Assembly (NCBI GenBank): GCA_016191085.1
Contig: JACPPJ010000054.1
Span: 24,646-88,645, forward strand
Source of the DNA: Acidobacteriota bacterium
GTDB taxonomy: Bacteria; Acidobacteriota; Terriglobia; 2-12-FULL-54-10
DNA length: 64,000 nt
Direction: 5' to 3'
Shown: positions 1-64,000 of the stretch, piece by piece
Numbering within the stretch: position 1 is the stretch's first letter
Layout of the letters: the number at the start of each line of letters is the position of its first letter
Notes under the pieces: generated by a model
Databases searched by the model: none
What the model saw: only the letters and a program-made list of their open reading frames with translations
What the model was told of the DNA's origin: nothing
Translations under genes and position numbers: made by a program

Positions 1-699
1 GAGATGGCCAGAATGGCCCGCGAGGACGGTATCACCCACGTCGTCGCCACGCCTCATTCCAATTACCAGTATGCGTTTGATCCTGAGGTGAACCGCGATA
101 AGCGCGATGCATTGCAAAAGCTGATCGGCGATTCACCGGTGTTGCTGCTGGGCTGCGACTTCCATCTCAGCTACGAGAACCTGGAGGATATCCGCACGGA
201 TCCAGGCCGCTATACGATCAATGGCTTGCAGTACCTGTTGGTAGAGTTTGCCGACAGCGGCGTGCCGCCCAGCATGGACCAGATTTTCTTTGACCTCATC
301 AGTCGCAAGCTGGTTCCCATCATTACGCATCCGGAGCGCAACCCGCTGCTTTCTCGCGACCTTAACCTGCTCCAGAAATGGATCGGCGCAGGATGCTTCC
401 TACAAGTTACCGCCGGTTCGTTTCTCGGCCGTTTTGGCAAGCATGCGGAGAAGTTTTCAATGTCGCTGCTGAAACACAATATGATTCACTTCATCGCCAG
501 CGACGCGCATGATACTGTTTCACGCCCGTTGCAATTGGCGGAGGCGCGCCGTGTGATCGCCGAAGCCGCTGGTGAAGAAACGGCGAACGCACTCAGCGAA
601 GCGAATCCTCGCGCCACGATCGAGGGACGCGCTCTGCCGTGGCGTCCCGAGCTACTGCCCATCGTACAAGAGCGAAAGTGGTTCTCGTTTCGGGGCTGA
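1..699 (+). CDS. PHP-family protein-tyrosine phosphatase (CpsB/CapC/YwqE-like), 5'-truncated by the window edge
   Basis: Motifs VATPH, LLVEF, ITHPERN and IASDAHD. The frame is open from base 1 and the usual N-terminal DxHxH motif is absent, so the start lies upstream. Confidence 0.88.
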   Translation, partial: EMARMAREDGITHVVATPHSNYQYAFDPEVNRDKRDALQKLIGDSPVLLLGCDFHLSYENLEDIRTDPGRYTINGLQYLLVEFADSGVPPSMDQIFFDLISRKLVPIITHPERNPLLSRDLNLLQKWIGAGCFLQVTAGSFLGRFGKHAEKFSMSLLKHNMIHFIASDAHDTVSRPLQLAEARRVIAEAAGEETANALSEANPRATIEGRALPWRPELLPIVQERKWFSFRG

Positions 700-776
700 A
701 CAGCATTGCACTGCCTTCGAGCTGGTGTATCATAGCGCTTCTCCCCCGATGAGAGTTAATAAACTCTGACGAGACC

Positions 777-2369
777 ATGACCTACCCTGAGGGAGCCAAC
801 AGCCATCCCCGAGAGCAGACCGCGCGCATCATGCGCCTGATTGCGCAGGAAGGCCAGCCTTTGCGCGTTGTGTTGCTGGGTAAGCGACGTGAGGGGAAAA
901 CCGATTTACTGAGGCAGTTGCAGAGCCGTTTGTTCGAATCAGCCGAAGGTCCCATCCCGTTCCTCTATTCATTTGCGGGTTCCGCGAACGACGACGCGCT
1001 GGCGCGATCATTCCTGGCCTCGTTGTGCCAACAGGTGCGGGGATTTCTGATGCGGCAGGAAGAGATGTTGTTGGAACCGGCCGCCGCGCTGGAATCCGAG
1101 CTGCAGCGCGCGGGGCTGCCGATGAGCCTCAGCGAAATGGCCCGGAGTTTTCTCTCGCTCACGCCCTCTCAGCAGTGTGAACATGCAGGCATCGTGGTCG
1201 CGCAGTTCGCACACCGCGAGGGAAGACCCGTTTGCCTCCTGCTGGACGACTGTGAAGCCCTGCCACACAATGCTGCCATATTGCGCGGACTGAATTCTCC
1301 TTTTCTGAGTTGGTTGCTCACGGGTCGGCTCCCGTTCGCGTCCCGGCTGGCTGGAGCTCGTGCATGGCCGGTACTGCGCCTCGATCCGTTCTCGCGGGAA
1401 GATGCACTAGCCATCGCCAAACAAAACTGCCGTGCGTCTGGCATAACATTCGTTGAAGAGGTTTGGGACCAATGGTGCGGAGTTGCGGGGACGTCGGCGT
1501 CGCTCATCGAAGCGTTGGTATTGGCGGCGGCGGTTCGCGAAGACCCTCTCGACTCAATTGAGCAGCTTGGTCGCGTGTACTTTCGGGATTTGAGTTCCGG
1601 TTCGATCGGAAACTGGCTTGCGCGGCGGCTGGAGCAAGCCGTACCAGAACGATTGGATAGGGCGCCCGCCATTGAGGTGCTAATCGCCGCGGCCAACTCC
1701 GTCGAATCTTCGCGGACGGATGTGCTGAATCCACAGATCGCCGATGGACTCGTAGCCGAAGAGTGGGCTGAGGAAACAGCCTCCGGACCGCGAGTGGCGC
1801 TGGAACCTGTGCAGCGCGATTGGCTGCTTACCGTAGCGGCAGCACCGAATGTTCCACCTGAGCGCTCGCAGATACGGCGCTTGCAGCAGTTACTGCTGAG
1901 TGTGCGACAGCGAGGGAAGCAAGCCTCCGACGAGCCTTTCCTGAACCAGCTGCGCTCGCGGCTAATGGCTCTGCCTGAAACGGGGTTGCCGAAGATCGTG
2001 GATCTCGAGTGGCCGATGTTGTCGCCGCGCATCTCGGATGTCTATAAGGAACGCTCCGGGGGTGCTGAATTGTACTGGTTTTATGGGACAGTATGCGGCG
2101 AGAGTCTTTTTGTTCTGCTCATCGTGCTCTGCCCAAGAGAGCCATCCAATCTGGAAGTGGCAGACTGGCGCCGCGAGCTAGACCAAGAGATCCGCTTGCT
2201 GCACCACGGCCCTGCTCCCCCCGATGCGCAAGCCGCGCACAAGTTATGGTTGCTGGTTCCGCCAGCCGCGCCGCTGATGCCAACTCACTCGGAAAGGCGT
2301 TTCACCTGGCAAACTTTATCTAATTTTCTTGATCCTGCCCACACCGCCGTCCGGACGGGTGGCAATTGA
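777..2369 (+). CDS. Hypothetical P-loop NTPase (AAA/ATPase_2-like N-terminus, unknown C-terminus)
   Basis: 530-aa ORF with Walker A-like VVLLGKRREGKT and Walker B-like VCLLLDD. Confidence 0.6.
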   Translation: MTYPEGANSHPREQTARIMRLIAQEGQPLRVVLLGKRREGKTDLLRQLQSRLFESAEGPIPFLYSFAGSANDDALARSFLASLCQQVRGFLMRQEEMLLEPAAALESELQRAGLPMSLSEMARSFLSLTPSQQCEHAGIVVAQFAHREGRPVCLLLDDCEALPHNAAILRGLNSPFLSWLLTGRLPFASRLAGARAWPVLRLDPFSREDALAIAKQNCRASGITFVEEVWDQWCGVAGTSASLIEALVLAAAVREDPLDSIEQLGRVYFRDLSSGSIGNWLARRLEQAVPERLDRAPAIEVLIAAANSVESSRTDVLNPQIADGLVAEEWAEETASGPRVALEPVQRDWLLTVAAAPNVPPERSQIRRLQQLLLSVRQRGKQASDEPFLNQLRSRLMALPETGLPKIVDLEWPMLSPRISDVYKERSGGAELYWFYGTVCGESLFVLLIVLCPREPSNLEVADWRRELDQEIRLLHHGPAPPDAQAAHKLWLLVPPAAPLMPTHSERRFTWQTLSNFLDPAHTAVRTGGN

Positions 2370-2427
2370 CGCCACAAGCTACCGCCAAACGAGCCTGCGC
2401 ACCAACCAACGGCCGCGCCATGATGTG

Positions 2428-2733
2428 GCGGCTGTAAGATTCTCTGTTGAAAAAGCTGAAAAGACAATCGGGAATATCTGCGAGAAGAACCGGCCCGGAA
2501 GGCAGGAAGGAGGCACCCCCATGTCCCTTGTCAGCCAGAGGATAGCACTGCGGCAAGTGGAGCAAGGATGGGATCAGTTGCGTGAGCAAATCCTGGAGCA
2601 GTTGAAGAAGACGATCTAGGCTTGACTGGTAGCGGAACGGGTTCGGCGGTTGCGAGAGCGGAAGCAGGCCGGCGAGTGGATCTGTGAGGCCGACGATGAA
2701 CGCCAACTCCGCTTATCGGCCAAGAATCGCTAG
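2428..2733 (+). pseudogene. Possible IS256-family transposase N-terminal remnant (alternatively a 32-aa small protein, 2521-2619)
   Basis: Strong SD AAGGAGG (2507-2513) before ATG 2521. The frame reads ...LKKTI*A*LVAERVRRLRER..., with TAG at 2617 and TGA at 2623 in otherwise protein-like text. GGCTGTAAGATTCTCTG at about 2430 resembles IS256-type ends. Confidence 0.3.
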
Positions 2734-2828
2734 AATGGTAACCACGCCGAAGCTCACCATTTCGAAATTGTGTGAAACCCGTTATGATCTAAAGTTTATG
2801 GCCACGTTTCAATAGGAGGATTCAGGAC

Positions 2829-5291
2829 TTGTCCGTGCAAACCCTTACTAAATTCGATCTGGACGCGATGTTCAAACCGCGATCCATTGCCCTGGTCGGC
2901 GCCGCCAGAGATTTGACGAAGCTCAGTGGACGGCCTCTTCGCTTTCTCAAGGATTATGGCTACCCCGGCAAGATTTATCCCATCAATCCTAATTGCGAGG
3001 AAATCGCGGGATTCAAGTGCTATCCCGACCTGAAGAGCGTGCCGGACGACATTGACCTAGCGGTCGTGATGCTTCCGGCGAAAGCGGTTCCGGCAGCCAT
3101 CAAGGAGTGCGCGGCGAAGGGCGTCAAGGCAGCCACCGTTTTCACCGCGGGCTTTGCCGAAGTGAGCGCCGAAGGCCGGCGCATGCAGGAAGAAATGCGG
3201 CAGGCCGCGATCGAGGGCGGCGTAGCTCTTAGTGGCCCCAACTGCGCGGGCTTGGTGAGCGTGCGCGAGAAGTCCATGGGCACGTTCAACACGGCTATGG
3301 ACCGCGGCTCGCTGCGGGAAGGTCCGATCAGCTTCGTGGCGCAAAGCGGAGCGCTGGGGACCTACATGTTCGGCGCCGCACAGGATGCGGGAGTCGGATT
3401 CAACTACTGGGTCAGCACGGGAAATGAGGCCGTTTTGGGCCTGCCCGAGTTCGTCTCCTATTTCATCAAGCAGGAGACCACCAAAGGCATCATCGGCTAT
3501 ATGGAAGACGCGCGCGACGGCGAGGCTTTCAAACGCTGCGCCACTGAGGCGCTGGTCGCCGGAAAGCCGTTGATCATATTGAAAGTCGGTGTCTCCGACT
3601 CCGGCGCCAAGGCCGCAACATCGCACACGGGCGCGCTTGCCGGTTCGGATAAGGTCTATGACGCTGTGTTTGAACAGTACGGGGTGATTCGCGCGCATGA
3701 TGTGGAACAGCTCTTTGATTTCGCCACAATCTGCACCGCCCCGCATTACCCCGAAGGGCCGAACACCGCCATGATGACCATCTCCGGCGGCGCAGGCATC
3801 CTGATGTGCGACCGCTGCGAACAGGCGGGACTCAAAGTCGCAACGTTGAAAGATGAAACCATCGAAGCGCTGCGCCCGGTGCTTCCGGCTTTCGCTTCGC
3901 TGGTCAATCCGGTGGACGTTACGGCCGAGCTCGTTGCAACACCTGGGCTGCTGAAGACGCCTATGGAAATCGTGCTGGCCGATCCCAACGTGGACAGCCT
4001 CGTGATATTCCTCGGATTGCAACTCCACACCGGCACCGCGTTAGCGCGCGACATTGTCGAAGTCGCCAGTAAGACGGACAAGATGGTAGCTGTGAACTGG
4101 ATCGCTCCGCCAGCCGAGGCCCTAGGAATTTTGCGCGAGAACCACATTCCGGTTTTCTCAGATCCCGGCCGCGGTATTCGTGCATTGGGAGCGCTGGCGG
4201 GATATGTACGCAGACGCGAACGCTTCATGGCTAGGTCGGCGAAAGCAGCAACCGAGGTCGGTACAGATCGACAGACGCAGGATGAAGCGCGAGCGATCAT
4301 CCAGACCATACGCCGCGAAGAGCTTGCCTTCCAGAAGATGAGCGAAGCGGAAGGCAAAGCTATCCTAAGCTTGTATGGTATTCCATCACCGAAACGAACG
4401 CTTGCAACAAGTGCCACTCAAGCGGTGAAAGCAGCCGGAGATCTCGGCTTCCCCGTCGTCATGAAAATTTCATCGCCCGGTATCCCGCATAAAACGGAGG
4501 CTGGCGGCGTGCGTCTGGGCATTGCTGATGCGCAACAGGTGTCAAGAGCGTATGACGAAATCATCGCGAACGCCAAATCGTACAATCCCAAAGCTAAGCT
4601 CGACGGTGTTCTCGTCGAGCAGATGATTACGGGAGGCGTACAGGTGATGGTAGGGTTCAAGCAGGACGCGCGCTTCGGTCCGGCGGTGACGTTTGGTATG
4701 GGCGGTATCTACGTTGAATTAATGGGTGATGTCTCGCTGCGCGTCCTGCCGTTTGATGAAGAGGAAGCTCTGGACATGATGCAGGGCACCAAGGTATATC
4801 GATTGCTCACCGGCTTTCGCGGCGACAGGCCACGCGACATCGGCGCATTGGCAAAGGTGATCGTCGCTGTCGGCCGCCTCGCACAGGATTTCAAGGACGA
4901 GTTGGTCGAGGTCGATATCAACCCCGTGCTGGTGCTGCCGGAGGGCAAAGGCGTGGTCGCGGTAGATTCGCTAATGGTACTGGAATCGGCTACGACTAAA
5001 ATGGTTCGGAAGTTCGCTTCCAAGGTACGGAAAGAGCTTGGGGCACAAAGAGTCATCCTCTTTGGCAGTCACGTCACGGGCGACAACTCGAAATCTAGCG
5101 ATTTTGATTTCATCATCGTGAGCGAAAAATTCCAAGGCAAGCATTTATCGGAAAGACCGTCGGACACCTATCCATTATGGGAGGAAGCTGCGGGTACTAA
5201 GGTAAAATGTTACACGCCGGACGAATTCGCAACAGAGTTGAAGCAGGATGGATTTGTTCAGTCAGCGGTTCGCGAAGGCATCGAATTGTAA
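2829..5291 (+). CDS. Acyl-CoA synthetase (ADP-forming; CoA-binding + ligase + ATP-grasp) with C-terminal minimal nucleotidyltransferase-like domain
   Basis: PRSIALVGA, GPNCAG, AQSGA, STGNEA, phospho-His motif SHTGALAG, HKTEAGGV and DINPV. An extra C-terminal ~100 aa contains VILFGS-x10-DFD. RBS AGGAGG precedes a TTG start. Confidence 0.9.
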   Translation: MSVQTLTKFDLDAMFKPRSIALVGAARDLTKLSGRPLRFLKDYGYPGKIYPINPNCEEIAGFKCYPDLKSVPDDIDLAVVMLPAKAVPAAIKECAAKGVKAATVFTAGFAEVSAEGRRMQEEMRQAAIEGGVALSGPNCAGLVSVREKSMGTFNTAMDRGSLREGPISFVAQSGALGTYMFGAAQDAGVGFNYWVSTGNEAVLGLPEFVSYFIKQETTKGIIGYMEDARDGEAFKRCATEALVAGKPLIILKVGVSDSGAKAATSHTGALAGSDKVYDAVFEQYGVIRAHDVEQLFDFATICTAPHYPEGPNTAMMTISGGAGILMCDRCEQAGLKVATLKDETIEALRPVLPAFASLVNPVDVTAELVATPGLLKTPMEIVLADPNVDSLVIFLGLQLHTGTALARDIVEVASKTDKMVAVNWIAPPAEALGILRENHIPVFSDPGRGIRALGALAGYVRRRERFMARSAKAATEVGTDRQTQDEARAIIQTIRREELAFQKMSEAEGKAILSLYGIPSPKRTLATSATQAVKAAGDLGFPVVMKISSPGIPHKTEAGGVRLGIADAQQVSRAYDEIIANAKSYNPKAKLDGVLVEQMITGGVQVMVGFKQDARFGPAVTFGMGGIYVELMGDVSLRVLPFDEEEALDMMQGTKVYRLLTGFRGDRPRDIGALAKVIVAVGRLAQDFKDELVEVDINPVLVLPEGKGVVAVDSLMVLESATTKMVRKFASKVRKELGAQRVILFGSHVTGDNSKSSDFDFIIVSEKFQGKHLSERPSDTYPLWEEAAGTKVKCYTPDEFATELKQDGFVQSAVREGIEL

Positions 5292-5312
5292 GGAATCTTC
5301 CCCGACCAGCAG

Positions 5313-6011
5313 ATGAAGCTCTCCAACAGGGTCGCCCTCATCACGGGTGGCGGCAGAGGGATCGGCCGCGCCGTCGCCATGGCGTACGCGCGCGAGGGCG
5401 CTAAGGTTGCCATCTGTGCGCGAACCGCTGCTGAGATCGAGAAAGCAGTAGCTGATATCCGTGCTCTTGGCGATTGCGAAGGCTGGGTCTGCGATGTGTC
5501 CTCAGAAGAGTCGGTAAAGGAGTTCGTGACCGCTGCGCGCAGCAGGTTCGGAGATATAAACGTGCTCGTCAACAATGCCGGCGTAATGATCCGTCCTGCT
5601 CCCGTCACCAGCATTGACATCCGAAAATGGGACTACACCATGGCCGTGAATGTTCGCGGCGTGTTCCTGGTAACACAAGCCGTGTTGCCGATGATGATCA
5701 AACAGAAGTCCGGCGCAATCATTAACCTCTCATCCGATCTGGGGCGCGGCGGCTACGCCAACTTCGCAGCCTACGCGACCTCAAAATGGGCCGTGGAAGG
5801 TTTCACGCAAACGCTTGCCGCCGAAGTCCGGCCCTACAACATCCGCGCCAATACCGTCTCTCCAGGCGTGGTTGCCACTAAGATGACCGGCTACAGCGGC
5901 AGCGAACCGGAGTCGGTCACCGACCTGTTCGTTTATCTCGCCTCCGATGAAAGCAAAGGAATCACCGGAAAAATGCTGGACATTTCGCACTGGAAGTCGC
6001 AGTTGCGCTAA
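5313..6011 (+). CDS. Classical SDR-family NAD(P)-dependent oxidoreductase
   Basis: TGGGRGIG, NNAG, YATSK (YxxxK) and SPG. Confidence 0.93.
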   Translation: MKLSNRVALITGGGRGIGRAVAMAYAREGAKVAICARTAAEIEKAVADIRALGDCEGWVCDVSSEESVKEFVTAARSRFGDINVLVNNAGVMIRPAPVTSIDIRKWDYTMAVNVRGVFLVTQAVLPMMIKQKSGAIINLSSDLGRGGYANFAAYATSKWAVEGFTQTLAAEVRPYNIRANTVSPGVVATKMTGYSGSEPESVTDLFVYLASDESKGITGKMLDISHWKSQLR

Positions 6012-6080
6012 CGTGATTCGTATTTTTTCTCCGCCGCGAAGGCCAGCAGGATTGCCGATGCCCCTAAATCGTAGTCTGCT

Positions 6081-6100
6081 CTCTGTGTGTGCTCTGTGGT
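6081..6100. repeat. Degenerate copy of the CTCTGTG-type dispersed repeat
   Basis: CTCTGTGTGTGCTCTGTGGT resembles the copies at 16943-16960 (inverted) and 39964-39989. Confidence 0.5.
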
Positions 6101-6156
6101 AAAACGTCTCTCCTCCGTTGTGCTACTCTACTCATTAACCGACCACGAAAGCAACC

Positions 6157-7287
6157 ATGCGGCTCAAAGATTTCGATTACCATCTCCCTCCTGACCTCAT
6201 CGCGCAGCATCCGGCGCCGGATCGCGCCGATTCTCGCATGCTGGTGCTCGACCGCGCGGCGGGCACATTTCGCGACTCCTGTTTTCGCGAACTTGCTCAG
6301 ATTTTGCAACCAGGAGATGTTCTGGCGGTAAACAATTCGCGAGTACTGCCGGCGCGGCTTTTCGGGCATCGCGTCGGCGTGCGCTCTCTGCCAATCGGAA
6401 AGAAGAACCCGGCGCGACGTGAATACCTTACGACAGAAATTGAGGTATTGCTGGCGCGTCAGTTGGACGAGCGCACCTGGGAAGCACTAGTGCGGCCGGG
6501 GCGCAAGATTCGAACTGGGGAGAAGATCGTATTTGAGTCCCCGACGCACCCGCTCTCTCACGGTCGCGGCTCTGAAACGGGTTCCGGCACGACTCTGGAG
6601 GCGGAGGTCGTCGGGCGCGGCGAGTACGGACTACGGGTCCTCCGGTTTCCTGAAGGCGTGTCGTTTACCGAGCGCCTGGAAAAAATCGGCCACGTACCGC
6701 TGCCGCCCTATATTCATCGCGCCGACCAACAGGAGGACCGGGCGCGATACCAGACGGTCTACGCGCGTGAGCGGGGATCGGTCGCCGCGCCCACGGCCGG
6801 ACTGCACTTTACCGAAGAGATGTTAAGGCAGCTTGAGCAGCGCGGCATCGAGCGCGTCGAGATCACACTGCATATCGGTTTGGGAACCTTTCAGCCCATC
6901 CACACAGAAGAGATCACCGATCACCAAATGCATCCCGAATCATTCACGGTCTCACCCGATGCGGCCGAGAGGCTGAATCGCGCATTGAGGGAGAAGCGTC
7001 GTATCGTGGCTGTGGGCACCACTACCGTTCGCACACTCGAGCACTTGGCCGCTGAACACGACGGCACGATCGTGCCCAGCTCCGGCGAAACACGCCTGTT
7101 CATACTGACTGGATTTCAGTTTCGAGTGATCGGCGGGTTGCTGACGAACTTCCATCTGCCACGGACGACGCTGCTCATGTTGGTATCGGCTTTCGCCGGC
7201 CGCGAATTGGTGCTGAAGGCATACGAGCACGCTGTCCAGGAGCGTTATCGCTTCTACTCCTACGGCGATTGCATGCTGATCTTGTGA
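6157..7287 (+). CDS. queA: S-adenosylmethionine:tRNA ribosyltransferase-isomerase
   Basis: FDYHLP, LIAQHP, GHVPLPPYI, RYQTVYA, GSVAAPTAGLHF, NFHLP and YRFYSYGDCMLI. Confidence 0.97.
   Translation: MRLKDFDYHLPPDLIAQHPAPDRADSRMLVLDRAAGTFRDSCFRELAQILQPGDVLAVNNSRVLPARLFGHRVGVRSLPIGKKNPARREYLTTEIEVLLARQLDERTWEALVRPGRKIRTGEKIVFESPTHPLSHGRGSETGSGTTLEAEVVGRGEYGLRVLRFPEGVSFTERLEKIGHVPLPPYIHRADQQEDRARYQTVYARERGSVAAPTAGLHFTEEMLRQLEQRGIERVEITLHIGLGTFQPIHTEEITDHQMHPESFTVSPDAAERLNRALREKRRIVAVGTTTVRTLEHLAAEHDGTIVPSSGETRLFILTGFQFRVIGGLLTNFHLPRTTLLMLVSAFAGRELVLKAYEHAVQERYRFYSYGDCMLIL
6547..6575. repeat. REP-like repeat inserted in-frame in queA
   Basis: CACCCGCTCTCTCACGGTCGCGGCTCTGA is the reverse complement of 38852-38880 (in queG) with 2 mismatches in 29 nt. 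Confidence 0.75.
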
Positions 7288-7419
7288 CCGCCCTCGCAAA
7301 GCAGCCATTCGAGAGTACTGCACCGAATCGGCCAGTTTTGGCACGCAGTGACCCAGATGCTACTATGACGCGCAGATGGGCGTGGAGAAGTTGCAAACAT
7401 ATCGACTGGAGCGGAAACT

Positions 7420-8874
7420 TTGGCGTACCAGGATTTGAGGGAGTTCGTTCAGGCACTAGGCAAAGCTGGCGAGTTGAAGCGCATCAAAGTTGAAGTAGAT
7501 CCCATTCTGGAAATCTCGGAGATCGCCGACCGCGTGTCCAAGAGCGGCGGGCCTGCCCTGCTATTCGAAAGCGTGAAGAACAGCAGCATTCCGGTGCTCA
7601 TCAACGCCTTCGGTTCGTCGCGCCGAATGCAGATGGCGCTGGGAGTGAAGTCGCTTGAAGACATCTCTCGCCGCATCCGCGACCTGCTGACGATGAAACC
7701 GCCAGAGGGAATCCTGGACAAGCTGATGATGCTGCCTCTGCTCGCCGAGGTAGGTTCCTTCTTTCCAAAGCGCGTCAACGACGGCCCTGCCCACGAGGTA
7801 ATCCTGCAAGACCAGTTCTCGCTGTTGGACCTACCTATCCTGCAATGTTGGCCTCAGGACGGCGGACGCACCATCACTTTCCCCGTGGTATTCTCACGCG
7901 ATCCCAACACCGGCAAGCGAAACTGTGGCATGTACCGGATGCAGGTCTACGATGAGCGCACCACCGCCATGCACTGGCAGATCCATAAGCAGGGCGCAGA
8001 GCATTTCCGCCGCGCGTCAAAGGAAGCCGCCTCCAAGGTGCGGATGGATGTCGCAGTGGCGATCGGAACCGACCCGGCTGTCACCTTCTCCGCGATCGCG
8101 CCGCTGCCTCCCGACCTCGATGAGATGCTGTTCGCCGGTTTCCTTCGTTCGAAGCCCGTGGAGATGATGCGCTGCAAGACAGTGGACCTGGAGGTTCCTG
8201 CGAACGCCGAGATCACTCTGGAGGGGTACGTGGATCTGAACGAGCGGCGCACTGAAGGCCCATTCGGCGATCACACCGGATTTTACTCGCTGCCGGATGA
8301 GTATCCAGTGTTTCATGTGAGCTGCATGACGCATCGCAAGAATCCCATCTACTCGACGACGCTGGTCGGGCCTCCTCCCATGGAAGACTGCTATATGGGG
8401 CGCGCGGTCGAGCGCATTTTCCTGCCGCTGATGCAGCTCCAATTGCCGGAAATTACGGACGTTCACCTGCCGTTTGAAGGCATTTTCCACAACCTGATGC
8501 TGATCTCGATTCGTAAAGTATACCCGGGCCATGCGCGAAAGGTGATGAATGCGATTTGGTCACTCGGCCAGGCGATGTGCACAAAGTGCATCGTCGTAGT
8601 GGACGATGACGTGGACGTGCAGAACGTACGCGAAGTGGTCTGGAAAGCACTGAACAACATCGACCCCGAACGCGATATCCAGTTTGTAATGGGGCCAATC
8701 GATTCTCTTGACCACGCCAGCCGGTTGCCGAACTACGGTTCGAAGATGGGAATAGACGCCACGCGCAAATGGCCCGGCGAAGGATTCCAAAGGCCGTGGC
8801 CCGATGAACTCCGCATGGATCCGGGGATCAAGGCAATGGTGGACGCGAAATGGGACAAGCTGGGATTGAAGTGA
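7420..8874 (+). CDS. UbiD-family prFMN-dependent decarboxylase (probably menaquinone/futalosine-pathway type)
   Basis: GPALLFE, NCGMYRMQV, EGPFGDHTGFY and SKMGIDAT. TTG start. Confidence 0.9.
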   Translation: MAYQDLREFVQALGKAGELKRIKVEVDPILEISEIADRVSKSGGPALLFESVKNSSIPVLINAFGSSRRMQMALGVKSLEDISRRIRDLLTMKPPEGILDKLMMLPLLAEVGSFFPKRVNDGPAHEVILQDQFSLLDLPILQCWPQDGGRTITFPVVFSRDPNTGKRNCGMYRMQVYDERTTAMHWQIHKQGAEHFRRASKEAASKVRMDVAVAIGTDPAVTFSAIAPLPPDLDEMLFAGFLRSKPVEMMRCKTVDLEVPANAEITLEGYVDLNERRTEGPFGDHTGFYSLPDEYPVFHVSCMTHRKNPIYSTTLVGPPPMEDCYMGRAVERIFLPLMQLQLPEITDVHLPFEGIFHNLMLISIRKVYPGHARKVMNAIWSLGQAMCTKCIVVVDDDVDVQNVREVVWKALNNIDPERDIQFVMGPIDSLDHASRLPNYGSKMGIDATRKWPGEGFQRPWPDELRMDPGIKAMVDAKWDKLGLK

Positions 8875-8912
8875 CGAGTGACAGATGCCTCACGTAGCGG
8901 CGACCAGCCGGG

Positions 8913-9557
8913 TCACACTGCGTCTGAGCTCGATTTCGCTTGACGTGCAGTTTCAGGCGCAGAGCATTTCCGCGAGCGCCGCACAATGTAAACAACAGCA
9001 ATGCTGGCGATGACAACGATCATCCCACAGAACACGTAGGGACCCACCTTTAGCAGTACAGGCCATATTTTGTTCCCGTAGCGGACGGCCAGGATGCCTT
9101 GAGCGGAGTAGCGGATGCCGCGGCCGATGACGACCGCCGCGACGAACCTGTCGAACCTGGCCTTTCCCAAACCTGCTGCGATCACCACTGATTTGAAAGG
9201 CATGGGAGGCGGCAGCACCGAGCCAACGAGCACCGCTAAGAACCCGTATTTGTCCACGAATCGCCGGATCCGCGGCAAGTCCTTGTACCTGGGGTTAGTT
9301 TCAACGAACTTCTCCTCGCTCCATCGAGCCACAGAGTAGAGTATGCAACAGCCGAGCAGCGATCCGGCTACGGCGGAAACGATGTAATACGGCATTCGGT
9401 GAGGCTGTAAAACGGAGAGCGTAATTAGCCACAGATCGACGGCTTCCGGCAATGGCACGAATGAGGAGTCCATGGCAGCCGCAACGAACAGTCCTTGCCC
9501 ACCTAAAGGCAGGAGAACCTTAGCCGCCCAGTCCGCCAGTCTAGATATAAACCACAC
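8913..9557 (-). CDS. DedA/VTT (YqaA-like) membrane protein
   Basis: AMDSSFVPLPEAVD, AGSLLG, PPPMPFK and GRGIRY, with several hydrophobic segments. Confidence 0.85.
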   Translation of the reverse strand: MWFISRLADWAAKVLLPLGGQGLFVAAAMDSSFVPLPEAVDLWLITLSVLQPHRMPYYIVSAVAGSLLGCCILYSVARWSEEKFVETNPRYKDLPRIRRFVDKYGFLAVLVGSVLPPPMPFKSVVIAAGLGKARFDRFVAAVVIGRGIRYSAQGILAVRYGNKIWPVLLKVGPYVFCGMIVVIASIAVVYIVRRSRKCSAPETARQAKSSSDAV

Positions 9558-9644
9558 ACTAGCCTCTAATGACGACTCTCAATGTATGCAATTGCAAGCG
9601 ACGGGACCTGAAACGGGCGCGGCCAAATACGTCGGGCGGCGCGT

Positions 9645-9983
9645 TCAACGGAAGCTTTGCACTGCGGTGTTTTCGTCGTCGAACACTTCAAACAATGTAA
9701 GCAGTTTCGCGATCTGTAGCAGATCGCGCACCTTCTTAGGTAAGTTTAGCAGTTTGAGGTGGCCTTGTCGGTCGCGAAGGTAGGTGTAACCGCTGACGAT
9801 TGTGCCTAGGCCGGAGCTATCTACGTAACTGACGGCGGCAAGATTCAGCAGAATTTTGGTGCGGCGCTGCCGGACGAAATCGGCCAGCGCCTCCTGAAGC
9901 ACCTCACAGCCTTCGCCCAGAACAATACGGCCGCTCAAATCGAGGACCGTCACCCCATCCACTTGCCGGCTGGATGCCATCAC
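9645..9983 (-). CDS. STAS-domain anti-sigma factor antagonist (RsbV/SpoIIAA-like)
   Basis: VTVLDLSGRI and LLNLAAVSYVDSSGLG, which carries the phosphorylatable Ser. Confidence 0.92.
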   Translation of the reverse strand: MMASSRQVDGVTVLDLSGRIVLGEGCEVLQEALADFVRQRRTKILLNLAAVSYVDSSGLGTIVSGYTYLRDRQGHLKLLNLPKKVRDLLQIAKLLTLFEVFDDENTAVQSFR

Positions 9984-10459
9984 CAGCGCGTCCTCTTCAA
10001 AGGCGCAGCGGTGATTCGTTTAATAAGTGTAATTTCCATTCCGCGCGACTCGGAGCGCCGCATGATCACGTCATCCATGCATGACTTCACGATGAAGAGT
10101 CCCCGCCCGGACTCGTTCAGCAACTGGTCGGGCAACAGCGGATCGGGGAGCGAATCGGGATCAAATCCATCGCCCTCGTCTCTAATGCAGACGATCAAAC
10201 CCGTATCGTTCAACTCCGCCGTCAACTGCACCTTCTTGGTCAGGTCCAGGCGATTGCCATGCACGATCGCGTTTGCAACCGATTCGCGAACAGCTAGGCC
10301 GACCTGCTCGCATATCAACTCGCCGGCAACCCTGGCGCAAAACTCCATCACCATGGATTCGGCGACATCGGCACTTTGAACCCGGCTGTCGAGCGACGTG
10401 CTGATGCGCCGGATACGTCCTTTCCCCTCATTCCACTGATGCTCAAAGCGGACGGCCAT
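9980..10459 (-). CDS. Anti-sigma factor / Ser kinase (RsbW-like HATPase_c)
   Basis: LAVRESVANAIVHGN, DEGDGFD and SGRGLFI. Overlaps the STAS gene by 4 nt. Confidence 0.92.
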   Translation of the reverse strand: MAVRFEHQWNEGKGRIRRISTSLDSRVQSADVAESMVMEFCARVAGELICEQVGLAVRESVANAIVHGNRLDLTKKVQLTAELNDTGLIVCIRDEGDGFDPDSLPDPLLPDQLLNESGRGLFIVKSCMDDVIMRRSESRGMEITLIKRITAAPLKRTRW

Positions 10460-10545
10460 AGGTAATTGATTCCCCGGGATTCAGATTGATTAAAGGCGCA
10501 GAACGCGCGAAGAACCAGTTTACAGAACAGAATAACGCTACTCCC

Positions 10546-10619
10546 GCCAATAGCCAATAGCCAATGACGAGTAGCGAATAAACGAGTCGCTCTTGGCCTA
10601 TGGCTAATTGGCTATTGGC
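10546..10619. repeat. Heptamer tandem repeat (GCCAATA)x3 with inverted counterpart; possible terminator hairpin
   Basis: GCCAATAGCCAATAGCCAAT at 10546-10565, with ATTGGCTATTGGC at 10607-10619 as a perfect 13-nt inverted match. It sits just after the DUF3501 gene stop. Confidence 0.65.
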
Positions 10620-10625
10620 CTCTCG

Positions 10626-11198
10626 CTATTTGCTCAAATCAGAGGCTAATTCTTCCAGTTCGGCAGACGTTAACGCACGCGAGCACTTGTAGTGAGGATG
10701 GTCGATGAGCAAAACGGCGCCGTCTCGCCAGCACCGGATTTGTTGGTCAGTCAAAGGAAATTTCGCGTATTGAACCGAGCTGATCCGGTCAGTGGATATC
10801 TGGCGGGTATCGAAGCGCGCAGGAGTGCGCTCGGCGCCGCACACCTGTAACCAAACGTGATTCTCGAGTCCAAGCAGTTCGCGCAGCTTCACGTCGCGCT
10901 CATTCGCCGAAGGGTACGCAATCAGCATGGTAGCGGACAACTCGCCGTCGCTTGGAATCAGTTCGTTGTACGTGTCGAGCTCGTGCTGGACATCTTCTGT
11001 CTTCGCGATGCGCTCGATGCGGAGCATCTCCTGTATCTGATATCGAACGGTGTCACGGTTCTCAAAAAGGAAGATGATGTGCTCTCCCGCTTCGATGCGG
11101 CGGCGATCCTTGAGCGCCATGATCGCGGGCCGCCACTGCTCGCGTTCCAATTCGTAGTCGGCGATGTTCTTAATCTCCGCCAGTTTCAGAGGTTTCAT
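10626..11198 (-). CDS. DUF3501-family protein
   Basis: FENRDTVRYQIQEMLRIE, ELDTYNELIP and ISSVQY. Typical neighbour of aerobic-type rubrerythrin. Start set at ATG 11198. Confidence 0.85.
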   Translation of the reverse strand: MKPLKLAEIKNIADYELEREQWRPAIMALKDRRRIEAGEHIIFLFENRDTVRYQIQEMLRIERIAKTEDVQHELDTYNELIPSDGELSATMLIAYPSANERDVKLRELLGLENHVWLQVCGAERTPARFDTRQISTDRISSVQYAKFPLTDQQIRCWRDGAVLLIDHPHYKCSRALTSAELEELASDLSK

Positions 11199-12513
11199 TG
11201 TGTTGCTCCAAGCGTTGTGGGAAACCGTCACTGCAGTAGGCGCGCGCCAGCACTTCAATGGGATGAATCGGCCGGGCGCCGAGCGCCTGATTGAAATGAA
11301 TCGCCGCAAGGGGGCAGTCGCTGGCCGTGATTTCCGGCTCGCCGGCGGCCATCTCGTCAAAAGCTTTCTTGCCCGTTAGCATCGAAAGTGGGAAGAACTC
11401 TTTTTTCATTGCCCAGGTGCCGTCGTGGGCGCTGCACTGCTCTATGACACGCACAGTAGTCTTGGGGATCAACCGCATCAGGTCGCGGGAACGATAGCCG
11501 ATGTTTTGCGCCCGCAGATGGCACGGCAGATGATAATTTACCCGGCCCGGCGACGACAAGAATTCACGGTTGAACAATCCCTGCTGCTTGCGCTGGAAAA
11601 GGTATTCGCAGAGGTCCATGGTGGCAGCGCTGACCTTCCTTGCAGCCTCGGTCCCGACGATCTCGCCATATTCCTTCCGCAGCATGTAAGAGCAGGTGGG
11701 ATTGATCGCCACAACCTTCTTGCCGGAATCCACCGCTGGCAGCAGCGACTCGACGTTAGCAGACGCCAGCTTCTTTGCGAGTTCAAAATCTCCCGATTCG
11801 AGCGCGGGCATTCCGCAGCAGTTCTGCTTAGGGCATTGCAGCGCGATGCCGTTCTTGGAATACACCTCAACAGCGGCTTTGGCAACCCGGGGGCTGTTGT
11901 AGTTCGCGAAACACGTGAAGAACAGAACAGCCTGCGAGGGGTCTCCCGCGGCCGGGGGCTGCTTGCGGAACCAATCTTCAAACGATTCGCTGTGGAATTC
12001 GGGAAGCAGTTTGTCGCGATGAATGCCGAGCGTCTTTTCCAAGCCCAAGCGCAGCAGCGGCTGGCGATTGGCCCAATTCGTCAAACTTGCGGTGAGACCA
12101 CCCACGCGTCCGGCGAGTTCCGGGCGTGCCAGAATCCGCGCCCGCAGAGGAATACCACGCTGCTTGGCGCGGACCAGATTAGCGCGGATGAGCAAACGGG
12201 GAAAATCGAGTTGGAACTCGTGTCCGTCATCCGGCGTGTAGGGACATTTGACGTAGCAAATCCTGCATTGGAAGCAGGTATCCAGGATGCGGTCAGTCTC
12301 GGCTGTGGTTATGTTGCGCACTTCGCCCGAGTGCTGGTCAGCGGCGCGGAACAGTTCAGGGAACGAAGGACACAGACCAAAGCAGAGCCGGCAGCCCTGG
12401 CAGATGTCGAAGGCGCGGTCGAGTTCATGCTGCAGAGCCGCCGGATCCCAGTACTTGGGGTCGTTCGGGTTATAAGTGAGGCCGTCGCTGGGTAAATTCT
12501 TGATGCGATCCAT
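11170..12513 (-). CDS. Rubrerythrin-associated Fe-S oxidoreductase (GlpC/HdrD-like, CCG domains)
   Basis: CQGCRLCFGLCP, CFQCRICYVKCP, NCCGMP, CHLRAQ and CSAHDGTW. Confidence 0.9.
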   Translation of the reverse strand: MDRIKNLPSDGLTYNPNDPKYWDPAALQHELDRAFDICQGCRLCFGLCPSFPELFRAADQHSGEVRNITTAETDRILDTCFQCRICYVKCPYTPDDGHEFQLDFPRLLIRANLVRAKQRGIPLRARILARPELAGRVGGLTASLTNWANRQPLLRLGLEKTLGIHRDKLLPEFHSESFEDWFRKQPPAAGDPSQAVLFFTCFANYNSPRVAKAAVEVYSKNGIALQCPKQNCCGMPALESGDFELAKKLASANVESLLPAVDSGKKVVAINPTCSYMLRKEYGEIVGTEAARKVSAATMDLCEYLFQRKQQGLFNREFLSSPGRVNYHLPCHLRAQNIGYRSRDLMRLIPKTTVRVIEQCSAHDGTWAMKKEFFPLSMLTGKKAFDEMAAGEPEITASDCPLAAIHFNQALGARPIHPIEVLARAYCSDGFPQRLEQHNETSETGGD

Positions 12514-12562
12514 TTACAACCTTGCAATCCCCGCCGAAAGAACGCCGCGTGGCCGTCCGGTG

Positions 12563-12982
12563 TTACGAAATGCTGGAGAGGCCCTGAGAGAATTTGCCGG
12601 CGTGAGATTTCTCGGCCTTCGCCAGGGTCTCGAACCAGTCCGCGATTTCCGCAAAGCCTTCCTCTCTCGCTACTTTGGCCATGCCGGGATACATATCCGT
12701 ATACTCGTGCGTCTCACCCGCGACCGCGGACTTCAGATTCTCCGGCGTGTCTCCAATTGGCAGCCCGGTGGCCGGGTCGCCTACCGCTCGCAGATAATCG
12801 AGATGGCCGTGGGCGTGCCCGGTCTCGCCTTCAGCCGTATCGCGGAACAGGCCTGCTATCTCAGGATATCCCTCGATGTCGGCGCGCTTGGCGAAGTACA
12901 GATAACGGCGGTTCGCCTGCGATTCTCCAGCGAAGGCGTCTTTCAAATTCTGATGGGTCTTACTCCCGTTGAGCTGTGGCAT
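12563..12982 (-). CDS. rbr: Rubrerythrin (short, rubredoxin-less aerobic type)
   Basis: [34 protein letters not shown] and AEKSHA diiron ligands. No C-terminal CxxC. Confidence 0.93.
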
Positions 12983-13012
12983 GTGACTCCTCCTGTCAAA
13001 CTGATGATGATT

Positions 13013-13471
13013 TCATCTGGCCGGAATTGCCGGCTGATGCAATTTTTGCTTGCCCAATTGAGACGAATTGCGGGACCTGCCCTGGCAGCGAGGACAGATT
13101 CCAAAGAATTCCATGCGGTGTTCCTGGAGCTGATACCGGACCATCCCTTCGACTTTCCGGTCCAACACGCTCTGATACGGCAGAACCAAGTCTTCCAGCG
13201 ATCCGCAGCGGACACAGCAAACGTGATAGTGCCGATTCTTGCGTGTCTCGAATCGCGATGGCTTATTCCCGATCTTGCTTTCGATCAGATTGCCTTGCTT
13301 CACAAGCAACCGCAGATTGCGGTACACCGTTGCAAGACTGATCGACGGCATTCGCTTCCGCGCTTCCTCAAATATGGTCTGTGCGGTGGGATGCCCCTCA
13401 CTTTCCTTCAAGATGTCCAGTACCAGTTGCCGCTGAAGACTCGCTTTCAACGTTACGGACTTCTCAGCCAT
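13013..13471 (-). CDS. Fur-family regulator (PerR-like)
   Basis: HPTA, ISLATVYRNL, HYHVCCVRCG and GICPRC. Heads the rubrerythrin operon. Confidence 0.92.
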   Translation of the reverse strand: MAEKSVTLKASLQRQLVLDILKESEGHPTAQTIFEEARKRMPSISLATVYRNLRLLVKQGNLIESKIGNKPSRFETRKNRHYHVCCVRCGSLEDLVLPYQSVLDRKVEGMVRYQLQEHRMEFFGICPRCQGRSRNSSQLGKQKLHQPAIPAR

Positions 13472-13487
13472 CGGTCCGCCTCGCCGA

Positions 13488-13512
13488 AATAATAGTAACG
13501 ATTCCTATTATT
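13488..13512. promoter_or_regulatory. Putative Fur/PerR operator (AT-rich inverted repeat)
   Basis: AATAATAG-N9-CTATTATT with perfect 8-bp arms, 16 nt upstream of the Fur-family start codon in GC-rich DNA. Confidence 0.65.
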
Positions 13513-13531
13513 ACTAGTGGACCTGCTGTTG

Positions 13532-14320
13532 TCAAGCCAAATCGCCGTGCATGGAAACCGGCGCGTTCTCTTCGGGGGATTGCCGCATATTCATGGCCGC
13601 GTCTATCGGTGCAGAGACAATCGAATGGACCTTGTCGCGCAGGGTCTCCGCGGCCTCTTTGTCGAGAGCCATTCCACCCACGTCGATGGTGTCGTGCAGA
13701 TAGACGACTATTTTCGACGGGTACAACACTCGGCCGCCTTTGCGATGGAATTCGAAAGCGCCGACGATGCTCATCGGAACGATCGGATACTGCAACTGGC
13801 GTAGCATACGGAAGATTCCATCCTGAAACGGCCTCACGCGTCCGTCAATGGTTCGCCCCCCTTCGGCGAACACTACCAGGCTTACGCCGTCGTCCAGCGC
13901 CGCTTTAGTGCGGCGGAGCAGGTTCTTCAAATCGGCTGCGGTCCGGCGGCTCGATACTGGAACATTTCCAAACCGCTTCATCATCCAGCCGTAGACGGGT
14001 ACGCGGAAGTGATCCTCCAGCTCCCATCCCCGTACGAACTGGGGAACGCTGGAGTAGACCACAAACGGGTCGAAGATGTTTACATGATTGCTGATAAAGA
14101 TACTGGTACGTTTGCGGTCGAATCCCGGCGCGTACCGCACCTCCAGCCGCGCTCCGGCCAGCCGCAGTATGTTGCGTGCAAAGGTGCGCTGCAACACGTC
14201 GGTCTTCCGCGGATCAATGAATATAGCCAGCAACACTAGCAGAGCGCCGCCGATAAAGAAATGCACTGAGCTGATGACCCAGAGAACGAGACTCCGTATA
14301 TGTAAATAGATTTTCTTCAC
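13532..14320 (-). CDS. Lysophospholipid acyltransferase (PlsC family)
   Basis: NHVNIFD (HX4D), VFAEGGRT, FQDG and PIVPM, with an N-terminal TM segment. Confidence 0.9.
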   Translation of the reverse strand: MKKIYLHIRSLVLWVISSVHFFIGGALLVLLAIFIDPRKTDVLQRTFARNILRLAGARLEVRYAPGFDRKRTSIFISNHVNIFDPFVVYSSVPQFVRGWELEDHFRVPVYGWMMKRFGNVPVSSRRTAADLKNLLRRTKAALDDGVSLVVFAEGGRTIDGRVRPFQDGIFRMLRQLQYPIVPMSIVGAFEFHRKGGRVLYPSKIVVYLHDTIDVGGMALDKEAAETLRDKVHSIVSAPIDAAMNMRQSPEENAPVSMHGDLA

Positions 14321-15219
14321 GCGATCACATCCAGGGCGCCCGGCAGTATATCGAGGCGCTCACATTTTAAAGCCAGCACCTCGCCGTCCACCATTACGTC
14401 CACAGCGCCTTCAAGCTCAAACTCGACGCAGCGCACAGCACGCCGCGACGCAAGCGGGTGATTCACATGCGTGCCGTCGTACAGCGTATGCAAATTCCGC
14501 AGCAAGCCAATCCGCCCAATAGTTCCCCAGCGAACTAACTCGATCAGGCCATCGCCGGTCTCGGCTTTTGGCGCGATCATCATTTTGCCGCCAGTGAACT
14601 TGCTATTGTTAAAGGTCAGGAACAAGCATCTGCGCTGGTCCGGCTCGGTGTCGCCGTCGGCGCGCAGCGGAAAGGCACGGCGGCGCAACCGGGCGAGGCA
14701 GATCAGCACCGCGAGCAGATATCCGAACTCGCCGAGAGACTTGCACCTGCGGTTCGTAAGCGAGGCGACGTCAGCGGTGAAACCCATGCTCAGCAGATTG
14801 ATGTAATGGATCACGCCTTGCTTGTGCGTCATGCGCAGAACGTCACAAGCACGCCGGTGGCCAGCCAGGATTGCTTCAATGGAGTAATCCGGCCCGCGGT
14901 CGGTAAAGTCCCGCAGAAAGGAGTTGCCCGTTCCCAAAGGCAGAAACCCCAGTGCGGGCCTGCCGTTCGTCTGGGCTTGAGGAAACAAGCCATTCACAAT
15001 CTCGTACGAAGTGCCGTCGCCGCCGACCGCCAGAAACTGGCGGCAACCCTGTTGGTAAGCGTGCCGCGCCAGTTCCGTTCCATGGCCTGCGTGCCGCGTC
15101 TCAACCGCATCCACTTTGATGCCGTGCGAACGCAGATTCTCAAGGACGGCACTGGCAAGCTTGCCACACTTGCCGCCACCGGCGGCCGGGTTGATTACTG
15201 CGAGATAACGATCGTTCAC
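14317..15219 (-). CDS. Diacylglycerol/lipid kinase family (YegS/DgkB/sphingosine kinase-like)
   Basis: [26 protein letters not shown] and VDGE. GTG start at 15219 overlaps the upstream stop (GTGA). Confidence 0.9.
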
Positions 15220-16937
15220 AGCTCCATTACCGCTGTCGCACGTTCCAGTTTTTTCCCAATCTCCTCGGCCAGGATCACCCGTTTGACCTTCATGGACGCG
15301 GTGCGAGGGAAATCGTGATCCCAAATGACATAACTGCTGACGCGCTTGAAATCCGGCAAACGCCTGTTCCGCGCTGCCAGATCGTTCCGCAAAGCTGCAT
15401 CGAAGTTCTGTCCAGGATTCAGACGCAAGACAATGACCAGTTGCTCGGCGACGATCGTGCGGGAGCTTCGCTGCGGCCACAGATAGTTGGCGGCAAATAC
15501 GCAAAACTCCTTCACCGGCAGCCCCTCGAACGCCGACTCGATGTCTTCGGGATAGATGTTCTTGCCGCCTTCGGTGACGATCATGTTCTTCTTGCGGCCA
15601 AAGAGATGCAGATGCCCGGTCGAATCTATGCGGCCCAGATCGCCGGTCATCAGCCAGCCGTCCACGATCGTCTCGGCGGTGAGTTCCGGATCGCCCAGGT
15701 AGTGCGACATGACCGTAGGACCGCGCACTGCGACTTCGCCGATGCCCTCGGGGTCGGGATTCCGGATCTCAACTTCGGTTCCGGGCAACGGCTTCCCGAC
15801 TGTATCGGGCCGAAACGGGTGCAAGTCGTTCAGTGTAACGGCGGTGCCGGCCTCGGTGAGTCCGTAGCCGTTTGCCACAGGGATGCCGAGGTCATAGAAG
15901 AACTGCAAGGTGGCGGGTTCAGTGAATGCGCCTCCGACAAAAAAGCCCCTCAGTTCTCCGCCAAACGGCGCGTGCACTTTGTTAAGGAGCAATCGGCTCA
16001 ACCGCACGTTCGGCCGTTTGCGCGTCAGCAGCCGGTTCACAGCGATGAGTAGATCAAGCATGTTTTTCCGTCGCGGAGGCAATTCCGCGAATCGCGCGCG
16101 AAGCCCGGTCTCCAGATTCTTCAACACCAGCGGGACGAGGCTCATGTACGTAATCCGGTATTTGACGAATGCCTCGCGAATAAACTCCGGGCGCAGCGTA
16201 CGAAGGTGTACTACGGTCGCGCCGCAGAGAAACGGCCCTATGAACCCCACCATGAAATCAATGGCGTGATTGGTGGGAAGGATACTCAAATAGCGCACTC
16301 CGGGCCAAAAGGGAAATAGCGCCATCAGAGCTTTACACTGCTCCAGGTAATTTCGATGTGTCAGTACGCAGCCCTTGGGGCGCCCGCCGGTTCCGGAGGA
16401 GTACACAATGCAGGCGGCGTCCTCCCTCTGCCGCGCTACGAACGCAGGCTCGCCCGCCGCTTTGGCCTCTTCCCATCGACACGCCCCCGCCAGGTCCGCT
16501 TCTGCCGGCGCTTCGGTGACCAGCACGGTCGATACGGTCATATCTTTGAATGCCGGCATCTTGGTGATGGCACGCCAGAGGTGGTACTCCACAATCAGAA
16601 GGCGTGCGCGGCAGTGGGCGAGTAGCTGGAGGTGCTCGGTGGCGGTGAGCTTAAAATCCAGCGGAACCAGCACTCCGCCTGAATAGAAAACAGCGTATGC
16701 GGAGACCAGCCATTTCGACTGATTGCTCATAATGATGGCGGCGCGATCGCCAGCCGAGAAACTCTCCTGCTGAATGGCGCACGCGAGCGCCAGCGCGGCG
16801 GTGCTGAATTGCTGGTACGTCATCTGGCAATTCTCGCGGTCGCGATCTGCTTCGATCAGGCAGATTTCATCGGGCCAGCGTGCCAGCGCATCACGAAGCG
16901 CCGCGCCGAGTGATGGATCTTGGTTCAAGTCGAGCAT
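15216..16937 (-). CDS. AMP-binding long-chain acyl-CoA/acyl-ACP ligase
   Basis: [29 protein letters not shown] and KVKR. Confidence 0.92.
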
Positions 16938-16942
16938 TGACT

Positions 16943-17050
16943 AGCCACAGAGGCACAGAGCACCAGGGCGTCGGGTGCTAGGTGTTCGGTATCCGGTTGT
17001 TATGTCAATACGCCTATACTTCATACCTAACTTCCGACTTCTAGCTTCTG
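16943..17050. repeat. Intergenic repeat patch: AGCCACAGAGGCACAGAG element plus degenerate heptamer runs
   Basis: 16943-16960 is an exact 18-nt reverse complement of 39972-39989. It is followed by GGTGCTA/GGTGTTC/GGTATCC and CTTC-based 7-mers. Confidence 0.6.
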
Positions 17051-17052
17051 CT

Positions 17053-17295
17053 TCAAAGCCGTGCCTGGATGCGCTCGGCGAGACCGCGGAAGCTGGTGAC
17101 ACCCTGGAATTCGTAATCCGGCAACTCCACTGTGAAGTGGTTCTCAAGTCGCGTCAGCAGCTCTAGCGCCTGCAGGCTGTTGATGTTCAGCTTCTGGAAG
17201 AAGTCATCATCGGCGGCTAGTTGCTCACGGGGCACGTTGAACGAGTTCGCGGCGAGTTTGAGGATTTCATCTATGGTTTGGTCTAATGTAGGCAT
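17053..17295 (-). CDS. Acyl carrier protein
   Basis: 80 aa, acidic. DDDFFQKLNINSLQALELL..LENHF, with the Ppant Ser in NSL. Confidence 0.88.
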   Translation of the reverse strand: MPTLDQTIDEILKLAANSFNVPREQLAADDDFFQKLNINSLQALELLTRLENHFTVELPDYEFQGVTSFRGLAERIQARL

Positions 17296-17313
17296 GTTCT
17301 CGGGCGACGAACA

Positions 17314-18117
17314 TTATGGAAGATACGGTAGCGCCTCAGTGCTCTCCACGAATTTGCGCAGGCCTGCCTCTACCGCCGGTTGAGTAAACAACTCGCAAAA
17401 TATCTCGATCTCCTGCCGCAGTTCCTGCTCTGGAATTGGTTTCAGAAATTTCTTTGCCGCCGCCCTGGTGTTCGGATCAAATTTCTTGATCTGCTCAGCA
17501 GTGCTCCGCGCTAGGCGTAGAGCTTCGCCTTCGGCAGCGACTTGGCTGACGAGCCCAACAGCTTGAGCTTTAGTAGCATTCAGACTGCGGCCAGTGAAGA
17601 GCAGGTCTCTGACGACAGCGTTGCCTAGATCACGTTTGAGCCTGGGGATACCCCCGAATCCTGGAATCAACCCCAAACGCAGTTCAGGGAAACAGAACCG
17701 AGCCATTCGATCGGCCACGATTAAATCACAGACCAGCGCCAGTTCGAGTCCGCCTCCGAAACACACACCATCGACGGCAGCAATGGTGACGAGGGGCGAA
17801 GCGTCGATGGTGTTGAACACTGCATGAATGCGTGTGATGAAGTCCCGGACTCCCGCAATCTTCTCCTGGCGTGGCAAGCCCTGCGTAAGCCGATACGTCT
17901 CGCGCAAGTCAGCGCCGGCGCAGAATCCGGAAGCCAGCGTGCTGTAGATGACTGCGACACTTGCATCGGACTGCGCTTCCTTCAGTGCCTCCGCAAAAAC
18001 TTCGAGTTCCTGGAGCGTTTCCAAGCCAATCTCGTTACACGGCTCGCGGTGCAGCGCCAGCTCCAGCACGCCGCTTTCAATTTTCCAGGAAAGGGTTTTG
18101 CCTTGGAAGTTTCTCAT
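17314..18117 (-). CDS. Enoyl-CoA hydratase/isomerase (crotonase family)
   Basis: FCAGADL, GGGLELALVCD and FPELRLGLIPGFGG; both catalytic Glu positions are present. Confidence 0.92.
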   Translation of the reverse strand: MRNFQGKTLSWKIESGVLELALHREPCNEIGLETLQELEVFAEALKEAQSDASVAVIYSTLASGFCAGADLRETYRLTQGLPRQEKIAGVRDFITRIHAVFNTIDASPLVTIAAVDGVCFGGGLELALVCDLIVADRMARFCFPELRLGLIPGFGGIPRLKRDLGNAVVRDLLFTGRSLNATKAQAVGLVSQVAAEGEALRLARSTAEQIKKFDPNTRAAAKKFLKPIPEQELRQEIEIFCELFTQPAVEAGLRKFVESTEALPYLP

Positions 18118-18124
18118 GGTCTAC

Positions 18125-19816
18125 TTAGGCTGGCTTTACCGCACTCGCTCTCCCGCCAACGCCCGGATCGCGGCTCTCAGCGGATTGGTACATCTGCTCG
18201 ATTTCGCTCGCCAGCCATTCTGTAATCACATCGCGCTTCAGCTTGCCATTGGCCGTAAGCATTCCATCGCCTACTGTGAAGGGCTCTTTGTGAAGGTGGA
18301 AGGCGCGAATGCGGCGGTAGTGCGGCAACTGCGAATTGATCTCTTCGATTACGGCGTGCACATCACAATTAATGTCACCAGTCAGCACCACGCTAAGGAA
18401 TGGGCGCGCGTTTCCGACGACGAATGCGTGCTGCGCACCAGGGATTTTTCTCGCCAGCAGCTCCTCGATCGGTTCAGGTGCGACGTTGTGCCCGGAGGCA
18501 AGCACGATCAGGTTCTTGATGCGTCCCGTAATGCGCCACTTCCCCGTCCTATTTACCTCGCCCTGATCACCGGTATGAAACCAGCTGTCGCGCAACGCGT
18601 CCTGTGTTGCTTGCGGGCGATTCCAATACCCGGCAAATATGTTTGGACCGCGCACCAGTATTTCATCGTTTGCCCCGAGCTTCATCTCAATCCCGTCAAT
18701 CGCCGGCCCGACCCGACCCGGCTCGGCGTCATGGGGATCGTCCATGGTGCAGATGGCTGTCGTCTCAGTAAGCCCATACACCTGAAGAACGGGAATGCCC
18801 AACATGAAGAAGAAAAGCTGCGTCTCAACTGAGAGCGGCGCCGAGCCGCAGATGAGCGCCTTGAGGTTTGGTGCAATCTTTCTGCGAATGGCCGCAAAGA
18901 ACAGAGCCGAGGCGAGCCCCAACCAAATGGAATCAGTCAGGCCGCTATGTCCGTCACGCTGCCGCAGCCATGCCTCTCGTCCGCGTTGAAAGATTGTCTG
19001 GCGGATGCCGCCCCATTTGTTGAACTGATTTTCAACAGAGGCGCGCACCCGTTCAAGCAGCGCAGGAACATTCATGAAGTAGTCGGGCGCGGCAAGCTTC
19101 ATTTCATCCCCAAGCTTCGTCAGATCCGTGGAGATGGTGACGATACTGTCACGCGACAGGAACGTCAACAGCCCTATAGTCGAAGCTGCAAAACAAAATG
19201 GCAGATAATGAAATACCCGCTCCGTTGCTCCATGTTCCGTCAAAAGGTCAAGTCGTGCCGCGGTTGCTCCCAAGATGAAATTGAAATTGCCCGCGGTGAG
19301 CATCACGCCTTTGGGTTCGCCCGAAGTTCCGGACGTATAGATGATTGCTATTGTCTGCTCATCGCTCAGCGGAAGGGGCGGCGGGAATTCAGTCTCGCCG
19401 TTCGCTATGTCGCGGAAAATCTCATCAAACAAGAAGCTCGCTGAAGCCTCGGGCCAGCTACTGTTGAGAGTCTCCCGCAGCGTCTGGTCACCGCAACAGA
19501 TCAATGATGCGGAAGAGTCCTTCAACATGCGAACGAGTTCCTGCATCGCCTGACGCGAATAGAGCGGCACTACGATCCCGCCCTCCGCCATGATTGCCAG
19601 TTCCATTGCGGCCCATCGGATGCTGTTGGCAGCGAGAATCGCGCAGCGCTCGCCTTTCTGAACTCCGCGCTCGCGCAAGAACCCGCGCGCAGCCGTGACG
19701 AGTGCCAGAAACTCGCCGCCGGTAACGGCCGTCAATTGTCCGTCTCTCGCCTCCCGGAGAACGGGCGATCGAGAGGCGGCGCGCAAGCGGGTAAAAATTG
19801 TCTCTAAGAAATTCAT
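18125..19816 (-). CDS. AMP-dependent long-chain fatty acid-CoA ligase (FadD15-like)
   Basis: YTSGTSGEPKG, YGLTE, HTGD, GRIKNLIV and LTANGKLKR. Confidence 0.92.
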   Translation of the reverse strand: MNFLETIFTRLRAASRSPVLREARDGQLTAVTGGEFLALVTAARGFLRERGVQKGERCAILAANSIRWAAMELAIMAEGGIVVPLYSRQAMQELVRMLKDSSASLICCGDQTLRETLNSSWPEASASFLFDEIFRDIANGETEFPPPLPLSDEQTIAIIYTSGTSGEPKGVMLTAGNFNFILGATAARLDLLTEHGATERVFHYLPFCFAASTIGLLTFLSRDSIVTISTDLTKLGDEMKLAAPDYFMNVPALLERVRASVENQFNKWGGIRQTIFQRGREAWLRQRDGHSGLTDSIWLGLASALFFAAIRRKIAPNLKALICGSAPLSVETQLFFFMLGIPVLQVYGLTETTAICTMDDPHDAEPGRVGPAIDGIEMKLGANDEILVRGPNIFAGYWNRPQATQDALRDSWFHTGDQGEVNRTGKWRITGRIKNLIVLASGHNVAPEPIEELLARKIPGAQHAFVVGNARPFLSVVLTGDINCDVHAVIEEINSQLPHYRRIRAFHLHKEPFTVGDGMLTANGKLKRDVITEWLASEIEQMYQSAESRDPGVGGRASAVKPA

Positions 19817-19833
19817 ATCGTCAGGGGCGCCGT

Positions 19834-21288
19834 CTAGGAGCCCGGCTGCCGGACAGGCTGAGTTTCCGCCTGTGATGAAGAATCATATTCCTCAATCAGC
19901 TTCCAAAGGCCCGGACTGAGCGCAGGCAGATAATCCAACCATGAAAGCACGCCATCTCGTACCGGGAACTCGGGATATCGTCGTTGAACTTGATCCTCAA
20001 AATACCGACCCATCCGCGCCATCATCTTGAGGTTCTGAACTACGGTGCGTCCGATGGCATCCACTACTTCTTCGCGATGCTTCCAGAGGTATTGCAGCAC
20101 ATTGAGAAGTTTCGGTTGCAGATCAGGGTCGTCCGCTTCCAGAACCAGATGTGGCTGCCCCCGCTCGCGCATGAGGTTGCGAATGCGCTCGTCCATCGTA
20201 ACCCCCGCCGAGGCTACCAGGCCCGGCATGGATGTGACAATGCCGTGGTACCGGGACGAGATCATGAGATGGCTGAAGCGCAGGATGCTCACGAGCTGGT
20301 ACATATCATACTTGTCTGAGGAGAAAACCGGCAGGCCGCCTAGCTTGGCAGAAAGAGCTTGGCAGGGCGCGGTATCCAATCTCTCCATAGCGACCAGGAT
20401 CGGGAATACGTCATGTTCTCTACGAAACGAGTCTACTGCGGTTGCGAATGCGATTATATACCGCTTGTACTGCGCCTCCGCTTTTGGCCCGGAGTTATGG
20501 AAATAGATCGAGCGGTAGTGGCTCTCGCGGAATGCTCCCGTCAAGCCGTACGCAAGCCCTTTGGTCAACGAAGCTCTCACGGGCCAACAAAATGGATTGA
20601 TCGGACAGATAACCAGTACCGGTTGCCTGCCATCCCATCCCACGTCTGCCAGTGTTTTCGTCCCATATTCCAGCCCGTGTGGCTCAAACGTCCAAGCCGT
20701 GTCGGTACCGAGTTCAGCAGGAACGCCCAAATCACGCAGCACTGTTCGAGACTCCTCATTACGCGTGATGACGAAAGAGTCGCGGCAATACCGTGCGCAC
20801 ATGGCGCTAAGAAATCCGTCCATGTGCCCGGCCTCGGCACCGTATCCAACTGACACCTTGTTCTGAGCAGAGGCTATTCCAAGCGAGCCGATCATCATCG
20901 CCGTGAGCGCGTTTGCGAATTTGCTCTTGAACATCGAGCCTTCGCAGGCCACCACCCCGTGATGCTTCTTCACTTCGCTATACAGAAAGGGCGGGAAAAT
21001 ATCCGGCAACTTGACCTGGGTTGCGTCGCCGAAGTAGCCCCTCGAATAATCGAAATTCTGAGTCATCACGCTCAGGTGCACGTTTTTGGCTCCCAGTACG
21101 CGGCGCACCTGGCGCAGCATCTCTTCCACGCGGACATCCGAGCCCGTATTGCGAGTTCCGTTGTAACCGGCAAAGAGCAGCTTGAGTTTCGTGCCCGGCG
21201 TCCAGGGTTGCCCCCCGCCCAGCATCCACTCAAGCCGCGACAGCTCGATGAGGATGCTGACCCACATTTCCAGCACCTCATCCATCAT
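19834..21288 (-). CDS. Polysaccharide pyruvyltransferase-family (GT-B fold) protein
   Basis: [11 protein letters not shown] (GxxGxxNxGD-like), ITRNEES, DTAW and SSRYHG. ATG 21288 overlaps the upstream TGA. Confidence 0.72.
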
Positions 21289-22418
21289 CCAACAGACCCT
21301 CCAGCCGCTTCGGGCCACGCTTGGTAGGGATAGGTGAAGTGTTGCTCCTTGCTGAATTTCAACAGGGCGTAGCTGTAGTCCGAAAACGGCGCGGGAACAC
21401 GTCGCAGCTCGGACACCACTCGCGTATTGTCGAACACGGTATTCCAGACCAGGTATGGAATGAAAACTTTCAGAAGCGACGCGACGTGTCCAACGGCGCC
21501 TCGTGTATTTGCAAGGCTGTTTGCAAGGGCCGTGAATGGTGCTTCCGCCGATGGCAGGTAGATACGCTTGGGTTTTCGCTGGATGGCGGCAAGATTGTCT
21601 GTCAGCTCCTGAAAGGTTTGCGACCGTGTGCCGGAAGATAGGTGGTAAATGTCGTGTTGCGGCTCCTCTTTCTCATGGAGCGTGACAACCGCATCAGCGA
21701 CGAAGTCCACAGGGACGATGTCGATTCGGTCGGTAGGCCGGAACGGTAGCACCGGTAATGCTGCGAGAAATACGAACGCGCGCACCATGTCGAATTGAGT
21801 CGTCTCGCCGCGCTGGCTGTCGCCCAGCACGATGCTAGGCCGGAAAATGGTTCTCGGCACGTCGGCGAGTAACTCGCGAATCATGTGCTCGCAGAACTTC
21901 TTCGTCCGGGCGTAAGGATCGTAATCGGAACGGTTCCAGTCGATCGCCTGATCTTCCTGTACTACCTCGTTCTTCCGATGTCCTGCCACCGCGACAGTGC
22001 TCACGTGACTAAAGCGCCGCAAGCCGTGATGATCCCTGGCGCGCGAGGCTAACTGGACGACTTCTAACGTGCCGCGCAAGTTCACATTCAGGCAACTCTT
22101 TTCCGACTTGCGGTTCAGAGATGCGGCGCAGTGGATGACAGAATCGGTCGAGCTTACCAGACGCGAATAATCCGCGTCTTCCAAACCAAAACGTGAGCTG
22201 GTCAGGTCTCCGAGGAAAAGCGAGATTTGTGTTTTCAGATAATGGTGAAATCTCGGGAAGTCCAGATGCAACTGCAGCGCGCGCCAGAGGCGCTCCTGCG
22301 CTTCCCGGAGAGTCTTGGCGCGAATCAGGAGGTTCAGCGTTCCGGTGTAATTCTCCAGGAGGCGTGCAGCAAGGTGGGCACCGATGTACCCGGTGGAACC
22401 GGTCAGGAACGTGGCCAT
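21285..22418 (-). CDS. Extended SDR / thioester-reductase-like (NAD_binding_4) oxidoreductase
   Basis: [24 protein letters not shown] and FRPSIVLG. Start ATG 22418. Confidence 0.88.
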
Positions 22419-24778
22419 GTCGCTAGGGGTCTCTCCTGGCCCCGCTTGCCGTTGTCGGCGCGATCGGGGACGCTCATCACCTGCAAACGAAACGGTCTGG
22501 GCGGCCGTTCCGGCAGCGGACGGCCTTCGATCAAAGGGTACGACCATTTGCGCTGTGCGGGGATATGGATGTTGATCCAATATTCCCACCAGTCAATCGC
22601 GCATGGATTGTAAGAAAAGGCTGTTCTTTCCTCAGGCACCAAGGCCGCTGAGAGCAGTTTCACATTCTCAGTTTCAAATACCTGCTCATTCAGAAGAATG
22701 AATGGCTCGTAAAGCTCGATCAGTTTTTCCACGCGAATCAGGCTGCGTTCGGCGCGTTCGAGTGGCGGGCGGATCATCGGCAACGGGCCCGCGGTCTTTT
22801 TCAGCGCGCGCACGATCGCCTTTTGTACGGGCGCAGACAGCTTCTTGTAACGAGCCTTGGAGACAGGTATGGTTTCAAACCGCAATCGTAGCCAGCGGTC
22901 CAGGCCGCCGCGCGCGCGAAAGTATTTCCGATGCGCCAGGCAAGTCAACTCAATGGAGCGCCGCATATCGCATGGATTGTCGGCGGACGTCGCCAGTTGA
23001 TACAGCTTTTCATGACAGCGTTGGACGAGCGCGGTGGCGATCAGCGTCATGCCGCGGCAAACCATATCGACGGGGATGATGTCCAGGCATTTGCGCTCGT
23101 TCGTGGGAAGCTGGCGAAAGTAGGTCCCCAGCAGATAGGAGAGCGGCGCGGAGGTGTTGATGCCCTCATTCCAACCTTCGAACGGTTGGTGAGTCGAACT
23201 TTCGACGATGGAAGGCCGCACGATCGCGATCGGCAGATCGCCGCCCAATGTCTGTATGAGCGATTCTGCAAGGCTCTTCGTAAAGGTATAAGTGTTGGGC
23301 CAGCCGAGCTCTTGTGCGCGCCGTGTTCCGGCTTTGGTCAGATGTTTCCTGAGCCACCGGATACGGTGCTTGCGAATCTGGTTCTCCAGCGTCGCCCCTG
23401 AAAGCTTCTCGCCGCCTGAGCCTTTCTTCGTTACCAGCCGCCGTAATTCCTCCGCTACAGCGGGAGTAGTGGATTTGACTTCAATCTCCTCGACCGTTTG
23501 GCGCAAGCGGCGCCACTCCGCTTCCGCACTGTAGTTTTTCTCGCCAATAGGAGTGTAGTTTGGCTGGAGATCTTCGGTGATGCGTCCGTCGCGACTGCCC
23601 ACCACAAAGCACGTGGAGAGATGCATCAGCGCGGCGCGTTCGCTCTGCCGGATGAATTCGACGAGATGGACAGCTCCGTCGACATTTGTCGCCAACGCGT
23701 CGCGGAGGTCGGGGTTAAAATCCACCAGGCCTGCGCTGTTCACCACCACATCGAGCGACCGGCCCAGGTGCTGACGGCTCTCCGCGTCCATTCCCAACCC
23801 CGGTTGCGACACGTCACCCTCAATTACTTCTATCCTTTCACTAAGGAAGCGCGGTAAATCCTCCCCGTACCGCTGATGAAGAGCGTCAAAGATGGGCGAC
23901 TCTTGCACAATTTTTTCAAAGCGCCGGAGAGCACTGAGCGGTCCTTGGCGTCGAACGAGGAGATAGACTTTTCCGATCTCCGGTACGTCGGTCAGCAGAT
24001 GAATCAACCAAACTTTTCCTATAAATCCAGTGACGCCGATCAGCAGGATGTTCTTGCCCGCCAGCGATTCTCGCACCGAGAGTCGTTCGACTTTGCGCTT
24101 TGAATCCCATTGCAGCACCGGTCTGGCGATATTGGCCTTCGGCCGGCGTGCAGGCATGATCGCACCGTTTACAACGTCGGGCGACATATCCGTTCCGATG
24201 TCCCTGGCGAACTGCTCGCGCGAGATTCTGCCGTCGCTGCCGCTGCGCCGCACACCTGCAAAGATGCCGCGAGGACGAATGACGGGGTCGAGTAGACGCC
24301 CGGTAGCCAGTCCGTCTCGAAATTCCAGCCGGTTCGCCATCAGCTTGTCTACGCCGAGATGCGCGGCCAGCGGCCTCATTACGTGAGCCAGCCCTTGGCT
24401 AACCAACACAACATTCGGATCAGCGGCCATATACTCCCGAAGCTTTTCCATGCCGCCAGGTTTTAACCGCGGTTTCAGTACATAGTGAAAATATTCTTCG
24501 CCCAGGAGATCTAGCCGGTCATGGCTGACGCCGCGCAGCAATACGTGCAGGACACGGGTAGCAAACACGCGGTTGCAGGCATAAAGAAAAGGTCGGAAGA
24601 GCGCTAACAATCCCACGCCGCCGCGCCTCATCCAGCGTTCAAAAAAACTTTGTGCATTCCAAGTGAAAAACGCGACAGGCCGTACGGCGCTGAGGTTCAA
24701 CAGACTGCCCTCGACGCGCCAGAAGGTAGCGGAAGCGTGCACAGAATCTGAGGCTTGCTCGCCAAACGATCTTGCCAT
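22403..24778 (-). CDS. HAD-like domain fused to alcohol-forming fatty acyl-CoA reductase (male-sterility/FAR type)
   Basis: N-terminal HAD-IB-like fold ([26 protein letters not shown]). C-terminal FAR motifs [36 protein letters not shown] and DIIPVD. Confidence 0.85.
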
Positions 24779-24913
24779 GTATGCAACTCGGAGCCGCGCT
24801 CATCGCGCTGACGCATTCGGTCCTAAGCCGAACGTAGAATTTTATGCGAGCGGTAAACCCAATTCAACACTCCCCGCCGCCGTAGGTTGGCGCAAGCGCC
24901 GCGAACAGGTAAG

Positions 24914-26164
24914 TTATTGATTCCAGTTTCGGGCAAAATCGCTGATGCGGCCGATCGCCTTGCGGAGAGTCTCCTCCGGCGGGAGGAATACCATTCTGAA
25001 ATGTTTGGTTCCTGGCTGCTGTCCGAAACCGGAGCCGGGCACCACGATCACGCCGGTTTGCCGGATCAGATCGGCAACGAACTCCTGGTCGGTGCGTGAA
25101 ATTTCAAGTCGCGGAAACGCGTAGAATGCCGCCTGCGGAGTGAAACAACTCACGTTCGGGATGGAGGTCAGCAGCGACATGGCAAGATCGCGCCGCTTCT
25201 TGAGCTTTTCGACCATAAGCGCAATGTGGCTCTGATCGCCTTCGAGTGCCGGCCTCACCGCGAATTGCGATGGCTGGTTGGAACACAGCCGGACTCGCAA
25301 CATTTTCGCAATCGCTTCGCGATACGCGGCGACTTCCTGCTCATGTCCGGACAGAATTCCCCAGCCCGTTCGAAAACCCGGGACCAGGTAGGCCTTGGAC
25401 AGTCCATTAAAAGTCACAACCGGCTGATCGGGGGCCAAAGATGCCAGCGGCACATATTCGCTCTCGTCGAACAGAAGTTTGTCGTAGATTTCATCGGAGA
25501 CGGCAACCAGACCGTGCCTGGCCGCAAGATTCAGAATCTCTTTCAATAACTCTTTCCGGCAGATCGCGCCGGTTGGGTTATTGGGGTTCATCACAACAAT
25601 TCCGCGAGTCCGGCTGTTAACGAGCTTCGCCATCTCCCCCACGTCGGGCTGCCAAGCGTTTGCTTCGTCCAGGTGGTAGTAAACCGGCATGCAGCCAAGC
25701 TTAGCGAGAGTGGCTTCGTACAGGGGGTATCCCGGCGCGGGAATCAGCATATTATCGCCGGGATCGAGCAGAGCAGCCATTGAGACTTCAATTCCCTCGC
25801 TAACGCCGGACGTGACAAAAATCTCCTGAATATTCCGCACGCCGCGGCTGTTCGCTTCGCGGCGGATGGCCTCGACTGCTTCCTCAACACCGAGAGACGG
25901 CGCGTAGCCGTTGTGCCCCGCGAGCATAGCCCGGTAAGTGGCCTCGATGATGTGCCGCGGCGTTTGAAAATCGTAGAGTATCGGATCGCCGATATTTAGG
26001 CGCACAAGCTCTTTGCCCGCTGCTTTGGCCTGTTCAGCGAGCAGCATGATATCCCGAATCGCGTACCGGATTCGGGTGGATCTCTCGGATGGTTTCAGCT
26101 CGATTGACGAGACACTTGACGCGCCATGTCGTCCGGCAACCTGTATTGGAGCTTGTTCGTTCAT
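24914..26164 (-). CDS. Class I/II PLP-dependent aminotransferase (AlaA/alanine-type); start uncertain (open to 26245)
   Basis: LNIGDP, GVSEGI, NPNNPTG, DEIYD and GLSKAYLVPGFRTGW (PLP Lys). Confidence 0.9.
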   Translation of the reverse strand: MNEQAPIQVAGRHGASSVSSIELKPSERSTRIRYAIRDIMLLAEQAKAAGKELVRLNIGDPILYDFQTPRHIIEATYRAMLAGHNGYAPSLGVEEAVEAIRREANSRGVRNIQEIFVTSGVSEGIEVSMAALLDPGDNMLIPAPGYPLYEATLAKLGCMPVYYHLDEANAWQPDVGEMAKLVNSRTRGIVVMNPNNPTGAICRKELLKEILNLAARHGLVAVSDEIYDKLLFDESEYVPLASLAPDQPVVTFNGLSKAYLVPGFRTGWGILSGHEQEVAAYREAIAKMLRVRLCSNQPSQFAVRPALEGDQSHIALMVEKLKKRRDLAMSLLTSIPNVSCFTPQAAFYAFPRLEISRTDQEFVADLIRQTGVIVVPGSGFGQQPGTKHFRMVFLPPEETLRKAIGRISDFARNWNQ

Positions 26165-26269
26165 CACCATCAATAATGCACCGAAACCCGGCTTCTGTAA
26201 AAGAATATCGGAGAACGCAATGTGTAACTGGGGAGCATCCATCACGCTGGCAGCGGAACGCGAAAAGAT

Positions 26270-28000
26270 CTAAACCATGGCGGCGACCCGATTGATTCGC
26301 AACTGCCCGTTCTTGAATGCTGCGTCCAGCGCGGCGGCAGCTTGTGCGTCATACCGCTTCTCGTGAGACATGATGTGCTCGATGGCCACGGCTGGATCCA
26401 TGGCGGATTGATAGGGGCGGTTAGTGGTCATGGCATCAAATGTGTCGGCAACTGCGATGATACGCGCCATCAGCGGAATCTGGTCTGCTTGCAGCCCGAA
26501 AGGATAACCTCGGCCATCCAGGGACTCATGGTGCAACTCGATTCCGGGAACCATCTCGGCCAGTTGCGCCACGCGCCGTGCTATGGTGGCGCCCTTCTGC
26601 GGGTGCTGCCGCATAATCTCGAACTCCTCCTGCGTGAGAAATCCAGGCTTCTTGAGAATCTTGTCTTCAATGCCGATCTTGCCAACATCGTGCAATAAGG
26701 CTGAGATACGGATGTTTTCGATCTCCTCCTCCGGCAATCCCATGTGCGTAGCAATCATGGCCGAGTATCGCGACACGCGTTCGGAGTGGCCGTGGGTATA
26801 GGGGTCCTTCTCGTCCACGGCCGTGGCAATCATGCGAATGGAATCGAGGAACAACTTGCGATTCCGCTCCGCCGCATCCTTCAGTTGCTGAACGTAGCGC
26901 TCCAGATCAGAGCTCATGGAGTTGAAGGTGGATGCCAGTTCGCCCATTTCCGTGCGGCTGCGCAACTTGATCCTTCCTGAGAAGTCTCCGCGAGCGATGG
27001 CGCGGCTGGCGTCCGTCAGAATCCTGATCGGATGAACGATGCGCAGACTTAACGAGTAGGAAAGCGCCAGGGCCACGATCAACGCTATGATCCCCCAGTT
27101 AGTCGTAGCGGAGATCATTTCGCCGACCGTGGCGTAAGCGTCGCTGCGTTTCTTTTGTGCCACTACTGCCCAGCCCAGCGACTGCACCGGACAGTAGGTG
27201 CCAACCATGGGAATGGATTCTCCTGCCACGTTCAGGTCAAAAGAACTGGTCGCCGCCGCCTTGTAGCCTCCTTGCGTGAGAAACATCTGCACGATCGGCG
27301 ATCCACCCATCTCCTGGCCGAGAGAGTTGTCTTTGAGGTTGGGGCTGAGGACTAAGCGTCCCGCCCGGTCTACCACGAATGCTTCCAACCCCCGGGTGCT
27401 GCTCGATTGAAGGCGTTCCACCAGAAACTGCAGATTCACGACAATCGCCACCATGCCCTGGAACTGGTCGGCATGTATGACGGGAATCGAGCAAAGCATG
27501 GCGGGAAATTGCGTCCCCTGCTGCGAGATCAACACCGGATCGCTTTGATACTCGCGGCGCTGCTGCGACGCGGCAAAGGCTCTCTCCAGCATTTTGACCA
27601 TGAAGGGATCATTTTCACCGGTGCTGTTGCCAGCCTGTATCCCCCGTCCAGTGGCGTCAAGATAGGTGACGTATACGATGTGATGGGCTGGGTTTACGAA
27701 GCGTTCCAATGCGGTGCGCAGCTCCGGGCTATTCGATATCCATTCGCCGCCAGTGAAACTGGCGTGAATGCGTAACACCCGGTCGAGCATGCTAAGAAGC
27801 TGGTGAAAGTTTTCGTGGTAAATCGAGATTTCGTCCGCGATGGAGCGCGTGGTGGTGTTCTGGATTTCCTGCTCGTTGGTTTCCAGCGCCTGACGATTCA
27901 GGGCCAGCATCTTCAGTGAGTAGAAGAGCAGCGGCCCAACGCTCGCCAGCACTAGCACGGCCAGAATCACGTACAGAAACCGAATTCGCTTCATGAGCAT
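26270..28000 (-). CDS. Membrane HD-GYP cyclic-di-nucleotide phosphodiesterase with periplasmic Cache-like sensor and HAMP domain
   Basis: TM-periplasmic-TM layout, HAMP (EMGELASTFNSM), KDPYTHGHSERV, LLHDVGKIG and HHESLDGRGYP. Confidence 0.93.
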   Translation of the reverse strand: MLMKRIRFLYVILAVLVLASVGPLLFYSLKMLALNRQALETNEQEIQNTTTRSIADEISIYHENFHQLLSMLDRVLRIHASFTGGEWISNSPELRTALERFVNPAHHIVYVTYLDATGRGIQAGNSTGENDPFMVKMLERAFAASQQRREYQSDPVLISQQGTQFPAMLCSIPVIHADQFQGMVAIVVNLQFLVERLQSSSTRGLEAFVVDRAGRLVLSPNLKDNSLGQEMGGSPIVQMFLTQGGYKAAATSSFDLNVAGESIPMVGTYCPVQSLGWAVVAQKKRSDAYATVGEMISATTNWGIIALIVALALSYSLSLRIVHPIRILTDASRAIARGDFSGRIKLRSRTEMGELASTFNSMSSDLERYVQQLKDAAERNRKLFLDSIRMIATAVDEKDPYTHGHSERVSRYSAMIATHMGLPEEEIENIRISALLHDVGKIGIEDKILKKPGFLTQEEFEIMRQHPQKGATIARRVAQLAEMVPGIELHHESLDGRGYPFGLQADQIPLMARIIAVADTFDAMTTNRPYQSAMDPAVAIEHIMSHEKRYDAQAAAALDAAFKNGQLRINRVAAMV

Positions 28001-28428
28001 CCTTTAGGAGGAAAAGCCGCGTGGCCGCAATGCGTTGTAATTGTAGATAATTGCCGCCCCCCGCCGCAAGCGGAAAGGCCGGTTTGCATATGTTTCAGGG
28101 AGTTAGGAATATTGAACGCAATAGCGTCCGCAGCCAGAGAGCATCATGCCATCGTCGGTAATGCATTTTGGCGGTTGCAATGTCGCGTACATTGCCGGGA
28201 TTTGGGCTCCGATCTTGATTCTGCCACCAATTGCTAACGGGACGAAGCGGTGCTAGAATCGGCACACATTTCGCCGTAAGCCCACAGGCACGAATGTAGA
28301 GGACTCCATGTTCCATCCGTGGACGCTGGCCTCAGTGGGTTCCGCTTTAATTTCCGAATCCCTGTTCATCAATCTACCAAACGCGTCCCAAATGGAATAT
28401 GACGTCCACACCCACTACGGAGAATTAC

Positions 28429-29757
28429 ATGCACCTGACCCGATTCCTGCTCACAACTGTTTTGGTGATCTATTCCGTCAGTGTTCCGCTTGCACACAGC
28501 CAATCCATGCCAGCAACCGCACAGACCGACTTCTACTTTGCTCATATTACTGACGGCGGCAGCGACGATGAAAAATGGACCACGCAGATTCGGTTTGTAA
28601 ACTCAAATCCGTTTGCGGTCAGTGGCAATTTGCAGTTTTATTCTCAGGATGGGACTCCGCTGCTTGTGGATCTGGGTGGAGGGTCCTTCAGTTCATTCGG
28701 TGAGCCGGTGCCTGCTTTCGGCTCCCTGCTTCTCGAAACAAAAGGTACTTCCCCAGTTCTTAGGACCGGATTCGCAAAGGGAACGTTTGACGCGCCCGTC
28801 CAGGCTACGGCCGAATTTCGGCTGTGGAAAAACGGCCGTTTCGGTACTGGCGTCAGCGTAGATGGTATTTCACCCAACACACAGTTTGTCACTTTCGCCG
28901 ACTCATCGAGTGGGATAGCAGTGGCAAACCCCAATAGCTCTGCCGTCTCTTGTACAGTCCAATTCTTAAACGCTAGCGGGTTTATCGTCAAAAAGGACAG
29001 CATTTCGTTGGGTCCGCTGAATCAAACCGCATTTGTTCTTGGGTCGCGCTTCGCTTTGCCGGACAACTCCACCGGCTCTGCGTACGTCGGTTGTTCACAA
29101 CCTGTCGCTAGCCTCGCCATTGCGGGAAATAAGAATGGAATAACGGGTTCAATGCCGAGTGGTGCGTTTGCGGTTCCCAGTAATCAGCAAGCAAGAATCC
29201 AAAGGCTTTTTAAGCACCTCGTCAAAGTATTGAACGCTGTTCCGAATAATGAGCTTTCCGTTGGCCAAGTCAATCTGCGAATCGGTAGTTCACTAATCTT
29301 GAACGCTTCCGCAATTACATCCAGCAACCTGGTATTTGTTGAACTTGCTGTCGCGGAACTGTTGGCAGATTCCGATAGCGAATTGGCATACGTTATCGCA
29401 CACGAACTCGGCCATATTTTCCAGGCGTCAAAAGGTCTCCAGTTCTATGCTTCCAACCGGGAGCTTGATGCGGACAGATTTGCCGTTGTAGCTGCTCTCT
29501 GGGCTGGGTATGACCCATATGCGGGAGCAGGTGCATTGGGCAAGCTGGCAATGGTGACGGTTAATACCAGCATTAACGCACAACTTTTCGACAATCTCAC
29601 TGATCCACATACTTCCTTCTCAAATCGAATGGGGAGCATGTACAGCTTGATTGTTTCTGCGTGCTCATCTCCCGATTGGGATGCGTTTTGTTCCAGTACT
29701 CGGAACACATTGCATCCTCACATGCCGACACCGCTCGGCGTATCTGCAACGCAGTGA
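28429..29757 (+). CDS. Secreted M48-family zinc metallopeptidase with N-terminal beta-rich domain
   Basis: Signal peptide, ELAYVIAHELGH (HExxH), RELDAD and DPH..R. GGAG RBS before ATG 28429. Confidence 0.8.
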   Translation: MHLTRFLLTTVLVIYSVSVPLAHSQSMPATAQTDFYFAHITDGGSDDEKWTTQIRFVNSNPFAVSGNLQFYSQDGTPLLVDLGGGSFSSFGEPVPAFGSLLLETKGTSPVLRTGFAKGTFDAPVQATAEFRLWKNGRFGTGVSVDGISPNTQFVTFADSSSGIAVANPNSSAVSCTVQFLNASGFIVKKDSISLGPLNQTAFVLGSRFALPDNSTGSAYVGCSQPVASLAIAGNKNGITGSMPSGAFAVPSNQQARIQRLFKHLVKVLNAVPNNELSVGQVNLRIGSSLILNASAITSSNLVFVELAVAELLADSDSELAYVIAHELGHIFQASKGLQFYASNRELDADRFAVVAALWAGYDPYAGAGALGKLAMVTVNTSINAQLFDNLTDPHTSFSNRMGSMYSLIVSACSSPDWDAFCSSTRNTLHPHMPTPLGVSATQ

Positions 29758-29760
29758 GGT

Positions 29761-29780
29761 GGCACACTTCAGTCGTGTCC
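29761..29780. repeat. Degenerate REP copy
   Basis: GGCACACTTCAGTCGTGTCC resembles GGCACGACTTCAGTCGTGCC at 42279-42298. Confidence 0.55.
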
Positions 29781-29869
29781 ACATTCGCCAGCACTCCCGT
29801 GCTACAATGCTAGGTTTTCACGGGATGCGATGTTGCGCCCGGATCATAGGGAAAACCGAGGCATAGCGA

Positions 29870-30496
29870 ATGATCTCAGCGGGTCTGACTGGTGGTATTG
29901 GATGTGGCAAATCCACAGTGGCGGCTTTATTCGGAGCGTTGGGGGCCGTCACCTTGAATTCCGATGAAATCGGCCGGCGCATGATGCAGCCGGGGCACGT
30001 GGTATACGACCGCATCGTCAGCGGCTTTGGGCCTGAGGTGGTGGACGCGAAGGGCCAACTTGATCGCGCCAAGCTGGCTGACATTGTCTTCAATGACATG
30101 GAGAAGCTGAAACACCTGAATGCCATCGTCCATGCGCCGGTTCTGCGCGAAATTGACAGACAGATTCAACTTACTCGTCAAACCAATCCCGACGCCGTGA
30201 TCCTCGTGGAATCAGCGGTGCTGTTCGAGGCCGGCCAGACGCGCCGCTTTGACAAAATGATCGTGGTTTGGTGCACGCCAGAGCAACAGATGCAGAGGTG
30301 CCTGGTGAATTTCAAGATCCCCGCCGAGGCGATCCAACGGCGCATGGCCGCCCAGATACCGCCGGATGAGAAAAAGCGCCGCGCTGATTATGTGATCGAC
30401 ACCTCTACGCCCCTCATCGAGACGGAACAGCAGGTAAGAGAAGTCTACGGAGCTCTTCAGGAGCTTGCCGCCGCACATAGCAAGTCCGTGCGGTGA
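29870..30496 (+). CDS. coaE: Dephospho-CoA kinase
   Basis: GLTGGIGCGKST, LDRAKLADIVF, LNAIVH and ADYVID. Confidence 0.95.
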   Translation: MISAGLTGGIGCGKSTVAALFGALGAVTLNSDEIGRRMMQPGHVVYDRIVSGFGPEVVDAKGQLDRAKLADIVFNDMEKLKHLNAIVHAPVLREIDRQIQLTRQTNPDAVILVESAVLFEAGQTRRFDKMIVVWCTPEQQMQRCLVNFKIPAEAIQRRMAAQIPPDEKKRRADYVIDTSTPLIETEQQVREVYGALQELAAAHSKSVR

Positions 30497-30824
30497 ACAC
30501 TTTCGAAGCGGTACAGAACCGAAAAAAAGCTCGACACCCTAGAGAGCACGCTTCAGCCAGCCAGAACGAACAAGCGGTCGGCGTAGCTCGGTAGTTATAT
30601 CCCGGTGGGCCTACCAAGTCGAAAAAATCACTGCAGGCTGACCCGGCTGCACCATCTACGGGCAGGTAAAAAGTTCTTGGATTTAAACGTCAGGCATCGT
30701 ATCATATTAAAATAACATCTAAAAATAGAGGGATTTTGGAAGCCTCTTGCTATTGAAGCCGAAACCCGTGCCCGGTGCATCGTTTTGCACTCGCAAAGCA
30801 TCTAACCCTTTGATGGAGATTACG

Positions 30825-31118
30825 ATGAGACGTTGGCGAAAAATTGTCGAAACCGAGTGGCAACCCACCCATTGGACTCTGAGGCTGGAGTGCGGCCACG
30901 TCGCCTACAGATCGGCACAATACAGCCGGCGTGAGCTTCCCGCCAACGTTATCTGCGAGGCGTGCAACTCCCTGGTGGGTAGCAAGGTGAAGAAGCCGCT
31001 CGGTACACTGGGAACTATTACGCGTTACAGCGACGGCATGTTCGAGATCGCGTGGAACGACAGCAACTCCACACGCTGGACCCTGGACGAACTCCGGGAA
31101 GAAGTCGAGATCGTCTAG
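30825..31118 (+). CDS. Small hypothetical protein with putative Zn ribbon (LECGH...CEAC) and SH3-like tail
   Basis: GGAG RBS before ATG 30825; Cys/His pattern; protein-like composition. Confidence 0.6.
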   Translation: MRRWRKIVETEWQPTHWTLRLECGHVAYRSAQYSRRELPANVICEACNSLVGSKVKKPLGTLGTITRYSDGMFEIAWNDSNSTRWTLDELREEVEIV

Positions 31119-31213
31119 AGCTGACCACAGGAGGAGCCCCCCTCCTGCCGTCCTATCCCACACTAAAACACCAGATATCCCAGCGCCTACCGCTTTCCAG
31201 TCGGTGGGACGAT

Positions 31214-32023
31214 TCATACGGCGCGCTTGACGTGGCGCAGGATAGCGCGGCTGAGCAGTCGGCCGTCGATGTGGCCTTTTACGAGGTAGTCCTGCGCTCC
31301 GTTGGCCAGGGCCTCTACTGCTTTGTCGCGGTCCTCAATTCCCGTAATGATCAATACGGGAGTATATGGTTCTTTGGCGCGGAGCCGCTGCAGAGTATGT
31401 ATATCCTTGCTGTCTGGCAAGCCCAAGTCTAACAAGATCACATCAAAGCGCTCGCGTAACTTTTCGATCGCGTCCGAGAGTTTCGTAGCAAGCACCAGAT
31501 CAAATCGGAAGCCTTTTCGGGGCGCGAGCATATGCCGTACGAGGGCGTAATCTCCGGGATTGTCCTCCACAACCAGTACCTGAATGCGTTGTTCCTGATC
31601 TCGTTTCGTGCCACCAGCAGGTGTGCCCGCCCGCGCGATCCGGTGCGCGCGCGCCGTCTGGCGCAGGATGGCTGCAATCAAAGCTTCAGAATCGATCCGG
31701 CCCTTCACAAAGTAATCGCGTACGCCGATCTTGATCGTGTCCCGAATGGTTTGCGGCATGTCCAAGCCCGTCAACGCTACGATCGGCAGATCGGGATACG
31801 CGGTGTTCAGACGGCGTACGCCATCCAGTTCCCAAGCATCCGGCAATTGCAAATCCAGCAGCACCACGTCTACGGATTCCCGTTTGAGCAGTTCGAGCCC
31901 GGAACCAAGGTCGCGCGCATACCGGATCTCGAAAACAACGCCGCGGGCTGACCCGAGTACGTGACCGACCATGCGGGCGTCGCCGGGGCTGTCTTCGATT
32001 ACCAGAACGCGGATGCTGTCCAT
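31214..32023 (-). CDS. Response regulator made of two tandem receiver domains
   Basis: VLVIED...LLDLQLPD...LTG...DYFVK, then VLVVED...LLDLGLPD...ITG...DYLVK. Confidence 0.9.
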   Translation of the reverse strand: MDSIRVLVIEDSPGDARMVGHVLGSARGVVFEIRYARDLGSGLELLKRESVDVVLLDLQLPDAWELDGVRRLNTAYPDLPIVALTGLDMPQTIRDTIKIGVRDYFVKGRIDSEALIAAILRQTARAHRIARAGTPAGGTKRDQEQRIQVLVVEDNPGDYALVRHMLAPRKGFRFDLVLATKLSDAIEKLRERFDVILLDLGLPDSKDIHTLQRLRAKEPYTPVLIITGIEDRDKAVEALANGAQDYLVKGHIDGRLLSRAILRHVKRAV

Positions 32024-32069
32024 TTTATGCTGTGTCAGCCAAAATCGTGCGGCAGCAGCGGAGGGGCAT

Positions 32070-32486
32070 CTAAGGGAGCGTTGCCGTCTGGATCCAAAAT
32101 TGTTCGATAGAACGAATCACTTCGTCGTAGTCCTGCATCTCGATTGGTTTGCTGATGAAGCAATTCGCATGCAACTTATAGCTGGACACGACATCTTCTT
32201 CGGCTTGAGAACTGGTTAGCACGATGACGGGAATGGAGTCCAGATCGGGGTCCTTCTTAATTTCGGCCAAAACGGCGCGGCCATCCTTGCGGGGCATATT
32301 CAGGTCCAGTAGAATCAGATCCGGGCGGGCTACGTCTGAGTAGGGAACTGCGCGACGCAGATAAGCAAGCGCCTCTTCGCCATTCGATGCAACATTCACA
32401 TGCACGGGAGCCTGCATGCGCTTGAACGCCTCTTTCGTGAGGCGGACATCGCCGGGGTTATCCTCGGCGAGCAGGATCTGAAACAT
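32070..32486 (-). CDS. Single-domain response regulator (Rcp1-like)
   Basis: [26 protein letters not shown] and ANCFISKP. Alternative GTG start at 32516. Confidence 0.92.
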
Positions 32487-34971
32487 TTTGCGTGGTCCTC
32501 GTTTGCTCACTGACACTTATCAGCTCGACGGGGATCGTAAAGAAAAAGGTGGACCCCTTCCCTGGTTCAGACGAAACCCAGATCCGACCCTGCAGCCGGT
32601 CTATAATTTTTTTGCAGATCGCCAGACCGATCCCGGTCCCGGGATAGTCCATCCTACCATGAAGCTGCTGGAAAATGACGAATATGCGTTGGTGATGCTC
32701 AGGAGCGATTCCGATGCCGTTATCGCTTACTGAAAAGACCCACTCATGTCCATGCTGCCGGGATGATACATGAATGCGGGGAGGCTCTGTGCCCCGGAAC
32801 TTAATGGCATTTGCTATAAGGTTCTGGAGAAGTTGGGTCAGTTGTCCCGGATCTGTCATGACGGTTGACAGAGGGTCGCTCGTGACCACCGCTGAGTTCT
32901 CGTGAATGGCTACGCGCAGGTTCTCCAGCGCCGCGCCTAGAACGGCGTTGCTGTCCGTCGGCCGCAGATCCAGCTTGCCTGAGCCAACCCGCGAGTACTG
33001 CAGCAGGTCCGTTATGAGTTGCCGCATGCGTTTGGCGCCGTCAACTGCATATCCGATAAACTCATCGGCATCCGCGTCCAGCTTCCCTTTGTATTGCTCC
33101 GCTAGCATCTGCATATAGCTGGTCACCATGCGGAGCGGTTCCTGCAGATCATGCGAGGCAACATACGCGAACTGGTGCAGTTCCTCGTTGGAGCGTGCCA
33201 ACTCCGCCGCGTATTGTCTGAGTGCTTCCTCGGCGCGGCGGCTTTCGGTAACGTCCCGGATAACGCTTGTCACCAGCGTGCCTTCCGTGGTCTCCAGCGG
33301 GCTGAGACTGATGGAGACCGGGAATTCCAACCCGTCTTTGCACAAACCGTATAGTTCTAATCCCGCTCCCATTGGCCGGGTGTGGGGCTCGGCGAAGTAA
33401 TCCGCCCGGTATCCCGGATGCCGTTCCCGGAAGCGTGGCGGAATCAGCACTTCGATCTCTTGCCCCAGCAGTTCTTCTCGCCGGTACCCAAACATCTTCT
33501 CGACCTGCGCGTTGACCAGGACGATCTTCCCTGTCTGATTCACTACCACGACGGCATCCGGGGCGGCTTCCAGAAGCTGTGCGGATTTTATCTCCGCCCG
33601 CTTGCGAGCCGCGATTTCTTCCTGAAGCGCTTTATTGATAGCCTCGAGGTTAGCGGTGCGTTCCTCCAGGGCTTTATTCAGCCTTCGCATTTCATCTTCC
33701 ACGCGCTTGCGCTCGGTAATGTCGCGGATAATGCTGGAGGCGCCGACAATTCGGCCCCCTGAATCTTTGATTGGGGAAACGCCGAGAGACACATGGACTT
33801 GTCGGCCATCTTTCCGGCGCCCCACCGTTTCATAAGGCTGGATGTGTTCTCCCCGCTGGATCTGCTCCAAAATCCTAGGGAGTTCATTGGAGCGGTCTGG
33901 AGGAAGCAGGAGAGCAAGGGGGCGTCCGATTACTTCTTCCGCGGAATAGCCGTACAGCCTCTCGGCGCCAGGGTTCCAGCTAACGATGATTCCATCGACG
34001 GTCTTGCCGATGATGGCGTCATCGGAGGATTCCACCAGCCCCCGGAATTTTTCTTGCGCCAACCACCGCTCGGCATCCCGCCGATTCAGGTCCTTGGCGA
34101 TTAAATAAAGTAGGAAAGCCAGGAGCACCGTAGTCAACGTGACCGCGAAAGCCATGCCCGCGGCCGCGCTGTATAACCCCGCGTTTTCCCCCGCCAAGCG
34201 CAACCAGACCAGCGCCAGAAGAATCCCCATCCCGCTGGGAAGCAAGCGGCGCAACATCGCGCTGCCGGGACCATCGCTCACGATTATCTGCATTAGACCG
34301 CGATCCGGGCGAGCGCATAAGACTCCGCTGCTTAGCAAGGCAAATGCTATGGCCGAGTGAACCGGCATTGCTGTAGAAGAGGGGAGGTAAAGTAGAGAAA
34401 CGATGCTGAAGGTGTAGCCGATAACGACCAGCCAGGATACCAACAGTGCCACCAGCGCTAGAAATTGCTCCGGCCTGTATCTGTCGAGAACCCGTGACCC
34501 GAGGAGAAGCAGCCCGCAGCCGAGCAATGCAAAGTTCAAGGCGCCGAGGGGGGCTATCCGGCCCGGAGAGGATGTCAGAATGGCGCCGGAAGGTTCGTGG
34601 AACAGCAATTGATCTATGCCCAAATCCCACGCGAAAATGTATTCCGCCAGAGTCAGCGCTCCCACTAGGACGACTAGAATGGCGAGAGCACGGGCAATCC
34701 CACGTCCCAACCGTTTTGCGAAGGATTCGGGAGACTCCCTTCCCAACAACCAGAGCGAGATGCCGCCCATTACGAAAGCCAGGGCGGCGTTGGGCTTCAT
34801 TGAGACCAGCTGGGGAGAGATACTTTGCAGGGTTGGAACATCGAGGGCCCAACCAACCAGGACCAGGATGCCGATGACAATCGTGGAAGCGCTCGCAAAC
34901 ACGCTGAAGGAGCGACACTTGCGTTCCAATACCGATGATTGTGGGGAATAGGCAGTTGTATTCGTTTCCAC
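32458..34971 (-). CDS. Membrane sensor histidine kinase with two PAS domains
   Basis: Multi-TM N-terminus, two PAS/PAC domains, H-box [24 protein letters not shown] and GTGIGLAIC. Confidence 0.95.
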
Positions 34972-35106
34972 TTTACTTCCAAACGCTGGTTGCCTCAGAT
35001 GGCCTCTCCGCGTTCTTAGAGATCATTGATGGGTCCTTCGATTTTCGGTTGTTTGTCTGAAGAGCGGTCCACGCGGCATGCGGGGGCCGGCTATGTTCAA
35101 TCCAAT

Positions 35107-35433
35107 TCAATGCAATGTATCTATCTTAGCCGCGAGGATGAAGTCGCTCTCTGTAAGTCCATCGATCTTGTGAGTCCAAATCGTGATCTCGACCTTTCCC
35201 CACGCCAGGAAAATGTCGGGATGATGGCCCTGCTCTTCCGCCAGCTCTCCTACGCGATTGACGAAGTCGAGAGCGGTACGAAAATCCGGGAACTGAAACG
35301 ATTTCAAAAGATGATGTTCCTTTACCACCTGCCAGTCCGGAAGTTCTCTCGCAAGCGGTGCGATCTCCGCGCCCTTCAGTGGCGGAACACCTCCCCTGCA
35401 CGGCACGCACGTCTTAGCCGCCAGCAATGACAT
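35107..35433 (-). CDS. phhB: Pterin-4-alpha-carbinolamine dehydratase
   Basis: AEEQGHHPD and WTHKIDGLTESDFILAAKID. RBS GAGGAGG before ATG 35433. Confidence 0.93.
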   Translation of the reverse strand: MSLLAAKTCVPCRGGVPPLKGAEIAPLARELPDWQVVKEHHLLKSFQFPDFRTALDFVNRVGELAEEQGHHPDIFLAWGKVEITIWTHKIDGLTESDFILAAKIDTLH

Positions 35434-35542
35434 GCTTTCCTCCTCGCGCTCAATATGGGACAAACGCAACAAATAACGCGGTGAAAGAGTGGATTTGTTA
35501 GTTTAGCCGATTTTGGGAGGTCTATGCGCGGTAACGAGAAGC

Positions 35543-35588
35543 AAAAAAAACGGGCAACGGCCGCTCCGCATCATGCGTCCGTCACCCG
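35543..35588 (-). terminator. Rho-independent terminator downstream of the radical SAM gene
   Basis: On the minus strand, CGGGTGACGG...CCGTTGCCCG stem followed by T8. Confidence 0.75.
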
Positions 35589-35613
35589 GTGAAAAAAAAC
35601 TGTCTATAATGCG

Positions 35614-37671
35614 CTAATCGCCGGAACCTACCAGTTCGTGCTCCTGCTCCACCTGCTCGGCGGGTTTCTTCTTCGAGATGGCGGGGCCGATCTGGACCAA
35701 CTCCGTCGGCTGCTCCTTCAGAACATGCTGCCGGTAGAGCTTCATCATCTCCCGGTTGCGCAGTTCATCGTTGGCCATCATCTTTTCCTGCGTGCGAGTG
35801 TGGGCGACGGTCGGGTCGGATTCCATCTGCGCGGGCCGGTTGAGGTGTTCCTCATTCAGCACCAGCGAGTGCTCGTTGTCGGTCAATGGGACGGATTTGC
35901 CGCCCGCGTAGATGGCGTGCCGGCCATGCTCCTCGTACCACTTGGTCAGCGTGGCGGTCATATGCATCTTCTCGATAATGTTGCGCCAGCCGATGCCGGT
36001 GTTGTACGCGCAGAAGGAAATCTCACCCTCCTGCGTCGCGTATGGAATAATGCACATCTCAGTGCGGCGAAAGTCGTAGGTCCACAGATCCTGGAACCAC
36101 ATGCCTGCGATGAAGAGGAAGTTCCACGGATCCTTGCGGCGCTCGACACCCACACCGTACACTTTGCCGGTCAGGCCCAGCGACTTGTCGAATTTCTTTA
36201 GAATATCGAGCAGCGTAAGGCTCTTGGGGGCTTTCAACGGATCGTAATTCCGCAGCAGCGCCAGCGCGGTCTGCACGTTCGTCAGGAACTTTCCGCGGCC
36301 GCTGTCGGTGATCTTCTTCAGGTCCTCACACAAGCCGGGAACATTAAGGAACTGCGGCACAGGCGCGAATTCCCCGGTAGCCTTATTGACCATCACCGCC
36401 GTGCCGACTCCGCAGCTAGGATGGCAACTGCAGGTTACCTGCCCCCACTGAGCGTCCGGCCCATGCGCCAGGTCCGCCAGATCAGAGAAGGCCGCCATGA
36501 GCGACAGCGGGAACCAATCGCGGCGCGGCTCAGTCATTCCGGTCTGCCGCTTCACGTCATACGCCATGTGAGATAATGTATAGCGCTGGCGTAACCGGCG
36601 CTCCTCTGTGACCTCCTCATCGCGCCCTGTAAACGAAACCGGCTGGAACGAAATGAAGGCGATTTTCCCAGGGTTGTTGATGGCGAACTCGATGATCGGC
36701 CCGACCTGCTCATTGTTGACGCCATTCACGAGCGTCGTGACCAGGATGATTTCGATTCCTGCGGCATGGCAGTTTTCAATCGCCTTGATTTTTACATCGA
36801 ACAGATTGCCGACTTTGCGGTGCTGATTATTCGCGTTGCCGATGCCGTCGAACTGGAGATAAACGTACCGCAGACCAGCCTCATAGGCGCGCTTGGAGAA
36901 TTCGAGGCTCTTGGCGAACTCGATGCCGTTGGTCGCCGCCTGCACGCTGTTGAACCCCAGCTTGCGGGCATAAGCGACAGCGTCAAGGAAGTAGGGCGAA
37001 ATGGTCGGCTCGCCGCCCGAGAACTGCACCGACATCTGGCGGCGCGGTTTAATCGACACGGCGTTGTCCAGCAGCGTCTTGATATCTTCCCAGCTTAGCT
37101 CGTGCACGAACCCGACCTGGTTGGCATCCATGAAGCATGGATCGCACATCATGTTGCAACGGTTGGTCAGGTCAATGGTGAGGATGGCGCCGCGACCGTG
37201 CTTCACGGTGCTGGAGCCGTGGTTGTGCAGTCTCTCATCATTGTGCGCCGGCATGTCGCGACCAGGGAAATTCGCCTCAATGTGCCGCAGGAACTCGGGG
37301 TCGATAGAAAGAATATCCTCAAAGTGGCCGTGCAGCGGGCAATCTTTCACCATCAGGATTTTGCCGTCGCGCTCGATGATCTGCGCCTTGATCTCCCCGA
37401 CTTTTTCGGTGAGCAGGGTGTTCACATCCTGCTCGCCGTCGATGATGCGCTGCCGTGCCTCCCTGACGCAGACAGGGCAAAGCGAGTCGGTTTCGCGAGG
37501 CCACCCAAGCGTTGGTTTTGTTTTCTGGTAGGACTTCTGCATGGGCTTGTCGGCCCATTTGGGAGTGAACGCCTTACTGGGATTAAATTGGTTGAAAGCC
37601 TGGAAGACATTCCACGCGGCGCTGGCGGCCAACGTGATCCCTTTATCCAGATATTTGGTCGGCTTATGCAT
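35614..37671 (-). CDS. tes: Radical SAM enzyme, tetraether synthase (Tes/GDGT-MAS, MJ0619 family) homolog
   Basis: SLCPVC...KDCPLHG, IDLTNRCNMMCDPCF, QFSGGEPT, ATNG, YLQFDG, FQPVSFTGR, HPSCG, MWFQD and ISFCAYN, in the order recalled for the archaeal family. AGGAG RBS before 37671/37677. Confidence 0.78.
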   Translation of the reverse strand: MHKPTKYLDKGITLAASAAWNVFQAFNQFNPSKAFTPKWADKPMQKSYQKTKPTLGWPRETDSLCPVCVREARQRIIDGEQDVNTLLTEKVGEIKAQIIERDGKILMVKDCPLHGHFEDILSIDPEFLRHIEANFPGRDMPAHNDERLHNHGSSTVKHGRGAILTIDLTNRCNMMCDPCFMDANQVGFVHELSWEDIKTLLDNAVSIKPRRQMSVQFSGGEPTISPYFLDAVAYARKLGFNSVQAATNGIEFAKSLEFSKRAYEAGLRYVYLQFDGIGNANNQHRKVGNLFDVKIKAIENCHAAGIEIILVTTLVNGVNNEQVGPIIEFAINNPGKIAFISFQPVSFTGRDEEVTEERRLRQRYTLSHMAYDVKRQTGMTEPRRDWFPLSLMAAFSDLADLAHGPDAQWGQVTCSCHPSCGVGTAVMVNKATGEFAPVPQFLNVPGLCEDLKKITDSGRGKFLTNVQTALALLRNYDPLKAPKSLTLLDILKKFDKSLGLTGKVYGVGVERRKDPWNFLFIAGMWFQDLWTYDFRRTEMCIIPYATQEGEISFCAYNTGIGWRNIIEKMHMTATLTKWYEEHGRHAIYAGGKSVPLTDNEHSLVLNEEHLNRPAQMESDPTVAHTRTQEKMMANDELRNREMMKLYRQHVLKEQPTELVQIGPAISKKKPAEQVEQEHELVGSGD

Positions 37672-38021
37672 GATCATCACTCTCCTGGAAGATGAGTTTT
37701 TGCCTTCCTCAGCGCTCAGGGGTTTTGGGAGAACGCTCGTCCTCGGGTCGACAACGATCCCCGGCACTCTCAAAGGCACACGGACACGGACACCTCTACA
37801 GAAAGCAGCATTGTACATGCCCGATGCCAGCAGAGTAAGTGTTTTTGGTTAAACAGTGACTTTTCATTGGCGTATGGGCGGATTTGCCATCTGAATGGGA
37901 TTTCCGCTATTAGTCGTATAGGGGGCTGCTTACCGAATTCCATTGATTTGCCATGCTTCTCCACTCAGACCGAGGCGTGAAAACGACCGTGGGTGGGCAG
38001 GATATAATCTATGTAACAGTC

Positions 38022-39203
38022 ATGCAGTCCATTGAATCAACAACGCGCGGATTAGAACGGTTCATTAAGGATGCTGCAGCGCGTCACGGATTTGATCTGT
38101 GCGGCATCGCACCCGCCGTCGTCCCCGATGAACACCGGGACCGGTATCTGTGGTGGCTGGAGCATGGGTTTCATGGAGAAATGACTTACATGGAACGGCA
38201 GCAGCGCCAGGACATCCGTCTCCTATTTCCAGAGGTGCGGTCGGTCATCTGCGCCGCCATGGTCTACAACAGTCCCTATCCTAAATCCACCGAATCTCCC
38301 GATCCCAACCGCGGCTGGATCTCCCGTTACAGCTGGGGCGGCGATTATCACGACATCATGCGTGATCGCCTGGAGCAGCTTTTATCCGAGTTGCGCGCCG
38401 AAATCGGCGTTCCGTTCGATGCCAGGATATGCGTGGATACCGCTCCGCTGCTGGAGCGGACCATTGCGCGGGCGGCCGGCCTGGGCTGGATCGCTAAAAA
38501 TACCTGCTTGATCAACCAAGAGATTGGTTCATGGTTCATAGTCGGTGAGATTCTCACCAGCCTGGAACTCGAACCGGATGCGCCGCCGCCGGATGGCTGC
38601 GGCAGTTGTACCCGCTGCATTGACGCCTGTCCCACAGCAGCCTTAGTCAGCCCCGGAGTGCTCGATGCCACGCGCTGCATCGCTTACTTCACTATAGAGG
38701 CGCGCGGCCCGGCGCCCGAAGAATTCCGTCCTGCCATGGGACGCCACGTTTTCGGCTGCGACATCTGCCAGGACGTGTGCCCCTGGAACCGCAAAGCCCC
38801 TGTAACGGAACTCCTCGAATTCCATCCCCGAACGTTTAACCAAATCCACGATCAGAGCCGGGACCGTGAGGGAGCGGGTGGGGAAACCAATCAGAGCCCC
38901 GACCGCACCGGAGGGGATCCGTCTGTCGCCGCCTCTCCTATATCTGTCTTCAACCCGCCGCTCGACTGGCTGGCGTCGCTCACGGAAGATGAATTCAAGA
39001 CTCACTTCCGCCGCAGCCCTATAAAGCGCGCAAAATATCGCGGCATGCTCCGCAACGTCGCGACCGCGATGGGCAACTCCGGCGATCAGCGCTATCTACC
39101 CGCTCTGGAAAAACTCCTCGATTTCCCCGACCCCGCCGTCCAGGAGCACGCCCGCTGGGCGATCGCGCGGCTCAGAGCAGAGCCGTCAACGATAATCAAA
39201 TAG
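38022..39203 (+). CDS. queG: tRNA epoxyqueuosine(34) reductase
   Basis: ISRYSWGGDYH, VDTAPLLER, CGSCTRCIDACPT, GCDICQDVCPWN and RNVATAMGN. Start ATG 38022. Confidence 0.96.
   Translation: MQSIESTTRGLERFIKDAAARHGFDLCGIAPAVVPDEHRDRYLWWLEHGFHGEMTYMERQQRQDIRLLFPEVRSVICAAMVYNSPYPKSTESPDPNRGWISRYSWGGDYHDIMRDRLEQLLSELRAEIGVPFDARICVDTAPLLERTIARAAGLGWIAKNTCLINQEIGSWFIVGEILTSLELEPDAPPPDGCGSCTRCIDACPTAALVSPGVLDATRCIAYFTIEARGPAPEEFRPAMGRHVFGCDICQDVCPWNRKAPVTELLEFHPRTFNQIHDQSRDREGAGGETNQSPDRTGGDPSVAASPISVFNPPLDWLASLTEDEFKTHFRRSPIKRAKYRGMLRNVATAMGNSGDQRYLPALEKLLDFPDPAVQEHARWAIARLRAEPSTIIK
38852..38916. repeat. Two tandem REP-like repeats inserted in-frame in queG
   Basis: TCAGAGCCGGGACCGTGAGGGAGCGGGTG (38852-38880) and the related TCAGAGCCCCGACCGCACCGGAGGGG (38891-38916), encoding QSRDREGA..QSPDRTGG. 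Confidence 0.72.
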
Positions 39204-39214
39204 CTCTCAACAGG

Positions 39215-42190
39215 TCAGACCAACGGGCCGTCCAGCGCTCGCGCCAGCACCTCGGCGGGGTGCAGCGGTTGTTTTCCGGTGGTGTGGAGAATCTGCTGAC
39301 GGCAGGAGACTCCGCCCGCGACTATCAACCCATCGTGAGGCAATGCGCGCACGGCGGGCGCCAGCCGGCGCTCGGCGATTGCGATTGACACGTCGTAGTG
39401 CTCTTTTTCGAACCCGAATGATCCCGCCATGCCGCAGCAGCCCGAATCCACCTCTTCAACTTGCATACCCGGCACAGAACGGAGGAAACGCAGCGATGGT
39501 TCGCTTCCTACGAGCGCCTTCAAATGACAATGGCCATGGAACAGCGCACGCTGACTGGAGAAATTTAACGCCGGTGAAAACGGGTGCTGGCGGTCGGGGC
39601 TGAGAAACTCTTCGAGAAGAAATGCGTTTTGCGCCACGCGCTTCGATTCCGCTCCGGGGAGCAGGTCAGGATATTCGTCGCGGAACGTCAGCAGGCAGCT
39701 TGGCTCGAGCCCGACAATCGGAATGCGCCGGTCCGCAGCACCCCGCAGCAGAGCAATGTTCGAGCGGGCATTCTCAACGGCGCGGTCCAGCAGCCCCTTC
39801 GAGATCAACGGACGCCCACAGCATTTACCGCTGATGGCGCGGACGGTATATCCAAAAGCTTCCAGAACTCTGGTAGCCGCTATTCCCACTGAGGGATAGA
39901 AATACTCGGTAAACGTATCCACAAACAGTCCAACGGTGGGGCTCTGACTGTCACGACCGGTATCTCTGTGCCTCTGTGCCTCTGTGGCTGCCTCCCTCTC
40001 GGCTAACCAGCGCGAGAATCGTTGCGGCGCCAATGGCGGCAGGGGCCGCCTGCGGTCGATGCCGAGCCAAACTTCCATTGCGCGGCGTATCACGCCATTG
40101 CGAATACTCCAGTTATAAAGCGGGCGTATGCGCGACGCGGCCTCGTTGACCTTTGCTGTTTCGCCGAACAGCCGCGCCCGCCACGGTATGCCATGCTGTT
40201 TGTAATAGCGGCCCAGAAATTCGTATTTCAGCTTGGCCATATCGACGTTCGCGGGGCACTCGCCCTTGCAGCCTTTGCACTCCAGACAAAGGTCGAGCGC
40301 CTGGAACATGCGCTCGGACGTTAGCTCGTCAGAAGGCAATAAACCGGAGATGGCCGACTGCAACAACACGGCGCGGCCGCGCGTCGAATGCTCTTCCTCG
40401 CCCGTGACCATGTAGGAAGGACACATCGTACCGTCGGTGCGCTTACGGCATGCTCCGACGCCGCTGCACATTTCGATGGCGCGAGCGAAACCTCCTTGGC
40501 CACTAAAATCGAACGCAGTTTGGTTCAGATCGAGGTAGGGACGTGCCTCCCGGCCTGTCCCATTGCTAATGGCGGCTCTGAGTCGGAGATTCTGCATGTT
40601 CTCCTGCAGCGAGCTTGCATCCACCACTTTGCCCGGGTTCATCAGACATTCGGGATCAAAGGCACGTTTCAATTCGCCAAACGCATTGTACAGCCGAGGC
40701 CCAAACATCTTCTGGTTGAACGGACTGCGAACCAGGCCGTCGCCGTGCTCACCGCTCAACGAGCCGCCGAACTCCAGCACAAGGTTGCTTACTGCTTCTG
40801 CAATGGACCGGAGTTTCTCCTGCTCGGCGGTCTGCTTCAGGTCTACAAGCGGCCGTATGTGCAGGCATCCCACGCTGGCGTGGGCGTAGAAGCAGGCGGT
40901 GGTCCCGTGTTCCTCCACGATCTGTTTAAAGCGCGCGATGTAGGCGGGGAGTTTTTCAGGAGCGACCGCGGTGTCCTCGACAAAGGTGGCGGGCTTGCGA
41001 TCGCCCACCATGCCAAGGAGCAAACCTTGTCCGGCGTTGCGTACTTTCCACACGTTCGCCTGCGCGGCGGAATCAATCGCCTTCAGAAATGCGTACCCCA
41101 TCCCCGCGCGGCGCAATTTGCCTTCGACCTGATCCAGGCGCGATGCAACCTCCGCGGAGGAATCGCCCGAATACTCGATTAGCAGCAGGGCCGATGGGTC
41201 GCCCTCGACGAAAGTCATGCATCGCCGGTACTCTTGCGTGCTTCGCGTCATCTCCAACACTATTTTGTCGACCAGCTCCACCGCAGATGGTCCCGTCTCC
41301 AGGATCACTTGTGTCGCTTCGAGCGCTTCCATCAATTCGGCGAAGTGCGCCACCAGGAGTGCGGTCGCTTTGGGACGCGGCACCAATCCAATCTCCGCTT
41401 CCACAATGGCGGCCAGCGTTCCCTCTGAGCCCGTGATCACCTGCCCCAAATTGATGCGCTCTCTATTGAGCAGAGTTTCCAGGTTGTACCCGCCCACGCG
41501 ACGCATGATCTTCGGATATCGCGCATTGATCTCCTCGCGATTTTGGTCCGCGATGCGAAAACATTCGCGGTAGATGGCACCCTCGCGGGTCTGCGATTGG
41601 AGCTTGCCATCGAGTTCCAGCGGCGACAGCGGTCCCACCTGCATCGACTCCGCACCGGAAAGCAGCAGGCGAAGACTGTGGACGTAATCCACCGTCTTGC
41701 CATACACGATGGAACGCGATCCGGATGAGTTATTTCCGATCATTCCGCCGATGTTGCACCGTGTGGCGGTAGCCGGATCGGGTGGGAAGAACAGCCCGTG
41801 CGGGCGCAGTCCGCGGTTGAGTTCTTCCAGGACCACGCCTGCTTGCAATTTGACGCGCTTGGCGGCGGCGTCGATTTCGAGTACGCGGTTCATGTACTTG
41901 GAAAAATCGAAGACTACTGCATGCCCAATCGCCTGACCCGCCAGACTGGTTCCGCCCCCGCGCGGCAACACCGGTGTCTTATACTTTGCGGTGATCTCCA
42001 TGGCTGCCGCCACATCTTCCTTGGTTCGTGGAATCACAACCCCGATGGGTTCGATTCTGAAGATGCTGGCATCCGTGGAGTACAGAGCGCGCGAGTAAGC
42101 GTCGAACCGGACCTCGCCTGCAACGACCTTCTTCAGGTCGTTTTCCAAATCCCGATAAGTTGTGTTCTGATGGCCTGATTTGACTTGCAT
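39215..42190 (-). CDS. FAD-binding and Fe-S-binding oxidoreductase (GlcD/GlcF fusion, YdiJ-like 2-hydroxyacid dehydrogenase)
   Basis: PRGGGTSLAGQ, GSEGTL, HASVGCLH, SGEHGDG, CSGVGAC, CLECKGCKGECP and two CCG motifs. Start ATG 42190. Confidence 0.93.
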   Translation of the reverse strand: MQVKSGHQNTTYRDLENDLKKVVAGEVRFDAYSRALYSTDASIFRIEPIGVVIPRTKEDVAAAMEITAKYKTPVLPRGGGTSLAGQAIGHAVVFDFSKYMNRVLEIDAAAKRVKLQAGVVLEELNRGLRPHGLFFPPDPATATRCNIGGMIGNNSSGSRSIVYGKTVDYVHSLRLLLSGAESMQVGPLSPLELDGKLQSQTREGAIYRECFRIADQNREEINARYPKIMRRVGGYNLETLLNRERINLGQVITGSEGTLAAIVEAEIGLVPRPKATALLVAHFAELMEALEATQVILETGPSAVELVDKIVLEMTRSTQEYRRCMTFVEGDPSALLLIEYSGDSSAEVASRLDQVEGKLRRAGMGYAFLKAIDSAAQANVWKVRNAGQGLLLGMVGDRKPATFVEDTAVAPEKLPAYIARFKQIVEEHGTTACFYAHASVGCLHIRPLVDLKQTAEQEKLRSIAEAVSNLVLEFGGSLSGEHGDGLVRSPFNQKMFGPRLYNAFGELKRAFDPECLMNPGKVVDASSLQENMQNLRLRAAISNGTGREARPYLDLNQTAFDFSGQGGFARAIEMCSGVGACRKRTDGTMCPSYMVTGEEEHSTRGRAVLLQSAISGLLPSDELTSERMFQALDLCLECKGCKGECPANVDMAKLKYEFLGRYYKQHGIPWRARLFGETAKVNEAASRIRPLYNWSIRNGVIRRAMEVWLGIDRRRPLPPLAPQRFSRWLAEREAATEAQRHRDTGRDSQSPTVGLFVDTFTEYFYPSVGIAATRVLEAFGYTVRAISGKCCGRPLISKGLLDRAVENARSNIALLRGAADRRIPIVGLEPSCLLTFRDEYPDLLPGAESKRVAQNAFLLEEFLSPDRQHPFSPALNFSSQRALFHGHCHLKALVGSEPSLRFLRSVPGMQVEEVDSGCCGMAGSFGFEKEHYDVSIAIAERRLAPAVRALPHDGLIVAGGVSCRQQILHTTGKQPLHPAEVLARALDGPLV
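39964..39989. repeat. CTCTGTG repeat inserted in-frame in the FAD/Fe-S oxidoreductase
   Basis: CTCTGTGCCTCTGTGCCTCTGTGGCT encodes ATEAQRHR in an inter-domain linker; 18/18 inverted match to 16943-16960. Confidence 0.68.
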
Positions 42191-42256
42191 TGAGCGAAAC
42201 CGATCCCCGTCTTGCGCATTCCGGCGCCGCTGCGCCTTAGCCAAAAAAACAGGTAG

Positions 42257-42446
42257 TGGGTCAGTTTGAAAACGGAAGGGCACGACTTCAGTCGTGCCGG
42301 TGCAATTAGCAAAGCGAGGCGCTTCAGCGCCTGAGGTGCAGACCTCAGAGGCTAAAGCCGCGTCGATGCATTCCGTTTCGGCATGGCTGAAGCCGATGCC
42401 CTTCCGGATTTCACGGATCAGAAGCGCCGAAATTCAAACTGACCCA
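42257..42446. repeat. Nested palindromic REP/MITE-like element
   Basis: Outer perfect 14-bp IR TGGGTCAGTTTGAA / TTCAAACTGACCCA. Inner inverted REP pair CGGAAGGGCACGACTTCAGTCGTGCCG / CGGCATGGCTGAAGCCGATGCCCTTCCG. Central CTGAGGT/ACCTCAG pair. Confidence 0.8.
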
Positions 42447-42554
42447 GCACCAAAAAACATACTACTACCCAACGGATCGTGTGTGTTGTGCTAAAATCCG
42501 AGGAAAGTTTTGATTTGCTCCGGGCGGTGAGGAGGCGTTTGTAAGAAGGGTTGC

Positions 42555-43184
42555 ATGTCAGGTGGGCCTACTGTGCTGAAAGCGAATGCTGTGAGCAAGA
42601 ATTTCTCGCGACTAATTGGGTCGATGCTGTGCGTAATGTTCATTGCTACGCTGATGCAGGCGCAGTCGGGGGACAATTCCTTTTCGCCGCCTCCTCAATT
42701 GATCGGCCAAGCGGCTCCGGCGTGGACGACCCAAGCATGGGTGAACGTCCCCTCGCTCGATCTGAAGCAGCTTCGCGGGCGCACCGTTTTGTTGCGTTTC
42801 CTAAATGATGCCGCGGCCAGCGCGGCGGCCCTCAACCGCTTTCATCAGCTCTATACATCGCGCGGTCTGACTGTGGTGGCAATCTACACTCCAACGCCGT
42901 TCCCAACTGCAGTGAGCAAAGACCATGTGCGCGAGATGGCTGCGACACACGGAATCCAGTTTCCTATTGGACTCGATCCGCACTGGGAAACCCTCAACCG
43001 TTATTGGCTGGATCGCGCTGACGCGGAACTTACGGCGACGACCTTCCTCATTGATAGCAAGGGTGTGATTAGATACGTACAACCCGACGGCAATTATGCT
43101 AAAGATTCACCGAGTCGAAACTCGCGCCGGGAGTACGCCAAGTTGGAGAAGGAAATTCAGATTCTCTTGAAATCGGTTCAATGA
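42555..43184 (+). CDS. Exported TlpA/redoxin-fold protein lacking the CxxC motif
   Basis: LIGQAAPAW, LDLKQLRGRTVLLRF, FPIGLD and TTFLIDSKGVIRY. No Cys after the signal peptide. Confidence 0.75.
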   Translation: MSGGPTVLKANAVSKNFSRLIGSMLCVMFIATLMQAQSGDNSFSPPPQLIGQAAPAWTTQAWVNVPSLDLKQLRGRTVLLRFLNDAAASAAALNRFHQLYTSRGLTVVAIYTPTPFPTAVSKDHVREMAATHGIQFPIGLDPHWETLNRYWLDRADAELTATTFLIDSKGVIRYVQPDGNYAKDSPSRNSRREYAKLEKEIQILLKSVQ

Positions 43185-43253
43185 TGGGCGACGGCAGTGC
43201 ACACTGAACTTGCTCTGATCTAGACTAAGGAACAGGAAATTTGGGGAGAGCTT

Positions 43254-43589
43254 ATGAATTTAGGCGAATCGATCCGCCACATCCGGCAAGCGAAAGGACT
43301 GTCTCAAGGAGAGATGCAAAAGCGCACTGGCATTCTGCGGTCGTATCTCTCCCGCGTCGAGAACGGCCACACAGTGCCATCATTCGCAACCTTGCAACGT
43401 TTGGCTGCTGCGATGGAGGTAGCTTTGGCGGATTTCTTCCCGCACGAGGATGGAGCCGCGATCCCTCCCGGCCACGCCTCGACGGATTACCTGCAGGAAC
43501 TGAAGAACTACATACCACGTCTTTCGCCAGAGCAGCGCGTTGAAGTGCTTGAGATGATCAAAGCGATGGCGCACGGCGCAAAACACTGA
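43254..43589 (+). CDS. XRE-family HTH transcriptional regulator
   Basis: IRQAKGLSQGEM..RTGILRSYLSRVENGHTVPS, with GGGGAG RBS. Confidence 0.92.
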   Translation: MNLGESIRHIRQAKGLSQGEMQKRTGILRSYLSRVENGHTVPSFATLQRLAAAMEVALADFFPHEDGAAIPPGHASTDYLQELKNYIPRLSPEQRVEVLEMIKAMAHGAKH

Positions 43590-43799
43590 CTGCCGGAACC
43601 TATGGCTATTGAATGCCCACGGAAACGCGAAATCCACAAGAAAATCAAGGGCATTGACGCGGCAGCCAAGGCTCGGCCTCACCATAGTGAGAGTGAAACG
43701 CACGTTCGGTTTTTACGCGTAGGTGAGGGAGTCTAATTTCAACACCGATTCCTGAAGTTATTCCACGACGCGCGCGATACGGACTCGGGGCGCGAATGC

Positions 43800-45131
43800 T
43801 CAATGCGCGGCGGCAGCGGTCTTCGCTTCACCGGCGACAGACTCGAATGCATGCCGTGCAGCCTTTAGCGTGGCGTCGATGTCAGGTTCGGTGTGGGCGG
43901 CTGAGACAAATGCCGCCTCAAACTGCGATGGCGGCAGAAGCACTCCTTCTTCGAGCATGGCTCGGAAAAAGGATGCGAACCGTTCGCGGTCGGCGGTGCA
44001 TGCCGAATCGAAATCTGTGACCGGCTGCGAGGTGAAAAATACCGTGAACATCGAACCAACTCTGTTGATCGTTACAGCTACTCCCGCTGCACGCGCGAGA
44101 TCGTTCAGTCCCGTAATCAGCCGCTCTGTGCGAACATCTATCTCGGTATAAATACTGGGCCTGCGACGTAACTCTTCCAGCATGGCGATGCCTGCGGCTA
44201 CAGCAAGCGGGTTGCCCGCCAACGTGCCGGCCTGATATACGGCGCCTTCGGGAGCCACCGAGTTCATGATTTCGGCGCGTCCGCCATAGGCCCCCACCGG
44301 CAGACCGCCGCCGATAATCTTTCCTAGTGTGGTCAGATCGGGTTTGATGCCGGACAGTCCCTGCACTCCGCCATAGCTTAGCCGGAACCCCGTCATCACT
44401 TCGTCCAAAATCAGCAATGCCCCGTCGGCGGCCGTAATTTCACGCAGGAATTGCAAGTAGCCGCTGGCCGGAGGGACGCATCCCATATTTCCCACCACGG
44501 GCTCTACGATCACTGCCGCGATCTTGCCCGCGTGCATGGCGAATGCATCCCTCAGGGCGCGTTCGTCATTGTATGGGAGGGCAATTGTGAGCTGGGTAAA
44601 CTCGGCCGGGACTCCCGCCGATTCCGGCAGAGAAAATGTCGCGACCCCGGACCCGGCTTTGACGAGCAGTGAATCCACGTGCCCGTGATAGCAGCCGATG
44701 AACTTGACGATTAAGTTGCGTCGGGTAAATCCCCGCGCCAGGCGAATCGCGCTCATGGTTGCTTCTGTGCCGGAGTTGACCAGGCGAATTTTTTCTATGG
44801 AAGGAACCGCTTCTGTGATCAGCTGCGATAATCGAATCTCCGGCTCCGTCGGCAGACCGAAACCCGCGCCACGCTCTAACGCGTCACGGACCGCCCTCTC
44901 CACATCCGGGTGAGCATGTCCCAGGATCAGCGGTCCCCAGCCACCGATGTAGTCAATGTAGTGATTGCCGTCAGCATCAATGACTTTGGAGCCGCGGCCA
45001 CGAACGGCGAACACTGGCGCGCTTCCCACGGCGCCGAAAGCGCGTACGGGAGAATTGACTCCGCCGGGAATCAGCGCCTTGGCGCGTTCAAATAGCTCGG
45101 CGGATCGGACGCGTTTCGGAGTAATCTTCAT
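43800..45131 (-). CDS. hemL: Glutamate-1-semialdehyde 2,1-aminomutase
   Basis: [44 protein letters not shown] and PSQFEA. Confidence 0.97.
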
Positions 45132-45262
45132 AGCTTCAAAAACTCGACCAGTCGTTCACATACAGAAGATTATTTATTGTATCACGCGGTCCCAGTGGCA
45201 TTCGCGCGCGGCAACCGCGCATCGGCGACATTCGGCTACAATGAAACCAGGGCCCGTTGAGC

Positions 45263-48200
45263 ATGGCCACGCATCATCCAGTCAGAGACCTGCTGCTCGA
45301 AGCCGCTTCGAGCAATGAATTTCAGGGAGTAGTGCGCGAATTCACAAACGCGCAGAATGATGGGGCGGCTCACGCGGGGGTTAACGCCTCCGGTCTTACC
45401 GCCGTGGCGAAGACGCTGTTCGCCGCTTTATTGCAATACGCGGTGCGGCAGCCGCTGCTGTATGTGGTTCGATCAAACCGTGACGCCGAGCAGGCCCTGG
45501 ATCTGCTGGAGACGTGGGCGAAATTTTTGGGCTTCCCCGCACCCGTCTTTATCCCTGCACACGACATCCGGCCGTATCAGCGATTGTCGCCGCACGCCGA
45601 CATCAGCGAGAAGCGCGCCCTGGGGCTGGCAAAACTTGTCGCCGGCCAGGCATCGCTCGTCGTCATTCCAGCCGTCGCGATGGCGGAGTTGCTGCAACCT
45701 CCTGAGTTTTATCGCGGGCTGCCGCGCTACGTCCGCACGGGCGACCAGATTGACCTGGACGAATTACTGGAGCACCTCAGGTCCGTAGGCTACGCGCCTC
45801 ACGACCCCGTCGAGATGACGGGACAGTTCTCGGTGAGGGGCGGCATTCTGGACGTCTTCTCACCGGAAACTGCAAGACCCGCGCGCCTGGAGCTTCTGGA
45901 CGACACGGTCGAATCGATTCGCGAATTCGATCCTGGTACGCAGCGCTCCGTTGGTGCGGTGGAGCGCGCAGCTATGTTGCCGCTCACCGATTTTCCGTTG
46001 AGCAAAGATCTGCTCAGCGAAGTGGCCGCACTAGCCAAGGGATTCCGCACGGATATTTACATTCCCGGCGAACCGTTTCCCGGCTGGGAGTTTCTGATTG
46101 CCCTGCTGCGCCCCCTAAAGCACACCATTCTGGATTTATGTCCCGGCGGAATGCTGTTCCTCGACGAGCCGCAGGAGCTGCGTCAGGAAATAGAACGGTT
46201 CTGGATGCTCGTAGAGCCGGAGTTCGACGACATCCGCAAGCAGGGCAAGCCTGCGGCCGCGCCGCGCCAGCTTTACGTGCGCCCGCAGGATTTCTTGCGC
46301 CGGCTGGCCTCCCGCCCGGTCGTGAACGCGCAAGAGTTCGATTTACGATCGCCTGAAACGCGCGCCGCGAGCGCCGATAGGACTGCCGTGCACGTGCACT
46401 TCGCTACCCGGCAATCGCCTCGCTTCCACGGCAACCTCCAGCTTTCGCTTGCCGAACTCAAGAAAGCTCTCGAAGACGAATACCGCATTTTGGTCCTGAC
46501 TACCGGTCAGGGAGAGAGCGAACGTCTCGCGGAGCTATTTGCTGAGAACCAATTCCCTTTCCATTTCGGCGAGCGTCGAAGCGACGGAGCGGGCTACCAG
46601 GAAAATGTGGCTGCGGAGTTCTCCGTGCCAGCTTGCTGGATCGCCAGGGGCGCTGCGGCCGCCGGCGTGATGCTGCCGTCCAGCAAGCTCTTGATACTCG
46701 GCAATCAGGATTTGTTTGATACTTCTGCGGCGGCTGGGCGGCCCGCGCCTTCGCGCTCGAAAGTCTCCACGTTTCTTTCCGATTTCCGCGATCTGGAACC
46801 GGGCGACCTGGTGGTGCATGTGGAGCACGGCATCGGGAGCTTTCGCGGGCTGAAACAAATATCGCATGACACCGCTACGGAAGAGTTCATGGAGCTGGAG
46901 TACGCGGAAGGAGCGCGACTCTATGTGCCGCTTACACGACTGGACCTGGTGCAAAAATATCGCACGCTCGATGCGGACGGACATCCGCCGCTCGACAGAC
47001 TGGGCGGCACCTCATGGGCGCGTACCAAGGCGCGAGTGCGGAAGTCCATGCAGGACATGGCGGCCGAGTTGTTGAAGCTCTACGCGGAGCGCAAAGTGGC
47101 TGCCGGAAATCCTTATCCGGAAGACACTCCATGGCAGAGGGAGTTTGAGCAGTCCTTCGAGTTCGAAGAGACGCCGGACCAGCTTGCCACCATCGATGAT
47201 GTGCGGCGTGATATGGCCAAGGCGGAGCCGATGGACCGCCTCATCTGTGGCGACGTGGGGTATGGCAAGACGGAGGTGGCCATGCGCGCCGCGTTCCGCG
47301 CTGTCACTCACAGCAAGCAGGTGGCGGTACTCGCGCCCACCACTGTGCTCGCATTCCAGCACTACGAAACTTTCCGGCGGCGTTTTGGCGCATTTCCCAT
47401 TAAAATTGAGTTGCTTAGCCGGTTTCGCACTGCGGCACAGCAGAAGGCGACGCTCAAAGATGTGGAAGCCGGCAAGGTGGACATCGTCATCGGCACCCAC
47501 CGGCTGTTGTCGAAAGACGTGGTCTTTCACGACCTGGGCCTGCTCGTCGTGGATGAAGAACAGCGCTTCGGAGTTCGGCACAAAGAGCGGCTGAAGGCGA
47601 TGAAAAAATCCGTTGACGTGCTGGCCCTGTCCGCTACGCCCATCCCGCGCACGCTGCACATGTCGCTGGTGGGACTGCGCGACATGTCTGTAATCGAAAC
47701 CCCCCCACGTGACCGTCTCGCGATTCAGACGGTGGTCGCCCCCTTCAGCGAGCAGATCGTGAAGACCGCCATCGAGCAGGAACTGGAGCGTGGCGGTCAA
47801 GTCTACTTCATTCACAATCGCATTGAGTCGCTCTACAGCATTGCCGCGCTGGTGCAGCGGCTGGTGCCGCATGCACGCGTTGCCACGGCGCACGGACAGA
47901 TGGGCGAACGGCAGCTCGAAAAAGTGATGTTCCAGTTTGTCCGTCAGGAGGCGAACGTCCTCGTTACCACCACCATTGTGGAAAACGGCCTGGACATTCC
48001 TATGGCGAACACCATCCTTGTGAATCGCGCTGATCGCCACGGATTGGCGGAGTTGTATCAGTTGCGCGGCAGAGTCGGCAGATCCAATCGCCGCGCATAT
48101 GCCTACCTGCTGGTACCCGAAGAAACCGAACTCACACCGTTGGCGCGGCGGCGGCTAAGCGCCCTGCGCGAGTTCACGGAACTGGGCTCAGGATTCCGGG

Positions 48201-48781
48201 TGGCTGCCCTCGATATGGAATTGCGCGGCGCCGGCAATCTGCTCGGTGGCCAGCAGCACGGGCACGTGAATGCGGTGGGTTTCGAGCTCTACTGCCAAAT
48301 GCTGGAACAGGCGGTGCAGGATCTGAAAGGCGAAGAGCGGCAGCCGGAGGTCTCTACCACAATCAACTTGGGGCTCGATGTCCGCATTCCGGCCGATTAC
48401 ATTCCTGAGGAGCACCAGCGCTTGCGAATGTATAAGACGATCGGCCGCATCCGCAGCCAGGACGAACGGGAGAGAGTGGAACAGGAACTCGTCGACCGCT
48501 ATGGTGCGCCGCCGGAGCAGGTGCGAAACCTGCTCGAGTATGCCAGCCTCAAGTCAGCGGCGCAGCGTCTGTGGATCCAGTCTATCGAGCGGAAGAACGA
48601 GGTACTGCAGATTCATTTTCATCCCAATGCGCCCGTCGAGCCGGAGCGGTTAATGAAATTCATTTCCAGCCATCCCGAGGCACGGTTTACGCCTTCTGGA
48701 GTGCTGACGTTAACTCTGGGTCGAAACTCGCACGAACTGCTATCGCGCTCGCAGGAAATGCTGCAACAACTCCAGGTGTGA
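45263..48781 (+). CDS. mfd: Transcription-repair coupling factor
   Basis: RGGILD, CarD-like VVHVEHGIG, CGDVGYGKTEVA, DEEQRFG, SATPIPRT, QLRGRVGRS and a TRCF C-terminus. Confidence 0.98.
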   Translation: MATHHPVRDLLLEAASSNEFQGVVREFTNAQNDGAAHAGVNASGLTAVAKTLFAALLQYAVRQPLLYVVRSNRDAEQALDLLETWAKFLGFPAPVFIPAHDIRPYQRLSPHADISEKRALGLAKLVAGQASLVVIPAVAMAELLQPPEFYRGLPRYVRTGDQIDLDELLEHLRSVGYAPHDPVEMTGQFSVRGGILDVFSPETARPARLELLDDTVESIREFDPGTQRSVGAVERAAMLPLTDFPLSKDLLSEVAALAKGFRTDIYIPGEPFPGWEFLIALLRPLKHTILDLCPGGMLFLDEPQELRQEIERFWMLVEPEFDDIRKQGKPAAAPRQLYVRPQDFLRRLASRPVVNAQEFDLRSPETRAASADRTAVHVHFATRQSPRFHGNLQLSLAELKKALEDEYRILVLTTGQGESERLAELFAENQFPFHFGERRSDGAGYQENVAAEFSVPACWIARGAAAAGVMLPSSKLLILGNQDLFDTSAAAGRPAPSRSKVSTFLSDFRDLEPGDLVVHVEHGIGSFRGLKQISHDTATEEFMELEYAEGARLYVPLTRLDLVQKYRTLDADGHPPLDRLGGTSWARTKARVRKSMQDMAAELLKLYAERKVAAGNPYPEDTPWQREFEQSFEFEETPDQLATIDDVRRDMAKAEPMDRLICGDVGYGKTEVAMRAAFRAVTHSKQVAVLAPTTVLAFQHYETFRRRFGAFPIKIELLSRFRTAAQQKATLKDVEAGKVDIVIGTHRLLSKDVVFHDLGLLVVDEEQRFGVRHKERLKAMKKSVDVLALSATPIPRTLHMSLVGLRDMSVIETPPRDRLAIQTVVAPFSEQIVKTAIEQELERGGQVYFIHNRIESLYSIAALVQRLVPHARVATAHGQMGERQLEKVMFQFVRQEANVLVTTTIVENGLDIPMANTILVNRADRHGLAELYQLRGRVGRSNRRAYAYLLVPEETELTPLARRRLSALREFTELGSGFRVAALDMELRGAGNLLGGQQHGHVNAVGFELYCQMLEQAVQDLKGEERQPEVSTTINLGLDVRIPADYIPEEHQRLRMYKTIGRIRSQDERERVEQELVDRYGAPPEQVRNLLEYASLKSAAQRLWIQSIERKNEVLQIHFHPNAPVEPERLMKFISSHPEARFTPSGVLTLTLGRNSHELLSRSQEMLQQLQV

Positions 48782-48882
48782 TGCGCCCGGCGGGAGATCA
48801 CAGTCCATGTGGCGCGCGCATTCCGAGATGACGAAACCGGAGGGTAATGTTAATCTAAGAACGTAGTGTCGTGTTCCGCAAG

Positions 48883-48969
48883 GCTGGAGTGGCGGAATTG
48901 GCAGACGCACCAGACTCAAAATCTGGCGCTCTTCGGAGCGTGGGGGTTCAACTCCCCCCTCCAGCACCA
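48883..48969 (+). tRNA. tRNA-Leu (CAA)
   Basis: Acceptor GCTGGAG/CTCCAGC plus ACCA; anticodon arm CCAGA-CTCAAAA-TCTGG; long variable arm; T-loop GGTTCAACTCC. Confidence 0.96.
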
Positions 48970-49057
48970 TAGTAACGCTTTCTGCTTTGATAGCATTCCT
49001 CTTGTCTCCCGCGGTGTCTCGCGCGTGGTGCGGGTTTTCCATACTAAGGAGCTTTGA

Positions 49058-49396
49058 ATGGTTATCTCCAAGAACTCATCCGCGGCGATCGTCGTTGATC
49101 GGGACTGGGCCAACCTGGCAGGGGTGCGCATATTTCTGCGGCGATATCAGGACCCCTCGAAGGAAGTAAAAGGCTCAGATACCAGTCATCTCATTCTCGC
49201 GAAGATATTGGAATCTGAGGACCGTCATGGCCTTTGGGTGGAAATGCGCGCGGACAAAGTTCCAGCAGACCAGGTCTCTAAACCCTTAACGCTGATGATT
49301 CCCTGGACAAAGATCACTGCGATAGCTCTTACGGAAGACTGGACGCCGGCGCTCCAGGAAGAAATGCGGCAAATCGGTTTCGTAGGACGGGCGTAA
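49058..49396 (+). CDS. Hypothetical protein
   Basis: 112-aa ORF with AAGGAG RBS and protein-like composition; no motif recognised. Confidence 0.65.
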   Translation: MVISKNSSAAIVVDRDWANLAGVRIFLRRYQDPSKEVKGSDTSHLILAKILESEDRHGLWVEMRADKVPADQVSKPLTLMIPWTKITAIALTEDWTPALQEEMRQIGFVGRA

Positions 49397-49480
49397 CTTA
49401 TTTTTCACCCGCTCAATCAGGCATGGCCAATCAGCACGCCAGCCTGGAAGCAAACCAATCTAATAAGCACCTGCACGAAA

Positions 49481-49654
49481 TCAGTTCTCATCGTCTAATT
49501 CGCTCGATTCTTCACCAGCCAACTCGACTTGAATTGCTTCCACGTCGAACGTTCGCGGGCCGTCAGTGGTCTGGACGCGTGCGACTAATTTGGGTGGGTG
49601 GTGAGCAGGCAACATTCCGTAGATGTATACGTGTTCGATATCAATTTTCACCAT
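49481..49654 (-). CDS. Small hypothetical protein (57 aa)
   Basis: AGGAGG RBS 6 nt before ATG 49654; acidic tail. Confidence 0.5.
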   Translation of the reverse strand: MVKIDIEHVYIYGMLPAHHPPKLVARVQTTDGPRTFDVEAIQVELAGEESSELDDEN

Positions 49655-49777
49655 GGAGTACCTCCTGCGGGCTGTGATTGCACTCATGGTACAGAAGTAG
49701 TCCGGGTCCACCAATAGAGCGCAAGTAGTGTTTTCGAGTGCGACTTTCGATCTATCAGAGGGCGGGCAGAAGGAGGG

Positions 49778-50137
49778 TTAGGCGGCACGTCGGTTGCCTG
49801 ATTCGGGCGGGGCTTGCCTTTCGATTCGTTTCACGAGAAACGGCTGATTGCCGAAGCGGTTTACGCCTTCCTGGTTTGCAGCCGCAGCGGAATTAAACGC
49901 ACCGAAGAAGTTTTCGCCTCGGATCAGCGCGAAGCCACCTTCGTTGCCGCGGAGCAAGTCCTCTTTGATGCTCTCGAAGTAGGCGAGTTCTTTTTCCAGT
50001 CCGACCAACACAGCGATGAGGCCGGGAGTCGTTCCAGTTGTCTGTCCGGCATATTTCAATAACCGGGTTTCGAGCTGGAAGTCATTACCGGCCTCATCTG
50101 ATTTAGTAGATGAGTTGAGGAGAGGAAAGGGTTGCAC
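49778..50137 (-). CDS. Hypothetical protein (C-terminal ~70 aa DUF5678-like); start uncertain
   Basis: LEKELAYFESIKEDLL...FALIRGE....F...A..G..RFG..PFLVKRI pattern. Confidence 0.45.
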   Translation of the reverse strand: MQPFPLLNSSTKSDEAGNDFQLETRLLKYAGQTTGTTPGLIAVLVGLEKELAYFESIKEDLLRGNEGGFALIRGENFFGAFNSAAAANQEGVNRFGNQPFLVKRIERQAPPESGNRRAA

Positions 50138-50161
50138 TTTTTTGCTGTTCCGGTGCCGGTC

Positions 50162-50332
50162 TCACCCCTCCGTCCCAGTTGCCGCAATCTGATGCAACAT
50201 CATTTCACTCCCGCAGCAGCAGCGGGGCAGGTTTTCCATAGTGCACGCAGGTTTTGCGCCGCGAATGACTCTGATCTCCACGGCGCATTCTGGGTTGGGA
50301 CAGGAATAAACTTCTCCCTCTCGCAAGGCCAT
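50162..50332 (-). CDS. Small Cys-rich metal-binding protein (desulforedoxin-like)
   Basis: GEVYSCPNPEC..EIRV...C...RCCCGSEM; strong GGAGGAGG RBS before ATG 50332. Confidence 0.65.
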   Translation of the reverse strand: MALREGEVYSCPNPECAVEIRVIRGAKPACTMENLPRCCCGSEMMLHQIAATGTEG

Positions 50333-50456
50333 TCTGACCTCCTCCGGGTGGTTCAAAGCTGTAGTTCAACACATTCTTAGATGCCGCAGGAGTCCGCCCC
50401 GAATACACGGGAATCATCAGTTGCGGCGAATTCGGGCAGGGTATGCGTGAAGAGAT

Positions 50457-50690
50457 CTATGTAGCCGTAGGCGTCGCAACGAGAACGTCCTTGCGTCGCC
50501 GATTAACCGCTCGTGGCCCATATTGAGCCGCCCTGCAAGCTCTCTTTCGACGTTTCGGCTGTTCGCTCTCACGCGCAAGTCTCTTCAGCATTTCCCGCGT
50601 TGATTTCTTGGGGAACACAAACTTCAGCAATTCTTCGCTGGTCATCTCTCGCCCTGGCTTTTTCGGCACCTTTTGTTTTTTAGGAGACAT
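50457..50690 (-). CDS. Small basic hypothetical protein, divergent from the IS1595 remnant
   Basis: 77-aa Lys/Arg-rich ORF with GGAG upstream. Confidence 0.4.
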   Translation of the reverse strand: MSPKKQKVPKKPGREMTSEELLKFVFPKKSTREMLKRLARESEQPKRRKRACRAAQYGPRAVNRRRKDVLVATPTAT

Positions 50691-50711
50691 TGTATGAACT
50701 CCATGCGGAAT

Positions 50712-51116
50712 ATGAAGCTGATGACGCTGATGGAAGACTTTGATGAGAACAATGAAAGCCGGACAGCATTAGAACCGCTTCGTTAGCCCGATGGCATTGA
50801 GTGCCCTCGCTGCAAAGGCAAGACGATCTGAAGGATTCGAAAGCGCGCCCAGTTTGATTGCGATTCATGCCGGTACCAGTTCTCCGTAACATCTGGAACG
50901 ATCTTCCATGACTCCCACTTGCCGCTGCCAAAGCGGTTCGCGACTACGTATTTGATGTGCGAATCCAAGAAGGGAATCTCCGCAAATCAACTCAAGCGCA
51001 CCCTGAAGGTGAGCTACAAAACCGCGTGGTATCTCTGCCATCGAATACGAAAGGCGATGGCGGAAATGAATCCGCCAAAATTGAATGGCACGGTCGAGGT
51101 GGATAAAATGTTCGTG
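50712..51116 (+). pseudogene. IS1595-family transposase remnant
   Basis: One frame from ATG 50712: LR*PDGIECPRC...I*...CDSCRYQFSVTSGTIFHDSHLPL...KKGISANQL...SYKTAW..CHRIR...GTVEVD. In-frame TAG at 50784 and TGA at 50829; most of the DDE core is missing. Confidence 0.88.
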
Positions 51117-51297
51117 CAGGAACGATCCATGCCGGGGCCCGGAACTTACCGCTTGGTAGTAGTTCAACCTGGCCCGGCGGTGCGGTTTCCAATCAGTTCT
51201 TCTATTTCATCGGGCAGCATGCCTTAAGTTTCATCTGTTAGAAACCGGGACTGCTGCCCGAATTCTTTTGCGGATCCAACGGTGTGTCGGCTCGCGC

Positions 51298-53031
51298 TCA
51301 AGCCGCCGCAGTTGCCGCGTGTTGGGTTGCTAAGTAGCCAAACGTCATACCCGCCATCAGTGAGAACCCCGCCTGGTAACCGATTCCCCAGAGTCGGCTG
51401 GCCGCCACGGCGCCACAAGCATATAGATTGGGGATGGGTTCCTGCGTAGCATGATGGAGTACTTGCGCCTTGGTATTCACGGCAACTTTGGTACCCGCCC
51501 GGAATGGGTCCGAAGCCGGAGTCAACTGCACTCCGTAGAACGGGGACTTTTCTAGGGACCCTATCGTCTCTGGCCTGCGGTTGAACTCCGGATCTTTTCC
51601 ACGGCGCGCGGTCTCATTGTAGCGAGCTACTGTGGCTTGTAGTTTTGCGGCGGGTATCTTCAGTTTCTCGGCCACCTGGGCCAGAGTGCTTCCCTTGGCC
51701 ACCCAGTCCTCCAGGGCGTCGGTGTTCCCCGGGGGTAGCCCATCAAAGATGTGCTTCTGCAAATACAGTGAATCGAAAATGAGATAGCACGGGATGTTTT
51801 GAAACCGGTGGTGGTCCCACACCTCGAACTCATTGAGCTTGGCTCCAAATTTTTGAAAGAACGACTCATCGGCGAATCTCTCACCAAAACGATTGACGAC
51901 GATGCTATGGCTCATCTGTAGCTCGGCGTTGGGCCGACCCGCCGCAGAGCCGTTGGGGAAATCTTCGCCGGGCGCATGGAGCGTAGCCATGGGGACGACA
52001 AAGGATTCGCTGTCGATCAATCCACCGACTTCACCCGCCAGCATCCAGTTAGGGCCGTGGCCGCCTCGTCCGTTGACATCTCCGCCCACACCAAGCACTA
52101 CCCCCCGGCGGGCTCGGATGTTCTCACGCTTCCCCTTGTGATTTATCGTGATGCCGACTACGCGCCCGTTTTCCACTAGCACCTTTCCCACAGGGGTCTC
52201 GGTACGCACCTCGATGCCGCGCTTCAGGATTCCCCGGAAAAGATAGCTGATGAGGGCGTTGCCCTCGACGCGCTGGGCCTCATCTGCTTTTAGTATTTCC
52301 TCCACCTTGGCAGGTCCCAGCACTTTGCGCCAAGGTTCGATACGGTTGTTCATGTAACGGTATGGCCCGAAATTCTCTAGCCGTTCTCCAACCTTACTGC
52401 CCTCCAGGGCTTCGGCAAAACCGCGGACAAACACGGACATTTGCACTTTTTGACGCCACTCCCCCAAATCTTCGGCCGGGAACGGCTCATAGTTGATCAA
52501 GCGGCCGAGCTTGCGGGAACCTTTTGCGACTGGATAATAGAACTCGCTCCCAGCCAGGCGGAACTTAAAGCCCACCTTGTCACGCAGATATTCCAGTACC
52601 TGGGCCGCGTTGTCCACGAATGTCTCCGCATATGCCGGCACGCTGTAGCCTCCGCCGACGAACTGCAAGTAGTCCAGAGCATCCTGGCGGGAATCCGGTA
52701 TTCCTTTGGCTTTGGCTAGATAATTTAGCGGCACCCAGATGCTGCCGCCCGACTGGGCAGTTGTCCCACCGATCATCGCCGACTTTTCCACCAACAGGGT
52801 CTTAAAGCCCTTGTCGTGGCCGAAGATCGCCGATGCACAGCCGGCGGCTCCTGCCCCCACGCAGATCCAATCATACTCGGATGACCAGTCCGCCACCGCC
52901 TTACTTTGACATCCAATCGATGGGAGTGTTGCGGCCGCAACCGCCGCCACGGCTCCTCCTCCCAGGGTTTTTACGAATCTCCTTCGCGAGGCGGATACCT
53001 TCGTTTTCTTGCTTGGGTCTTTGTCTACCAT
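51298..53031 (-). CDS. Tat-exported FAD-dependent oxidoreductase (FAD_binding_2; 3-ketosteroid dehydrogenase/flavocytochrome-like), probable lipoprotein
   Basis: SRRRFV twin-arginine, SIGC lipobox-like, VGAGAAG, GGTTAQSGG, VNRFGERFADE and PIPNLYACG. Confidence 0.85.
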   Translation of the reverse strand: MVDKDPSKKTKVSASRRRFVKTLGGGAVAAVAAATLPSIGCQSKAVADWSSEYDWICVGAGAAGCASAIFGHDKGFKTLLVEKSAMIGGTTAQSGGSIWVPLNYLAKAKGIPDSRQDALDYLQFVGGGYSVPAYAETFVDNAAQVLEYLRDKVGFKFRLAGSEFYYPVAKGSRKLGRLINYEPFPAEDLGEWRQKVQMSVFVRGFAEALEGSKVGERLENFGPYRYMNNRIEPWRKVLGPAKVEEILKADEAQRVEGNALISYLFRGILKRGIEVRTETPVGKVLVENGRVVGITINHKGKRENIRARRGVVLGVGGDVNGRGGHGPNWMLAGEVGGLIDSESFVVPMATLHAPGEDFPNGSAAGRPNAELQMSHSIVVNRFGERFADESFFQKFGAKLNEFEVWDHHRFQNIPCYLIFDSLYLQKHIFDGLPPGNTDALEDWVAKGSTLAQVAEKLKIPAAKLQATVARYNETARRGKDPEFNRRPETIGSLEKSPFYGVQLTPASDPFRAGTKVAVNTKAQVLHHATQEPIPNLYACGAVAASRLWGIGYQAGFSLMAGMTFGYLATQHAATAAA

Positions 53032-53112
53032 TCCGGAACCTCAATTTCTTTCAGTGATTAAGGAATTAGCCAATACCTTGGCAATAATCAATCAGGTCAT
53101 GTTCTCTTGCAA

Positions 53113-56100
53113 TTAAAACAACAGCTTCAGCGCAAATTGAATCTGTCGCGAACTGGTCGCCGTGTTGGTGATGAGGCCCGCATTTCCCAACGGAGTTGCT
53201 GTCTGTCCGAAGACCGTCCGGTTCGGCGCATCAAAATTGGCTCGGTTGAGGAGGTTGAAGAACTCAGCGCGAAATTCCAGTTTGCCACTCTCCCCTAATA
53301 CGCCTAATGCTGTATCTTTTACAAGTGAAAAGTCCCAGTTAGCCAGACCAGGACTACGCAGAATATTCCGGCCGGCCGTCCCGAGGTAACCTAATTCCGG
53401 AAGGCTGAAAGCGCACGGATCGAAATACAAATCCGCGCCTCCCAGTTTCCTCCCACTCGCGACGCCCGGACAGCCACGGCTTGCGCCGTTCGTAATATCT
53501 TCATTGCTGCGCCCGGCCACCAAATCCGGCCGGTCAATGTTTGCAGCCCCGCCCCCGACCTGAGTTCGCGAACGATTGGTCTGCAGGGAAGGGCTGAAAG
53601 GCGCTCCGGTCTGCAGGGACAGGATGCTACTGACTCCCCAGCCATTCAAAAGCTTGTCCAGAACTGCTCCCGATGAGATCAGATCTGGCAGTCTATAGAT
53701 GGCGTTGAGCCGCCAGTTGTGGGTGGCATCAAAGTTGGCCGGAGCCCGGTCCAGTCTCAAAAAATCCGGATGCACCGGCCAGGAACTGCTTGTATTGTTG
53801 TCGTTGACCAACTGCGACTGCGTTTGGTCCATTGTTTTCGACCAGGTATAGGAACTCTGGAATTGCAGGCCCTTGCTTAACCGCTTTGTGAGCCCGAACT
53901 GCAAAGAATCATACCAGGAGTCGCCTCCCGCCGTTTTCAATTCGACTGTGGTCCAATTGGGATTGATCCGGGGCTCGTTACCTCTCCAAAACGGGCGGCC
54001 GTCGGCCAGAATCTGAGGTACGGTGGGGTTGCCTTCCCTAGTCATCATGAGATTGAGACCGCGCGAACCAGCGTAGGCTAAAGTCAAAGCCATTTCCGAG
54101 GGCAACTGCTGCTCAATCGTCAGGTGGTACTGTAACATATGCGGTTGCTGTAGATTGTAATCCAGCGGACGAAGGGCCCTTCCCACCAGCCCGGCAGGGA
54201 TCACGAATGGGATCGTGAACGGGATCGGCGGCGATACCGTGCTCTGGCTGGAGAACGGCGGAGTCGTCCCGGTTCCGATCAACAGCGTACTGCCGACATT
54301 CCCCAGATCATAAAGGAGCCCAAAGCCGCCCCGAACCGCGGTTTTTCCATTTCCTCGAACGTCCCAGGCAAAACCAAACCGGGGACTCACATTGCGGAGC
54401 GTCGCGTTCCGAAACGGGGGCCCGATGGTGAAGCTAGAGCCCCGCACAATGTCTCGCAACGCCGATCCGCGGCCCCGCACCTCCTGTACCTCCGTCTGGA
54501 ACTCATATCGCAATCCCAGGTTGAGCCTGAGGTCCGATCGGACGGGGAAGTCATCCTGCGCATAAAATCCGAGTGTGGTGTAGTGATAGGTTCGATCCAC
54601 CACCGAGCCAGGCGTGACGGCGTTCAACGTTGTCGGCTGCGCCAGTAAGAAATTTCGAACATCGGCAAATGTCACCGTGCCCCGGACATTGGTGCCGTTA
54701 TTCAGGTATTGCTGGTACCGGTTGATGAGCGCGCCGAACTTCAGCGAGTGGCGGCCCGCCGTGTAAAACAGATCGTCGCTCCAGGTGAAAATATTCTGCT
54801 TGAGCTGCAGCGGCGTGATGTTGTTGGGACCCATGGCAGACACGCCCCCAATGCTGATCTGCCCCAGGTCTCGACCGGGAAGAAAGGAAAACTGGGGACC
54901 ACTGACGTCGTTAGGAGAACTCAGAAAGATGTTTGTGCGGCTGTAAGAAAATCGGATCGTATTCAGCAGCGCGGGCGAGAAAATATGGCTATCTGATAAC
55001 GTGGCATATTGCGCCCGATTGGTCTTGACCGTCTGGAACTGGGGAAAAGGCAGCGCCTGAATCAACTCGGCGTCAGAGGCCGTATATCGGCCAAAGATCA
55101 TATCGCTATTCGAATATGAAGTATCGACGCGCATCTGGCCATAGTCTTCCCGGGTCGGCTGACTGAACGGGAACGTAAACTGATTGTTAGGCAAGTTCGG
55201 ATCCGGATAGAGCGTCAAGAGAGGCCTGATCACGGGACTAATCTGTGGCACCAGGCCGCCGTCTACCTTGCTGGAAGGGGCAATCGTGTTGGAGACGCTC
55301 GTAATGCCCAACCGCTCACGCAACCCTTCATACACGCCGTAGAAAAATGTCTTGTCTTTCTGGATCGGGCCGCCAAAGGATGCTCCAAAATTGTTGCGCT
55401 TGAATTCCGGCAGACGGCCGGGCGTGATCGCGGTCTTGCGGTCGAAGAAATTCCGCGCGTCGAGATTGTCATTCCGCAGATACTCGAACAGCGAACCGTG
55501 AAACGCGTTGGTGCCGCTCTTGCTCACGATCATTGTCTGGCTGCCCATGGTCATGCCGTACTCGGCGCTGAAAGAATTCGTCACCACACGGTATTCGCGA
55601 ATTCCCTCAAGTCCCAGCGTGGAGCCGCTGACGGATGCCGAAGTTGCACCCATAAGATTCTGCATGATGGCGCCGTCCAGCAAGTAATTGTTGGAACGGA
55701 TCGGAGCACCATTGCTACTCAGCCATGTGCCCGTCATGGATCCGGTATAAGTACGATTGCTCTGCTGTTGCACGCCCGGCTGCAGCAACGTCAAATCAAT
55801 ATAGTTGCGACCGTTTAAGGGCAAGTCAGCGACACGCTGCTCGTCCACCAAGCCGCCGAGCGAGCCGGTCGTCGTATTCACCAGTGGAGCTTCTGCCGTC
55901 ACGGCCACCGTCTGTTCCACGGCCCCAAGCTCCAGCGTGAAGTTCACCACCGCTTCCTGCCCCACGGTGAGGGTCAGGCCGCTTCGCACTTCTGAACGGA
56001 ATCCCGCATGCTCCACGCGCACTTCGTACGGGCCGACGGGGAGCGCGGAGAACCGATAGGAGCCGTCCGCGGCGGTGAGCGCGCTGCGAGTCTGCCCGGT

Positions 56101-56289
56101 CTGTTGGTGGCGGGCAGTCAAAGTAGCCTCGGGCATGACGGCTCCGCTGGCGTCCCGTACCACCCCCAAAATGGTCGCTGTAGGTAATTGGGCTAGCGAG
56201 CCTCTGGTTCCGCAAACAAGTATCATGAGTGCCACAAGAAGAGTTTCTCGCAGACCCGCTGCCGGCCTCGATATTAAACGCAAACGCAT
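53113..56289 (-). CDS. TonB-dependent receptor (Oar-like, N-terminal carboxypeptidase-regulatory-like domain)
   Basis: GVVRDASGA, LPLNGRN, KSGTN.FHGS.FEYLRN, SPRFGFAWD, FRAEFFN and terminal RQIQFALKLLF. AAGGAGG RBS before ATG 56289. Confidence 0.93.
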   Translation of the reverse strand: MRLRLISRPAAGLRETLLVALMILVCGTRGSLAQLPTATILGVVRDASGAVMPEATLTARHQQTGQTRSALTAADGSYRFSALPVGPYEVRVEHAGFRSEVRSGLTLTVGQEAVVNFTLELGAVEQTVAVTAEAPLVNTTTGSLGGLVDEQRVADLPLNGRNYIDLTLLQPGVQQQSNRTYTGSMTGTWLSSNGAPIRSNNYLLDGAIMQNLMGATSASVSGSTLGLEGIREYRVVTNSFSAEYGMTMGSQTMIVSKSGTNAFHGSLFEYLRNDNLDARNFFDRKTAITPGRLPEFKRNNFGASFGGPIQKDKTFFYGVYEGLRERLGITSVSNTIAPSSKVDGGLVPQISPVIRPLLTLYPDPNLPNNQFTFPFSQPTREDYGQMRVDTSYSNSDMIFGRYTASDAELIQALPFPQFQTVKTNRAQYATLSDSHIFSPALLNTIRFSYSRTNIFLSSPNDVSGPQFSFLPGRDLGQISIGGVSAMGPNNITPLQLKQNIFTWSDDLFYTAGRHSLKFGALINRYQQYLNNGTNVRGTVTFADVRNFLLAQPTTLNAVTPGSVVDRTYHYTTLGFYAQDDFPVRSDLRLNLGLRYEFQTEVQEVRGRGSALRDIVRGSSFTIGPPFRNATLRNVSPRFGFAWDVRGNGKTAVRGGFGLLYDLGNVGSTLLIGTGTTPPFSSQSTVSPPIPFTIPFVIPAGLVGRALRPLDYNLQQPHMLQYHLTIEQQLPSEMALTLAYAGSRGLNLMMTREGNPTVPQILADGRPFWRGNEPRINPNWTTVELKTAGGDSWYDSLQFGLTKRLSKGLQFQSSYTWSKTMDQTQSQLVNDNNTSSSWPVHPDFLRLDRAPANFDATHNWRLNAIYRLPDLISSGAVLDKLLNGWGVSSILSLQTGAPFSPSLQTNRSRTQVGGGAANIDRPDLVAGRSNEDITNGASRGCPGVASGRKLGGADLYFDPCAFSLPELGYLGTAGRNILRSPGLANWDFSLVKDTALGVLGESGKLEFRAEFFNLLNRANFDAPNRTVFGQTATPLGNAGLITNTATSSRQIQFALKLLF

Positions 56290-56371
56290 AGACCTCCTTA
56301 CGTGATGGCTCCGGTCAGGAACCAATCCCAACAGCATTTTCGGAACGCCAAAAACCAATGTTGATCCCATG

Positions 56372-58123
56372 TCAGCAACCGAGCTTCGCAGCATTTTCGG
56401 CCGCCAAAAAACCAAATGTTGCGCCCGTCGTCAACGACAATCCGCCTTGGTATCCAATGCCCCAGATGCGGCTGGTCATGATCCGCGTCGGGACCGCATA
56501 CAATCCTGGAATCGGCTTTCCCGTGGCGTGATGCAAAACTTGGGCATTCGGGTTGATAATAATTTCTGTGTCACCACGCAATGGGTCAGGCGTCATCATC
56601 TGCACACCGTAGAATGGCGGCTTCTCGATGGCACCCAGCGTCTTCGGGTCTCGATCGAAATCCTGGTCCTTTCCCCGCCGGACGTGCTGGTTGAAACGAG
56701 CCACCGTGGCTTGCAGCGCCGCGGCCGGCAATCTCAATTTCTGGGCCACTTCGGCGACCGTCTTGCCTTGCGCTACCCAATTGAGACCCTCGTCCTCACC
56801 CGGAGGCATCCCGACGAAGGAGTACTTCTCAATGAGGTTGTGATCGAAGATGAAGTAAAAGGGGATGTTCCGGAAGCGATGTTCTCCCAGGCGCTCAAAT
56901 TGATTCGTCTTCTCGCCGAGACCTTGGTAGGGGGTTTCGTTGGCGAATCGTTCCCCAAAGCGATTTACGATCAGGCTGTGGCGCATGCGGTTTTCATAAT
57001 TGATCCGGGTGGCGGGAGATCCGTCAGGGAAGTTTTCGCCGGGCACGTGCAACGCCGCCGTCCCTTGAATGGACGCCACGGTGTACACTGCTGCTCCTGC
57101 GGCAGTGGCCAGCCGCCAATTGCCAGCTTCAGTGCTGGAGTCGCTGGGGGAGTCTGCCATGGGGCCCCCGATGCCTAACAGAATCCCTTTGGTCGCTCTG
57201 ATATTCTGTTCCGCGCCCTTGGAGCGGACAGCCACACCCATTACGCGGCCATTCTCGATGAGCAGTTTCTCTGCGATCGTTTCGGTACGGACCTCGATGC
57301 CACGCTGCAGGACGCCCCGGAACATGTAAGCCGCCACCGCACCTCCCGCCATGCGGCGCTTCTCATCCTCTTCGAGGATAGGTCCCAGTTGATCGCCTAA
57401 CCGTTTCTTCCAGAGGCGCACGCGCCAATCGGAGGGATTCCGGAGCGGGCCGTACAGAGGTGTGGTGCCTCCGGCGATTGCTGGATTATGCTCCTGGCGG
57501 CCCAGAGCCTGCGTCAAGCCACGATAGAAGATTGAAAGTCGCACTTTGCTACGCCAGTCGCCGAGCGTTTCGGCGGGAAAAGGCTCGCAGGCGAGAAGCC
57601 TCCCGCGGCCTTTGGTGCCAGCAGCATTCGGATAGAACTCCGACAATTCGCTTGGCATGAATTTGACGTCTGCTTTTTGCTGAAGGTATTCGATGACGCG
57701 AGGAGCATGATCCACCAGCGCTTCTCGCATTTCAGGAACGCCATATCCGCCGGAAATGTAAGTGAGATACGCGAGGGCCTCTTCGCGCGAATCGGACTGT
57801 CCAGCCGCCTTCAAAAAATGGTTCATCGGCACCCACAATGTTCCCGCAGCCTGCGAAGTGATGCCTCCAATTGTCTCCGACTTCTCAATCAGCAGCGTTT
57901 TCATTCCCTGATCGTGGGCCGCAATGGCTGCCGCGCAACCGGCCACACCCGATCCGACTGAGATCCAGTCATAGGTGGAGGCCCAGTCAATCGAGTGGGA
58001 ACTCGAGCAGCCCACGGAACCAGCCCAAGCAGCGGAGACCAGCGCACCTTGCCCTAAGCCCGCTACAAATTTCCTTCTTGACGCGGATATTTTCTCTTTA
58101 CTCTTTTCCGGCTCTCGCCCCAT
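56372..58123 (-). CDS. Second Tat-exported FAD-dependent oxidoreductase (KstD-like), paralog of 51298-53031
   Basis: SRRKFV, SVGC, VGSGVAG, GGITSQAAG, VNRFGERFANE and WGIGYQGG. Confidence 0.85.
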   Translation of the reverse strand: MGREPEKSKEKISASRRKFVAGLGQGALVSAAWAGSVGCSSSHSIDWASTYDWISVGSGVAGCAAAIAAHDQGMKTLLIEKSETIGGITSQAAGTLWVPMNHFLKAAGQSDSREEALAYLTYISGGYGVPEMREALVDHAPRVIEYLQQKADVKFMPSELSEFYPNAAGTKGRGRLLACEPFPAETLGDWRSKVRLSIFYRGLTQALGRQEHNPAIAGGTTPLYGPLRNPSDWRVRLWKKRLGDQLGPILEEDEKRRMAGGAVAAYMFRGVLQRGIEVRTETIAEKLLIENGRVMGVAVRSKGAEQNIRATKGILLGIGGPMADSPSDSSTEAGNWRLATAAGAAVYTVASIQGTAALHVPGENFPDGSPATRINYENRMRHSLIVNRFGERFANETPYQGLGEKTNQFERLGEHRFRNIPFYFIFDHNLIEKYSFVGMPPGEDEGLNWVAQGKTVAEVAQKLRLPAAALQATVARFNQHVRRGKDQDFDRDPKTLGAIEKPPFYGVQMMTPDPLRGDTEIIINPNAQVLHHATGKPIPGLYAVPTRIMTSRIWGIGYQGGLSLTTGATFGFLAAENAAKLGC

Positions 58124-58196
58124 GGTAATGAAGGCCTCCTTGGATTGGCCGCATTGGCGGCAGAAAGAAAATTTAACACGGACAGGTCGATCCTAC

Positions 58197-61100
58197 TCAA
58201 AAAAGGAGTTTCAGCGCCAACTGGATCTGCCGGGATTTGGTGGCTGTCTGCGTAATCACGCCTGCCGTAGCCAGGGGCGTTTCGCTATCCGCTCGGGCCG
58301 CGAAGACAGTTCGGTTCGGAATAGCGAAGTTGGCCTTATTAAGAATGTTGAAGAATTCGGCTCGAAACTCCAGTTTGCCGGCCTCACCCAGAAATCCCAA
58401 TGCAGTGTCCTTAGCCAGGGATAAATCCAGGTTGGTGTAGCCTGGCCCGCGCAGGATATTACGGCCCGCAGTACCCAGAAATCCCGCCGCGGGGATACTA
58501 AAGGCCGTTGGATCGAAATACTTCTCCGGTCCGCCCAGAACGATGTTGTCATTCTTGCGACCCGCCACCAAATCGGGACGATCCAAGTTCGCTGGTCCTC
58601 CACCCACCAGAGAACGGGAACGGTTGGTTTGCAAAGACGGGCTGAACGGGTATCCGGTTGCGAGGGAAAGAATGCCACTTAGCCACCAGCCATTCACCAG
58701 TTTGTCGACTGCTCCTCTCGAAGACGCAAACGCCGGCAGGCGGTAGATGGCGTTGAAGCGCCAGTTGTGGGTTACATCGAAAGCAGCAGGCGCCCGGTCT
58801 ACCTCGCGGTGGACGGGGTCCACCGTCCAGGAGGAAGTCGCCGAGTTGTCCACATTCAATTGGGCCTGCCCTTCATCTATCACTTTCGAGTAGGTGTACG
58901 AACTCTGGAATTGCAGACCCTGACCGAGGCGCTTGAGCACAGTAAACTGTAGCGAGTTGTACCAGGAGTTTCCGGCTCCCGTCTTATTCTCAATCGAGCC
59001 CCAGAAGCGGCTCGTTCGGGGAGCGTTGACCTGCCAAAACTGGCGCCCGTCGGCAAGGACCTGCGGAACAGTCGGGTTGCCCTCTTTGAATTGGATGAGG
59101 TTAATTCCGCGTGAACCGGCGTATGCCAGCGTAAACCCCATATCGAGAGGCAACTGCCGATCGAGGGTCAGGTTGTATTGGAGTAAATGCGGTTGCTGCA
59201 GATGGTAATCCACAATGCGCAGGGCGCTACTGGCGGCAGTCGCCGGAAACGCCAGGGGAAGCACCAAGGGACCCGGATTAGCCACTGCACTCTGGCTGGA
59301 TACGGGCGGAGTAGCGACTGCGCCCGTGCTCAGTGCATTACCCAGGCCGCCGATATCATAGAGCAACCCGAAACCGCCGCGCAGGGCAGTCTTACCATCT
59401 CCCCGGATATCCCAGGCAAAGCCTAACCGTGGGCTGAAGTTACGCAGCGACGGGTTGAGGAATGGTGGCCCCGGGGTGGTAGTCGGGTCCCTGACCATGT
59501 CGCGCAACGCGTAGCCTAAACCCCGCACCTCCTGTGGCTGAGTGAGAAATTCATAACGGAGGCCGAGGTTCAGGGTGAAATTGGAGGCCACGCGCCAGTC
59601 GTCCTGGGCGTAAAAGCCCAGAGTTCCGTAGTGGTAGGTGCGATCGGTCCGCGACCCCGGAGTTACACCTGAAATTTGGCTCGGTATACCCTGCAGGAAA
59701 GTCGAAATATTGGCGAACGTCACACCCCCGCGCGTTCCGGATCCGTTAAAGGTGAACTGCTGAAAGCGATTTATCAGCGTGCCGAACTTCAAGGCATGCT
59801 GCCCCCGCGTATAAAACAGGTCATCACTCCAGGTGAAGAGGTTTTGCTTTTTGGTGTTGGGTGCGCTGCCGGTCGGTCCGAACGTCGTTACCCCGCCAAT
59901 GCTGATGTTTCCGATTTCCTGGCCGGGGAAGAACGAAAACTGAGGCCCGACAATCCCCGATGGGGAGAGGACGTCTCTATACGCCCGGCTGTATGAGAAC
60001 CGGAAAGTATTCAACAGGGTGGGCGAGAAGATGTGGGTCTCGGATAGCGTGGTGAACTGCTGGCGGCTGACGCGCGCTGTTGAGAACTGCGGAAAATCCA
60101 GGGTGCTGACGCGTTCGCCGTCCGAAATCGTATAGCGGATGAACCAGGAATCGGTATCCGAAAACGTGTTGTCCACGCGTACTTGTCCGTAATCATCCCG
60201 GCCTGGCTCGCTGTACGGGAACGTGAACTGATTATTCGGCAGGTTAGGCAGGGGGAAGAGCGTCAGCAAAGGTGCCACTACCGGCGCTACTATTACGGAG
60301 GCTTGTGCGGCCAGTTGAGGGCAGGCAGTGTTGGTTACAGTGGCTCCAGCTATGCTACGGCATCCTATACCGATGGTATTGGTTGCAGTCGTGATGCCGA
60401 CTCGCTCGCGTAGCCCTTCGTATGTCCCAAAGAAGAACAGCTTGTCTCGGCGTATTGGACCTCCCGCGGCTGCACCAAAATTGTTGCGTTTGAACTCGGG
60501 CAGGCGATTTGGCGTGCGCGCGGTTTTCCGGTCAAAAAAATTCCTGGCATCGAGATTATCGTTCCGCAAGTACTCAAAGAGGGAGCCGTGAAGGGCGTTG
60601 GTTCCTCCTTTACTTACGATGGTCATTTGGCTGCCCATCGTCATGCCATATTCGGCGCTGAAAAAGTTAGTGATCAGCCGAAATTCCCGGATTCCTTCGA
60701 CCCCCAGAGTGGACCCGCTCAGCGATGCCGAATCCGCACCCCCGAAACCCTGCATCAGGGCGCCGTCCAACATATAGCTGTTCGAACGAACCGGAGCCCC
60801 ATTACTGCTATACCAAGTCCCGACGGTTTCATTTCCTTCGGACTTGTTGCGATGTTCTATGATTCCCGCCTGCAATAAACTCAGATGGACATAATTCCTC
60901 CCGTTCAGCGGCAGGTCGGCGACGCGTTCCTCGTCTACTAACCCGCCGAGCGAGCCGGAGGTCGTATTGACGAGGGGAGCCTCGGCGGTTACGGCCACCG
61001 CCTGTTCCACGGCACCTATCACGAGCGTGAAGTTCACAACGGCTTCCTGTCCAACCGTTACATGCAGCCCGCTGCGCACTTCGGTTTGGAATCCGGGCTG

Positions 61101-61382
61101 CTCTACCCGCACCTCATAGCGGCCCACCGGCAATGCCGCAAGCCGATAGGAACCATCAACGGCCGTCGCGGTCGTGCGCGTTTGTCCCGTTTCGGTACTG
61201 CGCGCCGTTACACTGGCGCCGGGAATCACGGCCCCACTGGAATCTCTGACAACGCCCAGCATGGTTGCCGTCGGCAATTGCGCGTGTGAGGTCAGTGAGA
61301 GGCACAAGAAAATAGCGCAGCAGAAAAGAATCGCTCCACGTCGTGCGCCTATCCGTCCCACGTTCAGTCGTAATTCATGCAT
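58197..61382 (-). CDS. TonB-dependent receptor (Oar-like), close paralog of 53113-56289
   Basis: Signal peptide ending at AQLPTAT, LPLNGRN, FEYLRNDNLDARNFFDRKT and terminal RQIQLALKLLF. Confidence 0.93.
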   Translation of the reverse strand: MHELRLNVGRIGARRGAILFCCAIFLCLSLTSHAQLPTATMLGVVRDSSGAVIPGASVTARSTETGQTRTTATAVDGSYRLAALPVGRYEVRVEQPGFQTEVRSGLHVTVGQEAVVNFTLVIGAVEQAVAVTAEAPLVNTTSGSLGGLVDEERVADLPLNGRNYVHLSLLQAGIIEHRNKSEGNETVGTWYSSNGAPVRSNSYMLDGALMQGFGGADSASLSGSTLGVEGIREFRLITNFFSAEYGMTMGSQMTIVSKGGTNALHGSLFEYLRNDNLDARNFFDRKTARTPNRLPEFKRNNFGAAAGGPIRRDKLFFFGTYEGLRERVGITTATNTIGIGCRSIAGATVTNTACPQLAAQASVIVAPVVAPLLTLFPLPNLPNNQFTFPYSEPGRDDYGQVRVDNTFSDTDSWFIRYTISDGERVSTLDFPQFSTARVSRQQFTTLSETHIFSPTLLNTFRFSYSRAYRDVLSPSGIVGPQFSFFPGQEIGNISIGGVTTFGPTGSAPNTKKQNLFTWSDDLFYTRGQHALKFGTLINRFQQFTFNGSGTRGGVTFANISTFLQGIPSQISGVTPGSRTDRTYHYGTLGFYAQDDWRVASNFTLNLGLRYEFLTQPQEVRGLGYALRDMVRDPTTTPGPPFLNPSLRNFSPRLGFAWDIRGDGKTALRGGFGLLYDIGGLGNALSTGAVATPPVSSQSAVANPGPLVLPLAFPATAASSALRIVDYHLQQPHLLQYNLTLDRQLPLDMGFTLAYAGSRGINLIQFKEGNPTVPQVLADGRQFWQVNAPRTSRFWGSIENKTGAGNSWYNSLQFTVLKRLGQGLQFQSSYTYSKVIDEGQAQLNVDNSATSSWTVDPVHREVDRAPAAFDVTHNWRFNAIYRLPAFASSRGAVDKLVNGWWLSGILSLATGYPFSPSLQTNRSRSLVGGGPANLDRPDLVAGRKNDNIVLGGPEKYFDPTAFSIPAAGFLGTAGRNILRGPGYTNLDLSLAKDTALGFLGEAGKLEFRAEFFNILNKANFAIPNRTVFAARADSETPLATAGVITQTATKSRQIQLALKLLF

Positions 61383-61428
61383 CGGAGCCTCCTTGACGAA
61401 CGGTTTGACCAGCGAACCTCCCCGGAAC

Positions 61429-64000
61429 CTAGAATGTCAGTTTCAAGCCAAACTGCAATTGCCGCCCCGTCGTGGTTGTGTTCGTGATTCTCCCGGCCGT
61501 TGTAATGTATCGGCCATTGCTACCGTTCAGCACCTGGATACTGGGAGTTCCAAAGTTGGGCCGGTTAAACAGATTAAAGAAATCCGCCCGAAATTCCAGC
61601 CGGCTACCTTCAGTAATTGGCATCGAGAAGTGCTTCATCAGGCTGAAATCCACCTTCAACAGACCGGGACCGATCAGGATGTTTCGTCCCGCGTTGCCAT
61701 AGAATCCTGCTGGCGGCAAGAAGAAGGCACACGGATCAAAATACCGGTCGGGGGTGCCAAGCTTCTCCCCGGCCGCAAACGAGACCGGACCAGTGCTGCA
61801 GCCAGCGGTCGTGCCGTTGACGATATTCTCGTTGCTTCGCCCAAGCGTCAAATCCGGGTACTGTGATCCGGCGGACCGGTGGAGGTCCTGCGCGTTGAAT
61901 CCGGAAATCCTGGCGCTGAAGGGAATCCCGGTCGCCGCCGACAAAATGCCGGATATCTGCCACCCGCCCAGTATGGCGCGCGCGACGGAAGAGCCTTGCG
62001 GCGAGGGAAAAGCGTACAGACTATTGGCTACAAAGTTGTGGCCTACATGAAGCGCCGACAATCCCCGGTCTGCTAGTTTGTTATACGGACGAGAGCCGCT
62101 TCCCTCAAGATAATCTGTATTCACTCCGCCGGTTGTACTATCGTCAATGTTCTTGGACCAAGTGTACGAAGTCTGGAACTGGAACCCGCCGCTGAACCGC
62201 TTCTTGATCTCCACTTGCATTGCGTTGTAGAAAGCCTGAGCGTCCGAATAATTGATGGCGCAGCCTCCGAGATCGCGGTTCGGACGGGCACCACTCGGGT
62301 CCACAAATTCCCGACCGTTCACGACGGTGACGGGCCTGGTGTTGCAGGAAGTCAAACGCCACAGGTGAATGGCCCGACTTCCCAGATAACCCAGTGCCAC
62401 CGAAACGCCTCCGCTGAACTCTCGCTCGATCGTCAGGTTCGCTTTCATCTCATACGAGGAGTTAATGTGATAATCGGGAAGCTGAAGGAATGTATTGGAA
62501 CTGGTTAGGCTGCTCAGTATCGTGGGCCCCACCTGGTTGCGGTAGGCCACGGAGCCAGCCAGGTTCGGGGTTCCTCGTCCCCCGCTTAGACTGATGAGCC
62601 CATAGTACGGAGAATTCCGATACGTCTGCGTCCGCCACATCGAAACATAAGCGGGCACAAAGAATAGACCAAATCCTCCTCTGACGGCAGTTTTTCCCGA
62701 TCCTCCTGGTGACCAGGCGAAGCCGACGCGAGGGGAAAAATGCTTTCTCGAGGGATTCGTGAAAAAGCCAAAGTCGTTCCGAAGCTCTGTGGATGTTCGC
62801 CAGTCTCGAATTTGGGACAAGCGTCCCCACTTCTCCGTTGGTAAGCCGTACGGCTCATACCGCACTCCCAAATTTACAGTCAGGTTCGATCGCAGACGCC
62901 AATCATCCTGGTAATATGCTCCGAAGAAATTCTGCCGCAAGGAGCGGATGGCACTGCTTCCTGGAGCGCCGACAGCAAAAGTTTCGGTCGGCCGGTCTTG
63001 CAGGAAATCCTGCATGGACGCCCACCCGAACTCCCCAAAGTCCCGGCTGCCCCCATTGATATTCATCCCCACGTGCTGGAAATCGAACCCGAACTTCATC
63101 GAATGGGAGCCGCGCGTGAATACCATGTCCTCACTGACCTGATAGAGATTGTGCACGTTGGAGAAGACATTTTGCAGGTTGTCCGCCATCGGGGTCGCTT
63201 CCGGAAAGCTGATGGTCGGAGGGTAGTTTGGGTTGAATATGAACAAATTGGCAGGAAAGCTGATGTTGAGCTGGACATCGGAAGCGAGGATTGTTCGATT
63301 AAACGCGACCCGAGTAGCCGCCAAAAGCCGCGGCGTAATGATGTATTGATGTTGCAGCGTCGCATAGCGGGCGCGGGTCAACGGATTTACGCTGGTTACC
63401 GGAAGAGTATCGGGAGTAATCCGATCTCCTTCATCGAAAGTGAAGCGTCCGAATAGAGTCTGATTATCGTTGAGTTGATAATCAACTCGAGTGACAAAGT
63501 AATTTTGGTTGGTGGGTTGGCTGACCGGAGTAATTAATTCTCCAATACCCGGACCCACGGGCTTGCCGTTGGGCAGCGGGAACAAGTCCAGATACGGACG
63601 AGTTGACGGAGCCGCCGATCCCTGGTGAATGCTTGCATCCGGGACAAAGGCGATATTGGTTTGCCCGAGACGCTCTCGAAGACCCTCATAGTTTCCGAAG
63701 AAGAACGCCTTTTGCTTCTTGATCGGACCTCCCAGCGAGAAGCCAAACTGATTACGCTTGAATTCCAGTTTCCTGCGATCAAAGAACCCACGCGCATCCA
63801 GATTGTCGTTCCGAAGGAACTCGTACACCGTGCCGTGGAATTCATTGGTGCCTGATTTCGTCACCATGTTCACAATGCCGCCGCTGGTACCGCCGAATTC
63901 GGCGCTATAGTTGCTCGTGAGCACCTGGAACTCGCGCACCGCGTCCACCCCAAGAACCAGTCCGGAAGCGCTGCCGGGCACTCCGAACGTTGCTGCTCCT
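61429..64000 (-). CDS. TonB-dependent receptor (Oar-like), 5'-truncated by the window edge
   Basis: DAVREFQV, KSGTNEFHG, FSPRVGFAW, FRADFFN and terminal RQLQFGLKLTF. Confidence 0.92.
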   Translation of the reverse strand, partial: GAATFGVPGSASGLVLGVDAVREFQVLTSNYSAEFGGTSGGIVNMVTKSGTNEFHGTVYEFLRNDNLDARGFFDRRKLEFKRNQFGFSLGGPIKKQKAFFFGNYEGLRERLGQTNIAFVPDASIHQGSAAPSTRPYLDLFPLPNGKPVGPGIGELITPVSQPTNQNYFVTRVDYQLNDNQTLFGRFTFDEGDRITPDTLPVTSVNPLTRARYATLQHQYIITPRLLAATRVAFNRTILASDVQLNISFPANLFIFNPNYPPTISFPEATPMADNLQNVFSNVHNLYQVSEDMVFTRGSHSMKFGFDFQHVGMNINGGSRDFGEFGWASMQDFLQDRPTETFAVGAPGSSAIRSLRQNFFGAYYQDDWRLRSNLTVNLGVRYEPYGLPTEKWGRLSQIRDWRTSTELRNDFGFFTNPSRKHFSPRVGFAWSPGGSGKTAVRGGFGLFFVPAYVSMWRTQTYRNSPYYGLISLSGGRGTPNLAGSVAYRNQVGPTILSSLTSSNTFLQLPDYHINSSYEMKANLTIEREFSGGVSVALGYLGSRAIHLWRLTSCNTRPVTVVNGREFVDPSGARPNRDLGGCAINYSDAQAFYNAMQVEIKKRFSGGFQFQTSYTWSKNIDDSTTGGVNTDYLEGSGSRPYNKLADRGLSALHVGHNFVANSLYAFPSPQGSSVARAILGGWQISGILSAATGIPFSARISGFNAQDLHRSAGSQYPDLTLGRSNENIVNGTTAGCSTGPVSFAAGEKLGTPDRYFDPCAFFLPPAGFYGNAGRNILIGPGLLKVDFSLMKHFSMPITEGSRLEFRADFFNLFNRPNFGTPSIQVLNGSNGRYITTAGRITNTTTTGRQLQFGLKLTF

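Follow-up and report, generated by a model that had tools for sequence, protein, structure and literature searches.

The AGPS route of animals and myxobacteria employs FAR1, GNPAT and AGPS and is completed by acylation. In Myxococcus xanthus the elb operon (ElbA-E), in which ElbD carries FAR, ACS, ACP and AT domains, is reported to be required for alkyl ether lipids, with the ACS and ACP domains of ElbD loading fatty acids in vitro (PMC9131029). A preprint describes elb-like cluster families in sponge-symbiont Acidobacteriota and Poribacteria, where DAG kinases and G3P acyltransferases adjoin some of the clusters (10.64898/2026.06.23.733905). Bacteria are also reported to contain 2-O-monoalkyl glycerol ethers that carry an sn-1 acyl chain (PMC5552659). 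The products of the characterised PF04230 pyruvyl transferases, as one source describes them, are cyclic ketals on sugar diols and not enol ethers on mono-alcohols (PMC10435577).

The window, by which we mean the whole 64,000-nt stretch of DNA analysed, holds at positions 13532-24778 nine co-directional ORFs on the minus strand, with domain content taken from Pfam and NCBIfam. The first-pass annotation had described nine co-directional genes with several stop/start overlaps, and this is what is found: from HADFAR to PLSC the junctions measure -16, -4, +17, +7, +18, +115, -4 and -4 nt, with overlaps at four of the eight. The HADFAR stop is overlapped by 16 nt by the RED2 start, RED2 and PSPT meet in an ATGA overlap, and GTGA overlaps join LIG2 to KIN, which starts with GTG, and KIN to PLSC. 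Three starts were shifted from the longest ORF to internal codons (RED2 ATG at 22418, PSPT ATG at 21288 and KIN GTG at 15219) on the basis of agreement with domain starts and orthologue alignments. A sigma-70-like site on the same strand (24839..24867; 9/12 matches), which precedes the HADFAR start by 61 nt, is a possible operon promoter but a candidate only, since the region contains 6 such sites against 5.4 expected after shuffling.

A lack of conserved synteny had been named earlier as grounds for rejecting the cluster; the genes are colinear at all 73 evaluable loci of three collections (11/11, 46/46 genome loci and 16/16 metagenome loci), and an arrangement that other genomes repeat in this way is far beyond chance. 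The carriers, hundreds of bacteria of which the order was counted at these 73 loci, are mostly uncultured and come from soil and groundwater; the closest homologues belong to MAGs named Acidobacteria, Terriglobia and Terriglobales, in keeping with an acidobacterial source for the window, and every top match is a MAG. The complete nine-gene set is present at 10/11, 30/46 and 9/16 evaluable loci of the three collections. Four of the 16 evaluable metagenome loci have all genes except LIG1, and 13 of the 46 evaluable genome loci have the other eight genes with no PLSC match found within the locus DNA; thus LIG1 and PLSC are not obligatory in cis. Two loci (L026 and L030) hold the first four genes only, and three (L123, L148 and L153) have PSPT homologues without partners within the locus DNA covered. 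A RED2 match adjoins the upstream side of PSPT in nearly all loci that extend that far, and the evaluable loci in which PSPT keeps its position between RED2 and LIG1/ECH span several phyla. Neighbours beyond the cassette differ between loci, with TetR-type regulators flanking it in five metagenome loci. The tight or overlapping junctions, conserved order and variable flanks suggest that the nine genes form a single conserved operon, or cassette.

The domains listed in the first-pass annotation agree with the Pfam and NCBIfam content, with two amendments: its 'extended SDR' is sharpened to a thioester-reductase-like enzyme, and the HAD domain proves degenerate. HADFAR (22403..24778) joins a degenerate HAD-IB-like N-terminal domain (PF12710, E 5e-12; about residues 17-170) to an alcohol-forming-type fatty acyl reductase, composed of NAD_binding_4 (E 7e-57; residues 247-576) and a Sterile-like domain (residues 678-744) that scores 33.6 bits, slightly below the 35.4 cut-off. 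Its closest solved chain is a fatty acyl-CoA reductase (7eoz, E 1.4e-45), and an alignment of 81 orthologues shows conservation of Y497-x3-K501 and of the Rossmann motif. In the HAD part motif I reads F-W-R-V-E-G and not DxDG, with Arg21, at least 90% conserved in the orthologue alignment, in place of the nucleophile Asp, and motif IV is lost, so that this domain is no phosphatase; with the nucleophile lost in every PSPT-type cluster examined, it is, as judged from its motifs, a pseudo-phosphatase in every cassette member examined.

RED2 (21285..22418; 377 aa) is a stand-alone thioester-reductase-type NAD(P)H enzyme (NAD_binding_4, E 1.3e-48; TIGR01746, E 2e-41) with Y169-x3-K173 conserved across 89 orthologues, and among solved chains the terminal reductase domain of MxaA, which converts a carrier-bound thioester to an alcohol, comes closest (4u7w, E 4.8e-24). 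LIG1 (18125..19816; 563 aa) is a FadD11/ACSL-like AMP-ligase (AMP-binding, E 1e-53, plus AMP-binding_C_3). In ECH (17314..18117; 267 aa), a crotonase-fold hydratase (ECH_1, E 8e-43), E125 and E145, which we take to be the two hydratase-motif Glu residues, show at least 98% conservation across 71 orthologues; among the matches listed every solved relative is a hydratase or a dehydratase, one of them being 3-hydroxypropionyl-CoA dehydratase 5zai (acrylyl-CoA/3-hydroxypropionyl-CoA). The dedicated ACP (17053..17295; 80 aa; PP-binding, E 1e-11) has its Ser40 attachment site conserved in 65 orthologues, and LIG2 (15216..16937; 573 aa; AMP-binding, E 4e-70) is an ElbD/Aas-type, acyl-ACP-synthetase-like AMP-ligase. 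KIN (14317..15219; 300 aa), a soluble DgkB/YegS-type lipid kinase (DAGK_cat and YegS_C), reaches 123.5 bits against the TIGR00147 cut-off of 118.65 when scored on the 395-aa ORF, has DgkB (2qv7, E 2e-19) as its closest solved chain, and conserves GGDGT in the orthologue alignment. Finally, PLSC (13532..14320; 262 aa) is a membrane-anchored PlsC-family acyltransferase (PF01553 Acyltransferase, E 7e-19; H79-x4-D84 conserved in 41 orthologues), a separate paralogue from a better-scoring PF01553 gene on contig C46. From their conserved catalytic motifs FAR, RED2, ECH, ACP, KIN and PLSC all look active.

How far, then, is the cassette an Elb system? Sequences were compared with the fused FAR-ACS-ACP-AT (ElbD-architecture) proteins in the sample, and the M. 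xanthus operon was compared by its description. The FAR domain is 29-34% identical to fused ElbD-architecture FAR domains (E 1e-53 to 1e-88), and a tree with the second reductase as its root places it among them. LIG2, 28-33% identical to ElbD-like and Aas-like ACS domains (E 1e-56 to 1e-80), falls in one group with ElbD-type and Aas-type synthetases (99 SH-aLRT); nothing else in the sample is as closely related to the ElbD-type domains as FAR and LIG2. The grouping of FAR and ligase domains with ElbD that had been proposed as a test is thus obtained for FAR and LIG2 but not for LIG1, which shares a different clade with a ligase fused to PSPT in P0174. Some fused ElbD loci are adjoined by a kinase homologue or by an intact HAD gene, and one (L115) has an AGPS-like gene about 1 kb from the fused ElbD. 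Beside seven fused ElbD loci no counterpart of RED2, PSPT or ECH was found, and in a phylum sample of 301 genomes the 12 that are PSPT-positive all lack a fused ElbD frame. The earlier picture of a split, expanded Elb pathway is borne out in part: its FAR and LIG2 relationships stand, but on these comparisons the cassette is not merely ElbD in pieces but a separate, widely distributed one. Its HAD parallel likewise survives as to the presence of a HAD-family part, without the nucleophile Asp that the ElbD-linked HADs keep.

One of the main questions concerning such a cassette is what makes the ether bond. It had been noted earlier that no KS or AGPS gene is present, and indeed the domain search found no KS gene within the cluster, and a search of the genome (88% complete) for an AGPS orthologue found none, its best match covering part of the FAD domain at 28% identity. 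The bond-forming step was left unassigned on that occasion, which it need not be, since PSPT (19834..21288; 484 aa) is a plausible PEP-dependent candidate. PS_pyruv_trans (PF04230) is recognised at 29.4 bits, barely over the 25.3 cut-off, and TIGR03609 at E 1.7e-14, below the model cut-off. The AlphaFold2 model (pLDDT 94.2) has a two-domain GT-B fold, and Pvg1p (5ax7) is not among its best 50 Foldseek matches. A motif S345-R346-x-H348 is present, and R176, R346, H348 and R368 (20 residues after the His) align with CsaB R148, R306, H308 and K328; PEP binding by the aligned CsaB/Pvg1p residues is reported from mutagenesis or docking (PMC10435577). The family is discrete, its proteins measuring about 470 aa and carrying an insert of 45 aa that is missing in two canonical members. 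Its members are fused to FAR (1014 aa, Pseudobacteriovorax MAG), to a LIG1-type ligase (967 aa; the P0174 protein) and to FAAL-ACP (1348 aa), from which it follows that PSPT partners lipid and not glycan enzymes.

The reading that we prefer, tentatively and at somewhat under an even chance, is that the operon makes a glycerophospholipid precursor from a fatty alcohol, most probably with an ether linkage, by way of a PEP-derived ether, each step being drawn from family chemistry, gene order and fusions. HADFAR would reduce a fatty acyl thioester, the acyl-CoA coming from LIG1 or a housekeeping ligase, to a fatty alcohol, onto which PSPT would place the enolpyruvyl group of PEP, forming the C-O-C ether bond of a 2-alkoxyacrylate. 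A ligase would turn this product into a thioester, and LIG1 is the candidate because a LIG1-type ligase is fused to PSPT elsewhere. ECH would then add water at C3 and RED2 would reduce the thioester carbon to an alcohol, such that the three PEP carbons become the glycerol of a 2-O-alkylglycerol. KIN would phosphorylate a primary hydroxyl. LIG2 would charge the ACP encoded in the cluster, and PLSC would use this acyl-ACP to acylate the remaining hydroxyl, giving a 1-acyl-2-O-alkyl-glycerol phosphate, a phosphatidate analogue to which head groups could be added in the normal way. For the degenerate HAD, binding of a phospho-acid or a scaffold function is possible.

Consistent with this PEP-ether pathway, PSPT keeps the PEP-binding residues of CsaB/Pvg1p, has a GT-B fold and is fused to lipid enzymes elsewhere, the nearest solved relatives of RED2, ECH and KIN (MxaA reductase, hydratases and DgkB) suggest the chemistry required, LIG2 groups with ElbD/Aas-type synthetases, which feed acyltransferases, the genome yielded no AGPS orthologue, and the product would resemble the bacterial 2-O-monoalkyl ethers with an sn-1 acyl chain (PMC5552659). 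Against it, characterised PF04230 enzymes form ketals on sugar diols, PSPT has its marginal Pfam score and no 5ax7 among its best 50 Foldseek matches, LIG1 and PLSC are dispensable in cis, and four-gene loci and solitary PSPT homologues exist. It is speculative that ECH would take an acrylyl substrate bearing an alkoxy group, since the normal substrates of crotonases are ordinary enoyl chains as CoA esters. The ether lipids of cultured Acidobacteria in the literature searched are 1-O-alkyl types, and the steps leave the role of the pseudo-HAD unexplained. The literature searched yielded no description of this cluster type, and if the proposal is true, a previously undescribed route leads from fatty alcohols to an unusual, probably ether-linked, membrane lipid.

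Could the cassette instead work much as Elb does, with LIG2 and ACP loading a fatty acid for reduction by FAR, another activity linking the alcohol by an ether to a backbone from DHAP or G3P, KIN and PLSC finishing an alkyl-acyl phosphatidate, and PSPT, ECH, RED2 and LIG1 decorating the lipid (e.g. by head-group pyruvylation) or tailoring the chain? The affinities of FAR and LIG2, the kinase or HAD genes beside some fused ElbD genes, the reported in vitro loading (PMC9131029) and the kinases and acyltransferases beside sponge-symbiont clusters (10.64898/2026.06.23.733905) speak for this, yet we regard it as unlikely: the cassette HAD lacks the nucleophile that ElbD-linked HADs keep, neither AGPS nor another ether-forming candidate was found in the genome, and there are no head-group genes in the cassette. 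Moreover RED2, PSPT and ECH are conserved as strictly as FAR, which together with the fusions of PSPT to FAR or ligases speaks for a core part and not a decorative one. That PSPT pyruvylates polysaccharides in the ordinary way and stands beside lipid genes by coincidence is hardly credible in spite of the WcaK-like polysaccharide pyruvyl transferase names of its homologues in databases, given its constant slot at 73/73 evaluable loci in several phyla, its fusions, its distinct insert-bearing family, and the finding of no glycan genes in the cassette neighbourhoods examined.

A further alternative would keep PSPT within PF04230 ketal chemistry (PMC10435577): ECH would hydrate a 2-enoyl thioester, FAR would make an alkane-1,3-diol from the 3-hydroxyacyl chain, PSPT would close a six-membered pyruvate ketal, a ring as on a sugar 4,6-diol, LIG1 and RED2 would process the ketal carboxylate, and KIN would phosphorylate the resulting alcohol. 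ECH does resemble an ordinary enoyl-CoA hydratase, and acylation is not needed, which fits the 13/46 loci without a PLSC match; but the cassette has no enzyme to make the enoyl substrate, and PLSC, LIG2 and ACP, present in most loci, would have no role. A ketal-diol lipid was not found in the literature searched and none is known to us, and we consider this account improbable. Slighter still is the likelihood that no new bond type is involved and that the cluster yields fatty alcohols or storage lipids of the wax type, or else salvages fatty acids and alkyl- or acylglycerols of external origin through its ligases, kinase and acyltransferase. Storage and salvage pathways do employ enzymes of all these kinds (FAR, ligases, lipid kinase and acyltransferase), and TetR-type regulators, which flank some cassettes, are common at fatty-acid-responsive operons; the domain search, however, found no wax synthase/DGAT-type gene in the cassette, and this account does not explain why PSPT, RED2 and ECH are so strictly conserved or why PSPT occurs in fusions.

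Among known systems the cassette shares with M. xanthus elb a FAR, an acyl-activating enzyme, an ACP, a PlsC-type acyltransferase and a HAD-family part, but its modules, unlike those of ElbD, are on separate genes, its HAD has Arg for the nucleophilic Asp, and it adds four conserved genes, RED2, PSPT, LIG1 and ECH. The sponge-symbiont families are likewise acidobacterial, some with elbD split in two and some with DAG kinase and G3P acyltransferase neighbours, and what defines them, unlike the cassette, is an adenylation-domain-bearing ElbD homologue; the main text of the preprint does not contain 'pyruvyl', 'crotonase' or 'enoyl-CoA' (10.64898/2026.06.23.733905), though these families may overlap with the cassette. 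LIG2, ACP and PLSC resemble a split Aas or ACS-ACP-AT protein, although here they are separate genes inside a larger reductive cassette. Like CsaB of Paenibacillus alvei and Pvg1p of S. pombe, PSPT has the PEP-binding Arg, the Arg-x-His and a basic residue 20 later within a two-domain GT-B-like fold; it reaches only 53.9 bits with the CsaB model, far below the 213 cut-off, and whereas the acceptors of CsaB and Pvg1p are sugars in glycan pathways, PSPT is encoded among lipid genes, has FAR or ligases as fusion partners in other lineages and bears the 45-aa insert. The proposed pathway would, like the AGPS route, start with a FAR-made fatty alcohol and end in an alkyl-acyl glycerophosphate, but with a backbone from PEP rather than DHAP and the ether at position 2.

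The cassette comprises nine co-directional open reading frames at 13532-24778 (minus strand), and gene calls combined with Pfam and NCBIfam searches bear out both this arrangement and the domain types proposed in the first-pass annotation. In operon order, HADFAR (791 aa) joins a degenerate HAD domain (PF12710) to the NAD_binding_4 and Sterile-like C-terminal domains of a fatty acyl reductase (FAR) and is followed by RED2 (377 aa, ATG at 22418), a thioester-reductase-like NAD_binding_4 protein, and by PSPT (484 aa, ATG at 21288), a pyruvyl-transferase-like protein whose match to PS_pyruv_trans (PF04230) is weak but above threshold. Next come LIG1, a FadD11-like ligase with AMP-binding and AMP-binding_C_3 domains, the crotonase ECH, an acyl carrier protein (ACP), a second AMP-binding ligase (LIG2), KIN (300 aa, GTG at 15219), which has DAGK_cat and YegS_C domains, and the PF01553 acyltransferase PLSC. 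The successive junctions measure -16, -4, +17, +7, +18, +115, -4 and -4 nt.

The residues associated with catalysis are largely retained. HADFAR fits the alcohol-forming FAR family, with both domains, a Rossmann motif and YxxxK present; NAD_binding_4 scores 193 bits and Sterile 33.6 bits, 1.8 below the Pfam cut-off, and the protein matches the solved fatty acyl reductase 7eoz with an E value of 1.4e-45. The Y497-K501 pair of the FAR is kept among orthologues, as are Y169-K173 of RED2, whose nearest solved relative is the MxaA reductase domain, and S40 of the ACP. ECH has the features of a crotonase-fold hydratase: E125 and E145, which we take to belong to the catalytic motifs of such enzymes, are at least 98% conserved across 71 orthologues, and its nearest solved relatives are hydratases and dehydratases, 3-hydroxypropionyl-CoA dehydratase included. 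KIN carries the features of YegS/DgkB kinases, with a conserved GGDGT at residues 66-70, a TIGR00147 score of 123.5 bits against a cut-off of 118.65 and DgkB 2qv7 as nearest solved relative (E 2e-19). PLSC is of the PlsC type, with an HX4D motif (H79-x4-D84) conserved in 41 orthologues; a second, better-scoring PlsC lies separately on another contig of the same genome.

The flanking genes lie outside the nine-gene unit. Upstream, between 24914 and 28000 (minus strand), one gene resembles alanine aminotransferases, with a below-cut-off match to NF006230 (E 1e-120), and another encodes a dCache-HAMP-HD-GYP sensor. The Aminotran_1_2 gene prompted a sphingolipid-type reading, in which an alpha-oxoamine synthase would act with the ACP, a ligase and the kinase; this was rejected, as the gene is alanine-aminotransferase-like and is matched in only 3 of 92 genome loci (L011, L019 and L024, the last two with HD-GYP as well). 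Genes upstream of the HAD are unrelated between loci. Directly downstream of PLSC, a 152-aa ORF (13013-13471, minus) looks by eye like a Fur/PerR-type regulator, and the best sigma-70-like site of the region (11/12, at 13535-13507) lies immediately before this ORF, overlapping the stop codon of PLSC. An antisense 338-aa ORF (12476-13492, plus) has no Pfam match and is probably spurious. Within 12900-26400, neither promoter-like sites (6 vs 5.4) nor terminator-like sites (18 vs 13.6) are more frequent than in shuffled sequence. Further on, at 10626-12513 (minus), a CCG/4Fe-4S protein of 447 aa is followed by a DUF3501 protein, a pair that resembles the iron-sulfur subunits of heterodisulfide reductase or glycolate oxidase.

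The distribution of the cassette is most easily followed through PSPT. Close homologues number in the thousands, with at least 7743 at E <=0.001 among 8000 scored candidates; the best 120 are 68-100% identical, and those with names come from MAGs of Acidobacteria, Terriglobia and Terriglobales. Against 1.84 billion representatives clustered at 50% identity there are 801 matches at E 0.001 and 229 at 1e-30, and so few matching representatives indicate a discrete family, the full-length members of which are about 470-510 aa long. Among 40 relatives of the window's genome, PSPT occurs in 17 and is all-or-none by genus; by family it is found in 10/13, 4/4, 2/2 and 1/3 genomes of four families (f1, f3, f7 and f9) and in none of seven others, and many members of the window's own family carry the cassette (10 of 13 genomes). 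In a sample spread evenly over the phylum, 12 of 301 genomes have PSPT, the window's own among them. For the cassette, scans gave at least 582 stretches in species-representative genomes (599 pattern matches, of which 582 were relatives) and at least 540 in metagenomes (600 pattern matches, of which 540 were relatives). Other PSPT homologues carry names from Planctomycetota, Myxococcota, Gammaproteobacteria and Bdellovibrionota, among them those of the cultured Schlesneria paludicola (Planctomycetota; WP_010586167.1), a Polyangiales MAG and the likewise cultured Endozoicomonas atrinae (WP_066017872.1), and a 509-aa Atlas cluster with PSPT homologues is commonest in Myxococcota.

Is the gene order conserved along with PSPT? 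From the scans of genome contigs, made with a profile of a 9-sequence alignment, and of metagenomes, the best 80 relatives of each were retained, and a locus counted as evaluable if, measured from the PSPT start, it reached at least 3.8 kb upstream and at least 9 kb downstream. Ten of the 11 evaluable loci from relatives' genomes have all nine genes, the other (L017) having no PLSC match. All nine are found in 30 of 46 evaluable genome contigs, with 13 more missing only PLSC, two (L026 and L030) holding just the first four genes and one (L096) being without LIG2, KIN and PLSC. The 16 evaluable metagenome contigs divide into nine complete, four with eight genes that have no LIG1, and three incomplete. 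Across these three collections the genes present are colinear in 73/73 evaluable loci, in the order HAD/FAR, RED2, PSPT, (LIG1), ECH, ACP, LIG2, KIN, PLSC, and the synteny proposed as a check on the first-pass annotation is thus conserved. At L123, L148 and L153 the PSPT homologues have no partners within the sequence around them. Local BLAST comparisons suggest that in the more distant metagenome variants, which are about 50% identical, the HAD is a gene of its own, about 220 aa long. Of the loci checked, five variants of non-acidobacterial type (L125, L131, L139, L149 and L187) have a TetR-family regulator (207-222 aa) after the cassette, and in L139 a cNMP-binding/DUF1003 protein lies between KIN and PLSC; the downstream end of the window's cassette has no TetR-type regulator.

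PSPT is the only PF04230 gene in the window's genome (88% complete), where it scores 29.4 bits against a curated cut-off of 25.3, as compared with 58.4 and 48.8 bits for the collection proteins P0174 and P0129; it falls below the cut-off of the NCBIfam equivalog model for CsaB. Within the family (28 sequences) R53, R176, D196, D305, H348 and D366 are invariant and S345, R346 and R368 nearly so. In an alignment that adds two canonical PF04230 proteins, taken from relatives and scoring 100-102 bits, R176, D196 and S345-R346-x-H348 are invariant, and R368 occupies the position of a Lys found in both canonical proteins exactly 20 residues past the His. In CsaB, according to the available text of PMC10435577, mutagenesis identified R148, H308 and K328 as critical for PEP binding and docking added R306, their counterparts in Pvg1p being R217, H339, K361 and R337, respectively. 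The R-x-H-(19)-K spacing of CsaB is the same in PSPT, with Arg at the Lys position, the mapping of residues between the two proteins being derived from this spacing and from that text. Because the PEP-binding residues and their spacing are matched, PSPT is predicted from its sequence to be PEP-dependent. At 228-275 PSPT carries an aromatic-rich insert, some 45 residues long, that is absent from the two canonical proteins. The AlphaFold2 model of PSPT (pLDDT 94.2, pTM 0.92) has a GT-B fold, and its best Foldseek matches are UDP-GlcNAc 2-epimerases and UGT glycosyltransferases; searches of PDB sequences gave one match at E 0.046 with the single sequence and chance matches only (E >=0.11) with a profile.

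What places such an enzyme in lipid chemistry is a set of three gene fusions, namely a 1014-aa FAR (NAD_binding_4 plus Sterile) joined to PSPT and named from a Pseudobacteriovorax MAG, the 967-aa P0174 in which PSPT is joined to a LIG1-type ligase, and the 1348-aa P0401, which consists of a FAAL-type ligase, an ACP and a PSPT part 53% identical to that of the window. There are no glycan genes in or beside the cassette, so that PSPT stands outside the glycan-pathway context of canonical PF04230 proteins. The adenylation domain of P0401 is interrupted at 376-469 by a PilZ domain, a c-di-GMP-binding module, which is a hint that in some lineage this lipid chemistry is under second-messenger control. 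Four further proteins of 1012-1024 aa (P0325, P0357, P0361 and P0376, with Microbacteriaceae or Microbacterium names on P0325 and P0361) are fusions of an AMP-ligase with an enolpyruvyl transferase of the EPSP-synthase type (PF00275), and thereby pair another PEP-dependent enolpyruvyl transferase with an acid-activating enzyme.

What, then, might the cassette make? The pairing of a DgkB-type kinase with a subsequent PlsC-type acyltransferase implies that some lipid alcohol is turned into a phosphatidate analogue, and the upstream activities, as read from the protein families, would be a fatty-alcohol maker, a PEP-dependent O-transferase, an acid activator, a hydratase for an alpha,beta-unsaturated thioester and a thioester reductase. 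These may be arranged as a PEP route, in which a fatty alcohol and PEP would give a 2-alkoxyacrylate, an enolpyruvyl ether representing the first half of the ketal mechanism. This ether would be converted to a thioester, water would add onto C3 to yield a 2-O-alkyl-glyceroyl thioester, and reduction would generate 2-O-alkylglycerol, to be phosphorylated and then acylated with acyl-ACP from LIG2 and ACP. The predicted product class is therefore a 2-O-alkyl, 1-acyl glycerolipid, and lipids of this kind are known in bacteria, as described in the text of PMC5552659. In its full form the proposal is that both the ether bond and the glycerol backbone would come from PEP by way of a pyruvyl-transferase-like enzyme, independently of AGPS, ElbD and Ger/PlsA, and that this could be the missing ether-lipid route of uncultured Acidobacteriota and members of several other phyla; we hold this to be possible, though on the doubtful side.

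Three other explanations have to be set beside the PEP route. The first-pass annotation had likened the cassette to a split and expanded version of the elb ether-lipid pathway of Myxococcus xanthus, and an Elb-like route might operate here with PSPT as a modifier. The likeness stands in part, in that the FAR and LIG2 are 28-34% identical to proteins with the FAR-ACS-ACP-AT architecture of ElbD, but a single ElbD polypeptide is absent and the HAD has no catalytic Asp. The cassette might instead make a pyruvate-ketal diol lipid. A salvage or storage cluster is the other reading. Weak points of the PEP route are that no PF04230 enzyme is known to stop at the enol ether, that LIG1 and PLSC are not always in cis and that the scheme gives the pseudo-HAD no role. 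We infer the PEP route to be the likeliest of these readings; it is the sole scheme found that gives each conserved catalytic gene a chemically ordinary role.

The first-pass annotation had also remarked on the absence of AGPS, and this extends to the window's genome (88% complete), where a search with the AGPS-like protein of locus L115 gave no orthologue, the best match being 28% identical over residues 132-357 (E 1e-19). The query itself, an FAD-linked oxidase of 586 aa (FAD_binding_4 plus FAD-oxidase_C; L115 13399-15159, plus strand), is encoded in another acidobacterial genome, where a fused ElbD-like gene lies about 1 kb upstream of it, and since the two are near each other, the two known aerobic ether routes can be neighbours. 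The HGD-D (2-hydroxyacyl-CoA dehydratase-like) family is also found in the Ger/PlsA ether-forming enzymes. The window's genome has four HGD-D frames of 414-450 aa in adjacent pairs (G000 C61:5140-7501 and C80:9463-11804), and no fused activase plus HGD-D form was seen among these frames.

The formation of ether bonds in aerobic Acidobacteria is an open problem, and brGDGT palaeoclimate proxies rest on acidobacterial ether lipids. According to the text available from PMC13159169 and PMC10087280, (i) Ger is carried by ether-producing strains of other phyla and not by most Acidobacteria, and (ii) acidobacterial elb clusters have been reported for subdivision 4 only. In the literature text searched, neither an ether-lipid cluster with a pyruvyl-transferase-like gene nor a cassette combining pseudo-HAD, FAR, RED2, PSPT, ECH, ACP, ligase, kinase and acyltransferase is described, though figures or supplements could already show one. 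The chemistry would be categorically new if the PEP route is true, and the 11-kb cassette together with the single-enzyme reaction of PSPT with PEP and a fatty alcohol makes this bond-forming chemistry testable. Were PEP to supply the backbone, the lipids would be set apart from those derived from G3P or DHAP by the position of the ether and by the stereochemistry and isotopic composition of the glycerol, which would bear on the 'lipid divide' debate and the reading of biomarkers.

Sinninghe Damste and colleagues are said to have reported acidobacterial elb homologues and a split variant in 2018 in Org. Geochem. In the frames examined here, fused ElbD-type proteins of 1440-1583 aa occur, among the matches listed, in about 40 genomes of other acidobacterial classes, and in the window's genome no ElbD-type frame of at least 1400 aa was seen (best match E 3e-79). 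Among the matches listed for the 301-genome sample (378 unlisted), fused frames occur in 0 of 12 PSPT-positive genomes; since about 1.6 overlaps are expected by chance, this is no evidence of exclusion. In seven fused ElbD loci there is no homologue of PSPT or ECH and RED2 matches only ElbD's own FAR domain; in L121 the epimerase-family ORF close to the fused ElbD drew no BLAST match from RED2 at E up to 1e-5. A kinase homologue (31% identical) adjoins ElbD in 2/7 of these loci, intact HAD genes lie near it in 2/7 and the AGPS-like oxidase in 1/7.

For the sequence comparison, ElbD-architecture proteins (P0273, P0275 and P0276) and fused frames of other Acidobacteriota stood in for ElbD. Against these, identity is 29-34% for the FAR part of HADFAR (E 1e-53 to 1e-88) and 28-32% for LIG2 (E 1e-61 to 1e-80), with LIG1 matching more poorly (E 1e-37 to 1e-48) and PLSC weakly (E 1e-6 to 1e-15). 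Quick maximum-likelihood trees, with SH-aLRT support only, group 15 cassette FARs together (93), one FAR-PSPT fusion included; their nearest neighbour is a single fused ElbD-like FAR (96*), the other nine ElbD-like FARs branch next, and RED2 falls outside on a long branch. As the trees were built without other FAR families and without M. xanthus ElbD, 'closest to ElbD' is valid only within this sample. A group supported at 99* unites LIG2 (100*) with ElbD-type, ACS-ACP-AT and Aas-like synthetases, and LIG1 falls in a distinct 100* clade together with the PSPT-fused ligase of P0174.

HAD phosphatases of the usual kind need a nucleophilic Asp. Motif I of the cassette HADs reads F-x-R-[VL]-E-G in 8/8 aligned sequences (the window and seven metagenome cassettes, leaving out the row L133_fused_N, a mis-called frame), and across 81 orthologues of HADFAR the conservation of Arg21 is 90% or more. 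The two ElbD-linked HADs, with F-F-D-V-D-G and F-Y-D-L-E-G, keep the first Asp, whereas the cassette HAD has Arg there and, as judged from knowledge of the family, cannot be a usual HAD phosphatase because the nucleophile is gone. The elb operon itself, as described in the text of PMC9131029, consists of elbA and elbE of the NAD-epimerase family, the HAD gene elbB, elbC of unknown function and elbD, and how a fatty acid becomes an alkyl ether is stated there to be unknown. The parts of the cassette are members of known families, kin to those of Elb within the sample compared; in Elb, however, FAR, ACS, ACP and AT reside on one ElbD polypeptide, whereas in the cassette the four modules are carried by four genes.
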